DNA of 62,203 bases, the filler included, from an uncultured virus (IMG/VR IMGVR_UViG_2049941000_000192) (Duplodnaviria > Heunggongvirae > Uroviricota > Caudoviricetes). It is 8 parts of one record of this genome, joined end to end, with 100 filler letters (N's around TTAATTAATTAA, not from the genome) between each part and the next. Parts side by side here need not be neighbours in the genome. Positions count along the whole stretch, not along the records: positions 38,724 to 62,203 come from IMGVR_UViG_2049941000_000192; 7 more parts are not named here. One strand, 5' to 3'. This document shows, one piece after another, positions 1 through 62,203 of this stretch. The translations under genes and the position numbers were made by a program. Every line of letters starts with the position of its first letter. The first letter of the stretch is position 1. The notes under the pieces are model-generated. The model made no database searches. It was not told the origin of the DNA and saw only the letters and a program-made list of their open reading frames with translations.

Positions 1-1
1 C

Positions 2-158
2 GACAACAAGGTGGGCGAATTCGCGGAGTGGGACATGGACATGCTGGGAGACGAGCTTGACGCCATCGCGGACGCGTGCGACATCGACATGGGTGAGTTC
101 GGTTTCGACTTGTCCGATGATGACGAAGAAACGGAAGTCGTGGAAGATGAAGTCCCGG
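2..158 (+). CDS. Fragment of ParB-like/acidic linker region of a ParB-DNA methyltransferase fusion (phage A)
   Basis: DNKVGEFAEWDMDMLGDEL...GFDLSDDDEETEVVEDEVP resembles the end of the ParB domain plus linker in phage ParB-MTase fusions; lies upstream of the MTase C-terminus across a gap. Confidence 0.7.
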
Positions 159-302
159 ANNNNNNNNNNNNNNNNNNNNNNNNNNNNNNNNNNNNNNNNN
201 NNNNNNNNNNNNNNNNNNNNNNNNNNNNNNNNNNNNNNNNNNNNNNNNNNNNNNNNNNNNNNNNNNNNNNNNNNNNNNNNNNNNNNNNNNNNNNNNNNNN
301 TT

Positions 303-701
303 TGGGATAAAACAGGTTCACAGCCAGCAATGGCAAATAATGTACTTAATAGTGAATTTGAATATATACATATATTTGGTGGTAATGCTTCAAGAGCTAT
401 AGGAACAATTCCTTTTCGCGGAACTATATCAAATATATTGCATTTAGCGGCACAAAGAAAAAACGAATTTTCAAAAATTCATAACGCCACATTTAGTGTT
501 GATTTTGCGGCATACTTTGTGAAAAATTTTGCTAAAGAATCCGTATTGGATTTGTTTGGCGGAACAGGAACAACGCTTATAGCTTGCGAACAATTAGGCC
601 GCAAGTGCCGCATGATGGAACTCGAACCGCACTATTGCGACGTGATTATTGCGCGATGGGAAAATTTCACCGGGCAGAAGGCCGTGAAGCTGGAGGGTTA
701 G
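303..701 (+). CDS. N6/N4 DNA methyltransferase, C-terminal part
   Basis: SAM-binding motif VLDLFGGTGTTLIACEQLGR followed by MELEPHYCDVIIARWE. Confidence 0.9.
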   Translation, partial: WDKTGSQPAMANNVLNSEFEYIHIFGGNASRAIGTIPFRGTISNILHLAAQRKNEFSKIHNATFSVDFAAYFVKNFAKESVLDLFGGTGTTLIACEQLGRKCRMMELEPHYCDVIIARWENFTGQKAVKLEG

Positions 702-704
702 CCA

Positions 705-1175
705 GTGAAGACATATCGCAAGCCGACAGAAAAATCCTTGAAGAACCTCCGGCGCATCACGTCGGAGCAGGCTCGCGAAATGCAAAAAATATCTACCGCA
801 AAACGAAGGCAGAACCGCGAAGAAGCGCTCACCCGCGACACGTTCAAGCAGGAAATTACACGCGCGCTCGGCATGAAGCTACTCGTCACGCCGTCGATGC
901 GAGAATCGTTCCGAAAGTTGGGCGTGGAACTTGACGATTCGGAATCAGCCACCCGTCTTTCTTTCCGGCGGGCAGTCACGAAGGCTGTAAAGGACGGAGA
1001 CATAGCCCATGGCGTCCANNNNNNNNNNAAGCAGATTTTGATGCTGGCCGAGTTCGCAGGCTTCCGTAACGACCAGGAAGAGTCAGAACCGCCCAACGGC
1101 GGCAAGATTGTCTTCGAGGTGCAAGTACCGACTCCTATTCCGAAGGAGGTGCAGGATGCCTTCCGAACAAAGTAG
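705..1175 (+). CDS. Probable terminase small subunit (phage A; contains a small N gap)
   Basis: Basic N-terminus SLKNLRRITSEQAREMQK typical of TerS; overlaps the start of TerL. Confidence 0.65.
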   Translation: MKTYRKPTEKSLKNLRRITSEQAREMQKISTAKRRQNREEALTRDTFKQEITRALGMKLLVTPSMRESFRKLGVELDDSESATRLSFRRAVTKAVKDGDIAHGVXXXXKQILMLAEFAGFRNDQEESEPPNGGKIVFEVQVPTPIPKEVQDAFRTK

Positions 1176-1338
1176 CATCAAGATTTCGCCGTTCCAGCAG
1201 AAGCTCATCTTTTCTGAAAACGAGTTTGTCCTGGCCTGCTGCGGTCGAGCCGCCGGAAAGACCGAAGGAGTATGCGGTCGCCTCGCCTACCGCAACGAGA
1301 TCGGAAGAGCGGTTCAGCAGGAATGCCGAGACCGATAT
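1156..1338 (+). CDS. Terminase large subunit, N-terminal fragment (phage A)
   Basis: PFQQKLI followed by Walker A-like CGRAAGKT; AGGAGG upstream of ATG at 1156. Confidence 0.75.
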
Positions 1339-1382
1339 NNNNNNNNNNNNNNNNNNNNNNNNNNNNNNNNNNNNNNNNNNNN

Positions 1383-1394
1383 TTAATTAATTAA
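1383..1394. other. Artificial six-frame-stop linker TTAATTAATTAA (also 5147, 6150, 13527, 35716, 36065, 38668)
   Basis: Identical 12-mer centred in ~100-nt N gaps. Confidence 0.97.
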
Positions 1395-1437
1395 NNNNNN
1401 NNNNNNNNNNNNNNNNNNNNNNNNNNNNNNNNNNNNN

Positions 1438-1917
1438 NTGGAATTGAAGCAGGCACTCGACGTGGGCGGCGGCGTGGACGTCGCGGCGCTCTCGGCCCAG
1501 GTCGGCGCGCTCACGCAGCAGGCGCAGCAGCAGGCGCAGCAAATAGAGGAGTACCGCCGGACCATCGACGCGGACATCATCGCGGGACAGAACCAGCTCG
1601 TGATGGCGCGCATGAACAACGAGGCGGCTCTGCGTTCGAAGCTCGTGGAGCTGGAAGCGAAGGCGGCGGAGAACGAGAAGGACCGCCAGCTCGAACTCCT
1701 CAAGATGGAGGGCGACGCTCGCGCGAAGGCCGAGGAGCTGTTCATCAAGAGCCGCGAGGCGGAGCAGAAGTTCATCGATAGCACGCGGAAATCCGTCCAG
1801 GATGCCGAGCGCCTCCGCATCGAAGCCGAGAAGGCACGGGCGGAAATCGTCGGCAAGCTCGGTGCGGTGATTAAAAATACATATACCGACAACCTAACAC
1901 CGCAGACGGAACTATAA
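1438..1917 (+). CDS. Portal protein C-terminal coiled-coil fragment (phage A)
   Basis: Q/A/E-rich coiled coil like the P22 portal barrel; lies between TerL and scaffold. Confidence 0.6.
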   Translation, partial: XELKQALDVGGGVDVAALSAQVGALTQQAQQQAQQIEEYRRTIDADIIAGQNQLVMARMNNEAALRSKLVELEAKAAENEKDRQLELLKMEGDARAKAEELFIKSREAEQKFIDSTRKSVQDAERLRIEAEKARAEIVGKLGAVIKNTYTDNLTPQTEL

Positions 1918-2017
1918 AAAATGTCAATATTTGTCAACCAAATATGACAAAAAGTGACAATGGACGTTTGCATCCGTTGTCACTTTTGATTATTTTTATA
2001 AAAAACGAGGTGAGACT

Positions 2018-2965
2018 ATGGCATTACCAAGCCAGGAACTATTGGAAAAGTACCGCGCCGAGGAAAAGGCGGACAAGGGAACACCCGCGAATCCCGAACA
2101 AACTAACGCGGAGACGACCGAAACCCAGACGACCGAAACGCCGACGGGCGCGCAGGGCGGCGAAGGTGACGGAGCAGCCACTACACCCACGGAAACGACA
2201 CCCTCCGCCAGCGCAGGCGAGGACGCGGACAAATCCGCGAAGGGCGACGACAGATGGGAACACGCTCAATCGCAGTGGAAGAAAAGGCTCGACAGACAAG
2301 AGCGGGCCCACCGGAAACAAATCGCAGGACTCGAGGCCACGATCGCGGAACTGAAGAAGCAGGTCGAAGGCAACAAGCCGAAGCTCCAGCGCGAGGACTT
2401 TCCGACGGTTGAAGCGTTCGAGAGTTACAAGAACGAGGAACAGAAGAAGCAGCTCCTCGACGAACTTGAAAAGAGCAACGCCGCCAAGGAAGCCGCCGCA
2501 AGGCAGCAGGCCGAAGCGAAGAAGAAGATGGAGGCTACCTTCAAGACGCCCGAGGCGCAGAGGGATTTCCAGGACACGATGTCCGACTTCATCGACGACA
2601 ACAGCGAATGGCTCGAAACCGAGGAAGGCCAGCTCTATCAGGAAATCATCGACCAGTCCCCCGTCGGGCTCGTCATGGCGATGGCCATCGCGAAGAACGA
2701 CGCGGTGCAGGAACAGATGAAGAAATGGTCGAAGGACCTGCTTTACCAGAAGCTCATGTCGTTCGAAGTAACCCTCATGAACAAGGCCAAGGAGGCTAAA
2801 GCAGCCGCCGCGGCCAAGCAGACAACGCCCGCGCAACCCGCCGAGAAGCAGCCCTCCACGAGCGGCATCCCCTCGACAGGGAGCGTGGGAAAGACACAGG
2901 CGCCGCAGACGTTCTCCGCGAAGGATTGGCTCCGCAAGAATCGCCCCGAGCGCTATCCACGCTAA
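2018..2965 (+). CDS. Scaffolding protein (phage A)
   Basis: Acidic low-complexity N-terminus, coiled coil, REDFPTVEAFE motif, P/T-rich tail; directly upstream of the coat gene. Confidence 0.75.
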   Translation: MALPSQELLEKYRAEEKADKGTPANPEQTNAETTETQTTETPTGAQGGEGDGAATTPTETTPSASAGEDADKSAKGDDRWEHAQSQWKKRLDRQERAHRKQIAGLEATIAELKKQVEGNKPKLQREDFPTVEAFESYKNEEQKKQLLDELEKSNAAKEAAARQQAEAKKKMEATFKTPEAQRDFQDTMSDFIDDNSEWLETEEGQLYQEIIDQSPVGLVMAMAIAKNDAVQEQMKKWSKDLLYQKLMSFEVTLMNKAKEAKAAAAAKQTTPAQPAEKQPSTSGIPSTGSVGKTQAPQTFSAKDWLRKNRPERYPR

Positions 2966-2982
2966 CTAAATGAGGTTTTACA

Positions 2983-3629
2983 ATGGCTAACTCCATTATC
3001 ACCGTACCCGGCCTCGAAATCTTCGCGGCCGAAATCGAAGAATCCTGCCCTATCCTTGAAGATTGCCGAACCACCAACAAGGGCCTCCGTGGCCGTGAAG
3101 GCGGCAAGCTCAAGGTCGCAATCCCCGACCCGGGCCACACCTTCGTGAAGAAGGGAGGCATCCCGACCATCGGCGCCGGCGGCGACATCGAAGACCTTTC
3201 CGTCAAGGAATTCCAGCGTGAATTCACCGTATGCGTTGCCACCAACGCTTGCGCCTTGAGCTCGCTGGAACGCGTAGTCGACATCGACTCCTTCGAAAAG
3301 GAAGTCGCAGACCCGCGTTCTCCCGAAATCGGCGCTGGTGTACAGGACTACGTCATCGACGCAGGTGGTCTGTACTCCGACTCCGTATTCGTCGCCGACG
3401 GCACGAGCAACACCTTCAACGGCTACGATTTGCTTTCCGAAATGTCCGGCTCCCTTTCCGACTCCCGCTGCGCCGGTGAACTCGTCGGCTACATGAGCGG
3501 CAAGATCAAGAGCAAGATCACCGCCGGCGGCTTGAAGCTGTTCAACGAAAACGCCATCGCAGGCGAACTCTACCGCAAGGCCAAGATTGGCGAATACGCC
3601 AACGTCATGTGGAAGAGCACCCCGATGCC
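2983..3629 (+). CDS. Major capsid protein, P22-coat-like, N-terminal part (phage A)
   Basis: MANSIIT start, GGKLKVAIP and ELYRKAKIGEYANVMW segments; GAGG RBS; follows the scaffold gene. Confidence 0.8.
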
Positions 3630-3761
3630 NNNNNNNNNNCGCTTCTGCCGTCGTGACTTGGAAGCTCACCGCCAACAAGAAGTACGCCCTNNNNNNNNNN
3701 CCCCGCCCCGGTATGCGTTCCTATTGTCTTGCCGGACGCTTTCGACCATGCNNNNNNNNNN

Positions 3762-4191
3762 GCGTTGTTGAAGCCGTCGTGCGTGCCGTCGTAGTTCGTG
3801 AAAGCCACCAGGATCATGAACAGGATCGGCAGTACGGTGAACACGAAGATGCCGGTGAGCGGCAGCGCGAGCAGTGTCTTGTGGAACTGGTCGTCCACCA
3901 GCGAGCGCATGTCGTCTTTGCCGCTGCGAAGCTTCTTTCCGGAGCGGAGGATCTGTTCGGCGATCTTGTTCTGCTTGATGTTCACTCTCCAGGTATAGAT
4001 GAACGCGACGATGAAGAAGATGGTCAGTACGCCGTAGAGCAGGATCTTGAAGGAGTTGTCCCCATACACGGTGGTGTAGGAGTCCAGCACCACGTTGTAC
4101 TCCTCGTGCGGACCGATCTTGCCCAGGGACGGCAGCATGCTCAGCCAGTAGCCGCCGGTGGTGATCATATAGAAAATGAATACGATCTCAA
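3762..4191 (-). CDS. MalF-type sugar ABC transporter permease fragment (bacterial, probably a co-assembled contaminant)
   Basis: GDNSFKILLYGV...LLALPLTGIFVFTVLPILFMILVAFTNYD is typical of maltooligosaccharide/arabinogalactan permeases; isolated between N gaps. Confidence 0.8.
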
Positions 4192-5203
4192 GNNNNNNNN
4201 NNNNNNNNNNNNNNNNNNNNNNNNNNNNNNNNNNNNNNNNNNNNNNNNNNNNNNNNNNNNNNNNNNNNNNNNNNNNNNNNNNNNNNNNNNNNNNNNNNNN
4301 NNNNNNNNNNNNNNNNNNNNNNNNNNNNNNNNNNNNNNNNNNNNNNNNNNNNNNNNNNNNNNNNNNNNNNNNNNNNNNNNNNNNNNNNNNNNNNNNNNNN
4401 NNNNNNNNNNNNNNNNNNNNNNNNNNNNNNNNNNNNNNNNNNNNNNNNNNNNNNNNNNNNNNNNNNNNNNNNNNNNNNNNNNNNNNNNNNNNNNNNNNNN
4501 NNNNNNNNNNNNNNNNNNNNNNNNNNNNNNNNNNNNNNNNNNNNNNNNNNNNNNNNNNNNNNNNNNNNNNNNNNNNNNNNNNNNNNNNNNNNNNNNNNNN
4601 NNNNNNNNNNNNNNNNNNNNNNNNNNNNNNNNNNNNNNNNNNNNNNNNNNNNNNNNNNNNNNNNNNNNNNNNNNNNNNNNNNNNNNNNNNNNNNNNNNNN
4701 NNNNNNNNNNNNNNNNNNNNNNNNNNNNNNNNNNNNNNNNNNNNNNNNNNNNNNNNNNNNNNNNNNNNNNNNNNNNNNNNNNNNNNNNNNNNNNNNNNNN
4801 NNNNNNNNNNNNNNNNNNNNNNNNNNNNNNNNNNNNNNNNNNNNNNNNNNNNNNNNNNNNNNNNNNNNNNNNNNNNNNNNNNNNNNNNNNNNNNNNNNNN
4901 NNNNNNNNNNNNNNNNNNNNNNNNNNNNNNNNNNNNNNNNNNNNNNNNNNNNNNNNNNNNNNNNNNNNNNNNNNNNNNNNNNNNNNNNNNNNNNNNNNNN
5001 NNNNNNTGTCATCTCTATCGGCGCGCTGCCTGCCTCCACCACCGTGAGCGCCAAGCCGAGCGAAGGCTCCGACACCATCGTGCTCGCCTCCGCCAACATC
5101 ACNNNNNNNNNNNNNNNNNNNNNNNNNNNNNNNNNNNNNNNNNNNNTTAATTAATTAANNNNNNNNNNNNNNNNNNNNNNNNNNNNNNNNNNNNNNNNNN
5201 NNA

Positions 5204-6103
5204 CCCGCCCCGGTATGCGTTCCTATTGTCTTGCCGGACGCTTTCGACCATGCGGGCAAGGTCAAGCCGACCCAGCTCGCGCAGCTAAATTTCCGCCTAA
5301 TCGTCAACGACGAGGACAGCGACTACATCTATTGGAGCGAAATCAACCGCCCGCGCAGCACTGCGGACATGCACCCCTTCGAGCAGAGCCTCACGCAGTA
5401 CGCGTACACCAAGACGGACGGGACGGTCGTCACCTTCTCTGACAACGTGTTCTACGCCCCGAGCGCAGGCACGTATAACCCGTCCACGCTCACCACGCAG
5501 ACGGTCTACACGTCCGCACTCAACTCGATGAAGATGGACCTGAAGGCGGACAAGGTGGTCGCATTGAGGGCGACGGACACTTCGCTTTTCGTATTCGGGA
5601 ACAACTCGCTCCAGGTGCTCCGCTGGCAGAATTCCACGAGCGCGCCGTTCGCCATCGTGGCGAAGTCCTCCCTCGCGGGTGTCGCGTTTGCCGACGCCGT
5701 GGCGGTGGTTGGAAACGAGTGTTTCTTTGTCGGAAAGGGGCCGCAGGGTATGCTCGGCGTGTTCGCTGTGGACGAGAACTGCAACATCCGCAAGGTGAGC
5801 ACGAACGCCGTGGACCAGAGGCTCGCGAAATATGCCGCAATCACGCACGGCTTCAAGGACATCCGCTCCTTCACGTACACCTACAAGGGCCACCAGTTCT
5901 TCATCTTCACCGCCGTGGAATACTACGATGAATTCGAGGAGACGATGGCCTACGACGTGGGCGAGGACGTATGGACTGACCGCGCCTCGTTCGACGAGAA
6001 CGGCGACAAGTTCGCATGGTGCGCGGTGGACGCACACCACATAGAAGGGCGCCCGACTTTCGTCACGAAAACACGCGGCGGCAAGTACCGCCTCGCGGAA
6101 TTT
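5204..6103 (+). CDS. P22 gp10-like DNA stabilization/tail hub protein, middle part (phage A)
   Basis: Beta-propeller-like composition; LFVFGNNSLQV, KVSTNAVDQRL, YTYKGHQFFIF motifs. Confidence 0.75.
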
Positions 6104-6222
6104 GTNNNNNNNNNNNNNNNNNNNNNNNNNNNNNNNNNNNNNNNNNNNNTTAATTAATTAANNNNNNNNNNNNNNNNNNNNNNNNNNNNNNNNNNNNNNN
6201 NNNNNCCGTTACTCCGTGGTAT

Positions 6223-6577
6223 ATGAGGCGCCGAGGTATGCGAAACGCGCGCACGCTCGGCGAGGACTTGTCGAAAGCCCAGCAGGCCATAGAAGATATT
6301 AAAGAGGTAGTCCCCTATAATAAATTGAGCGACTACGTTTTCCCGTATGTTGCGAACAAGGCCGGAAAAACCGAAACAGTCCGCAACGTCCCCGGATTGT
6401 CGATTGTCGTCGAGGACAAGGAAAAGGAAACGAAGCAGGCGAAGAAGAAATCCGAAGCCAAGCGCGAAAAATACGAGAAGTGGGCTTCGGGCCTCTCCAT
6501 CCCCTTCCCCGGCGACAAGGACTTCGGGGAATTCCAGGAATGGAAGAAGAAGCAGACGCGAAAAATGATTCTCGGCA
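6223..6577 (+). CDS. C-terminal fragment of a large virion (ejection-like) protein; allele of 25695..26072
   Basis: Near-identical to 25695..26072, which ends just before the MuF-like gene. Confidence 0.5.
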
Positions 6578-6587
6578 NNNNNNNNNN

Positions 6588-7229
6588 AACAAGCAGATAG
6601 CCGACACGCGCGGCGAGATTTCCGACATGATTGGCGCGGACGCCATGGACAACTACAAGGCGCTCCTCTACCAGCTCAACCCGAGCGCATACGCCGCCGA
6701 CACCTCGCCCATCAAGGGCTTCGAATTCGACCGCGACGTGTCCAAGTATCTCGACCCCAACGCCGAATATGTCATCGACCAGAGCGTAGAAGCCGCGAAG
6801 CAGGCCATGAGCGGCCAGGGCGGCATGACTGGCGGGGCCGCTGCTCGCGCATTGCAGGCCGAAGCCTCCGCGAAGGCATCCGAGCTCTACGGCGACGCGT
6901 TCGACCGCATGATGGAAGCCACCGGGCAGGAATACGGCAAGGCACGCGACACCGTGAGCGCCGAGCAGGCAGCCAAGCAGACCGCCGCCGACCTGAAAAA
7001 GTTCCAGGTGGAAGGCTCCGGCAACCTCGCGGGCTCCCTCGTCGGCAACATGCAGGGCTTGACCGAGGACCAGGTGCAGCTACTCCTGGCGCAGATGGCT
7101 ACCGACTCGAGCTACGCCGGGGCAATCGCGCAGCTCATGATGGACCAGGCTAGCCAGCCGACCACCGCGCAGCAGATTCTCGGCCTCGGCGGCGACGTCG
7201 CGAACATTTACAGCGCATTCTCGAAATAG
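6588..7229 (+). CDS. DNA ejection/pilot protein (P22 gp7-like), C-terminal part; N-terminus at 18000..18323
   Basis: A/G/Q-rich with YLDPN...GGMTGGAAARALQ motif; follows gp10-like gene in reconstructed order. Confidence 0.6.
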   Translation, partial: NKQIADTRGEISDMIGADAMDNYKALLYQLNPSAYAADTSPIKGFEFDRDVSKYLDPNAEYVIDQSVEAAKQAMSGQGGMTGGAAARALQAEASAKASELYGDAFDRMMEATGQEYGKARDTVSAEQAAKQTAADLKKFQVEGSGNLAGSLVGNMQGLTEDQVQLLLAQMATDSSYAGAIAQLMMDQASQPTTAQQILGLGGDVANIYSAFSK

Positions 7230-7244
7230 GAAGGGGTGACGACC

Positions 7245-7514
7245 ATGGCATTGAACTTTACACCGCTTACGGCCTACCGCATCGAGGTTATGGACGGAAT
7301 CAGGCAGCGCGCCGAGAACCAGCGCCGCATGGGCGAAGGCCTCGGGGCCATCCTCGGCGCCGCGAAGGGCGCATACGACGCCCAAAAGACGCGGGATTTC
7401 TTCGCGCAGTTCGACGACTCCGAGGAAATCGCGGAAATTGACGACCAGATAAAGGAAAACGAGGCGCAGATTGCGGCCTTGCAGAAGGAACTCGACGAAA
7501 TGGGGGCGAAATAA
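7245..7514 (+). CDS. Small virion/ejection-module protein
   Basis: ORF translationally coupled (TAATG) to the next gene; C-terminal coiled coil. Confidence 0.5.
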   Translation: MALNFTPLTAYRIEVMDGIRQRAENQRRMGEGLGAILGAAKGAYDAQKTRDFFAQFDDSEEIAEIDDQIKENEAQIAALQKELDEMGAK

Positions 7515-8365
7515 TGGCACTTTCCGACTACATCACCGAAAAGACGGAAGAAAAGGTCGCGATTCCGTTCGCCTCCCCNNNNNNNNNNCAGCTCCGAGCC
7601 CGCCGAGACCAAATCAAGGCGAACTCCCTCTCCGACATGGACGAGGACAAGGTCGTCGCTATGGCGAAGGCGAAGGGCATCAAGAACGACGACATCGAGG
7701 CGTGGCTCCGTGGGCGTACCGCGCGCACGAACCGCGAAATCTCCCTCGGACAGAAGGAAGAACTCGGCAAGCAGGCCGAAGCGGAAGCCAAGAAGGCGAC
7801 CGCCATCGAGAAGGCGAACAAGGAAGCCCGCAAGCAGGCCATCCTGGAAGCCCGCAAGGCCTACGAAACCGCAAACAAGCCCGTCGAGTCCGAAGAATAC
7901 GAGAGCAAGGTTTCCGAGCTCGACTCGCTGGAATTCACGTTCAACAATTTGAAGGACTCCTACGAGAAGGACTACAAGGAAAAGCTGGATTATACGCTCA
8001 CGCCGCGCAAGGTGCAGGCGACACCCCCAGCCGGTGCGCCTAAAAAAGCCGAAATCCCGCCTATTCCCGCAGACGTTGAACTGACGGAGGACCAGCGACG
8101 CGAATGGAACAAGCCGACGACCACGAAGGACCAGCGCGACAAGATCGTCGCGCAAATCCGCGACAAGGCGAACGCGGAAGCCGACAAGAAGGAAAAGGAA
8201 AAAAAGGCTCTCGAAGAAAAACGCGCCGGAATAAAGAACCAGGCCAAAAACCCGAGTTTGAGCAAGGAAAGCAAGAGCGCACTAATCACGAAGTACCGCA
8301 ACACCTTCCCCGAACTCAAGAAACCGTCACGCGAAAAAACTAGAAAAATTCTTTTCGGAGAATAG
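7514..8365 (+). CDS. Ejection-like coiled-coil virion protein (gap inside; allele at 19021..19343)
   Basis: K/E/A-rich helical ORF in the ejection-protein position. Confidence 0.5.
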   Translation: MALSDYITEKTEEKVAIPFASXXXXQLRARRDQIKANSLSDMDEDKVVAMAKAKGIKNDDIEAWLRGRTARTNREISLGQKEELGKQAEAEAKKATAIEKANKEARKQAILEARKAYETANKPVESEEYESKVSELDSLEFTFNNLKDSYEKDYKEKLDYTLTPRKVQATPPAGAPKKAEIPPIPADVELTEDQRREWNKPTTTKDQRDKIVAQIRDKANAEADKKEKEKKALEEKRAGIKNQAKNPSLSKESKSALITKYRNTFPELKKPSREKTRKILFGE

Positions 8366-8368
8366 ACC

Positions 8369-9275
8369 ATGGCAGACAAGTTCATCACGCCCGAAGAACA
8401 GAAGAAGCTCCTCCAGCTTTGGGAAAACGCCCAGAGCGGGAACGATGACGAAATCGACGCTTTTGAAAATTTCCGCGAGGAACTCGGCATCGAGCCGGAT
8501 TCCGTAAAGGCTTATCTCTCCGTAAAGCAGGAACCGCAGACCGAGCAGGAAAAACGCCTCGCAAGCAAGGGCAAGGCGGCGGACGACAAGAAGGAGAACG
8601 AGGCCCTCGGCGTCGAGAAAATCGCCGAAGCCTACGGCGTGAGCTTGAAGCAGGCCTCCGAGGACGGCGACCTTGAGCCGGGAAAATTGCAGGAGTACCT
8701 GAACGAGCGCTTCGTGATGCGCCGCTCCCCGAACGAAAGCGGCAAGGATTTCGCCGCACGCAACCGCAACGCCTTCGAGGCCTTGGGCCTGAATTGGGAC
8801 AACAAGGACGACCGCGCCCGCGTTGCAAAGTCGCTCGAAGTCGCGGAACGCATGGACGTACGCGAGAACCTCGCCGAAGAAATGAACTCCGGCGTGAAGG
8901 GCGGCATCCTCAATATCCTATTCCCGCGCACGATGGAACACGCCACCCGCGATGTTTTGTCGGGCGAACAGACGGAAGGCTACGGCAAGGACACGATGCT
9001 TGACGCTACCGAGAACGGCTTGCAATTTGCGGCCACCCCGTTGACGGGACCCGCAGGCGCGCTTATGAAGTACGTGAGGGCCGCGAAGGCTCTCGACAAG
9101 GGGAGCAAGGCGGCGAAGGCCGTAAAGGGCGCAGGGACGCTCGCAGGCATCGCGGGCGACGCGGTGGTGGTTCCAGCGACGATGGAAACCCTCGACGCTA
9201 TCAACTACGACGACCCGGAAAACCCGAGGAGCGATTTCTCGGCGGGAGACGTTGCAATCGGCGGTGCAATAAACG
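8369..9275 (+). CDS. Large ejection-like virion protein, N-terminal part (phage A)
   Basis: GGAG RBS; Gly/Ala-rich hydrophobic stretch; truncated by gap. Confidence 0.5.
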
Positions 9276-9587
9276 NNNNNNNNNNTATATAATATCACAC
9301 ATAAAATAATAACATTACATATAAAATAATAACACATGTAATATATTAATTTGTATGTATTAATTTATATATGGATAATTATAAATGATTACTAAATATA
9401 TTATATACATACAAGTTAATCTATCTAACGTCTCTTGACCAAATCTATATATTATATTTCTAGATGTAAGGGGAGGGGGGATCACATACGTGATGGGGGT
9501 GGGGTTGATATAAAGCATTGTGCATATAGGTACATGCCGGTGTCCTGTGAATATTGTAATGTATCTGATGTGGTATTGTGGAGCAAA

Positions 9588-9627
9588 TTGGAAAATTCCT
9601 TTTGTCAAGTTGAGATATACGAATATG
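9588..9627 (+). promoter_or_regulatory. Phage B promoter motif TTGGAA-N19-AGATATAC abutting the scaffold ATG
   Basis: Same motif and spacing at 54303-54342 and 59095-59134. Confidence 0.65.
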
Positions 9628-10368
9628 GAAGAACAACTCACTACACCGGTTGAAGTTACGTCTGATGCAGCTAATGCGGAAGGTAATGTTCAAACCGTGG
9701 AAACAAATACGACCGAAGTGCAGCAACCGGAAACTGCGCCTCAAACTGAAGGTCCTGAAGTCCGTGAACAGAATAATTGGAACAATGGCCGTAGACGTAT
9801 ACAGCAGCGGCAGTCGCTTAAGGCGAGAGTGAAAGAACTCGAACAGCGCCTTGCTCAGTACGAAGGTAAAGACGATGACCAAAGTCGTTTCTACACCGAA
9901 CAGATCAAGGATCGCATAGATGACCTTAACGCGATGGATGCTGACGCTGAAGCTACAGCCTTTGCAGACCATGCGTCGCAGTTCTTTGGTGAAGATACCG
10001 ATGCTTTCATGCAAAGTGTCTACCGATATGCGGAGTATGTGAATAACAACGAACCTGACTTGCTCAAGTATTCGCAACGTGAATATGGCCCAATCTTACT
10101 CCATGAGTGGATGCAGCGTATGGACAATTCGAAGTTGCGTGCTCAGTGGCTCGGAATGACCATGTTTGAGAAGTCGAAGGTGTTGGACAATCTCTACGGT
10201 CAGATCGTCAACGTCATTAAACAGTACAACGCGAAAGGTAATGCACCCGCTAAGCCTAGGCCGAATGTACCTGTTCCGAATGGTGGACGACAGACTCCGA
10301 GTTCTGAACCATCTGACGATTTTGGTGTAGAATTCGGTCGTGCAATTAATCGTCACAAAGGACAATAA
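9625..10368 (+). CDS. Scaffolding protein (phage B)
   Basis: MEEQLTTP acidic N-terminus, coiled coil, Pro-rich C-terminus; stop is 2 nt before the coat ATG. Confidence 0.7.
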   Translation: MEEQLTTPVEVTSDAANAEGNVQTVETNTTEVQQPETAPQTEGPEVREQNNWNNGRRRIQQRQSLKARVKELEQRLAQYEGKDDDQSRFYTEQIKDRIDDLNAMDADAEATAFADHASQFFGEDTDAFMQSVYRYAEYVNNNEPDLLKYSQREYGPILLHEWMQRMDNSKLRAQWLGMTMFEKSKVLDNLYGQIVNVIKQYNAKGNAPAKPRPNVPVPNGGRQTPSSEPSDDFGVEFGRAINRHKGQ

Positions 10369-10370
10369 CA

Positions 10371-11699
10371 ATGCTTTCTACAACTGCAAATGCTCAGCAG
10401 ATTGTCAATGCCCGTATTATGGCTGAACTTGGTGTTCAGTTCAATATCGGTGCTGACATTCTGGGTAAGGGTAATCGCCACATCGAGAAGTATCTCGGTG
10501 CCGAAAAGATGAGTGGCGATACCGTCATGGTGCCGGTGGTCGATTCCGGTAAAGTGTTCCACAAGCTCGATCTTTCTGGTGAAGATCTCTCTGTTCAGCG
10601 TGATGCTGTGCCGGTTACGGTCGGTCCTCTCTCCACTGCTGCTCAGATCGACCAGGAAACCCTGACGCTCTCCATGAAGGATCCGGCTGTCATGGGTAAG
10701 CGTGTGGCCAAGCTCGCTCTCGATGCGGCTGACATGGCTTACAAGTGCCTGGCTGGTTCTGCTCTGAGTGCCCAGAAGATCGAAGCCACGGACATTACGT
10801 CTAACCTCGGCTTTGCTGCTCGTAACAAGATTTACGACGTGTTCGCTCTTTGCGAAGGCTCAAAGCTCGAAGGTGAAACTTTCGGTGTGATTCATCCGAT
10901 GGTGTGGAGTAAGTTGTGTGCTGCGTTCCAGAACAATTACTCTCCGAACGACAAGATCGGTGGTGATCTGTACAAGAACGAACTCGGTGATCTCGCTGGA
11001 ATCAAGTGGACCAAGTCCAACTTCCTGCAGACAATCACCGGTGCGACAATTTCCGATACGATCGCTCTCGACTACACGACTGCGTTCAACCAGGCTTCGT
11101 TCGATGTGCAGGCTCCGAATGCTGTGCCGTCTTACGGTCAGCCGAGCCTCACCTTTGGTACCGACATGGATGGCTTCTTCCAGACCAAGGAAGTTGGCGC
11201 TCTGTCCGATCCGTTCACCCTGACGCTCTCCAGCGAAGCTGTTCAGACGACCGATATCTTCGGCAATCCGACTGGCCAGACCGCTGTGTTCCGTCTGAGG
11301 GCTACTGCCGTTTCCGGTGGTAAGGTCACGGGCTGCACGTTCGCTGGTCCGGTCTTCTTCGAAGGTCCTCGCCAGAACGTGTACCACAGCGCGTATGCTT
11401 CTCATGCGCTCGCTGCAGCAACTGCTGCGAACTTCCTCGTCAATGGTACGAAGTACCTCGCTCCGGCTGTTGTGTGGAAGAAGGACGACTTCCTGGTCGC
11501 TGTCAAGGGCCTGGAGAAGTTCTTCGGCATGGACAGCTTGACCATTCCGACCCAGTACCGTGATCGCGGTATTCTGCCTCTGCGTGGTCTCGCTTGGACG
11601 GATCCTGAGAAGGCCGCAACGATCTTCCGCGTGGATGTGCTCCTCGGTATGAGTGCGTTCCTCGGTGTTTCGATGCAGTCCATCTACATCGCCGCCTAA
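10371..11699 (+). CDS. Major capsid protein, P22-coat-like (phage B)
   Basis: 442 aa; GDTVMVPV, DLYKNELGDLAGIKW and C-terminal IFRVDVLLG motifs; strongly biased codon use. Confidence 0.85.
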   Translation: MLSTTANAQQIVNARIMAELGVQFNIGADILGKGNRHIEKYLGAEKMSGDTVMVPVVDSGKVFHKLDLSGEDLSVQRDAVPVTVGPLSTAAQIDQETLTLSMKDPAVMGKRVAKLALDAADMAYKCLAGSALSAQKIEATDITSNLGFAARNKIYDVFALCEGSKLEGETFGVIHPMVWSKLCAAFQNNYSPNDKIGGDLYKNELGDLAGIKWTKSNFLQTITGATISDTIALDYTTAFNQASFDVQAPNAVPSYGQPSLTFGTDMDGFFQTKEVGALSDPFTLTLSSEAVQTTDIFGNPTGQTAVFRLRATAVSGGKVTGCTFAGPVFFEGPRQNVYHSAYASHALAAATAANFLVNGTKYLAPAVVWKKDDFLVAVKGLEKFFGMDSLTIPTQYRDRGILPLRGLAWTDPEKAATIFRVDVLLGMSAFLGVSMQSIYIAA

Positions 11700-11794
11700 C
11701 CTTGATAGCAGGGTAAAGGTAAAGACTATCACTACTACGTGAGTGACCGCTGGCAGACCGGGGAATAGTCTGCTTAATATGAACGGAGATTTGT

Positions 11795-12214
11795 ATGTCC
11801 AAATATAAAATGATTAAGGCGTTTGGTCGTGCCGTCGCAAAATCCAATTCTGATAATAGCACGGCTAATATGGTTCATGAGACTGCCCATGAGCTGCCAC
11901 GTAAATCTTTAAGTAAGTACGTAGACGGCATGCTAGAAGGCCACAAAGCTCTTAAGAGAACTGATGATCTTCAGTCGGAACTTGATCGTGCTTTTGCTAG
12001 ACATACTAAAGATATGAGCCAAGATGCTATTGATAACATCATCGGCACTCTCAAATTTAACAAAGATGCAGCAGCTCCAGACGCGCTTAAGGCCAGGGCG
12101 GCCGACGCCCGCGAATATGACGATAGACTTCGCGAAAAGATGAGTGATCTGCTACAGGATCGGTCTAGACCGTTAGAAGATTTGCTCGAATACTTCAATG
12201 ATTTAATACACTAG
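11795..12214 (+). CDS. Hypothetical protein, candidate internal head protein (YKMIKAFGRA N-terminus)
   Basis: GGAG RBS; directly after the coat gene; N-terminus shared with 22238..22753. Confidence 0.55.
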   Translation: MSKYKMIKAFGRAVAKSNSDNSTANMVHETAHELPRKSLSKYVDGMLEGHKALKRTDDLQSELDRAFARHTKDMSQDAIDNIIGTLKFNKDAAAPDALKARAADAREYDDRLREKMSDLLQDRSRPLEDLLEYFNDLIH

Positions 12215-12227
12215 CGTAGGAGACCAT

Positions 12228-12961
12228 ATGGCTCTTAATTTTCAAGGAGATCGCGCTGTAGGCGTTCTCAACGATCCCAAAAATACTTTCAATACCGATG
12301 ACCTCTTTCGTGTATACGATGGAGGTATTCTTGTTGCCGGTGGTGTTTCGGTAGACCACGGCGATTTTGTGTCGTGGGATGGTACCAAATGGAAGTTTGA
12401 GACGGACATCAAGATCGTCAACACTAGTACTCTTAATCCGGAGTCTGTACCCGAGTCGGCAAGCGAGTCAAACCCGCTCATGACTGCGGAAGACACGGAG
12501 CGCATGATCAACGCGATGAAGCCGATTGATACCATGACACTTCGCTTCGAGTTCAGTAAGAAGGACTACAACCCAAATACGGCGGGAGTCGGTTCTGCGG
12601 GTACTTGGACGAAAGTGGACTCTCCGACCTTGAACATCTGGGACTGGAAGAACACGAACACCGATTGGAGTGAGGCTTTCAAAGGTGCTTTCCCCGATGC
12701 AGACAACGAGGTGCGTATAATCGCTGCTGGCGACACAAGCAGCGTTACAAAGATGGACAAATTGTTTGCGGGTGTCTATGCCAGTACCCCAACATCAGGC
12801 ACATATTCTGTGACTACAAGGAACAATGTTGTAGGATGTGTTGCATTTGACGTTAGCAGCATGACAAAGATGAACGCTGTGTTTGTTGCAAGCAACCTCA
12901 AGCGTGTCGTGTACTTTGACTTTTCTGCTAACAACAGTAACTGTGAATGTGACTATCTTTT
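12228..12961 (+). CDS. Tail/receptor-binding protein with BspA-like LRR repeats, N-terminal part (phage B)
   Basis: GDFVSWDGTKW N-terminal segment, then DTSSVTKMDKLF and DVSSMTKMNAVF repeats; plausibly continues in 14293..15004. Confidence 0.7.
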
Positions 12962-12971
12962 NNNNNNNNNN

Positions 12972-13323
12972 TGCACGCTGTCCTTCTCACAAGGTTCTTC
13001 AAGAATCAAGCCGACTTTGACGAGTGGGTACAACACCACTTGTCACTCGGGTTCTCGCACGTCCATGCCATTAACAACGGGACGGTGTTCGATTTGGAAT
13101 CCGCTTGCAAGAAGTATGGGGACAACGTATCGTACGAGAAGGTGGAGGGCCATGTCTGCCAGTACACACTTTACGAGAAGTACATCAAGGGGTGCGATGC
13201 CGAGTACGTCATGCCGATAGACGATGACGAGTACCTGTCGCTCGGCACGTTCAAGTCCATCGGAGAACTCATGGAGCACTTCGGCAAGCCGGACTGTTTC
13301 GGATTCAGGTGGAAGTACATGTT
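12972..13323 (+). CDS. GT-A-fold glycosyltransferase fragment (third allele)
   Basis: DFDEWVQHHLSLGFSHVH...PIDDDEYL; near-identical to 24332..25105. Confidence 0.75.
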
Positions 13324-13583
13324 NNNNNNNNNNAACGTCCTGGACGTGGCTACGGACGAGGACGTCTCCGTGAAGGACCTCCCCGCCAACCTCGGCGCGG
13401 ACATCGGCGCCTACATTATCGGAGGCGGCGGACTGAGCCGCGCCATGGGTCCGGGAGGCCGCATTCTCAAGGGCGGGCTCCGNNNNNNNNNNNNNNNNNN
13501 NNNNNNNNNNNNNNNNNNNNNNNNNNTTAATTAATTAANNNNNNNNNNNNNNNNNNNNNNNNNNNNNNNNNNNNNNNNNNNNG

Positions 13584-14150
13584 GTCATCTCTATCGGTGC
13601 GCTGCCTGCCTCCACCACCGTGAGCGCGAAGCCGAGCGAAGGCTCCGACACCATCGTACTCGCCTCCGCCAACATCACGACCGCCACGACAATCAAGGCA
13701 GGCACGGTGTTTACCGTCGCCAACGTCTCGAAGTGCGACGTGCTCGGTCATGTCATGGACGAGGACAAGGCCTTCGTGGTCCAGGAAGACGCCACGGGCG
13801 GCTCCGGCACCATCTCGCTCAAGGTTACGGAAATGAACGCCACCGGCGCACACCGCAACGTGTCCGCCCTCCCGGCTGCTTCTGCCGTCGTGACTTGGAA
13901 GCTCACCGCCAACAAGAAGTACGCCCTCGTGTGGGCATGGCAGAAGTACAACGTGAACCTCGACTCCGTCAAGCTCGACGACTCCGGCCTTGAAGAATTC
14001 AGCGCCAAGTCCCCGAGCGGCAAGCTCGAGCTCTCCTGCGTTGTGCATGGCGACCAGAACCGCAACGGAAGCTACCGCTTCGACTGCGCTTTCCTTCCGG
14101 GCGCCGTTGACAGCCGCCGCGTGGCCCTCGGCTACATCCAGCTCAACTAA
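13584..14150 (+). CDS. Major capsid protein, C-terminal part (phage A)
   Basis: IKAGTVFTVANV (P22 I-domain-like) and YRFDCAF C-terminus; followed by terminators; shares sequence with fragments at 3640-3690 and 5027-5102. Confidence 0.75.
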   Translation, partial: VISIGALPASTTVSAKPSEGSDTIVLASANITTATTIKAGTVFTVANVSKCDVLGHVMDEDKAFVVQEDATGGSGTISLKVTEMNATGAHRNVSALPAASAVVTWKLTANKKYALVWAWQKYNVNLDSVKLDDSGLEEFSAKSPSGKLELSCVVHGDQNRNGSYRFDCAFLPGAVDSRRVALGYIQLN

Positions 14151-14163
14151 TACTTCCTCCTAA

Positions 14164-14204
14164 CTCCTGCCCGGTTCCCTAGCCTACCGGGCGGGAGGTC
14201 TTTT
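14164..14204 (+). terminator. Rho-independent terminator after phage A coat gene
   Basis: CTCCTGCCCGGT / ACCGGGCGGGAG stem followed by GTCTTTT. Confidence 0.7.
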
Positions 14205-14233
14205 ATCCTCCTTGTTGTTTTGACGACAACCTC

Positions 14234-14291
14234 AAGCTAGAGCCCCACGGATTTCACCACCTCGAAACCCATGCGGACTCTAGCTTTTTTT
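14234..14291 (+). terminator. Second terminator-like hairpin
   Basis: AAGCTAGAG / CTCTAGCTT inverted repeat with T-run. Confidence 0.55.
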
Positions 14292-14292
14292 N

Positions 14293-15004
14293 NNNNNNNN
14301 NTGCTGACACTCTCATTGAAGAAGTAGGCGATATATCCTTCAAGGTCAAATACTTAACAGGTGTTTTTGCAAGGTGTAATATGCTCAAGAGAGTAGGTAC
14401 ACTTACGATTGACGAAAATGTTCATTCCTCTACGTCTAACACAGCATTTTTCTTAAGATGTGGTCAACTTGAGGAGATTGAAGGAGTGAATGGCACAAGC
14501 ACAATACAAAAGTTTCAAAGTATGTTTATGGCGTGCAACAAGTTGAAGAAAATAGGAGGTTCTTTAGATTGTTCTTCTGCCAAGTCTATCAATTCGTGTT
14601 TTGGCGGGTGCAATTCTTTGGAAAAATTGCCTAAACTTGTTGGTCTCAGTAATAGCATAACAAACGCTAGTTCCGCTTTTAGCGGTTGTTTGAAAATACC
14701 CGAAGTTCCTCTGTTTGACACTTCTAACGTGACAGCCATAGTTTCTATGCTTTCGGGTTGCCGTGAGATTACGAAAATTCCGGACTATAATCTTTCCTCT
14801 GTCACTGGAAATGTGAACTACTTTGCACGGAATACTTATAAAGTAAAGGAAGGGATTCTTGAAACCTATAACAAGTTCCTTGACAGGGGAGAGTCTATTA
14901 CATCTCATATAGAGGCTTTTTTGGACTGCGGACGCGACACGCCGGAAGGGCAAATCGCACTTTCGCAAATACCCGAGTCTTGGGGCGGTCGCGCAGAGGG
15001 ATAG
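14293..15004 (+). CDS. BspA/LRR receptor-binding tail protein, C-terminal part (allele 1)
   Basis: Repeats of the form FxGCxxL-xx-P-xxDTSNVT; ends IPESWGG; frame open from the contig edge. Confidence 0.8.
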
Positions 15005-15007
15005 TTT

Positions 15008-15265
15008 ATGCAGAAGCAGTGGATGGAATTTCTCAAGCCGGTAGTGGTCGGCCTGTGCGCATTAATGAGCGCCGCCACCATGTACCTGCAACGCACGGAG
15101 TCATCTTCGGTTGACTCCCGTCTCACTGCATTGGAAGTGCAGACTGAGACTCTACAGCCGTGGCGTGCAAGGGTTGACGGAGAAATGGACAACTTTCGTT
15201 CCGTTCTGTCCGATATTCGTTCGGACGTGTCCTTCATCCGCGGCAAGATGGAGGCGGGCAAGTGA
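15008..15265 (+). CDS. Holin-like membrane protein (N-terminal TM plus coiled coil)
   Basis: Single hydrophobic helix then coiled coil; upstream of the DUF1353-like/lysin genes; family present four times. Confidence 0.5.
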   Translation: MQKQWMEFLKPVVVGLCALMSAATMYLQRTESSSVDSRLTALEVQTETLQPWRARVDGEMDNFRSVLSDIRSDVSFIRGKMEAGK

Positions 15266-15354
15266 CGGGCCTGCTCGTCGCCTTCGGAATACTGCTTGCC
15301 GTCGCCATCGTGGGCGGCAAGCTCTTTGACGTTGACGACTGGGAAAGGAGGTAG
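15262..15354 (+). CDS. Small single-TM peptide (30 aa)
   Basis: GTG overlapping the holin-like stop; GLLVAFGILLAVAIVGGK; conserved allele at 30174..30266. Confidence 0.55.
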   Translation: MTGLLVAFGILLAVAIVGGKLFDVDDWERR

Positions 15355-15357
15355 GCC

Positions 15358-15709
15358 ATGGCCGTGACAATCCGTAACGCTATGCTCTCGCCGAGTCCTG
15401 CATGGGGAACGCGCAAGGACGGCTCGCACGTCCTCAACAATCAGTTCATGCTCATAGTCCGAGCGGACCGCGACGGCGTTATAGTGGAGTACACCTTCGC
15501 ATTCCGCGAGGGCTTCCGCTGCGACGGGCTCTCCGTCCCGTGGGCGTTCCGGTGGTTCCTCCCTTCCTGGGATTCCAGGAACGCGCTCTACAACGTGGCT
15601 GGGGCAGTGCACGACTGGCTATACACCACGAAGGGATACTCCATCCTGCGCCGCGAGGAGTGCGACGACATCTTCCGCGGGCTGCTCCGCGAGTCCGGCA
15701 TCGGCAGGT
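15358..15709 (+). CDS. DUF1353-like protein, type A (partial)
   Basis: GFRCDGLSVP and AVHDWLY motifs. Confidence 0.75.
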
Positions 15710-15846
15710 NNNNNNNNNNCTCATTAACAAGTGCGTGCGCGACTACAACGTGCAGGGCTTCCTGCACTTCACGAAGTCCCGCGTCACGCTCGGCCAGGGG
15801 AAGGTGTTCATGTTCGAGGACAAGGTTCCCCTCACCNNNNNNNNNN

Positions 15847-16482
15847 CTCGACGAAATCGGCCAGCTCGTAGGCGGCAATCCGGCCACCGACAGCGACACG
15901 GCGAAGTGCCGCCGCTTGATTAACAAGTGCGTTCGCGAATACAACGTGCAGGGCTTCCTGCACTTCACGAAGTCCCGCGTCCCGCTCGGCCAGGGGAAGG
16001 TGTTCATGTTCGAGGACAAGATCCCCCTCACCGTGAACAACGTCTACTACAAGGTGGGCGTGGAATGGTACTCCCTCGACCCGGTGCGCCCCGAGACGCT
16101 CCCTGCATACGAGGGCGTGGGGACAATCCCGTACAAGTTCTGCTACGAGAAATACTTCGAGGGGAACGACCTCAAGGGCCGAATCACCCTCGACCGCACC
16201 AGCGGCTACGACATCGAGGCCGTGGTGACATACGACATGGAGCCGTTCAACGACAACGACGTGCTCACCCTACCGCCTGAATTTATAAACCTTCTCACCG
16301 CCGACGTGCAGTATCGCTGGGTGTCCAACCTCGCGATTAACGACACGCTCAAGCGCGACAAGAAGGACGAGGTGGACCGCCTGCTCGAATTCGTGAAGGG
16401 TATCGAGACGAAGGCGCTCGACGTTCCGAAGCGCTACCCCAACATGGACGACAAGTTCTACAACGGGGTCGGGAGGCTCTAA
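15847..16482 (+). CDS. P22 gp4-like head-tail adaptor, partial (phage A)
   Basis: LDEIG...LPPEFINLLTADV; TAATG-coupled to the gp10-like gene. Confidence 0.6.
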   Translation, partial: LDEIGQLVGGNPATDSDTAKCRRLINKCVREYNVQGFLHFTKSRVPLGQGKVFMFEDKIPLTVNNVYYKVGVEWYSLDPVRPETLPAYEGVGTIPYKFCYEKYFEGNDLKGRITLDRTSGYDIEAVVTYDMEPFNDNDVLTLPPEFINLLTADVQYRWVSNLAINDTLKRDKKDEVDRLLEFVKGIETKALDVPKRYPNMDDKFYNGVGRL

Positions 16483-16684
16483 TGGCCGCGCGCACGATCC
16501 AAATAAACAGTTTTTGCGGCGGCTCGTCGAAATTGGCGGACTCGGAATTCCTCGGCATGGAGGAATCCCTCAACATGTACCCGGAGACAGTCACCGCGAC
16601 GGACTCCTACACGACAAAAGTCCTGAAATCGGTGGAAGGCTTCAACAAGGGGCCGACATTCGAGAGCAACGAGAAGTACCTCGG
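16482..16684 (+). CDS. gp10-like tail hub protein, N-terminus (phage A)
   Basis: SLNMYPE motif typical of gp10-like N-termini. Confidence 0.65.
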
Positions 16685-17269
16685 NNNNNNNNNNTTTCGA
16701 GGGCAACGACCTCAAGGGCCGCGTCACCCTCGACCGCACCAGCGGCTACGACATCGAGGCCGTGGTGACGTACGACATGGAGCCGTTCAACGACAACGAC
16801 GTGCTCACCCTACCGCCTGANNNNNNNNNNACCGAACAGCTCCACCGACCACTGGCTCGAGGAGACATCGGACGACCTGAANNNNNNNNNNCATGGGCGT
16901 AGTCAATTCTAACCCGTGGAGCTCCCCGGCCATCAAGGAATCTTTTCTAGTTGTTACCCGCACGGGCGCCTCGAACGATTGCAAGGTGTGGAACATCTAC
17001 GGNNNNNNNNNNTATGGGCGTAGTCAATTCTAACCCGTGGAGCTCCCCTGCCATCAAGGAATCCTTCCTAGTCGTTACCCGCACGGGCGCCTCGAACGAT
17101 TGCAAGGTGTGGAACATCTACGGCGGGACGAAGGCCCAGGTGGGCTCGCTCTCGTCCGGCTCTGGAGAACGCGCCATCGTCGAGGAACTCTCGAACGGCG
17201 TGGTGGTTTTCACGCTCGGCGGGTCCATGTACTCCGCCGACCCGACAAGCACCACCTCNNNNNNNNNNT

Positions 17270-17671
17270 CCGAACAGCTCCACCGACCACTGGCTCGAGG
17301 AGACATCGGACGACCTGAACTACTACATCGTGAAGGAACGCACCACGGGCATCAAGTACGACGGCGTGAACGACATCGTCGTGACGTCCTTGGAGCTCGT
17401 GATGAACGCAGGGGCGACCATGCAGACGGACCCGTCGAAGCAGGGCTACAACCCGCGAGTCATGCTCCAGGTAAGCAACGATGGCGGGAGGACATGGAGC
17501 AACGAATTGTGGGCTTACGCCGGGAAGGTGGGGCAGTATTCGTGGCGTGTCCGCTGGAACGGCCTCGGAAGGGGCGCGCGTTTCGCCTTCCGAGTTCGCA
17601 TGACGGACCCGGTGACATTTGAAATTGCAACGGCATATTTGAGCTATCTACCTTGCGGGAATAGGGTGTAA
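17270..17671 (+). CDS. gp10-like tail hub protein, C-terminus (phage A)
   Basis: MLQVSNDGGRTWS...GKVGQY...WNGLGRGARFAFRVRMTDPV. Confidence 0.8.
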   Translation, partial: PNSSTDHWLEETSDDLNYYIVKERTTGIKYDGVNDIVVTSLELVMNAGATMQTDPSKQGYNPRVMLQVSNDGGRTWSNELWAYAGKVGQYSWRVRWNGLGRGARFAFRVRMTDPVTFEIATAYLSYLPCGNRV

Positions 17672-17673
17672 AA

Positions 17674-18000
17674 ATGGATTCGCAGATTTTGAGATTTGCC
17701 GACCTCGGCGACGGAGTGGTAGACACTAAAACGTATCTGCCGTTCATCGCCGTAAAGAATGGGCAGAACGTGCGGATGTTCACGGACGGGTTCATCGACT
17801 TTTCCGTCGTTCCCGTGCTGAAGTTCCCGGACTCGCGCTTCAATTTCGCGGTCAAGTTCTACGAGCAGGAATCGGGCGAGATTGTGAGCGCCTACCCCTC
17901 GCGCGCGTTGATCGTCGAGGCGGGACGGACTGAAATGGAAATTAACGAAACGGCCATCGCGTATGCCGAGGCCGAACTCTTGACAAAGGAGAACCAGTAA
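17674..18000 (+). CDS. Hypothetical tail-module protein
   Basis: Complete ORF between the gp10-like and pilot genes. Confidence 0.55.
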   Translation: MDSQILRFADLGDGVVDTKTYLPFIAVKNGQNVRMFTDGFIDFSVVPVLKFPDSRFNFAVKFYEQESGEIVSAYPSRALIVEAGRTEMEINETAIAYAEAELLTKENQ

Positions 18001-18323
18001 TGGCAAACGCTTTGGAAAAATACCGCGCGAACGGACAGCCGGCGAAGCTGCCCACAACCGACGTGCAGCGCTTCGGATGGGACGATTTCACGGATTGGGT
18101 CGGTGATGCTGCCGGTTGGGCTTGGGAACACTCCCCCGGAGGCATCACTTCCGAATTCGTGGACGAGCTCACGACGGGCTCCGGCTCCGGCCTCGGCGCG
18201 GACATCGCGGGCTACATCACGGACCCGTTCACGAACCAGGACGAGGTCGATGCAGCCTACGCCAACGCGCAGAAAACGCTCGCGGACCAGCAGGCAAAGG
18301 CCCGCGCCGGTTACGCCGTGGCA
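18000..18323 (+). CDS. Ejection/pilot protein N-terminus (phage A)
   Basis: Gly-rich WDDFTDWVGDAAG segment; TAATG coupling. Confidence 0.55.
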
Positions 18324-19354
18324 NNNNNNNNNNNNNNNNNNNNNNNNNNNNNNNNNNNNNNNNNNNNNNNNNNNNNNNNNNNNNNNNNNNNNNNNNNNNN
18401 NNNNNNNNNNNNNNNNNNNNNNNNNNNNNNNNNNNNNNNNNNNNNNNNNNNNNNNNNNNNNNNNNNNNNNNNNNNNNNNNNNNNNNNNNNNNNNNNNNNN
18501 NNNNNNNNNNNNNNNNNNNNNNNNNNNNNNNNNNNNNNNNNNNNNNNNNNNNNNNNNNNNNNNNNNNNNNNNNNNNNNNNNNNNNNNNNNNNNNNNNNNN
18601 NNNNNNNNNNNNNNNNNNNNNNNNNNNNNNNNNNNNNNNNNNNNNNNNNNNNNNNNNNNNNNNNNNNNNNNNNNNNNNNNNNNNNNNNNNNNNNNNNNNN
18701 NNNNNNNNNNNNNNNNNNNNNNNNNNNNNNNNNNNNNNNNNNNNNNNNNNNNNNNNNNNNNNNNNNNNNNNNNNNNNNNNNNNNNNNNNNNNNNNNNNNN
18801 NNNNNNNNNNNNNNNNNNNNNNNNNNNNNNNNNNNNNNNNNNNNNNNNNNNNNNNNNNNNNNNNNNNNNNNNNNNNNNNNNNNNNNNNNNNNNNNNNNNN
18901 NNNNNNNNNNNNNNNNNNNNNNNNNNNNNNNNNNNNNNNNNNNNNNNNNNNNNNNNNNNNNNNNNNNNNNNNNNNNNNNNNCGCGTTGCAGAAGGAACTC
19001 GACGAAATGGGGGCGAAATAATGGCACTTTCCGATTACATCACCGAAAAGACGGAAGAAAAGGTCGCGATTCCGTTCGCCTCCCCGGCCATGGCGGACCA
19101 GTCCGCGAACGCGCTCACGATGGCCGACATCCAGATGGCGACCGCCGAGAAGATGGCGCAGAACCGCGCCCGCGCCGAGGAACTGAAGAAGAAAATCGCG
19201 AACCTTCAGGCGCAGAACGACGAGCTCCGCGCCCGCCGCGACCAAATCAAGGCGAACTCCCTATCCGAAATGGACGAGGACAAGGTCGTCGCGATGGCGA
19301 AGGCGAAGGGCATCAAGAACGACGACATCGAGGCGTGGCTCCGNNNNNNNNNNT

Positions 19355-20202
19355 GAATTAAGCGGACTCGCATCTAACACGGCTGGCGATTTTGTTCATC
19401 CATATGTTTCGACGGTATCGAATATTCAAGTACCGGCCGCGGTGCGTGCGCGTTCTAATCCTGACCCGGAGGTTATTATACATGAAGGCGTCCATAATAT
19501 GGATGATGCGCTATATTCAGTGATTAATAGATCAATAGGCGCAGATAAGTCGTTCTTTCTACCTGTGCTTGAGAATACCGGGTCTGATATAGGCGCGGCA
19601 TTGCCACCGATCCCGATAGCTGAACCACTACGGGCATTTGGTGCGAAAGCCGATATGCGTCCTGATTTAGTCGACCGGCACCTTGGCGCTGACGCACATG
19701 GCCTTGACTATTATAAAAAGACCGGCGACGTAAATTGGGATAAAGTTTCATATGAAGCTATTGCGCAAATGCTTCAAAGGCCAAGACCGTTCTCAGCGAA
19801 TAGGGCATATAGTAACGTTGTCGATGTTCTTGAGGCCAATCCGTTAACGCGGTACGATATAACATTCGATAACTTGTTTAGAGATAACAGTAACATAAGA
19901 GAAAATGTACCTGTATTTGTTACTCGTGCTGGTCAAAAGCTTCATCCTAAGAATGATTCGAGATATGTACAATTTTTACAGCAGATTCCTGAAGAAGGTA
20001 TTAAGCCGATTGAAATAAAAGAACGAATCTATAATCCAAGATACAGCGACAATGCTAGGCGCAATGCGCGCGGCCAAAACTCCGTGACGTGGCAAGCAAT
20101 GAAAGATCATGGTCTTATTGAAATGAAGAATAGAAAAGCCTACGTTACTGATGAAGGCCATAGGCTACTTGAAGAGCTAGATCGTGCCGCAAAAGTTCCG
20201 GC
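19355..20202 (+). CDS. HExxH (zincin-like) motif protein, partial (phage B); N-terminus at 22937..23204
   Basis: VIIHEGVHNM motif; first ~80 nt overlap 23122-23204. Confidence 0.55.
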
Positions 20203-20212
20203 NNNNNNNNNN

Positions 20213-20644
20213 CTCAAGCCGATACAGGTGGCCGAAGGTCGTCTCAAGGGCGACTTGGTGTATGCCTTTGAGAAAGACTTCGCGATGATGATGTACACGT
20301 CAAGGGGCAACTACCTCTGGCAGCTCAAGGAAGGTTACATCAGCAACTGCGGATCTATTCCTTGGCTCGCACAGAAACTACTGCGGGTGAAGTCATTCGA
20401 CCCCAAGAACACCATGCAAAATGCCTTCTTCTTCTTTCACGACGACCTGTACCAGAAGAAGGGCTACGACATCTTCGACCGCGAGGACTCCGACTCCCTT
20501 TGCAGGGGAGGCCTGAGGGAATCAGGCAAGAGCAGGTGGCAAGCGTCCACCATTGACTTCGGCCTGCACCTCGGCGCATGGGGACACTGGGGCGATAACA
20601 AGTATAAGAACCTTGACTATATGTCAAGTCTATCGGAGAAATAA
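20213..20644 (+). CDS. DUF1353-like protein, type B (partial)
   Basis: GYISNCGSIP, FHDDLY, REDSDSLCRGGLRESG parallel the type A motifs. Confidence 0.6.
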   Translation, partial: LKPIQVAEGRLKGDLVYAFEKDFAMMMYTSRGNYLWQLKEGYISNCGSIPWLAQKLLRVKSFDPKNTMQNAFFFFHDDLYQKKGYDIFDREDSDSLCRGGLRESGKSRWQASTIDFGLHLGAWGHWGDNKYKNLDYMSSLSEK

Positions 20645-20645
20645 T

Positions 20646-21785
20646 ATGGCTCAGACTATACGTACATTTTCTAGTACTATGTCGCAAGATGCTCAAGTAA
20701 TTGAACGTAGCGATATTCGTAAGTTGAAGTTTTTTCATACTGGCGATCATGACCCGTTTGAGACATTTGATCCGATCGGTGATAGTGATACGAACATTGC
20801 AATACCGAATGGCGTACCTGCACATACAAATGATGATGCAACAAAATCGCTTGTGATTGAATCTGACGGTAGTGTGCCTGCTTGGAAACAGCGCGTGTCT
20901 GGTAGACTAATTGAGGATGATGGCCATGGCGGTACGACGTCGACTGACATTGAATCGATGACTATCAATCTCAACGCGTCGACGTATGGTATGATGCGTA
21001 TACGGCCTGTTGGCGGCTCTCAAACCATGCTGGGATTTTTTGTTCCTGATTATACTCTAGGCGCGAATGCAGATAAAGCACTTGTTGTAAATGAGTATGG
21101 TAATGGTCTCGAATGGAAGACTCCGCCTACCGCAATTAAGTATTTTATAATTGGTGCCGATGCTTCGGACATTGTCGCTGCACTTGATGATGGGTTCTTT
21201 CCGATTGTGGTTGATCGCCATACTGGTGGTGGTGGCTATCGTACCGATTTCACGTACTATCTCGGTTTCCGCGATTGGCATAATGACGATCTCGTCTTTA
21301 TCAAGAGCGATGGAAGCGAAGGTTATACCGTAAGCGGTTCGACATGGACTAAGTTCGATACGCGCGGTGATGAGCTCCGTGTTCTTGATAATAGTAATGT
21401 TGACAGTTTTGATACGCCTGGGACGTATTCGTGTGATGTCACGGAAGGCCAAGTTCTTAATATAGAGCTTGATGCGAATGGTTCTGTACGAATAAATATT
21501 GGAACACAGAGTGAGAAAACAATTCACAGCTTAATTTCTGTTGCCTCGGGTTCTCATTCATGCGCATATTTCACGATGGTTTGGACTGATGAGTCACTAG
21601 CTAACCGCGTCATCGAAATTGATACAAGTGTTGCTGATACTTGGCTATTCGATGTGACAATCCGTCGTGTACAGTATAACAATCAGTGGTATAGCGTCGC
21701 GCGTATTCTTGACTTGCCGTGCGGTTATAGGCCTCAAGCCAACCAGCTCCAGGTAAGTGACACCAGCTGGATAGGACGTTGCTAA
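20646..21785 (+). CDS. Probable tail fibre/appendage protein (phage B)
   Basis: Beta-rich; repeated xKxLVxxxxGxxxxWK segments (TKSLVIESDGSVPAWK, DKALVVNEYGNGLEWK). Confidence 0.55.
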   Translation: MAQTIRTFSSTMSQDAQVIERSDIRKLKFFHTGDHDPFETFDPIGDSDTNIAIPNGVPAHTNDDATKSLVIESDGSVPAWKQRVSGRLIEDDGHGGTTSTDIESMTINLNASTYGMMRIRPVGGSQTMLGFFVPDYTLGANADKALVVNEYGNGLEWKTPPTAIKYFIIGADASDIVAALDDGFFPIVVDRHTGGGGYRTDFTYYLGFRDWHNDDLVFIKSDGSEGYTVSGSTWTKFDTRGDELRVLDNSNVDSFDTPGTYSCDVTEGQVLNIELDANGSVRINIGTQSEKTIHSLISVASGSHSCAYFTMVWTDESLANRVIEIDTSVADTWLFDVTIRRVQYNNQWYSVARILDLPCGYRPQANQLQVSDTSWIGRC

Positions 21786-22222
21786 TGAATATTTTAGCGG
21801 TTACACCTATTCGGCCGGGCACAATCATCTCCCCGTGCAATCTTGGCAAGATTCCGAGATTAGTTAGTGAGCTTGTGCCGGTACATGATGCGCGCGAAGT
21901 CAATATAAACATTAATCGTGCACGTTTGCAAAAGATGTTTGTAGAAAAGTATTTCGGCTTGTATGACTTTGTGCTCTTATTGGATAGCGATGTAGCTGTC
22001 GATTATCAGACGGTGCAATTACTAGTTGATGCTTGGAAACCCGGTACAGTTCCATGCGCAAACACGAAAGGTATACAGACAGATCATGTAGTCACGAGTT
22101 GCGCATTGATCTCACGTGCTGATTACCGAAATGTCAATTACGTGACTAATCCGTATACTTGTCAATGTATGAAATTGCCGAGCACTTTTTATGTCAAAGG
22201 TGCTTTGGCTAAAGAACTTTAA
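21785..22222 (+). CDS. Minimal GT-A-fold glycosyltransferase-like protein
   Basis: NINRAR...YDFVLLLDSDV (DxD motif)...SCALISR; TAATG-coupled to the tail gene. Confidence 0.6.
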   Translation: MNILAVTPIRPGTIISPCNLGKIPRLVSELVPVHDAREVNININRARLQKMFVEKYFGLYDFVLLLDSDVAVDYQTVQLLVDAWKPGTVPCANTKGIQTDHVVTSCALISRADYRNVNYVTNPYTCQCMKLPSTFYVKGALAKEL

Positions 22223-22237
22223 TAAGGAGAACCAACA

Positions 22238-22753
22238 ATGGCTAATATGTACAAGATGGCAAAAGCATTTGGGCGCGCAGCTCATGGCAACAGTAGTGAC
22301 GCTGCGAAGTACGCTAGACAATCATATGAACGTGATCTTCGCCGGTATGACAAAGATCCTAGCGCATCTGGCCGGGCCGAAGCATTTAATCGTGGAAGCG
22401 AAGAAAAGTTCATGGATGAACGCAACCTTACAGTAGATCGTGATGGTCGTCCTAGCGTTGAGATCGAGCGTGATGAACGTGTTATTGATCAGCACGGTGA
22501 TGCACGTACCGATGAAAACATGCAGAAAGAACTTAGCGATGCTTTTGATGAAGCTGCTGAACGTCATGGCTATGACAAGTGGCGCAAGGAAGCTGCGGAC
22601 AAGCCGGCCGATGATGGTATGGGCGGCGAGATTCATAATGTCGAACGCGAACTGACCGAAGACGAAGTGCGCCAGCGCATGATTGATGATCTTAAACGCG
22701 GCGCTGATATTTCGGATGTTCTCGAATTTGGGCGCGGTTTCTTCGAAAAATAA
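22238..22753 (+). CDS. Highly charged hypothetical protein, candidate internal head protein (YKMAKAFGRA N-terminus)
   Basis: AAGGAG RBS; N-terminus shared with 11795..12214. Confidence 0.55.
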   Translation: MANMYKMAKAFGRAAHGNSSDAAKYARQSYERDLRRYDKDPSASGRAEAFNRGSEEKFMDERNLTVDRDGRPSVEIERDERVIDQHGDARTDENMQKELSDAFDEAAERHGYDKWRKEAADKPADDGMGGEIHNVERELTEDEVRQRMIDDLKRGADISDVLEFGRGFFEK

Positions 22754-22936
22754 CAAATATCATCTTAAAAGTTCTATATTGAAATATTATCTTACTGGCC
22801 CATTTTCTTTTATAAAAACGCGAAAAANNNNNNNNNNTGAAAATTTTTTTTCAAATTTTATAAAGAATTTTAGGGCAGTAAGATATATTTTCAGTTTGAA
22901 GGTTTCAAGATTAATTTCTAAATACTGGATGCAAAT

Positions 22937-23204
22937 ATGGGAAAGTTTTCACCTGAACTGCTTAAATATATATATCGTACAAGCTTGGCGCAAATCCAGC
23001 TAGTGTTGCATATAAATTTGATGAATTGCCGGAAGTAGTACGTGATAATTGGTTAGCATCATTTGGCGATATACGTCAGAATGATTTTCTACGTAAATCT
23101 CCGCGCCTAGTAAAACGTGCCGAATTAAGCGGACTCGCATCTAACGTGTCTGGTGATTTTGTTCATCCATATGTTTCGACGGTATCGAATATTCAAGTAC
23201 CGGC
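22937..23204 (+). pseudogene. Frameshifted N-terminus of the HExxH protein ((AT)5 tract)
   Basis: Deleting one AT unit at 22966-22975 joins MGKFSPELLKYI to SYKLGANP...LPEVVRDNW. Confidence 0.5.
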
Positions 23205-23214
23205 NNNNNNNNNN

Positions 23215-23556
23215 GATGCTGCTTCCGCTTTTAGCGGTTGTTGGAAAATACCCGAAGCCCCTCTGTTTGACACTTCTAACGTGACAGTCATAGGTTCTAT
23301 GCTTTCGGGTTGCCGTGAGATTACGAAAATTCCGGACTATGATTTTTCCTCTGTCACTGGAGGTGTGAACTACTTTGCAGCGAATACTTATAAAGTAAAG
23401 GAAGGGATTCTCGAAACTTATAACAAACTTCTCGACAGGGGCACTTCCATCACATCACATACAGATACATTTCAGAATTGCGGACGTGACACTTCTCAAG
23501 GCCGTGCTGCACTCGCGCAGATTCCTCAGTCTTGGGGCGGTCTCGCGGAGGGATAA
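23215..23556 (+). CDS. BspA/LRR tail protein C-terminus (allele 2)
   Basis: Aligns without gaps to 14663..15004. Confidence 0.8.
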   Translation, partial: DAASAFSGCWKIPEAPLFDTSNVTVIGSMLSGCREITKIPDYDFSSVTGGVNYFAANTYKVKEGILETYNKLLDRGTSITSHTDTFQNCGRDTSQGRAALAQIPQSWGGLAEG

Positions 23557-23559
23557 TCC

Positions 23560-23796
23560 ATGCAGAAGCAGTGGATGGAGTTCCTCAAGCCCTTGGTGGT
23601 GGCATTGATAGCACTTGCCACCGCAGCCACGGCATATCTCCAGCGCACCGACAGCTCCGCCATGGACTCCCGCATGACGGCACTCGAGGTGCAGGTGCAG
23701 GAGATACAGCCATGGCGGAGCAAGGTGGACGGCCTCCTGTCAGACATACGCTCGGACGTGTCCTTCATCCGTGGCAAGATGGAGGCAGGTAAATGA
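23560..23796 (+). CDS. Holin-like membrane protein
   Basis: MQKQWMEFLKPLVVALIALAT...; homolog of 15008..15265. Confidence 0.5.
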   Translation: MQKQWMEFLKPLVVALIALATAATAYLQRTDSSAMDSRMTALEVQVQEIQPWRSKVDGLLSDIRSDVSFIRGKMEAGK

Positions 23797-23832
23797 CCGT
23801 CATACTCAAGTCGGCGCAGATTNNNNNNNNNN

Positions 23833-24330
23833 GAGAACGCAATCGAGACTGCCGAGGACTGGAACCCGGCTCATTGGACACAGACTACTGTCGCCGAGAT
23901 GATGGCCGGTGCAGGTGGCGGCGGCGGTAGCGCGGGCTATACACAACGCGATGTAACTGTCGGTGTTGAAGATGGCGTACATCCAGTAGTAGACGTGCAA
24001 AATCGTAGTGTCACCGTAGCCTCTACTTCTACTGGTAATGCGACTGTTCCATGGAAGATTATAATCGACAATGACTGTACTGATGCCATCATCATCCTTA
24101 AGTTTATTGGCTATACAATGAAACCCAGTAACATTACGATAACTCGTGCCAATAACAATCCATTGACTTTATATGGCACGAAAGGCCAAATGGTTAGCGC
24201 TGAAGTTAATGATGGCGGTTGTGGTTATGACTTTACTCCATTCTTCAATGGAGTAAATAGAGACCCGTGCGCTGAAGTGCTTATTCATATTTGTGGTGAT
24301 ACGGCGTTGCTGTCGTTTACAGTAGCATAG
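23833..24330 (+). CDS. Tail-associated protein with variable C-terminal domain (allele of 28454..29158), partial
   Basis: Shares NAIETAEDWNPAHWTQTTVAEMMA with 28454, then a GAGGGGGS linker and a divergent C-terminus. Confidence 0.6.
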   Translation, partial: ENAIETAEDWNPAHWTQTTVAEMMAGAGGGGGSAGYTQRDVTVGVEDGVHPVVDVQNRSVTVASTSTGNATVPWKIIIDNDCTDAIIILKFIGYTMKPSNITITRANNNPLTLYGTKGQMVSAEVNDGGCGYDFTPFFNGVNRDPCAEVLIHICGDTALLSFTVA

Positions 24331-24331
24331 T

Positions 24332-25105
24332 ATGTATACCGCCCTCCTCCTTACACGATACTTCCTGCAAGAAACCGACTTCGACGAGTGGGTCCAACAC
24401 CACTTGTCACTCGGGTTCTCGCACGTCCATGTCTTTGACAACGGGACGGTATTCGATTTGGAATCCACTTGTAAGAAGTATGGTGACAACGTATCGTATG
24501 AGAAGGTGGAAGGTCACGTATGCCAGTATGCGTTGTATGAGAAGTACATCAAGGGGTGCGATGCCGAGTACGTCATGCCGATAGATGATGACGAGTACCT
24601 GTCGCTCGGCACGTTCAAGTCCATCGGAGACTTGCTTGAGCACTTCGGCAAGCCGGACTGTTTCGGATTCAGGTGGAAGTACATGTTCCCGAAGCATTTC
24701 GGCAGGGTACGGAATGTTCCGGTACTTAGGTATTGTACTGAAAATGATACGACTGCGGCCAGATTTTTCTTTGGTGACAATACGATAAAGTGCATCGTAA
24801 AGTGCTCCGAATTCGTCCGCTACATGGATTCCGGTGAGAGCATGCAGCGAAACCACATTCCTGTCACGAAGCAGGACTTGGGGGCTCTACTTTGGGACGG
24901 ACGACGTACGACTTCGCAGACTGTGCATGACCTAAAGGATGAACCGGTACGACTTCTGCACTGCCCGTATAAAGGATATGACGAGTTCCTCAACACCCGT
25001 GGAAGTGATAGATACGGGGTATCGAGACAACGGGCTGTCATACGAAAGGGTAAGCTACACTTTTTGAAATGGTTGGAGAAAAACAATGAGCGACAAACAG
25101 CCTAA
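24332..25105 (+). CDS. Glycosyltransferase (Glyco_tranf_2_4 / GT92-like, GT-A fold)
   Basis: EWVQHHLSLGFSHVHVFDNG, PIDDDEYL, KCIVK, LLH motifs. Confidence 0.85.
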   Translation: MYTALLLTRYFLQETDFDEWVQHHLSLGFSHVHVFDNGTVFDLESTCKKYGDNVSYEKVEGHVCQYALYEKYIKGCDAEYVMPIDDDEYLSLGTFKSIGDLLEHFGKPDCFGFRWKYMFPKHFGRVRNVPVLRYCTENDTTAARFFFGDNTIKCIVKCSEFVRYMDSGESMQRNHIPVTKQDLGALLWDGRRTTSQTVHDLKDEPVRLLHCPYKGYDEFLNTRGSDRYGVSRQRAVIRKGKLHFLKWLEKNNERQTA

Positions 25106-25334
25106 CACTTGGATGGAGTTCCTCAAGCCCTTGGTGGTGGCATTGATAGCACTTGCCACAGCCGCCACGGCTTATCTCCAGCGCACCGACAGCTCCGCGA
25201 TGGACTCTCGCATGACGGCACTCGAGGTGCAGGTGCAGGAGATTCAACCGTGGAGGAGCAAGGTAGACGGGCTACTGTCCGACATACGCTCGGACGTGTC
25301 CTTCATCCGCGGCAAGATGGAGGCAGGTAAATGA
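25086..25334 (+). CDS. Holin-like membrane protein
   Basis: Same family as 15008/23560/29929. Confidence 0.5.
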   Translation: MSDKQPNTWMEFLKPLVVALIALATAATAYLQRTDSSAMDSRMTALEVQVQEIQPWRSKVDGLLSDIRSDVSFIRGKMEAGK

Positions 25335-25694
25335 CCGTCATACTCAAGTCGGCGCAGATTNNNNNNNNNNCATGTACAGAAATACTTCGGTATGTCCGGT
25401 GACCAAGAGTACCATCGCGGCAACAAGTATCGCTATGATTATAACACCTATTAACATTAATTACCTTCCAAACATATTTTCATCATGAAGCATGCGGCTT
25501 TCACGTGCTTCTGTTTCTTCAGGACTTTCGGTAAGTAAGTCCCATATCGTTGTAACTAATTCCCATACCAGCACGAATGGGAAGGCTATTAGCTTACCGA
25601 TGTTTATAAATAAGTATTTGATGCGTTTCATTTTGTCTCCTTGTAAAATGGATTCTTAACATTCATTNNNNNNNNNNTCGTTACTCCGTGGTAT

Positions 25695-26072
25695 ATGAAG
25701 CGCAGAGGTATGCGAAACGCGCGCACGCTCGGCGAGGACCTGACGAAAGCCCAGCAGGCCGTAGAAGATATTAAAGAGGTAGTCCCCTATAATAAATTGA
25801 GAGACTACGTTTTGCCGTATGTTACGAACAAGGCCGGAAAAACCGAAACAGTCCGCAACGTCCCCGGATTGTCGATTGTCGTCGATGACAAGGAAAAGGA
25901 AACCAAGCAGACGAAGAAGAAATCCGAAGCCAAGCGCACAAAATACGAGAAGTGGGCCTCGGGCCTCTCCATCCCCTTCCCCGGTGACAAGGACTTCGAG
26001 GAATTCCAGGAATGGAAGAAGAAGCAGACGCGAAAAATGATTCTCGGCAAGTACCTCGCGGAGGAGGACTAG
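25695..26072 (+). CDS. C-terminal fragment of large ejection-like virion protein (phage A)
   Basis: Allele of 6223..6577; stop abuts the MuF-like ATG. Confidence 0.5.
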   Translation: MKRRGMRNARTLGEDLTKAQQAVEDIKEVVPYNKLRDYVLPYVTNKAGKTETVRNVPGLSIVVDDKEKETKQTKKKSEAKRTKYEKWASGLSIPFPGDKDFEEFQEWKKKQTRKMILGKYLAEED

Positions 26073-26591
26073 ATGGCACGCCGCACCGGAAACATGGTCC
26101 TTGACGCGCTCCTCGCCGGCAACCCAGGCGCGAGGGCGTTCGACCGCGCGCTCGAGAACACCGAGCGCAACATGGGGCCCATCACGCTCATGGGAGGAGA
26201 GTCCGCCGCGGACGTGAACCCCAACGCCCTCTACAAGTCCAGCTACAAGCAGGCCATCAACCCCGGCGCATCGAAGGCCGGAACGTGCGACTATTGCCTG
26301 CGCTCAAACGGGCGCGTATTCCGCGGGGCCGACATCATCATGCAGGACGGGACGGTAGGACACCACCCTAACTGCAAGTGCATCTTCACGCTCACGCAGT
26401 CGCCCGTGTCCAACGGCGTCTACACCGGGGCGGATTTCGGCGCACGCAAGCAGCTCCGCACGAACTCCAACGCCCTCGACAGCGTGGCGACATCCGACCT
26501 CCGCGTCCTCGCGCAGAAGCGCGGACTCCGTTCCCGTGGCATCACCAACGACGCCCTCCGTAAATCCATTTTGAAATCCTACATGAAATAA
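26073..26591 (+). CDS. MuF/SPP1 gp7-like minor head protein domain
   Basis: TCDYC...NGRVF...HHPNCKC motif. Confidence 0.7.
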   Translation: MARRTGNMVLDALLAGNPGARAFDRALENTERNMGPITLMGGESAADVNPNALYKSSYKQAINPGASKAGTCDYCLRSNGRVFRGADIIMQDGTVGHHPNCKCIFTLTQSPVSNGVYTGADFGARKQLRTNSNALDSVATSDLRVLAQKRGLRSRGITNDALRKSILKSYMK

Positions 26592-26603
26592 GGAGCAAGA
26601 ATT

Positions 26604-27905
26604 ATGGCCTTGAGCACCACCCAATACGGCTACATCATCGACCCGCTCGTTCCGCTTACCGACGACACGGGGCGCACCATCTCGAACGGCTACGTCCGCG
26701 TGTTCGTGGCGGGGACTTCCACGCCGGTAATCACCTACAAGAACTTCGACGGGGCGGCCAACGAGGAGACCGTGCAGCTCGACAACAGCGGCCGCACCGC
26801 CTATCCCGTAATCGGGAGCAAGGGCAGCACGTACAAGGTGAGCGTCTACGACGCCGAGCACTCCCAGGAAACGCCCATCAAGACCATCGACAAGGTGGTC
26901 CCGACTGGCGCGAGCGTGAACGCGACGAACGTGGTGCAGGGATTGAACGCCGCCGAGGGTAGTGGATGGGTTAACGCAACCGTAACGGGCGGCGACACTA
27001 TGGAAATGAAGCTCGACGTGTCCGCCGTGCCCGACAACAAGGACACCATCGCGAAAATATTGGCGTCAAAGAATAATTTCATGGTGCCTCTTGTGTCCAA
27101 GGACGGGACGGCGGACGACGCGAAAATCTTGCTCGAGAAATTGACGGATGGCTTTTTTTTCAACGCGACCACGTCATCGCTTCCTTCCGCTTCCGACGTT
27201 TACGATGCGGTCGCGGGTCGCCTCGACCCGGTAATCTTTTTAAACACATCATCGGGAGGAGTTTCGCTCGTCGTAGCCTTGCGCCTGAACAAGTTCGATA
27301 ACGCCGGCGACACGAAGCGCATGGTGTTCTCGTCTACGGAATACGACAACAAGTTCTACGAGATTAAGTATGAATCCCAGAATGGCGGGACGACGTGGAC
27401 GAGCTCCTATTCTGTGCACGCGACCGCCATCATCGAGGGCGACGCGTTGAACACCCCGCCGGAAGGAACGAAGGTTCTCGCGGCGTACAACGAAGGCAAA
27501 ATCCCGGTCGTCAAAATCTTGACTTCCATCGGGGCTTATCAGGTGTACACCATGACGTATGCCAACACGTACGGGTCTACGTACAGACGCTTCTATTTCA
27601 ACTCTATAACGGCTCGCAACGGCACGGATAACGTGCTCAAGTACGAATCCAGCAATGGCGGCTCGTCTTTCACCGCGGACATCTCGCAGAGGAAGTATAC
27701 GCCGCGCGAAGCCATTGCTGGCGACTACGACACCTCTGGTGTGACGGAATACAACACGGGCGACCTCGTTTTTCACGAGGATGGCTACGGCGTGAACGGG
27801 CTTTTCCGTTGCAATGAGGACGAGGTGTCCGGGATTTGGAACGCATCGAAGTGGACATCGACCACTGTCGCGGCTGAACTGAAAAGACTCGCAGGTTTAA
27901 TTTAA
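26604..27905 (+). CDS. Tailspike/tail fibre with P22-type head-binding N-terminal domain (phage A)
   Basis: DDTGRTISNGYVRVFVAGTSTP...VQLDNSGR; internal duplicated domain (KYESQNGGTT / KYESSNGGSS); C-terminal YNTGDLV...WNASKW module. Confidence 0.75.
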   Translation: MALSTTQYGYIIDPLVPLTDDTGRTISNGYVRVFVAGTSTPVITYKNFDGAANEETVQLDNSGRTAYPVIGSKGSTYKVSVYDAEHSQETPIKTIDKVVPTGASVNATNVVQGLNAAEGSGWVNATVTGGDTMEMKLDVSAVPDNKDTIAKILASKNNFMVPLVSKDGTADDAKILLEKLTDGFFFNATTSSLPSASDVYDAVAGRLDPVIFLNTSSGGVSLVVALRLNKFDNAGDTKRMVFSSTEYDNKFYEIKYESQNGGTTWTSSYSVHATAIIEGDALNTPPEGTKVLAAYNEGKIPVVKILTSIGAYQVYTMTYANTYGSTYRRFYFNSITARNGTDNVLKYESSNGGSSFTADISQRKYTPREAIAGDYDTSGVTEYNTGDLVFHEDGYGVNGLFRCNEDEVSGIWNASKWTSTTVAAELKRLAGLI

Positions 27906-27915
27906 CAAAAAGGAA

Positions 27916-28440
27916 ATGAACATGAAAAAGTACATTCTCTCCATCAATTTCGGCAACGCCGGGAAGTACACCCTCACGGGCAACTCCGCCGCCGCTTCCT
28001 TCAACCCCTCCGCGCTCGTAGCCGCCGACAACGTGGAAACGCTCGTCTCCGGCAAGGTCGTGAAGCTATCCGGGGCCAACAAGTACCACATCACCCGTGC
28101 CCGCCTCGTTTCCACGGGTGCTCCCGGACTCGAATCCGGCTCCGGCGTGGCAGCTTCTCTTGATTGCGCCGTCGCGGTCGTGTCCGGCTCCTCGATGGTG
28201 GGCGACCCCATCGCGGAATTCAAGCTCGACATCAACCGCTGGAACGAATGGGAAGCGAAGGACATCTTCATCAACCACGACGAGGACCACCGCAAAGGCC
28301 AGGTCGTCGTCAAGACTACCTCGACTTTGTACGTCCACGACTTCAATGTGCAAACTGACTACATTGGAATGGAACTCGTTCCGACTCTAGAACTCGAAGT
28401 CGAGGCCGAATTCCTCACCGCTGACGACACCAACGTGTAA
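27916..28440 (+). CDS. Hypothetical virion-module protein
   Basis: Complete beta-rich ORF with AAGGA RBS in the tail cluster. Confidence 0.55.
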   Translation: MNMKKYILSINFGNAGKYTLTGNSAAASFNPSALVAADNVETLVSGKVVKLSGANKYHITRARLVSTGAPGLESGSGVAASLDCAVAVVSGSSMVGDPIAEFKLDINRWNEWEAKDIFINHDEDHRKGQVVVKTTSTLYVHDFNVQTDYIGMELVPTLELEVEAEFLTADDTNV

Positions 28441-28453
28441 CAAAGAGGAGAAT

Positions 28454-29158
28454 ATGAACAACAGTGCATCAATCTACAATGGAGGCGGAGTGGCCGAAAA
28501 AGTCATCGCCCCGAACTACACCAAGAAGACGTACGAGGCAAACTCCTACGTGATGCAGGACGGCGTGCTCTACACGAACCCGAACGCAATCGAGACTGCC
28601 GAGGACTGGAATCCGGCACACTGGACTCAGACTACAGTTGCTGAAATGATGGCAAGTGCCGGTAATAGCGGCTACACACAAGTTGATTTGACATTCGACA
28701 TAAACGCTACCAAGACAATTCCTGTTGGACAGAAGGAAGATGTGTCTGTTGACTGTACTGTTAAAGCTGCCGATAACCTGGTTATCCAACTCGCTGCAGA
28801 TTGTACAGATGCCGTAATTAGGCTTAGACGTCTCAATGCGGTAAGGTTCAATAGTTTCAGCGTAAGGAGAGGCGATAACTCAGTACCTATTTATGGTAAA
28901 CACATTGTGACAGATATAGTGACGTATGAATTGATTGCCAGCAACCGGGTTTTGCTTACATCAAATTATGAAGAAGGTGACCATGGTAGTGTAATTCCTG
29001 CTCTGCCGACAGATTTTTCTGAAATGGAGCTAAATTCAGACTCGATTGTCAATGATGTCAACACCAAAACTGTTGGGTCCGAACTCATTAATGCCAATTC
29101 TGCTGACTCGTGGTTGTTCGTAGTGAAAGGCCGTAATGTGATATGCTTGCCTAACTAA
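28454..29158 (+). CDS. Tail-associated protein with YEANSYV...WNPAHW module and variable C-terminal domain
   Basis: N-terminal module resembles the C-terminal module of 26604..27905; GAGGAG RBS. Confidence 0.6.
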   Translation: MNNSASIYNGGGVAEKVIAPNYTKKTYEANSYVMQDGVLYTNPNAIETAEDWNPAHWTQTTVAEMMASAGNSGYTQVDLTFDINATKTIPVGQKEDVSVDCTVKAADNLVIQLAADCTDAVIRLRRLNAVRFNSFSVRRGDNSVPIYGKHIVTDIVTYELIASNRVLLTSNYEEGDHGSVIPALPTDFSEMELNSDSIVNDVNTKTVGSELINANSADSWLFVVKGRNVICLPN

Positions 29159-29165
29159 TAACAGT

Positions 29166-29948
29166 ATGTACACTGCCATACTTCTCACAAGATACTTCAT
29201 GCGGGAATCCGACTTCAACGAGTGGGTACAGCAACACTTGTCACTCGGTTTCTCGCACGTACATGTCTTCGACAACGGGACTCAGTTTGACTTGAAGTCT
29301 GTTTGCAAGAAGTACGGGGACAGTGTGTCATACGAGAAAGTCGAGGGGCACGTCTGCCAGTACACACTTTACGAGAAGTGCATCAAGGCTTGCGATACCG
29401 AGTACGTCATGCCGATAGATGATGACGAGTACTTGTGGCTTGCACCGGAGTTCAAGACAATCGGCGACCTGCTGGAGCATTACGGAAACCCTGACTGCTT
29501 CGGTATCAGATGGAAGTACATGTTCCCGAAGCGGTTCAATGCCGTGCGAAACGTGCCCGTCTTAAAATATTGCACTGAACAAAACGAGCAGGCAGCGAAG
29601 TTCTTCTGTATGCGAGGCGACAGGATGGTTAAATGCATCGTCAAGCCTGACCAGTTTGTGAAGTACATTCCTGCCGACGATGGCAACATGCGCGATGTTA
29701 TACCCGTAACATTGTCTGACGAAGGTGCGTTACTCTGCGACGGGAGGCGAGTGAAAAGGCAGAACGTCACTATCGACGGGTATGAGCCGGTACGCCTTCT
29801 GCACTGCCCGTACAAAGGGTACGACGAGTTCCTGAATACGCGCGGCAGCGAGCGTCCCAGTGTGTGTAGACAGCGGTTATTTATGCGCAAGGACAACATG
29901 AGATTCTTGAAATGGTTGGAGGCAAACTATGAGCGACAAACAGCCTAA
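29166..29948 (+). CDS. Glycosyltransferase (Glyco_tranf_2_4 / GT92-like), allele 2
   Basis: Same motifs as 24332..25105 with a divergent central/C-terminal part. Confidence 0.85.
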   Translation: MYTAILLTRYFMRESDFNEWVQQHLSLGFSHVHVFDNGTQFDLKSVCKKYGDSVSYEKVEGHVCQYTLYEKCIKACDTEYVMPIDDDEYLWLAPEFKTIGDLLEHYGNPDCFGIRWKYMFPKRFNAVRNVPVLKYCTEQNEQAAKFFCMRGDRMVKCIVKPDQFVKYIPADDGNMRDVIPVTLSDEGALLCDGRRVKRQNVTIDGYEPVRLLHCPYKGYDEFLNTRGSERPSVCRQRLFMRKDNMRFLKWLEANYERQTA

Positions 29949-30177
29949 CACTTGGATGGAATTCCTCAAGCCCTTGGTGGTGGCATTGATAGCACTTGCC
30001 ACCGCCGCCACGGCTTATCTCCAGCGCACCGACAGCTCCGCGATGGACTCCCGCATGACTGCCCTCGAGGTGCAGGTGCAGGAGATACAGCCTTGGAGGA
30101 GCAAGGTGGACGGACTCCTCTCCGACATCCGCTCGGACGTTTCGTTCATCCGTGGCAAGATGGAGGCTGGCAAGTGA
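29929..30177 (+). CDS. Holin-like membrane protein
   Basis: Protein identical to 25086..25334. Confidence 0.5.
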   Translation: MSDKQPNTWMEFLKPLVVALIALATAATAYLQRTDSSAMDSRMTALEVQVQEIQPWRSKVDGLLSDIRSDVSFIRGKMEAGK

Positions 30178-30269
30178 CGGGGATGCCCGTCGCCTTCGGA
30201 ATACTGCTCGCCGTCGCCATCGTGGGCGGCAAGCTGTTCGACATCGACGACTGGAAAAGGAGGTAGGCC

Positions 30270-30777
30270 ATGGCCGTGACAATCCGTAACGCTATGCTCT
30301 CGCCGAGTCCTGCATGGGGTACGCGCAAGGACGGCTCGCACGTCCTCAACAACCAGTTCCTGCTCATAGTCCGAGCTGACCGCGACGGCTTGCTTCTAGA
30401 GCTCACCTTCACGCTCCGCGAGGGGTTCCGCTGCGACGGGCTCTCGGTNNNNNNNNNNNNNNNNNNNNNNNNNNNNNNNNNNNNNNNNNNNNNNNNNNNN
30501 NNNNNNNNNNNNNNNNNNNNNNNNNNNNNNNNNTAACGCGCTCTACAACGTGGCGGGGGCAGTGCATGACTGGCTCTACGCCACGAAGGGCTACTCCGTT
30601 TTGCGCCGCGAGGAGTGCGACGACATCTTCCGCGGGCTCCTCCGCGAGTCCGGCATCAGCAGGTTCAAGGCGGGATGCGCAGACAAGGCGGTCGAGTGGT
30701 TCGCGGGCGGAAAGAATCACTGGGGAAACGACGACTACAAGATAGCCGACAAGTGCTCCATGGTGGTGAGGTTCTAG
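30270..30777 (+). CDS. DUF1353-like protein, type A (gap inside)
   Basis: GFRCDGLS...AVHDWLY...REECDDIF. Confidence 0.75.
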
Positions 30778-30778
30778 C

Positions 30779-31153
30779 ATGTTCATACTGGTACGAGACA
30801 CGAAAACCGACAAGGCCATTCTCGGCCACATCGTACTTGACGATGCGCTAATCTGCTACACGTGCGAGAATCGCGAGAAGGCTATCCCAGTAGGGCTGTA
30901 TTCGTTGCAGAACAGCATCAGCCCAAAATTCAAGCGGGAGCTTCCCCTCATTTACGGCGACAAGGTGGCCGCATCGCGCGGGTGTCGCATCCACGCTGGA
31001 AACAGCTACAAGGATTCGAGCGCGTGCGTGTTGGTTGGCATGTCCAGGAACTGCGTGTCGGGTACTATATCCGAGAGCAAGAACGCCGAGACCATGGTCA
31101 CCATGCTCTGCCGCAACATCTGCCAGCTCGCCATCGTGGATAACACATTGTAA
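30779..31153 (+). CDS. DUF5675-like putative endolysin (L,D-transpeptidase-like)
   Basis: AIPVGLY...SPKFKRELP...RIHAGNSYKDSSACVLVG. Confidence 0.75.
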   Translation: MFILVRDTKTDKAILGHIVLDDALICYTCENREKAIPVGLYSLQNSISPKFKRELPLIYGDKVAASRGCRIHAGNSYKDSSACVLVGMSRNCVSGTISESKNAETMVTMLCRNICQLAIVDNTL

Positions 31154-31160
31154 TAATTTT

Positions 31161-31364
31161 TTACTTGCAGACGGGCTTCATCCACGGGTATTTCCGCCTC
31201 CACCACCGCTCCGGCAATTTCGGCAGGGTCGCCACCGCCCACGCGCGCTCGGCAGGGGTGACAAATCGCTTGTCCCGGCTATTGTTCAGGTAGTAGTGCG
31301 TGAGCCCGAGGTGTACCGCCTCGCAAATCTTGAATTCTTGCTTGCTCAAGTTTATTTCGTCCAT
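31161..31364 (-). CDS. Small hypothetical protein
   Basis: MDEINLSK...; GGAGGAG RBS upstream. Confidence 0.55.
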   Translation of the reverse strand: MDEINLSKQEFKICEAVHLGLTHYYLNNSRDKRFVTPAERAWAVATLPKLPERWWRRKYPWMKPVCK

Positions 31365-31375
31365 TTTCTCCTCCG

Positions 31376-31718
31376 TTAAAAGTGGGCCTGGATGGTGTCG
31401 CCGAAGAACGTGCGGAGCCACCGCGAGATGTAGCGCAGGTCGTCCATCCAGTAGTGCTTCTCGTCCATCATGGTCCGTTGCCATGCCTGCGCCGCGTTGT
31501 AGTGCGTGGGCGTGCATAGGTTGTCGAACAGACGGGCGAGCGATTCCGGGGTGTCGTCGGGCGTGACCTTCGCGAGCGGGTACGCCTCCTCGTATGGCGA
31601 CCACAAGAACGAGGAGCCGAGAAGCACCGCTCCCACCGCCGAGGCTTCCAATAGCTTGAGGTTCGATTTCGACCGGTTGAAGTGGTTGTCGACGAGCGGC
31701 GCTAGGTAGAAGTCCGGC
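31376..31718 (-). CDS. GT-B-fold glycosyltransferase, C-terminal part (phage A)
   Basis: LAPLVDNHFNRSKSNLKLLEASAVG motif. Confidence 0.75.
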
Positions 31719-31894
31719 NNNNNNNNNNAGTGGGCGGCAAGATTTTCGACATCGACGACTGGAAAAGGAGGTAGTCCATGGCCTTGACAATCCGTAACGC
31801 TATGATAACACCCGCGCCCGCATGGGGTACGAGGAAGGACGGCTCGCACGTCCTCAACAACCAGTTCCTGCTCATAGTCCGAGCNNNNNNNNNN

Positions 31895-32156
31895 CAAATA
31901 CCCTCCATTTTTCATATGGAACCCAACGGCCGTCTATGTTCACTTGGCATCCGGCAAAGAAGTCCCAGGTGCATTCGTATCCAGACGGAGCAACTTTCTG
32001 TTCACATTGAAACGACGGCCACCAAATCATACAACCGTAAACTAGTCCTAGCACTACGATAATCATAAACATGTACAGAAATACTTCGGTATTTCCGGTG
32101 ACCAAGAGTACTATTGCGGCAACAATTATCGCTATGATTATAACACCTATTAACAT
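31895..32156 (-). CDS. Small membrane protein (allele at about 25371-25453)
   Basis: Two hydrophobic helices then a Cys-containing soluble part. Confidence 0.5.
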
Positions 32157-32678
32157 TGGTTACCTCCCAAACATGTTTTCATCATGAAGCATGCGACTCT
32201 CGCGTGCTTCTGTTTCTTCAGGACTCTCGGTAAGTAAGTCCCATATCATTGTAACTAATTCCCATGCCAGTATGAATGGGAAGGCTATTAATTTACCGAT
32301 GTTTATAAATAAGTACTTGATGCGTTTCATTTTGTCTCCTTGTAAAATGGATTCTTAACATTCATTGGCATATAGCACGTATCACAAATTCTGTGGTAAT
32401 ATGGCCCTTTGTTACCATCTGTATCGAAAGCGACATACTCTGCGCCACAATTATCACATTTGACAATTTCATGTGTCACTTATCCTCCTCATCAAAACGT
32501 GTTGTATGTTCCCATCTGCTACAGGCTTTTCCGTAGTAGTCATGCAACGGGCCTGGTATTCCATCCAACTTGCACCAGCACTTGTGTATTGGCCCATCAC
32601 CTGTATATGTTGTAGTCGTAGGCCCACAATGCTTGCAATACTCGCATCGGTTGTAATATTGGTCGTTCCAATCTATCA

Positions 32679-33434
32679 TTACTTCGTCTCCTTGCACTTA
32701 TTGTAAGAATCAAGTCTATCTAGATATTCGTTACGTTCTATTTGAACCATTTTCCCATTTTCGTTTTCTTTGTAAAACTTGTCGATCGGTATTACCTTTC
32801 CATCTGGACATTCGATTCTCAATACAGCGACGGTGTCAAAACATCCAGGCTTTGCATTTACATGATCGAATGTACGGTCGTATACTTTGTACGGCTTTGT
32901 GGACGGCATATACGGAAACTTAATAGGGAATAGCTTGTCAACCTCGTTTGATGATAGTCCTAAATGGTGGCCGTATTTTTCTTCATCGTCAATGCAGATT
33001 GCGTAGTCATTGTCAGTGTATTTAACGTTTCCGTCTTTATCTACATGCTTAAACACCGCAGAGCATCTGTTGTTTTGGAAAATCTTTTCGCCATCACAAG
33101 TTGCCCAGCCACATTCAATCCATTCGTCATCGGAATCCGTCAGAGGAGTGAGCGGCCTATGGTTCATAAGACGAATAAGTGCATTTTTAGTGAAGCCCCA
33201 AGAGCATCCTGAGTGCCCGTCTTTTAACATAGACTTGAAAGCTCGCAAAGCAGATGCGTAAATTTCTCCGCCATATGAAAAATCCTTTGGATTATATTTG
33301 CGGCCGTGTTCTTCAGCATCTTTTCGATCTGCCTCATGTTCACGCTTAATGGCTATGGCTATCTCGCGTTCAGCCCAAAATTCCATGACTGACTTCTTTC
33401 TAAAGAATCTCTTAAAGAATTTCATTGTGTTCAT
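32679..33434 (-). CDS. Conserved-looking phage hypothetical protein
   Basis: GHSGCSW, PLTPLT, FQNNRCSAVFK, PIKFPYMP segments; complete ORF. Confidence 0.6.
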   Translation of the reverse strand: MNTMKFFKRFFRKKSVMEFWAEREIAIAIKREHEADRKDAEEHGRKYNPKDFSYGGEIYASALRAFKSMLKDGHSGCSWGFTKNALIRLMNHRPLTPLTDSDDEWIECGWATCDGEKIFQNNRCSAVFKHVDKDGNVKYTDNDYAICIDDEEKYGHHLGLSSNEVDKLFPIKFPYMPSTKPYKVYDRTFDHVNAKPGCFDTVAVLRIECPDGKVIPIDKFYKENENGKMVQIERNEYLDRLDSYNKCKETK

Positions 33435-33502
33435 CCCTTTGTCTGTATGACGGTTGTATTATTGGGTTTAAGTTCATCGGCGAGTCTTTGCCTCCTTATG
33501 TA

Positions 33503-34396
33503 TCAGTTGCAAGAACTTTGCCCACGTAGGTTCTCGGCAAGTGCGAGCCATTTGCGTTTCCATTTTCCATACCATAAAGCCCTTTTCCAGCACCACGAAT
33601 CTTTGAAAAAAGTCCCATTTTTTTGTGCCGTTTCAAGCATCATGCAATCCATAGTATAGCACAGCTTCGCCATCGCCAAGCACCGCTTGTACTTGTGGTG
33701 GCGGAGTTCATCGTAGTATACATTGACCTTGCTCCACGCATAATCGGTTGCCTTTTGGAGTTCGTCGATATGTTCTTCAAGTTCTTCAATCNNNNNNNNN
33801 NGAGTCTTTGCCTCCTTGTGTATCAGTTGCAAAAACCTTTTCCACGTAGGTTCTTCGGCAAGTGCGAGCCAACGCTTCCGCCATTTACTATAAAAGTCGC
33901 CTTTCTTGCAAAAGTATTCTGCATCATGCCCAGGTTCAAGTTTCCAATAGTCGTCAGTAACCTCATATGTCCTCATCAATCTCAGTGACTCTTTGCACCA
34001 CTTCGCCATCGCCAAGCAACGCTTATGGTTGGAGTGACTGAGTTCATCGTAGTATACATTGACCTTGCTCCACGCAGAATCGGTTGCCTTTTGGAGTTCG
34101 TCGATATGTTCTTCAAGTTCTTCAATCTTCTCGTCCTCGATGCGGTCAAATGCCTCGCGCACGGCGATGGCGTTTTTGAACCCTCGCTTTGCGAACCCGC
34201 AGCCTTCCCAGAAGAAGTCGTGCATCAGGCACTCGTCCTTCAGTTTGGCAATCTCCTTGTCCTTTTCGGCAATAACCGCATCGGCTTCGGACTTGAAGTA
34301 TACTTTAGCATAGCCAGCCTTTATAGCAGATGCCTTTTGTTTGTCCGGTGCATCCAAGTACGGGATGTACACCCAGTTCCATTTAAGTTCGTCCAT
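33503..34396 (-). CDS. Phage hypothetical protein (two alternative C-terminal alleles joined across a gap)
   Basis: IEELEEHIDELQKATD...KRCLAMAK duplicated on both sides of the gap at 33792-33801. Confidence 0.5.
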   Translation of the reverse strand: MDELKWNWVYIPYLDAPDKQKASAIKAGYAKVYFKSEADAVIAEKDKEIAKLKDECLMHDFFWEGCGFAKRGFKNAIAVREAFDRIEDEKIEELEEHIDELQKATDSAWSKVNVYYDELSHSNHKRCLAMAKWCKESLRLMRTYEVTDDYWKLEPGHDAEYFCKKGDFYSKWRKRWLALAEEPTWKRFLQLIHKEAKTXXXXIEELEEHIDELQKATDYAWSKVNVYYDELRHHKYKRCLAMAKLCYTMDCMMLETAQKNGTFFKDSWCWKRALWYGKWKRKWLALAENLRGQSSCN

Positions 34397-34667
34397 TCAA
34401 TATCTCCTTGTTATTCCATTTACAGTTATAACCTGGATAGCAGCGGTCATAACGAACGCATGACCAACAATATTCAGGCAATGATGCTCGCCAACGATTA
34501 TACAGCGTAGCCACACTGGCCGCAGACTTAGATCTAGACTTGTGCCGCTGATATTCGTTGATAGCATAGATATTATCTAAAGGTCTCACGTGTTCTTCGA
34601 GGTCTACCTTGCCACTCATTAACAATCTCCCGGTCAAATATCCTACGGCACTTAAATCCTTTGCCAC
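34383..34667 (-). CDS. Hypothetical protein with C-terminal Cys cluster
   Basis: CWSCVRYDRCYPGYNC. Confidence 0.45.
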   Translation of the reverse strand: MAKDLSAVGYLTGRLLMSGKVDLEEHVRPLDNIYAINEYQRHKSRSKSAASVATLYNRWRASLPEYCWSCVRYDRCYPGYNCKWNNKEILNGRT

Positions 34668-34935
34668 ATACTAAAGCGTACTGGCATAATGTACATGGAC
34701 TAGGCTTATTCACCAATGCCTCCAAATATTTACAAGGTTAAGAATACATAATGCAATATTGCCGATAGCTCCGATCATAGTCCAATTCACGGTAGTTTGT
34801 CCTTCATTATGGAATTGAAAATGTTCTTGGTTTCTTCATCGGATAGTGCAGCACTTTCGATGACGGTGCTCTGCCCAAGCTTGTACGACTTGTACACAAC
34901 GATATATCCACCAATGCATGCCATTTGTGTTCTCA

Positions 34936-35586
34936 TTAGCAGATCTCCATGTACTGGTCATTCTTGCTATATGGAATTTCGTATTGGCGAATAGAATCGC
35001 CCAGGAACTTTTCAAGCAACGTTGAACTATTGAACGTTCTAAACATGCAATTGTCAAGCATAATGCCAGTCTTGCTCTTGAGTTTCCTGGACACCGCGTC
35101 AAGTTCATCCAGTCGCTCTTTCAAACGTCTGATAAGAACTTGCTCTGGCAATTCACATGTCATGTACGAACTATCTCTGGCAATCTCGAAGCTTACATCC
35201 GGGAACCACGACTGGATAGTTGCAGCGGCATAATTCAATTGTTCCGGCTTTGCTTCACTGCTCAGACGATAAATATCAATACGAGATGTATCACCTTCTT
35301 CGCAGATAAACTTATCAGGATCCATGTTCGTGCTGAACAATGCACGCAACACAGGGTTCTTAAGACTGCCGAGAACAATTTGTTGTGGCTTGATGTTCAA
35401 TGCTGATACTTCGTTATCTTTGAGAATATAGTCGAGCAACGAATGTGCCATGCTTTCTCGAATTTGAGAAGCGCTTCCGTCGAAGATGTTTCCAAAGAAC
35501 TTGTCTAGATATGCTTGATTGTGACAATATCTTGTCAACATCGCATGAAGAAGATTGCTGCAATGAAAGTTCTGAAGACGACGTTT
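34936..35586 (-). CDS. Probable C-terminal part of primase/SF3 helicase
   Basis: Open frame following the Walker A fragment across a gap. Confidence 0.45.
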   Translation of the reverse strand, partial: KRRLQNFHCSNLLHAMLTRYCHNQAYLDKFFGNIFDGSASQIRESMAHSLLDYILKDNEVSALNIKPQQIVLGSLKNPVLRALFSTNMDPDKFICEEGDTSRIDIYRLSSEAKPEQLNYAAATIQSWFPDVSFEIARDSSYMTCELPEQVLIRRLKERLDELDAVSRKLKSKTGIMLDNCMFRTFNSSTLLEKFLGDSIRQYEIPYSKNDQYMEIC

Positions 35587-35596
35587 NNNNNNNNNN

Positions 35597-35671
35597 TTGT
35601 TGAGGTGCGAACGCGGTAAAGGTGTCGCCAAACATCGTTTGCAGTATAGAGACAAGTTTTGACTTTCCATT
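35597..35671 (-). CDS. D5/P4-type SF3 helicase Walker A fragment
   Basis: Reverse strand reads NGKSKLVSILQTMFGD. Confidence 0.65.
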
Positions 35672-35817
35672 NNNNNNNNNNNNNNNNNNNNNNNNNNNNN
35701 NNNNNNNNNNNNNNNTTAATTAATTAANNNNNNNNNNNNNNNNNNNNNNNNNNNNNNNNNNNNNNNNNNNNCGATAGAGTTCGTATCGGTGGGCTATATA
35801 ATGAATAATAAAAAAAA

Positions 35818-35844
35818 AACCCTGGATATTTTCCAGGGCTTTCT
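35818..35844. terminator. Bidirectional terminator-like hairpin (allele at about 36160-36189)
   Basis: A-run, CCCTGGA / TCCAGGG stem, CTTTCTT. Confidence 0.6.
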
Positions 35845-36240
35845 TATATATAGTGGTTATTTTAAATATCAATTTTATCTTGCACTCATTTTAAATTTAC
35901 CTCATGTACTATTCCGGCACCTTCATTGTTATGCCAATGTTGATCGTGCTCTGCCTAGCATCGGTTATTCGTCCACTTTCTGAGCATATCGCGGAACTCA
36001 TTATAGCACTCCGGGCATAGNNNNNNNNNNNNNNNNNNNNNNNNNNNNNNNNNNNNNNNNNNNNTTAATTAATTAANNNNNNNNNNNNNNNNNNNNNNNN
36101 NNNNNNNNNNNNNNNNNNNNTGATAGAGTTCGTATCGGTGGGTTATATAATAAATAATAAAAACCCTGGATATTCTCCAGGGCTTTCTTATATCATATCA
36201 ATCTTATCTACCGGCCAAAGTTTAACGTGCNNNNNNNNNN

Positions 36241-37001
36241 GCGATCGAGGCGACCGTGGCCGGGAATGTGGCCGCGTCCGTCTGCTCGTGGATTTCCACC
36301 TTGTCCGCGAAATCCTTCAAGAAGTCCGGCATCTGGAAAAGGTGGAGCTCTATCCTATCCTCGGCCACCGCCTGCTTTAACCACGGAATCCACGCTCCCG
36401 CGAAGTCCCCCGGCTCGCCCTCCGAAAAGTGGCAGGTGCTCCCGGCGTACAATACGCGCGGCTTGACGAGCTTCTCCCCTATCAGGCGCGGCTCGTGGAA
36501 GCCGAAGGCGAAGCGCGGGACGGCGTTCGGGAGGATTTGCACATGATTCCACCCGAAGCGCTGCTCCATGCAGCCCTTGAGCCAGTTCGTCGTGACCGTC
36601 ACACCGTCCACGTCCTTCAATGCGTCGTGCATGATTTCGGCAACGTGCCAGTCGTCGTGCGTCTCGTAGTTCGGGTTCCATTTCGGCAGGATTTTCTCGC
36701 CGCGGCGCAAATTGAAGATGATGTCGTCGTAGTCCACGAAAATCTTGAAACCGAAGCGTCCCCTTTTGCGCTTGTAGTGCATCAGCATCGTAGCCTGCTC
36801 GTCGTTCTGCACGCGGAAGAACACCACGGCGGCGGTGTACTTGAGGATGTAGTCGTCGTTTATCTCCGCGCGGCTCGCGATCGTTTCCACCTCCCCGCCC
36901 TTGTCGGTGTTCAATAGTGTGGCGATGGCGTGGCAGCGGTAGAAGGCGCACGCGCTCTTGTCGCACGGGTGCAATATTACGATATTACGCTTTATCAGCA
37001 T
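36241..37001 (-). CDS. GT-B-fold glycosyltransferase, N-terminal part (phage A)
   Basis: ACAFYRC, IFVDYDDIIF, DGVTVTTNWL, ILPNAVP, VLYAGSTCH motifs; continues in 31376..31718. Confidence 0.75.
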
Positions 37002-37124
37002 CTTTCGCCCTCCTTCGGAGCTCGCATGCGCGGCAGATGTAGGTCGTCCGCCCGTCGCGGTGACACCATTTCCTATACCCGCACGTGCTGCACTCGGTGT
37101 ATTCCAGGTTGACCTTGTTGTCCA

Positions 37125-37445
37125 TCACGCCCTCCCCTCGATTGCAGGCACGGGAAGGCCATGCTTGAGCCGGTAGTTGTACGTGTCGTACTTCATGCCG
37201 TACCTCTCGAAGAATTCCTTCTTCCAGCGCTTCATGTACGCTGTCGCCTCATCCTTGTGAGCGACATACCAGCGGTGGCAATTTTCGGCATTTTTGCGGT
37301 TACCGCTCGGTGTAGCCCTATAACGGGCCATTTTGTCGCGCCTGCGGGCCTTTGTCGCCTCGCCCGTGTGTTTTACCGGGCTTGGCGCGATAGCGGCTTC
37401 CAGGGCCTTCGCTGCGCGTTCACGAGCTATCTTGTAGATGTCCAT
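37125..37445 (-). CDS. Basic hypothetical protein (MDIYKIAR...)
   Basis: Arg/Lys-rich; N-terminus resembles that of 38111..38622. Confidence 0.5.
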   Translation of the reverse strand: MDIYKIARERAAKALEAAIAPSPVKHTGEATKARRRDKMARYRATPSGNRKNAENCHRWYVAHKDEATAYMKRWKKEFFERYGMKYDTYNYRLKHGLPVPAIEGRA

Positions 37446-37456
37446 CGGCGTAGCTC

Positions 37457-37888
37457 CTAGAATGGTAAATCGTCGTCGCCTTCGAGGTTGTCGGCGGGTG
37501 CGCCCTGCTGCTGTTCGGGCTGCGAAGCGTACGGTGTTCCGGCGGCGATGGCGTTGCGCGGCGTGAGTAGCTGGATGGAGTCGGCGTTGAGCTCCGCGAT
37601 CGAGCGAGCGTTGCCGTCCTGGTCGGTGTAGTTTCGGAAGTTCATCTCGCCGGACACGTAGAGGGAGGCCCCCTTCTGTATGGCGAGCTTCTCGATGGTC
37701 TCGGCCAGCTTGCCGAAGGCCACGACGTTGAACCAGTTCGTCTGCTCCTTCTGTTCGCCGTTCTTGTCGCGGTACTTCTTCGTGACGGCGACGGAGAGGG
37801 AAGCCTTCGTGGAGCCGGATTGCAGGTGGACGATGGTTGCGGGTTTTCCGGTGTTGCCGATTATTTCGCATCTGTTGAGGTATGCCAT
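37457..37888 (-). CDS. ssb: Single-stranded DNA-binding protein
   Basis: LNRCEIIGN, TNWFNVVAFGKLAE, KGASLYVSG, acidic tail DDDLPF. Confidence 0.95.
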   Translation of the reverse strand: MAYLNRCEIIGNTGKPATIVHLQSGSTKASLSVAVTKKYRDKNGEQKEQTNWFNVVAFGKLAETIEKLAIQKGASLYVSGEMNFRNYTDQDGNARSIAELNADSIQLLTPRNAIAAGTPYASQPEQQQGAPADNLEGDDDLPF

Positions 37889-38110
37889 GTTGTTTACTCC
37901 TTGTGGATATTGTTGATTATATTCCTAGACAGCGCCTGCACTTGTACACCCCGTCGCCCACGTGCGCCATCATCGACGGCGCGTCGGCGTGGTTGCAGAT
38001 GCAGCAGTGCTCGAGGGTGATGGCCGGAGCCCTGCGCTTCACTACGGACGGCTCGGGCGAGCTCCTGCGGCCGTCGGTGTATTCCATGTGGATTCTTGCT
38101 TCCTTCTCGA

Positions 38111-38622
38111 TCATGCCACCATCCTTACCTTGAGTGTGATGCCGAGGAGCGCGAGGACGTGCTCGCCTCCTAGCCTGCGCTGCTTCATCTTTCCGCGCTG
38201 GACCGCGTTGCAGTAGTCGCGGAGCTCGCGTGCGCGTTCCGGGTTGCGCTCCTTCCATGCGTCCCTCCACGCCTGCTTGCGTGCGCGGAAATCGGGGTCG
38301 TCCTTGTGTCGGTCGTAGTAGGCCCTGGACTTCTTGAGGGCGTTCGCCTTGCCCTTTTCTGTGGCGTAGTATTTAGCGCCGCGCCTGCGCTCGGATTCCT
38401 TCCCGGCTGGCGAGTGCGCCCACGCCTTATGCAAGGCCTTCCGCTCGGGAGTCTTTTCGCGTTCGCGTTCTTTCAGTCGCATGGATTCGACCTTGTCGGG
38501 GTTGGCCTCTCGCCACTTGCGGTTGCGTTCGGCCTTGTGCGCCAGCGCGACTTCTGCGGCGTGGCTCCTTGTGGCGATGAAGTCTACATCCGCCATGCGT
38601 AGCCGTGCCATCTGGTAAATGT
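38111..38622 (-). CDS. Basic helical-repeat hypothetical protein (partial)
   Basis: WREANPDKV / WKERNPERA repeats, like HNH-associated N-terminal repeats. Confidence 0.5.
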
Positions 38623-39037
38623 TNNNNNNNNNNNNNNNNNNNNNNNNNNNNNNNNNNNNNNNNNNNNTTAATTAATTAANNNNNNNNNNNNNNNNNNNNN
38701 NNNNNNNNNNNNNNNNNNNNNNNAACTATGAACATGGTTGCGGTTACGGCGACGACCCACAGCGCCGCCTGCTTGATTGTGTCCTTCATTATGCCTCCCT
38801 TTCGAACGGCNNNNNNNNNNNNNNNNNNNNNNNNNNNNNNNNNNNNNNNNNNNNNNNNNNNNNNNNNNNNNNNNNNNNNNNNNNNNNNNNNNNNNNNNNN
38901 NNNNNNNNNNNNNNNNNNNNNNNNNNNNNNNNNNNNNNNNNNNNNNNNNNNNNNNNNNNNNNNNNNNNNNNNNNNNNNNNNNNNNNNNNNNNNNNNNNNN
39001 NNNNNNACATCCGTGCGTTGCCGTAAAGCCTATCTGC

Positions 39038-39334
39038 TCAAAGTTCCTCATAAATCAAAATCCAGTTGTCCTTGTCTACACTCGTCAATGTTCCTGTTTT
39101 GCAGTCTACACGCGGCACAAAGTCTTGCATACTACTCCGTCCACCGTGTTCCCTGCTTCCGTTCTCGTATTCCTTCCTTACCCTTTTACCAAGTTCGTTT
39201 CTTTGCTGGTGAAGGCATACCCCCCCCCACACTACTTCAAGACGCTGCACGAAAGTTCCGTTGCTTTTCGTCTTGCGGTCGCTCGGGTTGTCCGGGTTGC
39301 GTCCTCTACTTGCCACTACTATTGAGTTCTTCAT
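39038..39334 (-). CDS. Protein resembling the variable region of phage C5-cytosine methyltransferases
   Basis: VASRGRNPDNPSDR...VQRLE and GTLTSVDKDNWIL segments; no catalytic motif visible. Confidence 0.45.
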   Translation of the reverse strand: MKNSIVVASRGRNPDNPSDRKTKSNGTFVQRLEVVWGGVCLHQQRNELGKRVRKEYENGSREHGGRSSMQDFVPRVDCKTGTLTSVDKDNWILIYEEL

Positions 39335-39394
39335 NNNNNNNNNNNNNTTCCTTCAATGCGGCGAGGATGCCTGCGTTCTGCGATTGTCTTTGCA

Positions 39395-39802
39395 TTATTC
39401 GTCCCTCCCGTAGTTCTCGCCATCGGCATGGCACTCGTCGAAGTGTTCCATCACGAAGGCCACAAAGTCCTCGTGCATCTTTTCCGCTTCCAGGTCCGTC
39501 TTGCCATCCGGTTCGCGGTCAATTTGCCATTGTCCGTCGTAGGTGTAAATCTGCTTTTGTATGTCGGCTTCGATATAGTCGCCGTCAACGTGAGCGACGA
39601 AGGCCATCGTTTCGTACCAGCGTTTTAGTCCAATTTCGTCGAAGCCTTCATGCTTTCCGTAGTGGCTACGCTTTACGAGGCATCCCACAGACGAGACTAC
39701 AATCATTCTCCCGTCATCGTTCTTAACGAGCGTGTTTCTATGCCATTGACAATCCGGGCCTAAACAGAAATGTCCCGCCCATCCGCGTTCGATTCTTTCC
39801 AT
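39395..39802 (-). CDS. Phage hypothetical protein
   Basis: ERGWAGHFC...CQWHRNTL...WYETMAF; AAGGAG RBS. Confidence 0.6.
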   Translation of the reverse strand: MERIERGWAGHFCLGPDCQWHRNTLVKNDDGRMIVVSSVGCLVKRSHYGKHEGFDEIGLKRWYETMAFVAHVDGDYIEADIQKQIYTYDGQWQIDREPDGKTDLEAEKMHEDFVAFVMEHFDECHADGENYGRDE

Positions 39803-39962
39803 GCGTTTCTCCTTGTGTTAGGTGTTCTTGTTCAATCGTTTTANNNNNNNNNNCTGCTTCAGGTCGAACAGTGCCAGTGGTTGATTTGTCTTCGGAGGAA
39901 TCGGCATTGTCGTTTCATAAATAATACCTGCGGCAATTTGCTGGCTGGTACGNNNNNNNNNN

Positions 39963-40703
39963 TTGCTTCAGGTCGAACAATGCCAGCGGTTGATTTGTCT
40001 TTGGCGGAATAGGCATTGTCGTTTCATAAATAATACCTGCGGCAATTTGCTGGCTGGTACGATCGAATGCAAATGGTAAATCCTTAGGCCACCATTTGAG
40101 GAGTTCACGATACGCAAGAAGCGTGGTCTTTCCTGCAACACCTTTGTCCCAACCATACTTCCAGAAGATATGCATCATAGACGAAACGTCGTATTCACAA
40201 TAATCGTCAATCTCGCGTTTCATTTCATCGGTCAAATGTTCTTCCGGATCGTAAGGAAGTTCACGAATACGAAGACCTTCGTACATTTCCCATTGTTTCA
40301 ACGAATATCTAAGCAAACAGTTATTGAGAAGGTCAAAGTGTTTTGCGTTCCACGCACGTACCGCGCAGTGACGTTTTACGATCGGATTGTTGTTTGCGTC
40401 GTACGAAATGAGTGCTTGTGCATCGCTGAAGACATATTTTAGAGGAACGCGTTCAGAACGTTTCAAATCGCTCTTGATTTTTGCAAGTACCGGCAAGTCG
40501 AATCGCTTACCGTTAAACGTGATGATGTAGTCAGCTTCATCGATATACGATTCAATGACTGCCATTCGTTCACGAGTTACTCCAGCGCCGTCATCACCGA
40601 CGCGAATTGTCTTTGTGCACTCTTTAGTGTCTGAGTTATACATTTTACCGACAAAGACGAAGTGCTCTTTGTACGTTTCAATATCAAATCCAAGAATGTT
40701 CAT
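39963..40703 (-). CDS. DNA polymerase, N-terminal 3'-5' exonuclease domain (phage B; truncated by gap)
   Basis: ExoI FDIETY, ExoII TFNGKRFDLPVL, ExoIII YCEYDV. Confidence 0.85.
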
Positions 40704-41407
40704 TAAGCCTCCAAGAACTTCTTAACAGTGTCAAGTTCCCAATCGTAAAGATGAAGCGAATCGGCGAACCACACGATGTCGCACCGCTCAATCTTAATAC
40801 GGTGTGTCTTTTCGATCTCGGCCTTCATGTCCATCAGAACTTTGTGATGCCACATGAAATCATTGCGAAGACCATACCAAGCATCACACGAACGCATGTG
40901 TACGTCGTACACGAGACAATATGCACCCGCCTTGTAACGCACGTTTACGGACGTGTAGATTGTACAAATCATGTCGCTCTTTGCATGAATGTTGTCATTC
41001 CATTCCGAGTTGATCGATGGTCTGGAATAAATCATTACGCAATGCTTTGTAAAGAGGTCGTTCGTGATTGCCTCAAGAGCGTGTTTGTACTGCGATTTGT
41101 TTTCCGGAGAATACAGACACCATCCGTAGTTTGAGTTCACACGACCTGTATCTGATGCAATTCTACGCCAGATACTGTTCTTGGCGATTCTCGGGTTAGA
41201 GTTGATGTCGCAGTTCATGGATTGATACCACGCGAGTTCTGCTTTAACGTATTCTTCGTTTACGCACGTGAGAGGCTGTAAGCCATCAAAGATCGCTGCG
41301 AAACCAAGACGTTCGTGTTCACAACCATTATCGCTCTCATACTTCGAATGGATAAGATCACGAAGGATGTTTTTGTAAAAATCATCGTTTGTCATCTGTG
41401 CTACCAA
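40703..41407 (-). CDS. dCMP hydroxymethylase (T4 gp42-like, thymidylate synthase superfamily)
   Basis: NEEYVKAELAWY, VNSNYGW, MIYSRPS, DMICT (catalytic Cys), MRSCD..YGLRND, SLHLY match gp42 motifs. Confidence 0.88.
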   Translation of the reverse strand: MVAQMTNDDFYKNILRDLIHSKYESDNGCEHERLGFAAIFDGLQPLTCVNEEYVKAELAWYQSMNCDINSNPRIAKNSIWRRIASDTGRVNSNYGWCLYSPENKSQYKHALEAITNDLFTKHCVMIYSRPSINSEWNDNIHAKSDMICTIYTSVNVRYKAGAYCLVYDVHMRSCDAWYGLRNDFMWHHKVLMDMKAEIEKTHRIKIERCDIVWFADSLHLYDWELDTVKKFLEA

Positions 41408-41807
41408 AGCCTCCCTCGCGCTTCACGTACATACGTTCGATTGTCTTTACGTCTGTTGCCGGCTGAAGTTCGATTTGCACGACTCTTTCGCCGGCTTCTA
41501 TTACCACAGGTTCACTTGTGAAGTTGTACACAGGCACATGAACCATGCCGCGATAATCGCTGTCGATGATCGAAACCGGAATGATAAGACCTTTGCCGAG
41601 AGTAGAAGACCTCGGGTACATAACGACTTTGTTACCGCTTGCAATATCGAAATGCAAGTACGTCGGAATCTTTTTGTATGAGTGAGCTGCGACTATGGTA
41701 GTTTTGGGGATAGCGACGTCGGCACATGCTGCAAATTCCGTCATATACTTTGGCGGAATTCCAGTTGTACCATCATCGTCATGGAGTTGATACACAGTTA
41801 ACGACAT
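41382..41807 (-). CDS. dut: Trimeric dUTPase-family pyrophosphatase
   Basis: PRSS, IIDSDYRG, ERVVQ, REGGFGST motifs. Confidence 0.9.
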   Translation of the reverse strand: MSLTVYQLHDDDGTTGIPPKYMTEFAACADVAIPKTTIVAAHSYKKIPTYLHFDIASGNKVVMYPRSSTLGKGLIIPVSIIDSDYRGMVHVPVYNFTSEPVVIEAGERVVQIELQPATDVKTIERMYVKREGGFGSTDDKR

Positions 41808-41844
41808 ATTTTACCAATTGATACGAAACAAACATTTGTTTCTA

Positions 41845-41879
41845 ATTATATATCTTAAGTTTGATTCGATTTTTTCCAA
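41845..41879 (-). promoter_or_regulatory. Phage B promoter motif upstream of the dut-hydroxymethylase-polymerase operon
   Basis: Minus strand TTGGAA-N18-AGATATATAAT. Confidence 0.65.
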
Positions 41880-42048
41880 ATTTATCTTAAGAAAAAATGA
41901 AATATATATCTTTTGTGGATATTTAAAATTTAATAAATAAAATCAAATAAACGCGTTTTGAGACAGTTTTCGAAAAGGCCTTATAAGGGTATTCAGAAAA
42001 TAAAAAAGTGACCGAGAGGCCACTTTCTGTTTGAAGAATTGAGTATTT

Positions 42049-43713
42049 TTAAGTCAAGTCAAATCGAATTCCGTAGATTTGGAAACGAATGTTATCCGCT
42101 GTACCAAATTCCAGTAGAACTGAGTTGCCAGATCCACAATTACGCCACAACATGGTGTAGTCATTCTTGCCTGGAGCGCCGAAGTTACGGTACAAGTACG
42201 GACCGAAGTTGAGCCCGCGGTCAAACGATACGTGCAAGTACATTCTGTACCGAATATTATTCGTATCGAAGTAAATACCTGTATCGCAGATGACTTCAAC
42301 TTCACGGAGAATCTTTCGGCCGGTGAACTGCATGAATGCTCCACGCACAGACCGCAGGATTGGATCACCGTCAGCATATGTACGGGCATTCTCAACAGCT
42401 TCAAGGATCACGCCATAACGCGAAATGCCGAGGAAGTGACCATCGCGGTTCATAATTGTCCAGTCAATAGCTTTCTTTTTATCTGGACGAACGTAATGCC
42501 ACCAGAAACCCTGCTTTGTCAGAGCATATCCATTGCGGCACGATTCGTCTGTATAAACGACAATCATCGACTGATCTCGAATAGTCAACGGACGAATCCA
42601 GAACGGATGGGCTCCGAGACGTTGCTCAATTTCGTCATTGCTTACGTGCTGGATTTGGCCATTCATGCCGATCGCAGCAATAAAGTCGTTATGCAAAGCA
42701 CCTTTGCAGATCAAGTACAGCGTATCATTAACGATAACAGGTGAACGGCCACCGTAATAAATCGTATTCTGACTATTGTGCTGAATCGGATTGTCAACGT
42801 TACCGGTTGCGCTCCACACTTCGATGGATGTATCATTCAAGAAGTACAACTGGCCCGCGAATGTTACTGCATCAATAAGGTTTGCCGAAGATGCAGTTGA
42901 CGCATACCAAGCCGATATGAGATCGTTCACCAAGGTTGGTTCGCCATTATCGCCAATAGTGTATTGCCACGGAGATCGCGGATAAAGCGCATTGCCGTCA
43001 CCGCTCCACGACGGAGTTGTCCAACGCGATGGATCGATGTTCGTTAACCACACAGTATTCTTACTCGACTGAACAAGAACCAAGCGATTGTCAAACCACG
43101 CAATACTCGAGACATGAATAAGTTTATTCATATCGTAGAATAACGGGTTTACCGCAGGATAATATCCATAACGAGTTGCAGTTGCCGTGTTCGGCATGTT
43201 CACATCATAGAAGAACTGCTTGACGGCTCTGAGGCCCTCTTCAGTTAAAGCATCGGGACTTTCGAAAAGCGGAAGTTGCCACGGCACAAATGCATATGCA
43301 GCATACGAGCGCACTCCGGCAGGAATACGTTCAGGATCCGGCATGTTCGTTGTATTCCAATACCAAACGTTCGTCCCATCGCACATGTACACTTGCGAAG
43401 GTTTCGTAGACGATTCACAAAATGTCACACGTTCAGGAGTCGTAGCGAACTGCATCATGCTCGTTGTATTGAGTTCGTACGAATCACCAACTTCAGTATA
43501 ACGTACAAGCCACAAACGAGTTGTCGTAGCAATGTACATGTTATTAAGACTGTCGACGAATGTCTCCAGCACGTATTCATCAGTGAATGTAACCTTGGCC
43601 CGTTCACCAAGACGATCGATAATGGACTGGCCCATCGGAATCATGTTGTGATAATCCGATGCAGGCCGTCCATCATGGAACGCTTGAATGCCGTTAAAAA
43701 CCGAAACGTCCAT
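42049..43713 (-). CDS. P22 gp10-like tail hub protein (phage B)
   Basis: HNMIPMG, LYFLNDTSIEVW, HVSNDEIEQRL, LHVSFDRGLNFG...WRNCG. Confidence 0.8.
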   Translation of the reverse strand: MDVSVFNGIQAFHDGRPASDYHNMIPMGQSIIDRLGERAKVTFTDEYVLETFVDSLNNMYIATTTRLWLVRYTEVGDSYELNTTSMMQFATTPERVTFCESSTKPSQVYMCDGTNVWYWNTTNMPDPERIPAGVRSYAAYAFVPWQLPLFESPDALTEEGLRAVKQFFYDVNMPNTATATRYGYYPAVNPLFYDMNKLIHVSSIAWFDNRLVLVQSSKNTVWLTNIDPSRWTTPSWSGDGNALYPRSPWQYTIGDNGEPTLVNDLISAWYASTASSANLIDAVTFAGQLYFLNDTSIEVWSATGNVDNPIQHNSQNTIYYGGRSPVIVNDTLYLICKGALHNDFIAAIGMNGQIQHVSNDEIEQRLGAHPFWIRPLTIRDQSMIVVYTDESCRNGYALTKQGFWWHYVRPDKKKAIDWTIMNRDGHFLGISRYGVILEAVENARTYADGDPILRSVRGAFMQFTGRKILREVEVICDTGIYFDTNNIRYRMYLHVSFDRGLNFGPYLYRNFGAPGKNDYTMLWRNCGSGNSVLLEFGTADNIRFQIYGIRFDLT

Positions 43714-44590
43714 ACAACCTCCTGTCAGTGCGAAGTTTGTTCTGCACACGTTCAGAGACGTTCGCCTCATGCAACGGCTGAGGTTTGTTCTTCTTCAGCA
43801 AATTATACGACACGGCTTGTTGCTTTTCCATTGCAGGAAGAGAACTCACGCCGTAGATGATGGCCAGCGAAACTGCCAAACAGTCAATTAAGTACCGACG
43901 GAACTTTTCTGGCGCTTTGATTTCACCAGCAAAATCGTGTGTGGCATTCACAATTTGAAGAGGTACAGGCAAAATCAAAACTTTCGGAACGTTGGTTCCC
44001 TTTATAAGAACGATTAACTGGTCATCATATTCTTCGGTTGTATATACGCCAGGAATCGTATCGAGAACCGTACGTTCGAACTCGTCGCGATAAAGGTATC
44101 CATGTTCAAAGCGCGATGTACTTTCAATAACTGATTCAACTCGCATAGGCGGAAAATCGATATTGTAGCCAGGCACAATGTTACAGTTAACGTTATCGCT
44201 GCCAGCAACGAGCTTCATGTCAGTTGTCCACATTGCAAGATACATCGGTTCACCGAGATCCGTTTCAGGCCACGTTGTAATTCCGAGCCTTGCGAGTTCA
44301 TCAGACCAGTGTGAATCGAGTTCAGTAGAATTGTACTGCGAATAACCAAGCAACTTCCAACCATCACGAGGCTTGAACGGCTTGAGTACAATTCTGCCAC
44401 CAACAGGTTGATATACGCGGCTCGTAACCGTGATGTCGAGAGTGCGGTCACAGTTAATACTGGGCAAAATTTCAGAGGCGAGAACATTTCGTCCTGCCTC
44501 TTGTACATCGTCCGGAAGTTCATCACGATTAAACGACGAAACAATACCGGCCTTAAAAGCCGCGGACTGGATTAACTCTACCACGTCCAT
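43694..44590 (-). CDS. P22 gp4-like head-tail adaptor (phage B)
   Basis: ELIQSAAFKAGIV N-terminus and APEKFRRYLIDCLAVSLA; GGAGG RBS. Confidence 0.65.
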   Translation of the reverse strand: MDVVELIQSAAFKAGIVSSFNRDELPDDVQEAGRNVLASEILPSINCDRTLDITVTSRVYQPVGGRIVLKPFKPRDGWKLLGYSQYNSTELDSHWSDELARLGITTWPETDLGEPMYLAMWTTDMKLVAGSDNVNCNIVPGYNIDFPPMRVESVIESTSRFEHGYLYRDEFERTVLDTIPGVYTTEEYDDQLIVLIKGTNVPKVLILPVPLQIVNATHDFAGEIKAPEKFRRYLIDCLAVSLAIIYGVSSLPAMEKQQAVSYNLLKKNKPQPLHEANVSERVQNKLRTDRRLYGRFGF

Positions 44591-45977
44591 ATGCACCTCC
44601 ATATGTAGGTCGATTCAGATTAATGTTGTTTTGAACAGCTGCAGTTACGTTCTGCAAATGTCTATTACGGTTATGTAAGAATGTAATACCTTGGACTACG
44701 GAGTCAACGATGTCGTCGTGACGTCCATGCGGGAACTGCGTGAACTGCGATTGAATTTCGCCCCACACGAATCCACGCACTGTAAACTTCACGTTCATAC
44801 TATCAAATAAGTATTTCACCAAGAGAGCACGTTCGATCTTATCCTTGTTCGGAGTGGTTTCCATAATACCATTCATTTCTCGGCGCAAGATCTGCATTGC
44901 CGCAACACCGTTTGCCTTTGCTTCAAACAATACAGGTGTCTCTTGCCCATACCGTTTACGAAGTTCACGAATCTTTTGGCACAGCACCGTAACGTCTGCG
45001 TGGAAATTTTGTACTTCCATAACATAATAGTCCACACCGTTCGTGCCAATAACAGAGACCGCGTTGTAGTCATTATTAATATCGCCTTTCATTGCAGCAT
45101 CGACACTAATTACAGTCTTAAGCGACTTTAGTGTAGGACGATCAGCCGACAGCACGAGCTTATGGCGTTCGAACAAGTTACCAATGTCGTCAAGCGGTGT
45201 TTGCAAGAACTGCGCGTTTAATGTGAACGGGTCGTTCTTGTACGTGTTAATCTCTTCAAGAGGTAAACGTTCAGGACAAAGAGGAGTACCATCACTGTTA
45301 ATCGCAGGAAAGTTTGCATGCACCCACTTTTCATTCGAGCCTCCAGCCAACAAGAATCCGGTCAAGTCATTCGACGCAATTCTTTGTTGAATGACGATAA
45401 TAGGTACGTCCGGATTATTAATACGGTTACGGATTGTACTCATGAATACGCCATTGCGCTTGCTGAGTACGGTCGGCGATGTTCTATCGGACGGCTTATT
45501 CGGGTCATCAAGAATAAGCATCGTGCTACAACCAGAACCAGTAATGTTGTTACCAGATCCACGTGCAATAATCATACCAGTTGCATTGTTCGTCCACTCA
45601 GTTTTACCGTCGTTCTTAGAACGCATCAAAAGCGCGCCAATGTCAAAATGCTTGGCGAGCCACACGAGGATGTCTTGAATTTCGGAGTTCTTACGAGCGA
45701 CCAATGCCTTGTCGTACGAAACATACATGATAGTACTTGCTGGATTCCGCAAGAACTGCCATGCGATAAAGTGCTTTATGATTTCGGTTTTGCCAATACG
45801 AGGAGGCGCATTGATTATCAGACGACGAATCTTGTCGCTATCAAGCAACAGGTCGATCAAATCATTATGAAACTTATAGAACCCGAACTTTTCTTTGTAT
45901 ATATGCTGAAAACAATATCCGAGGAAGAATCGGAAATTTTCTTTGCATAGCTTAAGTTCGAGTTCTAATTGAGTCAT
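44553..45977 (-). CDS. terL: Terminase large subunit (phage B)
   Basis: Walker A INAPPRIGKT, Walker B LILDDP, IVIQQR, nuclease ISVDAA and HDDIVDS. Confidence 0.92.
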   Translation of the reverse strand: MTQLELELKLCKENFRFFLGYCFQHIYKEKFGFYKFHNDLIDLLLDSDKIRRLIINAPPRIGKTEIIKHFIAWQFLRNPASTIMYVSYDKALVARKNSEIQDILVWLAKHFDIGALLMRSKNDGKTEWTNNATGMIIARGSGNNITGSGCSTMLILDDPNKPSDRTSPTVLSKRNGVFMSTIRNRINNPDVPIIVIQQRIASNDLTGFLLAGGSNEKWVHANFPAINSDGTPLCPERLPLEEINTYKNDPFTLNAQFLQTPLDDIGNLFERHKLVLSADRPTLKSLKTVISVDAAMKGDINNDYNAVSVIGTNGVDYYVMEVQNFHADVTVLCQKIRELRKRYGQETPVLFEAKANGVAAMQILRREMNGIMETTPNKDKIERALLVKYLFDSMNVKFTVRGFVWGEIQSQFTQFPHGRHDDIVDSVVQGITFLHNRNRHLQNVTAAVQNNINLNRPTYGGAYGRGRVNPVRGF

Positions 45978-46984
45978 TATTCGACTACCGTAAAGAATGT
46001 ACCGGGTTGAGGTCTGTAAATTGTTAATACTTTCTTAGTGGCTAGTGACGTTACACTTGTCAACCAACGCACCGTGATTGTTTCAGCTGTGTCATTTATG
46101 ATTTGAAGCTTGTTAAAGTCATCGGCATTCAATGTTGCGATGTGCGGTGCCGATGACAAGAACGTACCGGCGATGTACACGGTCGGTCCGACCACATCGA
46201 GATTACCGCCATGCAGCTGTTCCGCCGCGACAATTGTATATCCGGTTTGTTCACTGGCAGATGTATTCAACATCTTGAAAACGATTGTTTCATCTGACTT
46301 GAACATAATGCCAAACTGGCCTGGCGCAATTATAATCGGATTGGACAAATCGTCAATGGCCATCTTGACGCTGTATCTATCATCTTTGTTGTAGATAACA
46401 ATTGTTTGGCCATCGCGCAAAGGACCACCGACCACAAATTTTGCTTCGTCAACTGCAAGCGACTTGAACGTAATGATATGCGTCCATTCGTTTGTGCCAA
46501 CACTTTCCCAGCTATCGACAGAACCACCAGTGACAATGACTTCACTTTCTGCCCAAACGTTGTTAAGATTTGCTTCAGATCGCAGTAAGTAATCGGGCAA
46601 ATGAATTTCAGTGTCGGAAAGATTTCCGCTCTGTTCACTGCCTTGACCATTGAAGAAATACAACTTCTTCACTTTGGTATTTGTGCCGGTATCACCAGCA
46701 TGCAAAATCCACTGAATAGGCCAGCTTGTACCACCGTCAAGCGATACTTCGATGATTGCATCTTCATCAACAGCAAGACAATTCACCTTCTGCTGGCCAC
46801 CAGAGCGCATAATATATCCGTTCTGGTCGGTGCTCACTTCGAGGCCAATGTCATCGTACTGTGTCTCATCTTCGACGTTTGTCATATCGAAGAACTTAAT
46901 ACGAGTGGTTTTACCTTCGTCAGAAAACGCGCGAAGTTTCGCATTACGGTACATCGTACGATGCGGATCAAACACTTGAATCAT
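45977..46984 (-). CDS. Tailspike/fibre-like protein with head-binding-type N-terminus (phage B)
   Basis: VSTDQNGYI segment resembles P22 head-binding domain; beta-rich C-terminus. Confidence 0.5.
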   Translation of the reverse strand: MIQVFDPHRTMYRNAKLRAFSDEGKTTRIKFFDMTNVEDETQYDDIGLEVSTDQNGYIMRSGGQQKVNCLAVDEDAIIEVSLDGGTSWPIQWILHAGDTGTNTKVKKLYFFNGQGSEQSGNLSDTEIHLPDYLLRSEANLNNVWAESEVIVTGGSVDSWESVGTNEWTHIITFKSLAVDEAKFVVGGPLRDGQTIVIYNKDDRYSVKMAIDDLSNPIIIAPGQFGIMFKSDETIVFKMLNTSASEQTGYTIVAAEQLHGGNLDVVGPTVYIAGTFLSSAPHIATLNADDFNKLQIINDTAETITVRWLTSVTSLATKKVLTIYRPQPGTFFTVVE

Positions 46985-47394
46985 TCTGCATACTCCTCAG
47001 GATTATTTTGCATGTCGCGAAGTTTACTAATTGGAATCAAAGACACATCAGTGTCGAGCAAATCCCACGGATCACCAGTTTCTGGCCAGTACTTCTTTGC
47101 ACCAGACGGAAGCTTTGAGCGAACAAATTGGTTGGCATCATTTACCGCTGAACCTACATCAGGTATAAACCATAGCGGATTGGCAGAAACCATAGACGCC
47201 GTGATTGCCGCACCTGTAGGAGTCGCGATAAAATCAAGTGCCTGCTCAGGAATAGACGGCTGATACTCGAACTCTTCCGGGTCGAGCGCCATTATCATAT
47301 CCCACTGTTCAGACGGTGTAGCACGAAGATCGGCCTTGTTCTTGCCGACTGAACTACCACCGATAAGAAGATCGTCCCAAGTCTTATCACTCAT
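46981..47394 (-). CDS. Hypothetical virion-module protein
   Basis: MSDKTWDD start with GAGG RBS; overlapping neighbours. Confidence 0.5.
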   Translation of the reverse strand: MSDKTWDDLLIGGSSVGKNKADLRATPSEQWDMIMALDPEEFEYQPSIPEQALDFIATPTGAAITASMVSANPLWFIPDVGSAVNDANQFVRSKLPSGAKKYWPETGDPWDLLDTDVSLIPISKLRDMQNNPEEYAE

Positions 47395-48769
47395 TGGTCT
47401 TCCTCCCAGTCGGCAAAATATATTTACCAAACAGTTCGGTAGCAACAGGCAAAGCGAAACCACCAGCACGGCCTAAGCGGCGTCCCCACTTTTGGCCGAA
47501 CGTTTTCGGTTTACCGGCATTTTCGTATTCTTTCTGCGAAACGATCTCGCCAGTTCCAGTTGCACGACCACGATTCTGCGGCTTCTTCTTAGAGTTCGGA
47601 AGTTTTGCGCGGCGTTCATGCCAATCGACGAGAGCACCTTTCCACTTCTCATTAAGAACCGGATCGGACATTTCGGCATCAGTTGCCACAATATCAGCAA
47701 CAGCCGGATGTTCACCACGAAGAGAATGAATCTGCTTCACGTAATCGCGATGATCCATTGCAGGTGTTTCTTTTGTGGGAAACATCATCATGCCAAGATT
47801 ACGTTTTGGATGATACCATGCTTCAGAAAGGGCTTTCTGTACGCCAGCCACGTCGACCGACTGCGGATTAATTCCCTTGGCTTGAAGCCACTTAATAGTA
47901 ACATCTTCATCAATGAGGTTCTTGCCTTTACGAGAAAGTACCTTAGAACCTTGAGCAGCCATAACAGGAGGTTGGCGTTTCAAAGTCATTTGCGGAGATG
48001 GCAACTTTGCGTCAGTCGGAAAATCCATAAGCGGAGCATCACGCCATTCTTGCAATGTGTACGGAGCTTCACCGGCTTTGAAACGATCCATGATGTTTTG
48101 TCTCAGTGTAGGATCGATCTGGCCCTTCTTGCCAAGGCGCATCTTACGGCGAATGATTTCATCAAGTTCACGTTGTACTTGTCCGGCATCAGAGAAGTGC
48201 CTAACAAGAGCCGTACCGCCAGCCGCTGCCGCAGCCGTCAAAAGAGCATTCGGAGCCGATTCATTGTACAAAGCGTCGTCACGTGCAATACCAACAATAT
48301 TGTTCGCAAGATCGGTACCAGCTGAAATCATCGCAGCACCTGGAATAACCTTCTTAGACAAAGGTTTTGCAGCAGCAATAACCGGGCCGGCATAATGTCC
48401 CATCGCGCCAGTTACGTCTTGAGCAACATCCGCAGATGCGCTACGCTGATTGGCACGAATCGGATCACCAGCTTGACCACTCATCGGGTTCACCATTTGA
48501 TACTGGCTACGCGGAGCAAACGCGGCACCAATAACTCGACCAGCTGCAGAACGCGTGGGTTCTTTACCGATTACGGCATGTTCAGCTTCGGCCGGAGTGT
48601 TATATGTATACGAAGATTTGAATAACGGATGAGTATTCGGAATAACAACAAGACGCTTAGACTTCTTGTCAATACCAAAACGTACAGTTCCAGCTGTAGC
48701 CTCTGCGGCCCAGTCTTTCTCTGCACTAAGGATTCCTGCTTCGTCAACTGTATAAGCATTCGGTTTCAT
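47387..48769 (-). CDS. Ejection-like virion protein (phage B)
   Basis: Ala/Gly-rich hydrophobic segments; TAATG coupling; position after the pilot-like gene. Confidence 0.5.
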   Translation of the reverse strand: MKPNAYTVDEAGILSAEKDWAAEATAGTVRFGIDKKSKRLVVIPNTHPLFKSSYTYNTPAEAEHAVIGKEPTRSAAGRVIGAAFAPRSQYQMVNPMSGQAGDPIRANQRSASADVAQDVTGAMGHYAGPVIAAAKPLSKKVIPGAAMISAGTDLANNIVGIARDDALYNESAPNALLTAAAAAGGTALVRHFSDAGQVQRELDEIIRRKMRLGKKGQIDPTLRQNIMDRFKAGEAPYTLQEWRDAPLMDFPTDAKLPSPQMTLKRQPPVMAAQGSKVLSRKGKNLIDEDVTIKWLQAKGINPQSVDVAGVQKALSEAWYHPKRNLGMMMFPTKETPAMDHRDYVKQIHSLRGEHPAVADIVATDAEMSDPVLNEKWKGALVDWHERRAKLPNSKKKPQNRGRATGTGEIVSQKEYENAGKPKTFGQKWGRRLGRAGGFALPVATELFGKYILPTGRKTNE

Positions 48770-50430
48770 TATCCAGCAAGCTCCACGCTATTAAGGTCAA
48801 TTGTAATTCCGGTACCATTGCCTTGAGGCAAACCATTCTGTTCTTGTTGTTCAATATTCTCAGACGGATTTCCCTTCGGATTTTCGTCGCGAAGATATTC
48901 AACAATAAGATTTTTATAGTTTGTAGGTTTGAGCAACGGACTCGGAGAAACTTGGCGACTGAGATCATCAAAGTCAATAACTCTATCTTCAAGAACTTTA
49001 GCGCGTTCAGGACGATGCGCACGTTCCGCAAAGTCGTTATACTTACGAGCAGCAAGATCGTGCAGTTCTTTAGCCTGCATGTAAACATACGACGGATCGA
49101 CGTCAGCCGCAAGCATCATGTTCTGCATGTACATATCGTGGGCATTCTTACCAGCGGCAAGTGCTTCACTCAAACCGACAGCAAGTTCACGTTCCTGCGG
49201 ACTCAACGACGGCAAGATGTCTTCGACATTCTTGATCATCATCGCAGCAGCACCACTGATGTTCTTCTTACCATTCTGAGCAAGAGCCAACTTAGCGGAT
49301 TCTGCAGCACGATTCAAACGGCCGATAATGTCCTGGCTCCAGCCCTTCTGACGCCCATAGTTCATGACACTTTCAAGGAATTCACGGTAGCCAGCGATCT
49401 CCTGCTTAACCAATTCCATAGAACTTTCAGGCAGCGACAAGATCTGGATACGTTGCTTTTCAGCATCGGCCATCGATTTAGAGTCACCGCCAAGTTCTGC
49501 AGCGAGAGCCTGAGAGACCTTATCGAGATAGTTCTTAATGAATTGCTGTGTGTGCGGTTCATTCCAAGAACCATTCTTCCACCAATTATAGATGTTGTCC
49601 ATGGCATCTTCGGTGTACGAAAGCATCTGTTGATACTGCGTCGGAGATGTACGCATGAGGTCAGCACGCTTGCCTTCAACAGTCGGAACAGGCTCAAGAT
49701 CGACAGACGAACCTTCGCCAAATACAGATTCGTAGCGCTGTTTGAACGCATCACGCCATTGTGCAGCGGACTCAGCAGTACCACCAAATTCGTCGAAATT
49801 GCCTTGAACAATCTTGTTGATGTGGTCTTTCCACATGTTAATCATGTTCGCACGCTGACGTTCAGTCGCAACAGGCGTCATCATGCCATTAGCTTTTTGC
49901 TGAGTCGCGGCTTGTTTAAGCATCTGAGCAAGCCATGCATTCTCACGATCAACGCCATTCCAAACGGTTTCGTTCCACTTAGAACCAGGCGGCATGAACC
50001 TATGTTCGAGTGCCCAATGCCATCGCATGCCGTTTCTCGCGGCTTCAAGTTCATCGTCAGACGGTCTCAGCATACGAGAAAAGAAGTTATCGCCGCTCTT
50101 ACCAGGCACAACTTTCGTACCAGGTTTTGCTTCGACATAGCGAATTCCGTCATTTTCCACGGGCTTTTCTTCAGCAGGTTTGTCTTCTTTGAACGGTCCA
50201 TCGTTACGAGTTGTCCAGCCAGTTGCCAAACCCTTAGGCACTTTGCCAGTCTGAATAGAGCCAAAACCGCGTCCTTGAGGCGCTAGTGTAGGCAATAACA
50301 ACGGACGATAAGTGCTCGCCTCGTCACGATTCTTCTGGCGATTTTTCTTAGGAAGACCAGCGTAACGCGGAATTTCATTCGGAATTTCGATCGCCACGTA
50401 GGTATCATCTGGTTCAAATCCGGTGGCCAT
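48769..50430 (-). CDS. Ejection-like virion protein (phage B)
   Basis: Long helical ORF, TAATG-coupled on both sides. Confidence 0.5.
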   Translation of the reverse strand: MATGFEPDDTYVAIEIPNEIPRYAGLPKKNRQKNRDEASTYRPLLLPTLAPQGRGFGSIQTGKVPKGLATGWTTRNDGPFKEDKPAEEKPVENDGIRYVEAKPGTKVVPGKSGDNFFSRMLRPSDDELEAARNGMRWHWALEHRFMPPGSKWNETVWNGVDRENAWLAQMLKQAATQQKANGMMTPVATERQRANMINMWKDHINKIVQGNFDEFGGTAESAAQWRDAFKQRYESVFGEGSSVDLEPVPTVEGKRADLMRTSPTQYQQMLSYTEDAMDNIYNWWKNGSWNEPHTQQFIKNYLDKVSQALAAELGGDSKSMADAEKQRIQILSLPESSMELVKQEIAGYREFLESVMNYGRQKGWSQDIIGRLNRAAESAKLALAQNGKKNISGAAAMMIKNVEDILPSLSPQERELAVGLSEALAAGKNAHDMYMQNMMLAADVDPSYVYMQAKELHDLAARKYNDFAERAHRPERAKVLEDRVIDFDDLSRQVSPSPLLKPTNYKNLIVEYLRDENPKGNPSENIEQQEQNGLPQGNGTGITIDLNSVELAG

Positions 50431-51544
50431 TAGAGTGTCCCCCATGCTTGATAGGTAGTTTCTCCGAGTTCAGGCATACCAGCAAACTTGCGTTTCTTGG
50501 ACTCCGCCTTACCTGCAGCCTGTGCATCTTCACGCGAAATAATCGGCGCATCCCAAGCTTCAGGCACCAGAACTTTGTTACCAACTTCAACAGGAAGACC
50601 GACCACCATGTTGCTTCCATAGTCAAGAAGGTCCTGATCCCAGCCGACAGGTTCTTCGCGAGTCATGCTCATATCGAGATTTGGATCATAGCCAGCCATT
50701 TGCAATTCGGGATTTTGGATTTCGTCAACTGTTTCAGCCGGCTTATCTTTACCACTGAAAAGACTCGCAATCCAATTACGAGTATCAGGAGAAAGAGACT
50801 GCCACATGTTATAAAGACCAATGATCTGTTTTACGGGCTTCGGCCCTTCAGTAGGNNNNNNNNNNTTGTTGATACTGCGTCGGTGATGTACGCATGAGGT
50901 CTGCGCGCTTGCCTTCAACAGTCGGGACAGGTTCAAGATCGACAGACGAACCTTCGCCAAATACCGATTCATAGCGCTGTTTGAAAGCATCACGCCATTG
51001 TGCGGCGGACTCAGCAGTGCCACCATATTCGTCAAAATTGCCTTGAATAATCTTATTGATGTGGTCTTTCCACATGTTAATCATGTTCGCACGCTGACGT
51101 TCAGTNNNNNNNNNNGCCTGCGCAAGACTTCCATACGGGCTTCCTGCGTATCTTTGTTTTCCTGCTGCCATTGCTTGAACATGATTTCGAAACGTTTGAT
51201 ACGTTCCTGAGATGCAACCCATTCGGCCTGGCGTTCCATACGCTGTGTGGCCATGATCTGGAGTTGCGTAATACGATTCTGCTGCGCGGCGATCGTTTGC
51301 TGCTGTTGCTGTAACTGTTGTTTGAGTTTGACAACGAGCGGACTCGCNNNNNNNNNNAATTTTGGATTTCGTCAACTGTTTCAGCCGGCCTGTCTTTACC
51401 ACGGAAGAAACTCGCAATCCAATTACGAGTATCAGGAGAAAGAGACTGCCACATATTATAAAGACCGATAATCTGTTTTACGGGCTTCGGTCCTTCAGTA
51501 GGAGTATAACTTATATGAGGACCACTTGCACTAAACCTTGTCAT
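50430..51544 (-). CDS. Small virion-module protein, interrupted in the scaffold by inserted allele fragments
   Basis: N-terminus MTRFSASGPH at 51544; PTEGPKPVKQIIG present on both sides of the gaps. Confidence 0.5.
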
Positions 51545-51554
51545 ATGTTACTCC

Positions 51555-52169
51555 TTAAAAGAGGTTACCAAACCACGATTGATCTTGCCCACTCACCTGA
51601 CCACCGGCTTGAGCAATATCCATATCCTTAGTATACTGAGTGCCAGCCATATCCGCCTGCAACTGTCCCCACTGGAGCGTCGGCATGAGATTCGCTTCGA
51701 GGTTTGCACCATAAATACCTTGCTTGTTCTTCGCGTCAGCCAGTGCCTGCTGAAGCGCATTATTCCACATACTAGTCGATTGCTCGCCGACGTTACGGAC
51801 AACGGCGTTATTTGCGGCAGAACTCTGAAGAGACGAACCAGCACCTGCAAGAGCTTGATCGGCGGCACCTGCAAGCGCGTTACCGTACATCGGATTTACA
51901 AAGCTCTGTACATTTTCAGGACTAGCCGCATCTTCAGTGCCAAGCATACGCGTGCTGTAGTCAGCAAGCACGTAGTCCATGTTACGGTTCTTCATTGCAC
52001 CACCGTACATATCGAGTACGGGCTGCATGTTATTCTTCAAAGAGGTCTGGGCGGTATTTGCGCCAGCCTTCATCGTGTTAAAGCCACGTTCGCCAGCCTT
52101 AGTATCAGTAAGACCAATTGCATCAGTAGCACCTTTGACGACACTACCCCACCAATTACCGATTCCCAT
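51555..52169 (-). CDS. DNA ejection/pilot protein (P22 gp7-like; phage B)
   Basis: MGIGNWWGS..., FVNPM...AGSSLQSSAANNAV parallels phage A YLDPN...GGMTGGAAARAL. Confidence 0.6.
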   Translation of the reverse strand: MGIGNWWGSVVKGATDAIGLTDTKAGERGFNTMKAGANTAQTSLKNNMQPVLDMYGGAMKNRNMDYVLADYSTRMLGTEDAASPENVQSFVNPMYGNALAGAADQALAGAGSSLQSSAANNAVVRNVGEQSTSMWNNALQQALADAKNKQGIYGANLEANLMPTLQWGQLQADMAGTQYTKDMDIAQAGGQVSGQDQSWFGNLF

Positions 52170-52171
52170 GA

Positions 52172-54025
52172 TTAAAACCTCCCAGGCTGTCCCACGACAG
52201 GGGCTCTCGGGATTGAGACGGGAGCTGTAAAGCCTGCTGTATTTGCTGTTGCTGTTGGTTGCGTCCCTGAATTAACTTGCGGCCCAACATTGGGAGTAAC
52301 GTTTCCCACATTGCTAAATTCTCCTTGTTGATACTGACCAATCGTATCGGCAGTTGCGTCAGTCATTTGTGCCTGTGTTTCGGGTTCGGCAAGCACAGGA
52401 TTGTCAATAGCCTGAATAGCCTGGAGCATAGCCATTGCACCATAAGTATCGCCCTGGTCAAGCAGCCTGCGCAAGACTTCCATACGAGCTTCCTGCGTAT
52501 CTTTGTTTTCCTGTTGCCACTGCTTGAACATGAGCTCGAAACGTTTGATACGTTCCTGAGACGCAACCCATTCGGCCTGACGTTCCATACGCTGTGTAGC
52601 CATGATTTGGAGTTGCGTAATACGATTCTGTTGTGCGGCGATCGTCTGCTGCTGTTGCTGTAACTGTTGTTTGAGTTTGACAACGAGCGGACTCGCGAAC
52701 GGATCTTGCATCAAGATCTGGCCGACGCGCTGCTTCATCTTTTCCGGAAGCGGGCTGTTCGCCAAGATTTCGAAAATGAAACCCTGAGCATTGAGGCCAC
52801 TGTCCTTCGCGAGATTGTAGATACTTACAATATTCTGTTCGAGCTTTGTGGTCTGCGCCGCTTCGATCAGGCCACCTTGTACAATCACGATGTTGTTATT
52901 TCCAGTGAGCATCGAGTTGATGATGCGGTAACATTCTGACACAGAGTTCGCCATGTTCGAAAGATACGTATTCGAAATAGCATCACGAACTTCGTTACGT
53001 GCTAGAACCTCTTCGCGAGTCACAGCTTCAGAAGAAGACTGAACGACAGGTCCAAGCATGTCGGCAATGACATTCTTCCACGTTTCAAAAGCGGTAACTA
53101 GGAATTGGTTGTCGTGCGCAATAGGTATAATCGGGTCTTTAATCGGTTCGCCATTTGCATCTGTGTGATCGATTTCCTTTACGCCAGCATTGCGCCAAGA
53201 GGGCTTTGTATTAGAAATAGCATCACGTGCAGCGATATAGTTGTCGTCATCGGACATAGCAGTTCGCGTTTGAATCTTAGTAGCCGCGAGAGCCATGGCC
53301 TTGATAACACCAGCCATCTGATAATAGAGACCACGATAATGATAACGCTTGTCAGTGAGTTCAAACTTCTCGCCGTAGAAACGAACAACCGGAATACGGT
53401 CTACGTTAGGTATCGTAGTGTTAACTACATCTGGAACACCTTCTTCGTAGATGTCAAGGTTGACTACACCACTCTTGATATAGTAGTAATACGTTTTGAC
53501 CTTTTCGGTCGTTGCATCAAATTCAACATAACCAGACGGAAAATCCGATATAAAATCATCATCGCGAGTACGAGGCAAAACTTCAAAGACAACAAGTTCC
53601 GTTGCATCTTTCAGTGTCGGATCGTTACCGTTGAACATAATAGAACGGGCGTCGATACTATTAAAAATAGGTTTACCGTCCTGAAGGCCAAAGCCCAGGA
53701 ACGAATAACCATCATCCAATGTCATTTTGTATTGATCGACGAATTGGCTGTTGAGTCGCATGCCAATCACGGTTTCATTCAGCGTGTCGTCTGCCGGACG
53801 GAAAGGTTCGGCTGCAAGCTTACTTGCCTGAACTGTAATAAACGTCTTGACGTAATTAACAACAACGAGTGGGTCATTCGAAATGAGTGCCCACTCGCTA
53901 TAGTCAGTATCGCCAAGACTGCCAGCAGCAGCGGCGCGAGAAATGTCAAGTGCTTTCTTGTCCGTCTCACGATAAGAGACTTTAGACTTAAAGCGCTCAA
54001 GAATTGTGTTCAGGGATTCCGACAT
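52172..54025 (-). CDS. Portal protein, P22-like (phage B)
   Basis: 617 aa; VVNYVK, RIPVVRFYGE...YRGL, Q-rich C-terminal coiled coil. Confidence 0.8.
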   Translation of the reverse strand: MSESLNTILERFKSKVSYRETDKKALDISRAAAAGSLGDTDYSEWALISNDPLVVVNYVKTFITVQASKLAAEPFRPADDTLNETVIGMRLNSQFVDQYKMTLDDGYSFLGFGLQDGKPIFNSIDARSIMFNGNDPTLKDATELVVFEVLPRTRDDDFISDFPSGYVEFDATTEKVKTYYYYIKSGVVNLDIYEEGVPDVVNTTIPNVDRIPVVRFYGEKFELTDKRYHYRGLYYQMAGVIKAMALAATKIQTRTAMSDDDNYIAARDAISNTKPSWRNAGVKEIDHTDANGEPIKDPIIPIAHDNQFLVTAFETWKNVIADMLGPVVQSSSEAVTREEVLARNEVRDAISNTYLSNMANSVSECYRIINSMLTGNNNIVIVQGGLIEAAQTTKLEQNIVSIYNLAKDSGLNAQGFIFEILANSPLPEKMKQRVGQILMQDPFASPLVVKLKQQLQQQQQTIAAQQNRITQLQIMATQRMERQAEWVASQERIKRFELMFKQWQQENKDTQEARMEVLRRLLDQGDTYGAMAMLQAIQAIDNPVLAEPETQAQMTDATADTIGQYQQGEFSNVGNVTPNVGPQVNSGTQPTATANTAGFTAPVSIPRAPVVGQPGRF

Positions 54026-54305
54026 ACTGGGCCAATAAAGATTGTTCAGTCGCTGCCGCTTCTTCGGCGGTCAACTCCTTTGGTGCGGTTGAAATGTCTA
54101 ACTTATCGATTAAGTCAATCGCACGGACCTTTAAAGTATCCGGTGTATATTTGTCGGTTGCAATCGAATATAAAGTTTCACGAACTCGCTTAGTGTCTAG
54201 ACCGTTGCGTGCGAGCGATGCACATGCCGCGACACGTGCCTGGCATTTTCCAGCATCACAATACGCAATTAGTCTAAGTTCGTCTGCAAGTTCTTCTGCT
54301 ATCAT
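53997..54305 (-). CDS. Small helical protein, possible terminase small subunit
   Basis: LYSIATD...LKVRAIDLIDK resembles TerS; first gene of the portal operon. Confidence 0.45.
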   Translation of the reverse strand: MIAEELADELRLIAYCDAGKCQARVAACASLARNGLDTKRVRETLYSIATDKYTPDTLKVRAIDLIDKLDISTAPKELTAEEAAATEQSLLAQYVGIPEHNS

Positions 54306-54342
54306 ATTGATATATCTTATTAAGACAAAGTTATTTTTCCAA
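54303..54342 (-). promoter_or_regulatory. Phage B promoter motif abutting ATG
   Basis: TTGGAAAA-N5-TTTGTC-N6-AGATATATCAATATG, matching 9588-9627. Confidence 0.7.
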
Positions 54343-54631
54343 AACTTTTATATGGTTTGTTTTCACCTTGATTTAAGAAGACTTCGATATATTGATTTGG
54401 CACAATGACAAAACGAATTTGCCACAATTCCAAAATCCACATATCGTTTGTTTTGTAGCATTCGAATATGCCCTGAAAAGCATCGCGCAGTCTATCGAAT
54501 GCGTACTTCCCTAAGAGTCTCATTGCCGTACCTCGTACTGTTACAAAAATACGGCACAGGTTTACCAGCCTGTACCGTTCTTGATGACATATGGTCGTAA
54601 GAGATATTGTGTGTTGTGGTCGTCATCAATA

Positions 54632-54696
54632 GTGGGTCTGCTGGACTCGAACCAGCGATGTGTAATGGACTACGAAACCACATCACCTTTGACCCA
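54632..54696 (-). ncRNA. tRNA-like element lacking a D-arm
   Basis: Acceptor-like TGGGTC/GACCCA stem and perfect T-arm GCTGG-TTCGAGT-CCAGC; only 33 nt between them; no encoded CCA. Confidence 0.5.
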
Positions 54697-54735
54697 TGGT
54701 GATAGACTTTACGTGGTCTATCAGCACGTTAGACT

Positions 54736-55341
54736 TTACTGTTCGTCGGTAGGTTCGACCATCTCTTCCGGAGTTAAGATCTTCACGCCAGACTTGAATT
54801 TGCAACCTGCCAAAGTGAGCGGTGTCAACTGGCCATAGGCCTTGATGACCTTATACGGAATGTACTTATCATCATAGAAGACCGTATCGCACAGATCGTC
54901 TTTGGTACCCGGCTTGACGCGCTTGATGACCTGATAGTCGCGATCGGTCGCTTCCAACAGAATCTTCATAGGCGTCTTCCACAACTTCGATTCAGAACCT
55001 TCGAAGTCCATCAGGATTTCAAACAAGTTCTTGAAGCCGTTCTTCGTGGTGTCGAACGTCTGCATCAACTTCGAGCGAGTGCTGTTGCTGATGCGCATCC
55101 AGTTGGACCACTTGCGAACGACAATCGGTGTGCCGTGTTCATCGCACCTAATCTGACCAGACTCGTCCTTCACGAAACCGCCGAAGAGGAAGCGGCAGTT
55201 GGGAACCGGGTCATTGGTTTCGGCCATAGGTCCAGGCGGAAGGTCTGCGGTCTGGTAAGACAGTACGCACACGTCAACGTATTCGTCGTTGGGGAATGCA
55301 ATGTACTCTTTGATTTTAAGATCGAACGGATTGGTAGCCAT
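54736..55341 (-). CDS. Probable replication/recombination protein (SSB-like)
   Basis: Strong codon bias, AAGGAG RBS, own promoter, downstream of YqaJ; family not confidently recognised. Confidence 0.4.
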   Translation of the reverse strand: MATNPFDLKIKEYIAFPNDEYVDVCVLSYQTADLPPGPMAETNDPVPNCRFLFGGFVKDESGQIRCDEHGTPIVVRKWSNWMRISNSTRSKLMQTFDTTKNGFKNLFEILMDFEGSESKLWKTPMKILLEATDRDYQVIKRVKPGTKDDLCDTVFYDDKYIPYKVIKAYGQLTPLTLAGCKFKSGVKILTPEEMVEPTDEQ

Positions 55342-55395
55342 AATTACTCCTTGATTTGGTGGCTGTTTGTGATGTTCATAGTTAGTTGAACTAAC

Positions 55396-55432
55396 TATTT
55401 ATATATCCAAAGTTTCGAATGAAATTATCCAA
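55396..55432 (-). promoter_or_regulatory. Phage B promoter motif variant
   Basis: TTGGAT-N18-GGATATATAAAT. Confidence 0.55.
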
Positions 55433-56345
55433 ACTTCGGATAAAACGAGGGTTTACCTTTCTTAAATACCTTGTCGTAAACGTCCGGGAAATCTTCCTTA
55501 AGACGTTTGGCATCGATTGTATCGCGTCCCTTCATACTTACCATCGTCGCGAACTTTGCGCCCTTGTAAGTAAGTCTCTGGAAACGATACAAATACTTGG
55601 TAAACAACAACTTTTGTGCGGCAAGCTTCTGTTCCAGTTCTTTGCACTTATCACGAAGGATAATAAACGTCGCATACTCTTCATCGGAGATTTCGTATTC
55701 GTCGTCTCGTTCTCCGTTCGTGACTGCAGCTTCAGCCACAAGAGCTTGGTCGATGTCTGCATGCACCGGATCAGGCTCAGGCGGAACTCGATTCTGGATG
55801 CAGTTCCACAAGAGCTGGCACTTTTCTTCGAGCTTCTCAACGTAGATTGGGTCGTATTCAACCTGCCGTTCGAAGTATTCGTGGCCATGAATAAGTACCG
55901 CGAAGTACGTAGTGTGGATTCCAGTCACGTGCATCTGCCACTGAACTTGTGCGTAGTATCCATCAGGCACAGGATTCCAGTCGGCAGAACTACTACCGGT
56001 TTTGATTTCCAGAATGGCTACGCACTTGCCGTCTTTCCATAGTTCGCCGTCGAGACTGCACTTGCGCCATTCACGTTCATAGCATGCACCTTGACGCACT
56101 TCAAATTCAGGATGTTCCTTTGCGAACTTCTTGAACTTGATCACGTCTTCAAGCAGCGAACCCCATTCTTCGTATTCAGAAGGTTCGTGCTGTTTTGGAT
56201 TGAGCTTGTCGTTATAGACGGAGAGTGCAGTACCCCACTTCGATACACCCATGGCACATGAAGCTTCTGTCGCGGTGATTCCGCTCAGACGCCAGTCAAG
56301 CCATTCTTGAGTTCCTTGCTGTAGTTCATATCTTGTTGCTGTCAT
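55425..56345 (-). CDS. YqaJ-like (lambda exonuclease family) recombination nuclease
   Basis: QGTQEWLDWRLSGITATE, CSLDG, LEIKT, YYAQVQWQMHV. Confidence 0.92.
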   Translation of the reverse strand: MTATRYELQQGTQEWLDWRLSGITATEASCAMGVSKWGTALSVYNDKLNPKQHEPSEYEEWGSLLEDVIKFKKFAKEHPEFEVRQGACYEREWRKCSLDGELWKDGKCVAILEIKTGSSSADWNPVPDGYYAQVQWQMHVTGIHTTYFAVLIHGHEYFERQVEYDPIYVEKLEEKCQLLWNCIQNRVPPEPDPVHADIDQALVAEAAVTNGERDDEYEISDEEYATFIILRDKCKELEQKLAAQKLLFTKYLYRFQRLTYKGAKFATMVSMKGRDTIDAKRLKEDFPDVYDKVFKKGKPSFYPKFG

Positions 56346-56508
56346 TGTTACTCCTGTTTATCTCCTTTAATGATAAAATCCGAGCCGAATAGCAAGTACC
56401 ATACGGCCCAGATAATCATGATGTGAAAGAAGCCGCTGAAGCCTTCGAACGTGGCATACAAAGATGCCATCAGTAGAAAGCATATTGTAACCACGATCGT
56501 ATACTTCA

Positions 56509-56823
56509 TTACGATACTCCCTCCTCGTGGAATTTCAGCGGCAATTCCGTTTGACCCGGAACCGGACGATTGAGACATACCCCTTCCATCAGCGTAGCAT
56601 AACCAGCGATGTCGTGCCAGTGGTCAGGAAAGAAACAGTCACCGTACATAACACGACCGAGCTTTTCAACGATCATGCGTACAGTCTGCCGACCTTCAGC
56701 ACCGAGCTTCTTCCAATTGTCGGTTTTGGAAAATTCCTCGAGCACCTTGTCTTTAACTCCAGCAGAACGTGCATAGTTGCCATGCACATTGTTACGCTGC
56801 TTGAGAGTATCTTCTACGCTCAT
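56509..56823 (-). CDS. DUF6378-like all-alpha protein
   Basis: TLKQRNNVHG...KLGR...DHWHDIAGYATL. Confidence 0.7.
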   Translation of the reverse strand: MSVEDTLKQRNNVHGNYARSAGVKDKVLEEFSKTDNWKKLGAEGRQTVRMIVEKLGRVMYGDCFFPDHWHDIAGYATLMEGVCLNRPVPGQTELPLKFHEEGVS

Positions 56824-57203
56824 GCTTCATCTCCTGTTTGAATGATATCGGTTTTCGCGATGTCACACATGCGTCCACCAACATTAGTGATAACAACAAA
56901 ACGGTCTTCGCGTTCACCCACGATGAAACAATCGCACGCTTCATCGTTTATACGCGCAACGACCCTTATACCATGGCAGGATTTGATCAGGCGACAGTGC
57001 TTGTACTGTAACGTACCCTTGCGACGGAACAACAAACCGTGCGCTGTTACTTCAATACCGGTCAGAATGTCTAACATCCAGATCTGACCATCGTCACTGA
57101 ATATTGCATACAGACCGATGTTATTCGGGTGCGGGTCGATAACGTCGACTTTCATGAATACTTCAACGAAGTCGCACTCTTTAAGTTTATCGATTGGATT
57201 CAT
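56820..57203 (-). CDS. Hypothetical protein (allele fragment at 62093..62203)
   Basis: MNPIDKL start with GAGG RBS. Confidence 0.5.
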   Translation of the reverse strand: MNPIDKLKECDFVEVFMKVDVIDPHPNNIGLYAIFSDDGQIWMLDILTGIEVTAHGLLFRRKGTLQYKHCRLIKSCHGIRVVARINDEACDCFIVGEREDRFVVITNVGGRMCDIAKTDIIQTGDEA

Positions 57204-57777
57204 ACCATTCCTCATAGGCGGACTTTGTGATGATGAACTTATCAACGGACCCGCCTTTGTCCGGATGATTTCGTTTGGCCCATTCAATCCAGGCCTCTTT
57301 AATATCTCGCTGTTGTGATATACCAAGCAAGCTGCGGAGATACATCTCAACTTGTCGGTCATCTTGGTACACCTTGGACATCTGTATAAAGACTTCTTGT
57401 GTGCGGCAACAATGCTCGTACAGTTCCATCCAATACAGTCGCTTGTCCGTCGGACCAGGAAAATTCGTGTACGTGAAGTACGTAATGATGTTATGTTGGT
57501 TACAGGCTTTTAGACGCCGCCACCATTTATGCATGGAGATCGCGCCATAATGGTACCCATGCTTAGCCAATGAAATCATCAGCTTGATAAATGGTTCGTC
57601 AACCGGATTAGCCCACGTGCACATGAACGCCCAATCGAACCGTCCCCAGTCTTCGTACTTACGAAGCTTGAGAAGGAGTTCGCAACGATTGCACAGGTCT
57701 AATGTAGCCTTTGCCTCTGCCTTTATCGCGGGCAAATCATCCGGGTTGTTCAGAACTGATTGCCTGTTTATTAGCAT
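57187..57777 (-). CDS. Protein with C-terminal DnaJ J-domain
   Basis: LLGIS...DIKEAW...NHPDKGG...KSAYE. Confidence 0.75.
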   Translation of the reverse strand: MLINRQSVLNNPDDLPAIKAEAKATLDLCNRCELLLKLRKYEDWGRFDWAFMCTWANPVDEPFIKLMISLAKHGYHYGAISMHKWWRRLKACNQHNIITYFTYTNFPGPTDKRLYWMELYEHCCRTQEVFIQMSKVYQDDRQVEMYLRSLLGISQQRDIKEAWIEWAKRNHPDKGGSVDKFIITKSAYEEWYESNR

Positions 57778-58180
57778 CTTGGTACTCCAGCTTATTGATT
57801 GTGTCGGCGTACGAGTTGAACACGTCACGAACCATCTTGCGAATACGTCCAGTCGCATCCTTCAAATGATCGTACGGTTGACGACGCTGACGGCATTCAT
57901 ACTTCAGATGAATACATTCGGCGCAGATGAGTTTGGCTTCAGCCATCAGCCGCTCATACAGCGGGTCTTTCCAATTAGCAGCAGGAAAGTACGCGCTCAA
58001 ACGCTTCTTGGCCATACTCATTACGTTGATGAAAGCCGTCTGGCCTGCTTGTCCACTCATCATATAACCAGTCTGGACGATCGGTTCATTGACAAGGTCT
58101 GTAGCCATTTTAGTTATAGCCAGCGATTGGCTATGTACTTCGGCAATTGATTTGCACTCAGTGATTGCGGGTACGTTCAT
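57737..58180 (-). CDS. Hypothetical protein
   Basis: Complete ORF with GGAG RBS. Confidence 0.5.
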   Translation of the reverse strand: MNVPAITECKSIAEVHSQSLAITKMATDLVNEPIVQTGYMMSGQAGQTAFINVMSMAKKRLSAYFPAANWKDPLYERLMAEAKLICAECIHLKYECRQRRQPYDHLKDATGRIRKMVRDVFNSYADTINKLEYQDANKQAISSEQPG

Positions 58181-58222
58181 TTTACACTCCGGGTTTACTG
58201 TTTGAAGCGGTAATAGATGGTA

Positions 58223-58396
58223 TCACCATCTATAAAAAAGTTGGCAAGCACCCCAGTTCATCTTATATTTGACTCCGAGTTCGGTAGCCTTTCGATGGCA
58301 TTCGAAATTATCGACTCTGTTGCTGTTGTCTTCGACCTCAATGCATCCAGCGAGTGTAATACACAGTGCAATGATTAAGTATGGTATTGTTTTCAT
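58223..58396 (-). CDS. Small lipoprotein (not in the ORF track)
   Basis: MKTIPYLIIALCITLAGC: basic start, hydrophobic core, LAGC lipobox. Confidence 0.65.
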   Translation of the reverse strand: MKTIPYLIIALCITLAGCIEVEDNSNRVDNFECHRKATELGVKYKMNWGACQLFYRW

Positions 58397-58562
58397 ATTG
58401 TAGTCCTGTTTTGTGTTTGAGTTTTCGAAAATTAATCTTTGAAAACGGTCTTATGGGCCCTAAATTCTTACTAAAAATCATTTTTAAAAATTTTTTTCTC
58501 TTTTCGAGTAAGTAAAAGGCCCCTTAAGATAATTTTTAAAGATGAATTTTCTAAATACGTGC

Positions 58563-58598
58563 AAAAGAAATGGCCGCGAATTTGCGACCATCTCTTTT
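58563..58598 (-). terminator. Terminator after 58606..58971
   Basis: AAAAGAAATGGCCGCGAA / TTTGCGACCATCTCTTTT inverted repeat. Confidence 0.6.
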
Positions 58599-58605
58599 AT
58601 TGTGA

Positions 58606-58971
58606 TTAGGCTTCGGCCAAACCGAGCTGAGCGAGGAACGCGGCCTTCTGTTCCGGAGTCATGCTGTCGAGCAGGCTCTTGACAGATTCGGTGGACGGCT
58701 TGCGAGAACCGCCAGTAGCACGCACGCCATCGAGCACAGCAGTCACGATGTCAGCAGCAGAGGCGAGAGTCTTGGCACGACCCTTGATAGAACCGTGAGA
58801 CACACCAGCGAGCTGGGCAATGTCGTTGATGGAGAATTCGTCCTGTTCGACAAGTTCCTCGAAGCGCTTGGAAGCTTCGTCCTTGATGCGGGCCTTGAGT
58901 TCGTCAGACAGGTCGTTGGCAAAGCGAACACCAGACTTGACTTCGACTTCGACTTCGTTTTCGTTTTCCAT
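58606..58971 (-). CDS. HTH DNA-binding protein
   Basis: SINDIAQLAGVSHGSI helix-turn-helix; strong codon bias; own promoter and terminator. Confidence 0.6.
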   Translation of the reverse strand: MENENEVEVEVKSGVRFANDLSDELKARIKDEASKRFEELVEQDEFSINDIAQLAGVSHGSIKGRAKTLASAADIVTAVLDGVRATGGSRKPSTESVKSLLDSMTPEQKAAFLAQLGLAEA

Positions 58972-59027
58972 AATGGATTCCTTTAGCACGTAGTAGTGCT
59001 GGTTGATTGTGAGCTGTGAGTTGTTTT

Positions 59028-59134
59028 CACATTTAAATATCTATTTTTTCGAAACTTAAATTCCAAATTTTCAAAAAAATTTTCGATGGTAAAATTGGAA
59101 TTTACAAGCACGTAAAATAAGATATATAAATATG
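59028..59134. promoter_or_regulatory. Back-to-back divergent phage B promoters
   Basis: Minus: TTGGAA-N18-AGATATTTAAATG (59066 leftwards); plus: TTGGAA-N19-AGATATATAAATATG (59095-59134). Confidence 0.65.
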
Positions 59135-59416
59135 AAGATTACAAATGCAAAAGAACGAGCAGAGTTCCGACGTGGTCCAGCGTGGCAGATACTACGCCGG
59201 TTTATTGCGTCGTCCAGAAATATGACATGCGAATATTGTGGCGTCAAGTACAAACGGTTATGTGACTTGAACATTCACCACATGTATACGACCAACTACG
59301 ATAACCTTGCGCAAGATCGATTCTTGCTGTTGTGCAAGACGTGCCATGAGTTTATACACGCAAAGTATCGTAGCCCGTTGCTCGCAGACAAGCGACTGTT
59401 CGGCCGATCGGATTAG
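59132..59416 (+). CDS. HNH endonuclease
   Basis: CEYCG...LNIHH...LLCKTCHEFIH. Confidence 0.85.
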   Translation: MKITNAKERAEFRRGPAWQILRRFIASSRNMTCEYCGVKYKRLCDLNIHHMYTTNYDNLAQDRFLLLCKTCHEFIHAKYRSPLLADKRLFGRSD

Positions 59417-60775
59417 TCTACAGGGATTACTCGGATTTCCGGCATAAAGTCACTTATCATCCAATGGATTTCATCGGGTTGATGGTCAGTGTTATCGGTA
59501 ATCCACTTTTCGCCATCAGTAACTCCGCCATCGATGATATATGTGGATACTTCGTTTGTGTTATAGTCCATAACAGTAATGTATGTCTGCTTCATCATAG
59601 TTGATACTCCTTCTTAATGGCATTGAACAAACATTCGTTGATGCGCGCGATAATCTTGGCACGCTTATAATATGGAACCTTTTGATAGTCGTTCGAGAAC
59701 CTCGTGCGACTTATTTCAATTGATGTATATCCGCCTTTGTCGAAAGCTACGAACATACTAAAAGTCTTCTGGCTTATATAGTAACGGTCACTCAAACCTT
59801 TGAGGCACAGACATTTCCAGCGTGCACGTTTGGTCCAGTTGTTGAGCTCTGCCACGCTAACGTCGTCGCGAATAAGTACTTGGCAATTCAGTTGACGGTT
59901 ATACATATTAACCTCATGTTGGGAAAACGTAACGCGGTACGTCGAAGAACCGTTCAAGTTCAGCTAATATATTGCACGCCTTGTTTACACTGCGCATCGA
60001 CCAACGATCGTATGCAGCAAGTGCTGTTATCTGTGTACCCCATTCGGCGATAATTGCTATTGGTACAATCTTCTTATAGACGACTACAGTATTGTAGCCG
60101 TTTATTTTTACACATGCAAATGAGAATGTACGACTGTTCGGAAACTTCTGGCGAATGTTTACCGGAATTTCTTGCAACATCATAGACGTCTTCGTTATGA
60201 ACTTGTTATCAAGACATTGTCTTAGACGTGTGCAATTGTCGGCGAATGCTTCAATCTTATTGCTGTGCATCTTTCTTTACCTCACAGTTAAGCAAGTTAT
60301 GTATCACGATGTTGAACCGCATTCTGCATGTGTCACAGAATATGTATTTGTTACTGCGAAGAAACATATCGCGGAATGATTCACGTACTTCGATGGTAAT
60401 AGAACCTTCGTCGTTGTTACATGATGCGCCACATCTGTCGCAGATGTAATTAAAAGTTATTGGCATTGTGTACCTCCGAGAATAGCCATGCAGCACGAAC
60501 CAACGAACATCGCGACCGATGCCGATGCCAACAAAGCAATTGATGCTGTGATTATTTTGTCCATGTTTGTAGTCCTTTTCTTTATATTATTCTTTATTAG
60601 AGTTAATTTGTCTGTAATCGCCAGGCTTTTTATTGCCAGCGAATACAGCATAACGCTCGCCTTTGTATCGACGATTCCATGCGTGCGCAATTGAATGTGC
60701 AAGGATTCTATCGTCGGTCACATAGTAACGGCACGGCTGTTCAATGCCGTTGTCAATTCGCCATACTGAATACAT
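59413..60775 (-). CDS. Cluster of small overlapping hypothetical early genes (59413-59598, 59595-~59917, 59914-60270, 60257-~60466 with CxxC pairs, 60587-60775)
   Basis: Tightly packed co-oriented short ORFs. Confidence 0.45.
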
Positions 60776-61293
60776 TACTGCCTCCTTAAAGTAGTTAAGA
60801 ATGTGAATACGTGCTTTGCATGTTCCGTTGTGTTCGGAATCTTCGCACGCTTTAAATATTGTCTGGTCATTTCGATTGTTAGCGGTTTACGTTTGCGGTC
60901 TTCTTTGAGAAGAGCTGCGACAACAATCGCGACGCCAAACTTGTATTGCTGTGGCACGTGACGCACAATGTCAATGATGAAGTCATTGTCGCTTTGTTCA
61001 GGTTCGGGTGGTGCGATGAATAGCTCACGCATTGCATGGTCGTCATCGTCCATAGGGTTGAGACTGTTGTCGAAGTTGAACTCAGTCTCAGTTACTGACC
61101 GTGACTCAACGCTGTCATACTTGTCGTGCCAAATCTTAAGACAACCGACGTTAATGAGGTATGCAGCTTGCTCTGCCTCGGACCGCGTGCGGTCGAGCTG
61201 CAAGAATGCAGTGTTTAATCCTTCCCATGCCGTGTTACGATCGACGCCGTAACGACGTTGTATTGCTGACACAATGTTTTCGTAGTCTATCAT
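60775..61293 (-). CDS. Possible sigma-factor-like protein
   Basis: IVSAIQRRYGVDRNTAWEGLNTAFLQL...AAYL weakly resembles sigma region 2. Confidence 0.35.
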   Translation of the reverse strand: MIDYENIVSAIQRRYGVDRNTAWEGLNTAFLQLDRTRSEAEQAAYLINVGCLKIWHDKYDSVESRSVTETEFNFDNSLNPMDDDDHAMRELFIAPPEPEQSDNDFIIDIVRHVPQQYKFGVAIVVAALLKEDRKRKPLTIEMTRQYLKRAKIPNTTEHAKHVFTFLTTLRRQ

Positions 61294-61758
61294 AGTGCTA
61301 ACCGTATGTGATGCCGTGGATATACTTCTTTAAGACGTTGCACTGCTTCGAGACACGTTTGCGGCGCAACTGTATACACGGCAACGACTTTGCCGGTGCG
61401 TTTTACTGTTACTGTGATTGTCATGCCATTCCCCTTTCATAGATGTTGGTTAACGTATAATGCCGACCATATTGAGCTGTCGCTACGATACGCTTCGTCG
61501 CTACGTTCGTCAGTGTACATTTATAGTCTTGATACTTGTACGCAACCGCACGAATGATTACGCCAATACGACTTGGGTCGTCGATCGAGACAATCTGTTC
61601 TACCGTCGTGTTATTAAACGCGGCGATACATTTCAACGTAAGCACATACGTCATATCGTAGTCCTTTGATACAGGTAGCAAATTACTACCCTATTGTGCC
61701 CAACACGAGCTAGGCACGATAGGATAGTAGCGATATATTTCAATCGCTACTAGTTGTA

Positions 61759-62046
61759 TTAGATGCGCTTCAGACCCAAAGCTGCGAGTTCGTCATCCGT
61801 CATGGTACGAACACGAGATTTGACCTGCTGCTCTTTCGTCTGGCCATGAGCTCCGAATGTGGTCATGATTTCGTCGTTCGTGTAACCAGACTTTTTCATG
61901 GTCATGATGGATGACAGCGAAACACATTTCAGCCATGCCATTTCGTTGTTGCTGAGCGTCTCGAAGTATTTAGTAGACAGTTCTTCGAACTTAGCGTCGA
62001 TTTTTGCTTTGATGGTTTTGAGCTGTTCTTCGTTATAATGAAACAT
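61759..62046 (-). CDS. Paralog of the 58606..58971 HTH protein
   Basis: KFEEL...SNNEMAWLKCVSLSSI...VKSRVRTMTDDELAALGL aligns with RFEEL...SINDIAQLAGVSHGSI...VKSLLDSMTPEQKAAFLAQLGL. Confidence 0.55.
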   Translation of the reverse strand: MFHYNEEQLKTIKAKIDAKFEELSTKYFETLSNNEMAWLKCVSLSSIMTMKKSGYTNDEIMTTFGAHGQTKEQQVKSRVRTMTDDELAALGLKRI

Positions 62047-62203
62047 AGTAATAGTCCTTTATATAATGAACTCAACAAATTCNNNNNNNNNNTGACGGAA
62101 CAACAAACCGTGCGCTGTTACTTCAATACCGGTCAGAATGTTTAACATCCAGTTCTGACCATCGTCACTGAATATTGCATACAGACCGATGTTATTCGGG
62201 TGC

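Follow-up and report, generated by a model that had tools for sequence, protein, structure and literature searches.

The locus described here raises the question of whether a small phage of the bovine gut makes modified cytosine for its own DNA. An earlier note had read it as an operon encoding a dUTPase-fold enzyme, a dCMP hydroxymethylase of the T4 gp42 type and a DNA polymerase, in a small P22-like phage that replaces cytosine with 5-hydroxymethylcytosine or a relative of it. The window, that is, the whole stretch of DNA analysed, has 62,203 nucleotides and is a patchwork of several scaffolds; of a genome expected to measure 33-39 kb, only about 22 kb is on the same scaffold. The phage is indeed small, judging from its complete relatives (32.7-39.5 kb). 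In this study, the evidence favored, with reasonable confidence, the reading that a two-gene cassette of a dUTPase and a gp42-type enzyme was acquired horizontally and that the phage DNA probably carries 5-hydroxymethylcytosine or a derivative.

The segment 39963-50855 contained no N, as had been stated, and an N gap lies at 39953-39962. On the minus strand, open reading frames of 141 aa (41382-41807) and 234 aa (40703-41407) are followed by a third that runs from 40703 into the gap. The second is open from a TTG at 41407 and contains an ATG at 41395, which gives a protein of 230 aa; the ATG is the more likely start, because the database protein P0001, which is 99% identical, has 230 aa and because the TTG lies only about 2 nt past a GGAGG. 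Counted from this ATG, the trimeric-type dUTPase-fold gene (41382..41807, minus strand) and the gp42-type gene (40703..41395, minus strand) overlap by 14 nt. The latter and the DNA polymerase gene (39963..40703, minus strand) meet in a TAATG, where the last A of the stop codon TAA is the first of the polymerase ATG, with a GGAGG 5 nt upstream. These two junctions agree with the claim of three overlapping or coupled genes. The further claim that one promoter drives all three is weakly founded: a sigma-70 promoter scan of the minus strand of 41808-42048 called no promoter. This AT-rich intergenic region 5' of the dUTPase gene (41808..42048, minus strand), read from the sequence as a putative promoter region, contains a perfect TATAAT at 41850-41845, found by eye and lacking a usable -35, and two copies of CTTAAGATA (41891-41883 and 41859-41851); we infer that a promoter may lie ahead of the dUTPase gene.

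The structural genes upstream were less securely named. The 573-aa protein encoded directly upstream of the cassette (42049..43770, minus strand) matched PHROG 578, 'head closure Hc3' (E 4.1e-18), with no Pfam match and no tblastn match in 50,697 phage records; Hc3-like homologs 33-53% identical to it were present in all six fetched relatives, always beside the polymerase side. Just past its stop, a strong intrinsic-terminator-like hairpin (42003..42028, minus strand), with an 11-pair stem including 4 GC pairs and then a T run, ends this head-closure gene. The 302-aa protein that had been called gp4 matched only a PHROG of unknown function, and the designation 'P22-like gp10, gp4' is weakly founded. 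The large terminase subunit gene (44553..45977, minus strand, 474 aa) was correctly recognised, as shown by PHROG 38 (E 2.8e-79) and Pfam Terminase_6C, and the six fetched relatives encode counterparts 56-83% identical to its product. The DNA polymerase was also confirmed. The fragment present here ends at the N gap and comprises the N-terminal 247 aa (exonuclease part); it matched the PHROG 1252 DNA polymerase at E 3.3e-20. The full protein, 625 aa in the twin contig described below (L001:10705-12582), matched it at E 1.4e-48; Pfam gave weak PolB and PolB-exonuclease matches. In tblastn, the polymerase of a relative matched 40703-39963 (query residues 1-247) and again 39952-39854 (residues 215-247); the short scaffold piece at 39854..39952 (minus strand), which repeats polymerase residues of about 215-247, thus appears to be a strain-variant polymerase fragment stitched in by the assembler.

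The middle gene was identified by sequence, predicted fold, diagnostic residues and tree position, all of which bore out its assignment to the gp42 type. The motifs NSNYGW, MIYSRPS, DMICT and YGLRND were all found in the translation. In a phmmer search of PDB sequences, the only solved structures matched were those of T4 dCMP hydroxymethylase, in three forms (E 4.5e-27 to 4.2e-25), with both the Cys and the Asp of the RND motif aligned, and the 230-aa protein was 28-31% identical to T4 gp42. The AF2 model (pLDDT 96.1, pTM 0.92) showed a thymidylate-synthase fold, for which Foldseek ranked T4 dCH first (1b49/6a9a; TM 0.79-0.82, E 5e-20), followed by the CMP hydroxymethylase MilA and then ThyA. 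At E values up to 10, Pfam PF00303 did not match the protein; P0001 bears a precomputed PF00303 label, and T4 gp42 scores 58 bits. At the positions of E. coli ThyA E58, W80, Y94, L143, C146, H147, R166, S167, D169, N177, H207 and Y209, the protein reads EWYDCTRSDDHY, which is identical to T4 gp42 at 12 of 12 checked active-site positions. The Cys in DMICT is the aligned counterpart of T4 C148 and E. coli C146, and Cys144, Asp179, Arg168, Ser169, His215 and Tyr217 were invariant in all 32 family members.

The placement among ThyA, dUMP hydroxymethylases, gp42 and a dCMP methylase that had been proposed was carried out, and the protein sided with T4 gp42. In a tree of 126 rows, both fell into one clade of 118 rows (SH-aLRT 98; support is moderate, since the LG+G4 search was a quick one and the reference branches are long), within which a subclade of 48 rows containing the present protein is sister to the 70 rows of T4. 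This clade leaves out ThyA, Xp12, RB69 gp48, SPO1 and phiW-14, the latter two being annotated as dUMP hydroxymethylases.

The residues at three positions bear on the product. The available portions of two reports (PMC13326640, PMC8670742) associate N177D with dCMP, L143D/E with hydroxymethylation and D169N with 5-hydroxy-dCMP synthase. At L143/D169/N177, the present protein has D/D/D, compared with L/D/N in ThyA, N/D/D in Xp12, D/D/N in SPO1 gp29 and E/N/D in RB69 gp48. The enzyme might modify dCMP to another product, either 5-methyl-dCMP, the product in Xanthomonas phage Xp12, or 5-hydroxy-dCMP, the one formed in RB69 and DLP3, given that all three activities occur in one superfamily with Asp at N177 (PMC13326640, in the part available) and that the product is predicted here from two positions only. 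This is quite improbable, however, because the acidic residue at L143 is the Asp of T4 and not the Asn of Xp12 (Leu in ThyA), the residue at D169 is Asp and not the Asn of RB69 gp48, and the protein groups away from both Xp12 and RB69 gp48. It is therefore 5-hydroxymethyl-dCMP that the 230-aa enzyme likely makes, as far as residues and phylogeny can predict.

The partner gene was correctly described as encoding a dUTPase fold. The 141-aa protein matched Pfam PF00692 (E 8.5e-20; 71.3 bits, above the gathering cut-off of 22) and PHROG 135 dUTPase (E 4.1e-25), and among the matches listed, 27 PDB sequences (E 1e-12 to 6e-6) were dUTPases or dUTP pyrophosphatases (or like them), with one uncharacterised. 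In related phages of 57-63 kb, the gene that follows this dUTPase type encodes ThyX, which uses dUMP, in nine of 18 loci and the hydroxymethylase in seven; the overlapping dUTPase-then-hydroxymethylase pair was also found in unrelated phage contigs of 57-61 kb. Because its close relatives so often precede ThyX, the 141-aa protein is probably a plain dUTPase, and with such an ordinary partner no step supplying dCMP was identified. A two-residue deletion at the 'LGN' of E. coli Dut is common to three hydroxymethylase-linked dUTPase-like proteins. A dCTPase role through a change of base specificity was considered on this ground and dropped as the favored reading, since the same loop form also occurs before ThyX and is thus not tied to the hydroxymethylase.

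This pairing also bears on the substrate. An enzyme that uses dUMP supplied by the adjacent dUTPase, whether as thymidylate synthase or as dUMP hydroxymethylase, would account for the paired and overlapping genes, for the ThyX loci and for the label 'thymidylate synthase' that PHROG 160 and many GenBank records put on such genes. Nevertheless, it is very improbable indeed. The position of T4 D179 and E. coli ThyA N177 is Asp here, which upholds the earlier statement on the RND motif and points to cytosine specificity. Asp is found there in 120 of the 126 aligned rows by one count and in 123 by another, which adds to 120 rows with D/D/D those of RB69 gp48, Xp12 and references of the protein's own clade; Asn is found in two ThyA rows and in SPO1 gp29. 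Moreover, the protein lies outside the ThyA and the SPO1/phiW-14 branches, and Asp177 was associated with modified-cytosine contigs in the accessible text of PMC8670742.

The favored reading, a horizontally acquired cassette for 5-hydroxymethyl-dCMP, suggests the following mechanism. The cassette, which sits between the head-closure and DNA polymerase genes and is translationally coupled to the latter, would have entered a bovine-gut phage lineage of about 33-39 kb. The Cys of DMICT would attack C6 of dCMP, the methylene would be taken from 5,10-methylene-tetrahydrofolate, and the acidic residue in place of ThyA Leu143 would lead to the addition of water, yielding 5-hydroxymethyl-dCMP. A kinase, for which the window holds no candidate, would phosphorylate this nucleotide, and the phage polymerase would incorporate it, so that the DNA would contain 5-hydroxymethylcytosine or a derivative; the dUTPase would most likely keep dUTP out of the DNA. 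The observations behind this scheme are homology, fold, catalytic and specificity residues, gene order, conservation and occurrence in independent samples; which nucleotide the enzyme makes, its entry into the DNA and how much of the cytosine it replaces are predicted.

It is on the later steps that the locus is least complete. Searches of the window with PHROGs and Pfam found no dNMP kinase in the role of T4 gp1, no dCTPase (only the trimeric dUTPase-fold protein) and no DNA glycosyltransferase or other enzyme decorating 5-hydroxymethylcytosine. T4 needs both gp1 and gp56. Because the genome is partial and a patchwork, absence of these enzymes from the phage is not proven; furthermore, in a 58-kb phage that is 98% complete and has this gene pair too, no kinase could be recognised, which suggests that these hosts can supply the kinase activity themselves. 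Of the earlier proposal that cytosine gives way to 5-hydroxymethylcytosine or a relative, synthesis of the nucleotide thus stands as likely, and full replacement would be a further step, for which the window offers no kinase, dCTPase or glycosyltransferase. The same gaps invite the view that 5-hydroxymethyl-dCMP is made while the DNA is partly or not at all substituted, the gene serving to manipulate the nucleotide pool or being a recent, poorly integrated acquisition. In line with it, the gp42-type gene was absent from 10 of 10 complete relatives, which points to a recent accessory gene, and trace incorporation was all that resulted when thymidylate-synthase homologs were expressed by themselves (PMC13326640, in the portion available). 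Partial or absent substitution is nonetheless unlikely, given the tight coupling of the cassette to the polymerase gene, its strong purifying selection and its persistence, with about 96% identity, in several studies of the bovine gut, in addition to the 58-kb phage just mentioned.

The conservation can be read from independent assemblies. Over this arrangement, the twin contig IMGVR_UViG_3300028886_001233 shows 98% identity and differs by 7 nt and 1 aa in the dUTPase, 12 nt and 1 aa in the hydroxymethylase and 33 nt and no aa in the polymerase fragment. Since nucleotide differences far outnumber amino acid differences, the three genes are under purifying selection. In the intergenic region 41808-42048, none of the 241 nt differ. 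Two further studies of the bovine gut yielded contigs (6,039 and 13,863 bp) that cover 39964-43800 at about 96% identity; the arrangement is real and recurs in independent bovine-gut assemblies. Six short contigs from an RNA library also fall on the three genes, and in run X20 contigs lie over parts of 39964-41801 and none over 42011-43800; missing cover carries no information and the library may contain DNA, and these contigs therefore cannot show transcription or a transcription unit. In megablast, 39963-50855 had no match among 50,697 phage records, and at least 586 IMG/VR stretches encode relatives of the hydroxymethylase.

In the relatives, the corresponding site is differently occupied. 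Four of six fetched complete relatives have at the same site an unannotated protein of 176-189 aa (about 180 aa), which always co-occurs with a P-loop NMP kinase; some relatives have no such gene at the site. No such kinase was found in any of the six reading frames of the window, including at its syntenic site. The ~180-aa protein was confidently modelled (pLDDT 93) as a reduced version of the thymidylate-synthase fold, in which the Cys, the Arg-Ser-x-Asp and His-x-Tyr motifs and an Asp at position N177 are retained. The protein had no Pfam, PHROG or PDB sequence match, and hhalign of its profile against the gp42-like family gave a probability of 0.15%, so that its tie to the superfamily is through predicted structure and motif-level alignment. 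The window TerL had no match to two 58-kb phages carrying the gp42-like gene, which are therefore a different lineage. With the gp42-type gene absent in the relatives and the ~180-aa protein at the same site, the head-closure/polymerase junction may serve as a swap slot for enzymes of the thymidylate-synthase fold. Tentatively, and as something possible rather than probable, the ~180-aa protein may be a new, smallest branch of the superfamily that makes a different modified cytosine nucleotide, replaced here by a pair from unrelated 57-63 kb phages.

Among known systems, T4 gp42 (deoxycytidylate 5-hydroxymethyltransferase; PDB 1b49, 1b5e, 6a9a) is the closest in kind, sharing the thymidylate-synthase fold, the catalytic Cys, the Asp residues at T4 D179, D145 (E. 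coli L143) and D171 (E. coli D169), the Arg/Ser phosphate site and the His/Tyr deoxyribose site. In both phages, the hydroxymethylase gene lies near the DNA polymerase gene. Unlike T4, the present phage has a genome of about 33-39 kb, a PolB-like polymerase that is divergent, no T4-like core, a trimeric dUTPase gene ahead of the hydroxymethylase gene, and no gp1 kinase, gp56 dCTPase or glucosyltransferase seen in the window. The 5-hydroxy-dCMP synthases RB69 gp48, DLP3 gp80 and HY126 AfhB (PDB 9iqu) belong to the same superfamily and share the dCMP substrate and the N177 Asp, but have Asn at D169 and a flavin according to the available part of PMC13326640, where the present protein has Asp; RB69 gp48 also branches apart from it. 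Microbacterium phage Juicer, a 41-kb tailed phage, encodes a 'thymidylate synthase' (gp50, MZ622175.1) with the same D/D/D; the identity to the Microbacterium phage protein is 28-29%. It is a siphovirus of an actinobacterium, unlike the present phage, and encodes, at a distance of two to four genes, a glycosyltransferase and a thymidylate kinase, neither of which is seen in the window. We know of no report on the DNA chemistry of Juicer. MetaGPA (eLife 2021, PMC8670742), in the portion of the article available, statistically linked Asp177 thymidylate-synthase homologs to cytosine modification on environmental phage contigs, which resemble the window in encoding such a homolog; the co-occurring carbamoyltransferase, HisE-like pyrophosphohydrolase and deaminases described in that portion were not seen in the window. 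In view of these contigs, the 41-kb Microbacterium siphoviruses and the IMG/VR stretches, the earlier remark that the pathway is unexpected in this genome type is dated, and gp42-type enzymes outside T-even phages are already documented. What is new here is that the gene is missing in all ten complete relatives and that the ~180-aa protein and P-loop kinase take its place in four of the six fetched. Searches of the open-access literature under dCMP hydroxymethylase/podovirus and rumen phage/hydroxymethylcytosine returned no report of this lineage.

If the prediction is true, a common cattle-gut phage of about 33-39 kb would manage with far fewer genes than T4 to carry hydroxymethylated cytosine, and one would have to ask which enzymes of the host supply the remaining steps. 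Many restriction and CRISPR systems are less effective against modified DNA, which resists them, and such DNA can bias virome library preparation and sequencing, a bias that bears on the reading of rumen viromes. The contrast with close relatives, which have either no such gene or the ~180-aa protein and its kinase, offers a natural comparison for the exchange of DNA-modification modules. If the swap-slot reading is also true, closely related phages in one habitat would have different DNA chemistries.

The middle gene of the cassette, lying between a dUTPase gene and a DNA polymerase gene, had been described in the earlier note as a gp42-type dCMP hydroxymethylase. A Pfam search with its protein gave no match; PHROG 160 'thymidylate synthase' matched it (E 4.4e-21), and of all solved structures only T4 dCMP hydroxymethylase, in three forms (E 4.5e-27 to 4.2e-25), matched it in sequence, with the catalytic Cys and the Asp of RND lining up. 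The predicted structure, modelled from 32 homologs (pLDDT 96.1), matched T4 dCMP hydroxymethylase first in Foldseek (TM 0.79-0.82), then the CMP hydroxymethylase MilA and then thymidylate synthases. Reference enzymes were taken from annotated records (T4 gp42, RB69 gp48, E. coli ThyA, RB69 td, the Xp12 homolog, SPO1 gp29 and phiW-14 gp230). In a recent report (NAR 2026, PMC13326640), RB69 gp48 was shown to be a flavin-dependent 5-hydroxy-dCMP synthase, and three positions in E. coli numbering were informative as follows: Asp in place of N177 indicates a dCMP substrate; an acidic residue (Asp or Glu) in place of L143 accompanies hydroxymethyl, not methyl, transfer; and Asn in place of D169 marks 5-hydroxy-dCMP synthases. 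Independently, the MetaGPA study (eLife 2021, PMC8670742) documented an enrichment of Asp177 on modified-cytosine contigs. At L143/D169/N177 the middle-gene protein carried D/D/D, and the references behaved as expected (ThyA L/D/N, Xp12 N/D/D, SPO1 D/D/N, RB69 gp48 E/N/D). Moreover, none of the 12 active-site positions checked differed between it and T4 gp42. In a tree of 126 rows, a quick LG+G4 search in which the reference branches were long, the protein and T4 gp42 fell into a clade of 118 rows (SH-aLRT 98) with all other references, ThyA among them, outside; within it, the protein belonged to a 48-row subclade that was sister to the 70-row subclade of T4. The structure-sequence matches, fold, active-site positions and tree showed that the core identification was right, and it is well supported that the product would make 5-hydroxymethyl-dCMP.

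On the minus strand, an ORF scan placed the dUTPase ORF (141 aa) at 41382-41807, the middle ORF (234 aa) at 40703-41407 and the polymerase ORF from 40703 to an N gap that cuts it; all four motifs quoted for the middle gene were found in its translation. Translation probably begins at the ATG at 41395 and yields 230 aa, because a 99%-identical database protein has that length and the TTG lies too near the GGAGG. With this start, the dUTPase and hydroxymethylase genes share 14 nt, and the hydroxymethylase stop and the polymerase ATG have one base in common (TAATG), with GGAGG 5 nt upstream. A strong terminator-like hairpin (42028-42003) follows the upstream structural gene, and an AT-rich spacer of 241 nt precedes the dUTPase gene. 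The hairpin and the spacer make a separate transcription unit plausible, yet the single promoter claimed earlier was not borne out, since the promoter scan called none on the minus strand of the spacer and the perfect TATAAT at 41850-41845, seen by eye, lacked a -35.

The same arrangement was found at 98% identity in a 13.7-kb twin contig (IMGVR_UViG_3300028886_001233), from which the whole polymerase was 625 aa. Nucleotide and amino-acid differences between twin and window were 7 and 1 for the dUTPase, 12 and 1 for the hydroxymethylase and 33 and 0 for the polymerase, with none in the 241-nt spacer; so few amino-acid relative to nucleotide changes indicate purifying selection on the three genes. 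Furthermore, two more bovine-gut studies yielded contigs (6,039 and 13,863 bp) that spanned 39964-43800 at about 96% identity. Because the twin and these contigs show the same arrangement, it is not an assembly accident. The runs containing the stretch belonged to 12 studies and were bovine-gut metagenomes; the source itself may be among these studies.

The window of 62,203 bases is a pseudomolecule of several scaffolds, not a single genome. Scaffolds are joined at seven places (1339-1438, 5103-5202, 6106-6205, 13483-13582, 35672-35771, 36021-36120 and 38624-38723) by the six-frame stop spacer TTAATTAATTAA between runs of 44 N, and gaps within scaffolds are runs of ten N. The pieces differ widely in GC content (0.35 to 0.69) and come from a mixture of several related phages. 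The cassette scaffold starts after the spacer at 38624-38723, and its longest gap-free pieces (39963-50855 and 51358-62082) each have a GC of about 0.46. Second copies at lower identity were present at 39854-39952 (polymerase residues ~215-247) and at 50866-51347 (parts of the 558-aa and 617-aa genes, within the repeat region 50430-51544); these short pieces between ten-N gaps are strain variants that the assembler put into the scaffold, not true duplications. Fragments of the head-closure-like (Hc3-like) gene also lie at 5204-6106 and 17270-17668. An unrelated piece at the window start carries a DNA methyltransferase fragment (303-698, plus strand; PHROG 498, E 1.8e-26). A 250-aa ORF at 32679-33431 (minus strand) matches the domain of Tad3, an inhibitor of Type I Thoeris (Pfam PF25185, E 1.3e-27), as well as PHROG 24386 (E 5e-47), and sits on a 0.42-GC piece adjoining pieces that match the primase of this phage family. 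At 59413-60775 (minus strand), six small ORFs in a row (61-120 aa) matched no family, and none of the six fetched relatives had an equivalent; they are possibly lineage-specific early genes.

The IMG/VR relatives found with the large terminase subunit (TerL) and the polymerase were contigs of 32.7-39.5 kb, several with direct terminal repeats, and the ten queried were each rated 100% complete. The phage had been called small and P22-like; these lengths uphold the first description, and the resemblance to P22 is remote at best. Most of its proteins had no family, PHROG 578 was the only match of the Hc3-like protein, BLAST of that protein in cultured phages found none, and the closest cultured TerL relative was 29% identical. 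The gene order common to the six fetched relatives includes a RecE-like exonuclease, the 617-aa protein, TerL, the Hc3-like protein, the polymerase and the primase.

The gp42-like gene was found in none of the ten complete relatives, nor by local hmmsearch in any of the six fetched (the window and the twin served as positive controls), and these six likewise had no dUTPase gene. In all six, the Hc3-like and polymerase genes are adjacent. The gap between them is just 131-211 bp in G005 and G007, and ~745-775 bp with one ORF of 178-184 aa inside (its family spans 176-189 aa) in G003, G004, G006 and G010 (L137:6846-7382, L134:18999-19553 and L144:18496-19044, minus strand; L139:775-1323, plus strand). 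Thus, the gp42-type gene is a lineage-specific accessory insert in what looks like a swap slot. The ~180-aa slot protein had no match in Pfam, PHROG or PDB sequences or, by hhalign, to the gp42-like family, and none of its 43 database homologs was annotated. Its confident AF2 model (pLDDT 93.1) matched the thymidylate-synthase fold in Foldseek, with the dCMP hydroxylase of phage HY126 (9iqu, E 1.3e-7) best and many ThyA entries as well as MilA behind it, and a MAFFT alignment showed retention of Glu, Cys, Arg-Ser-x-Asp, Asp at the N177 position and His-x-Tyr. By this model, the undescribed protein has a minimal thymidylate-synthase fold. In addition, a P-loop NMP-kinase-like protein of 158-161 aa (L138:5762-6235, plus strand, with homologs in G003, G004 and G010), whose P-loop weakly matched those of cytidylate and adenylate kinases, co-occurred exactly with the slot protein (both in four of six relatives, neither in two). 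Both were absent from the window in any frame.

The overlapping dUTPase-hydroxymethylase pair also occurs in unrelated 57-61 kb phages with a family-A polymerase. A scan with three linked dUTPases gave 18 loci. The gp42-like gene directly followed the dUTPase in seven, including the twin and L162 and L163, whose ORFs are identical; ThyX (PF02511, E 1e-25 to 1e-30) followed in nine, on IMG/VR contigs of ~57-63 kb among L149-L158 and L164, often with a family-2 glycosyltransferase (at least three loci); and the remaining two (L153, L155) were without a gp42-like gene. The position after the dUTPase therefore alternates between ThyX and the gp42-like gene. As dUTPase loci in unrelated phages show the same pair, it probably entered the small phage as one unit. 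Close relatives of the cassette dUTPase supply an enzyme that uses dUMP, so the protein is most simply read as an ordinary dUTPase and not as a dCTPase.

The earlier note had further proposed replacement of cytosine by a modified base. The 5-hydroxymethyl-dCMP step of that proposal is well supported by inference, and the pathway is incomplete: a dNMP kinase, a dCTP-removing enzyme and a DNA glycosyltransferase were looked for in the window and none was found. The cassette scaffold supplies only ~22 kb, against an expected genome of 33-39 kb, so that absence from the phage is not proven. Neither Pfam nor PHROGs revealed a kinase or glycosyltransferase in a 98%-complete 58-kb phage (G001) with the same pair, which had a MazG-type dATP/dGTP diphosphohydrolase-like gene (L082:17519-17869, minus strand; N-terminal domain PF18909, E 3.8e-33) a few genes from the pair; its portal-like gene is followed by a 2,446-aa ORF. 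Judged from gene content, a 5-hydroxymethylcytosine DNA pathway in this phage, in which the nucleotide would be incorporated in place of some or all cytosine, is plausible, its known pieces appearing incomplete.

Relatives of the middle gene occurred in 846 cultured phage records, all below 60% identity, most of them T-even-like and 69 from Microbacterium phages. IMG/VR had at least 586 stretches that encode one, and the contigs carrying them measured between a few kb and 261 kb. Of 1.84 billion cluster representatives scanned, 470 matched with E no higher than 0.001 and 16 with E no higher than 1e-30. Thus, gp42-type enzymes are not restricted to large T-even myoviruses, and published metagenomic work and cultured small phages make it less surprising than first stated to find one in this genome type. 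The gp50 protein of the 41-kb Microbacterium phage Juicer has the same D/D/D signature; annotated 'thymidylate synthase', it is encoded near glycosyltransferase gp47 and thymidylate kinase gp46 (MZ622175.1 32875-38411, L147), and in this cultured siphovirus the gp46-gp50 region resembles a gene cluster for cytosine hypermodification. What is new in the present analysis is the lineage-specific insertion of the hydroxymethylase in a probable swap slot, its probably conventional dUTPase partner, and the undescribed protein with a predicted minimal thymidylate-synthase fold that close relatives carry at the same place, together with a kinase.
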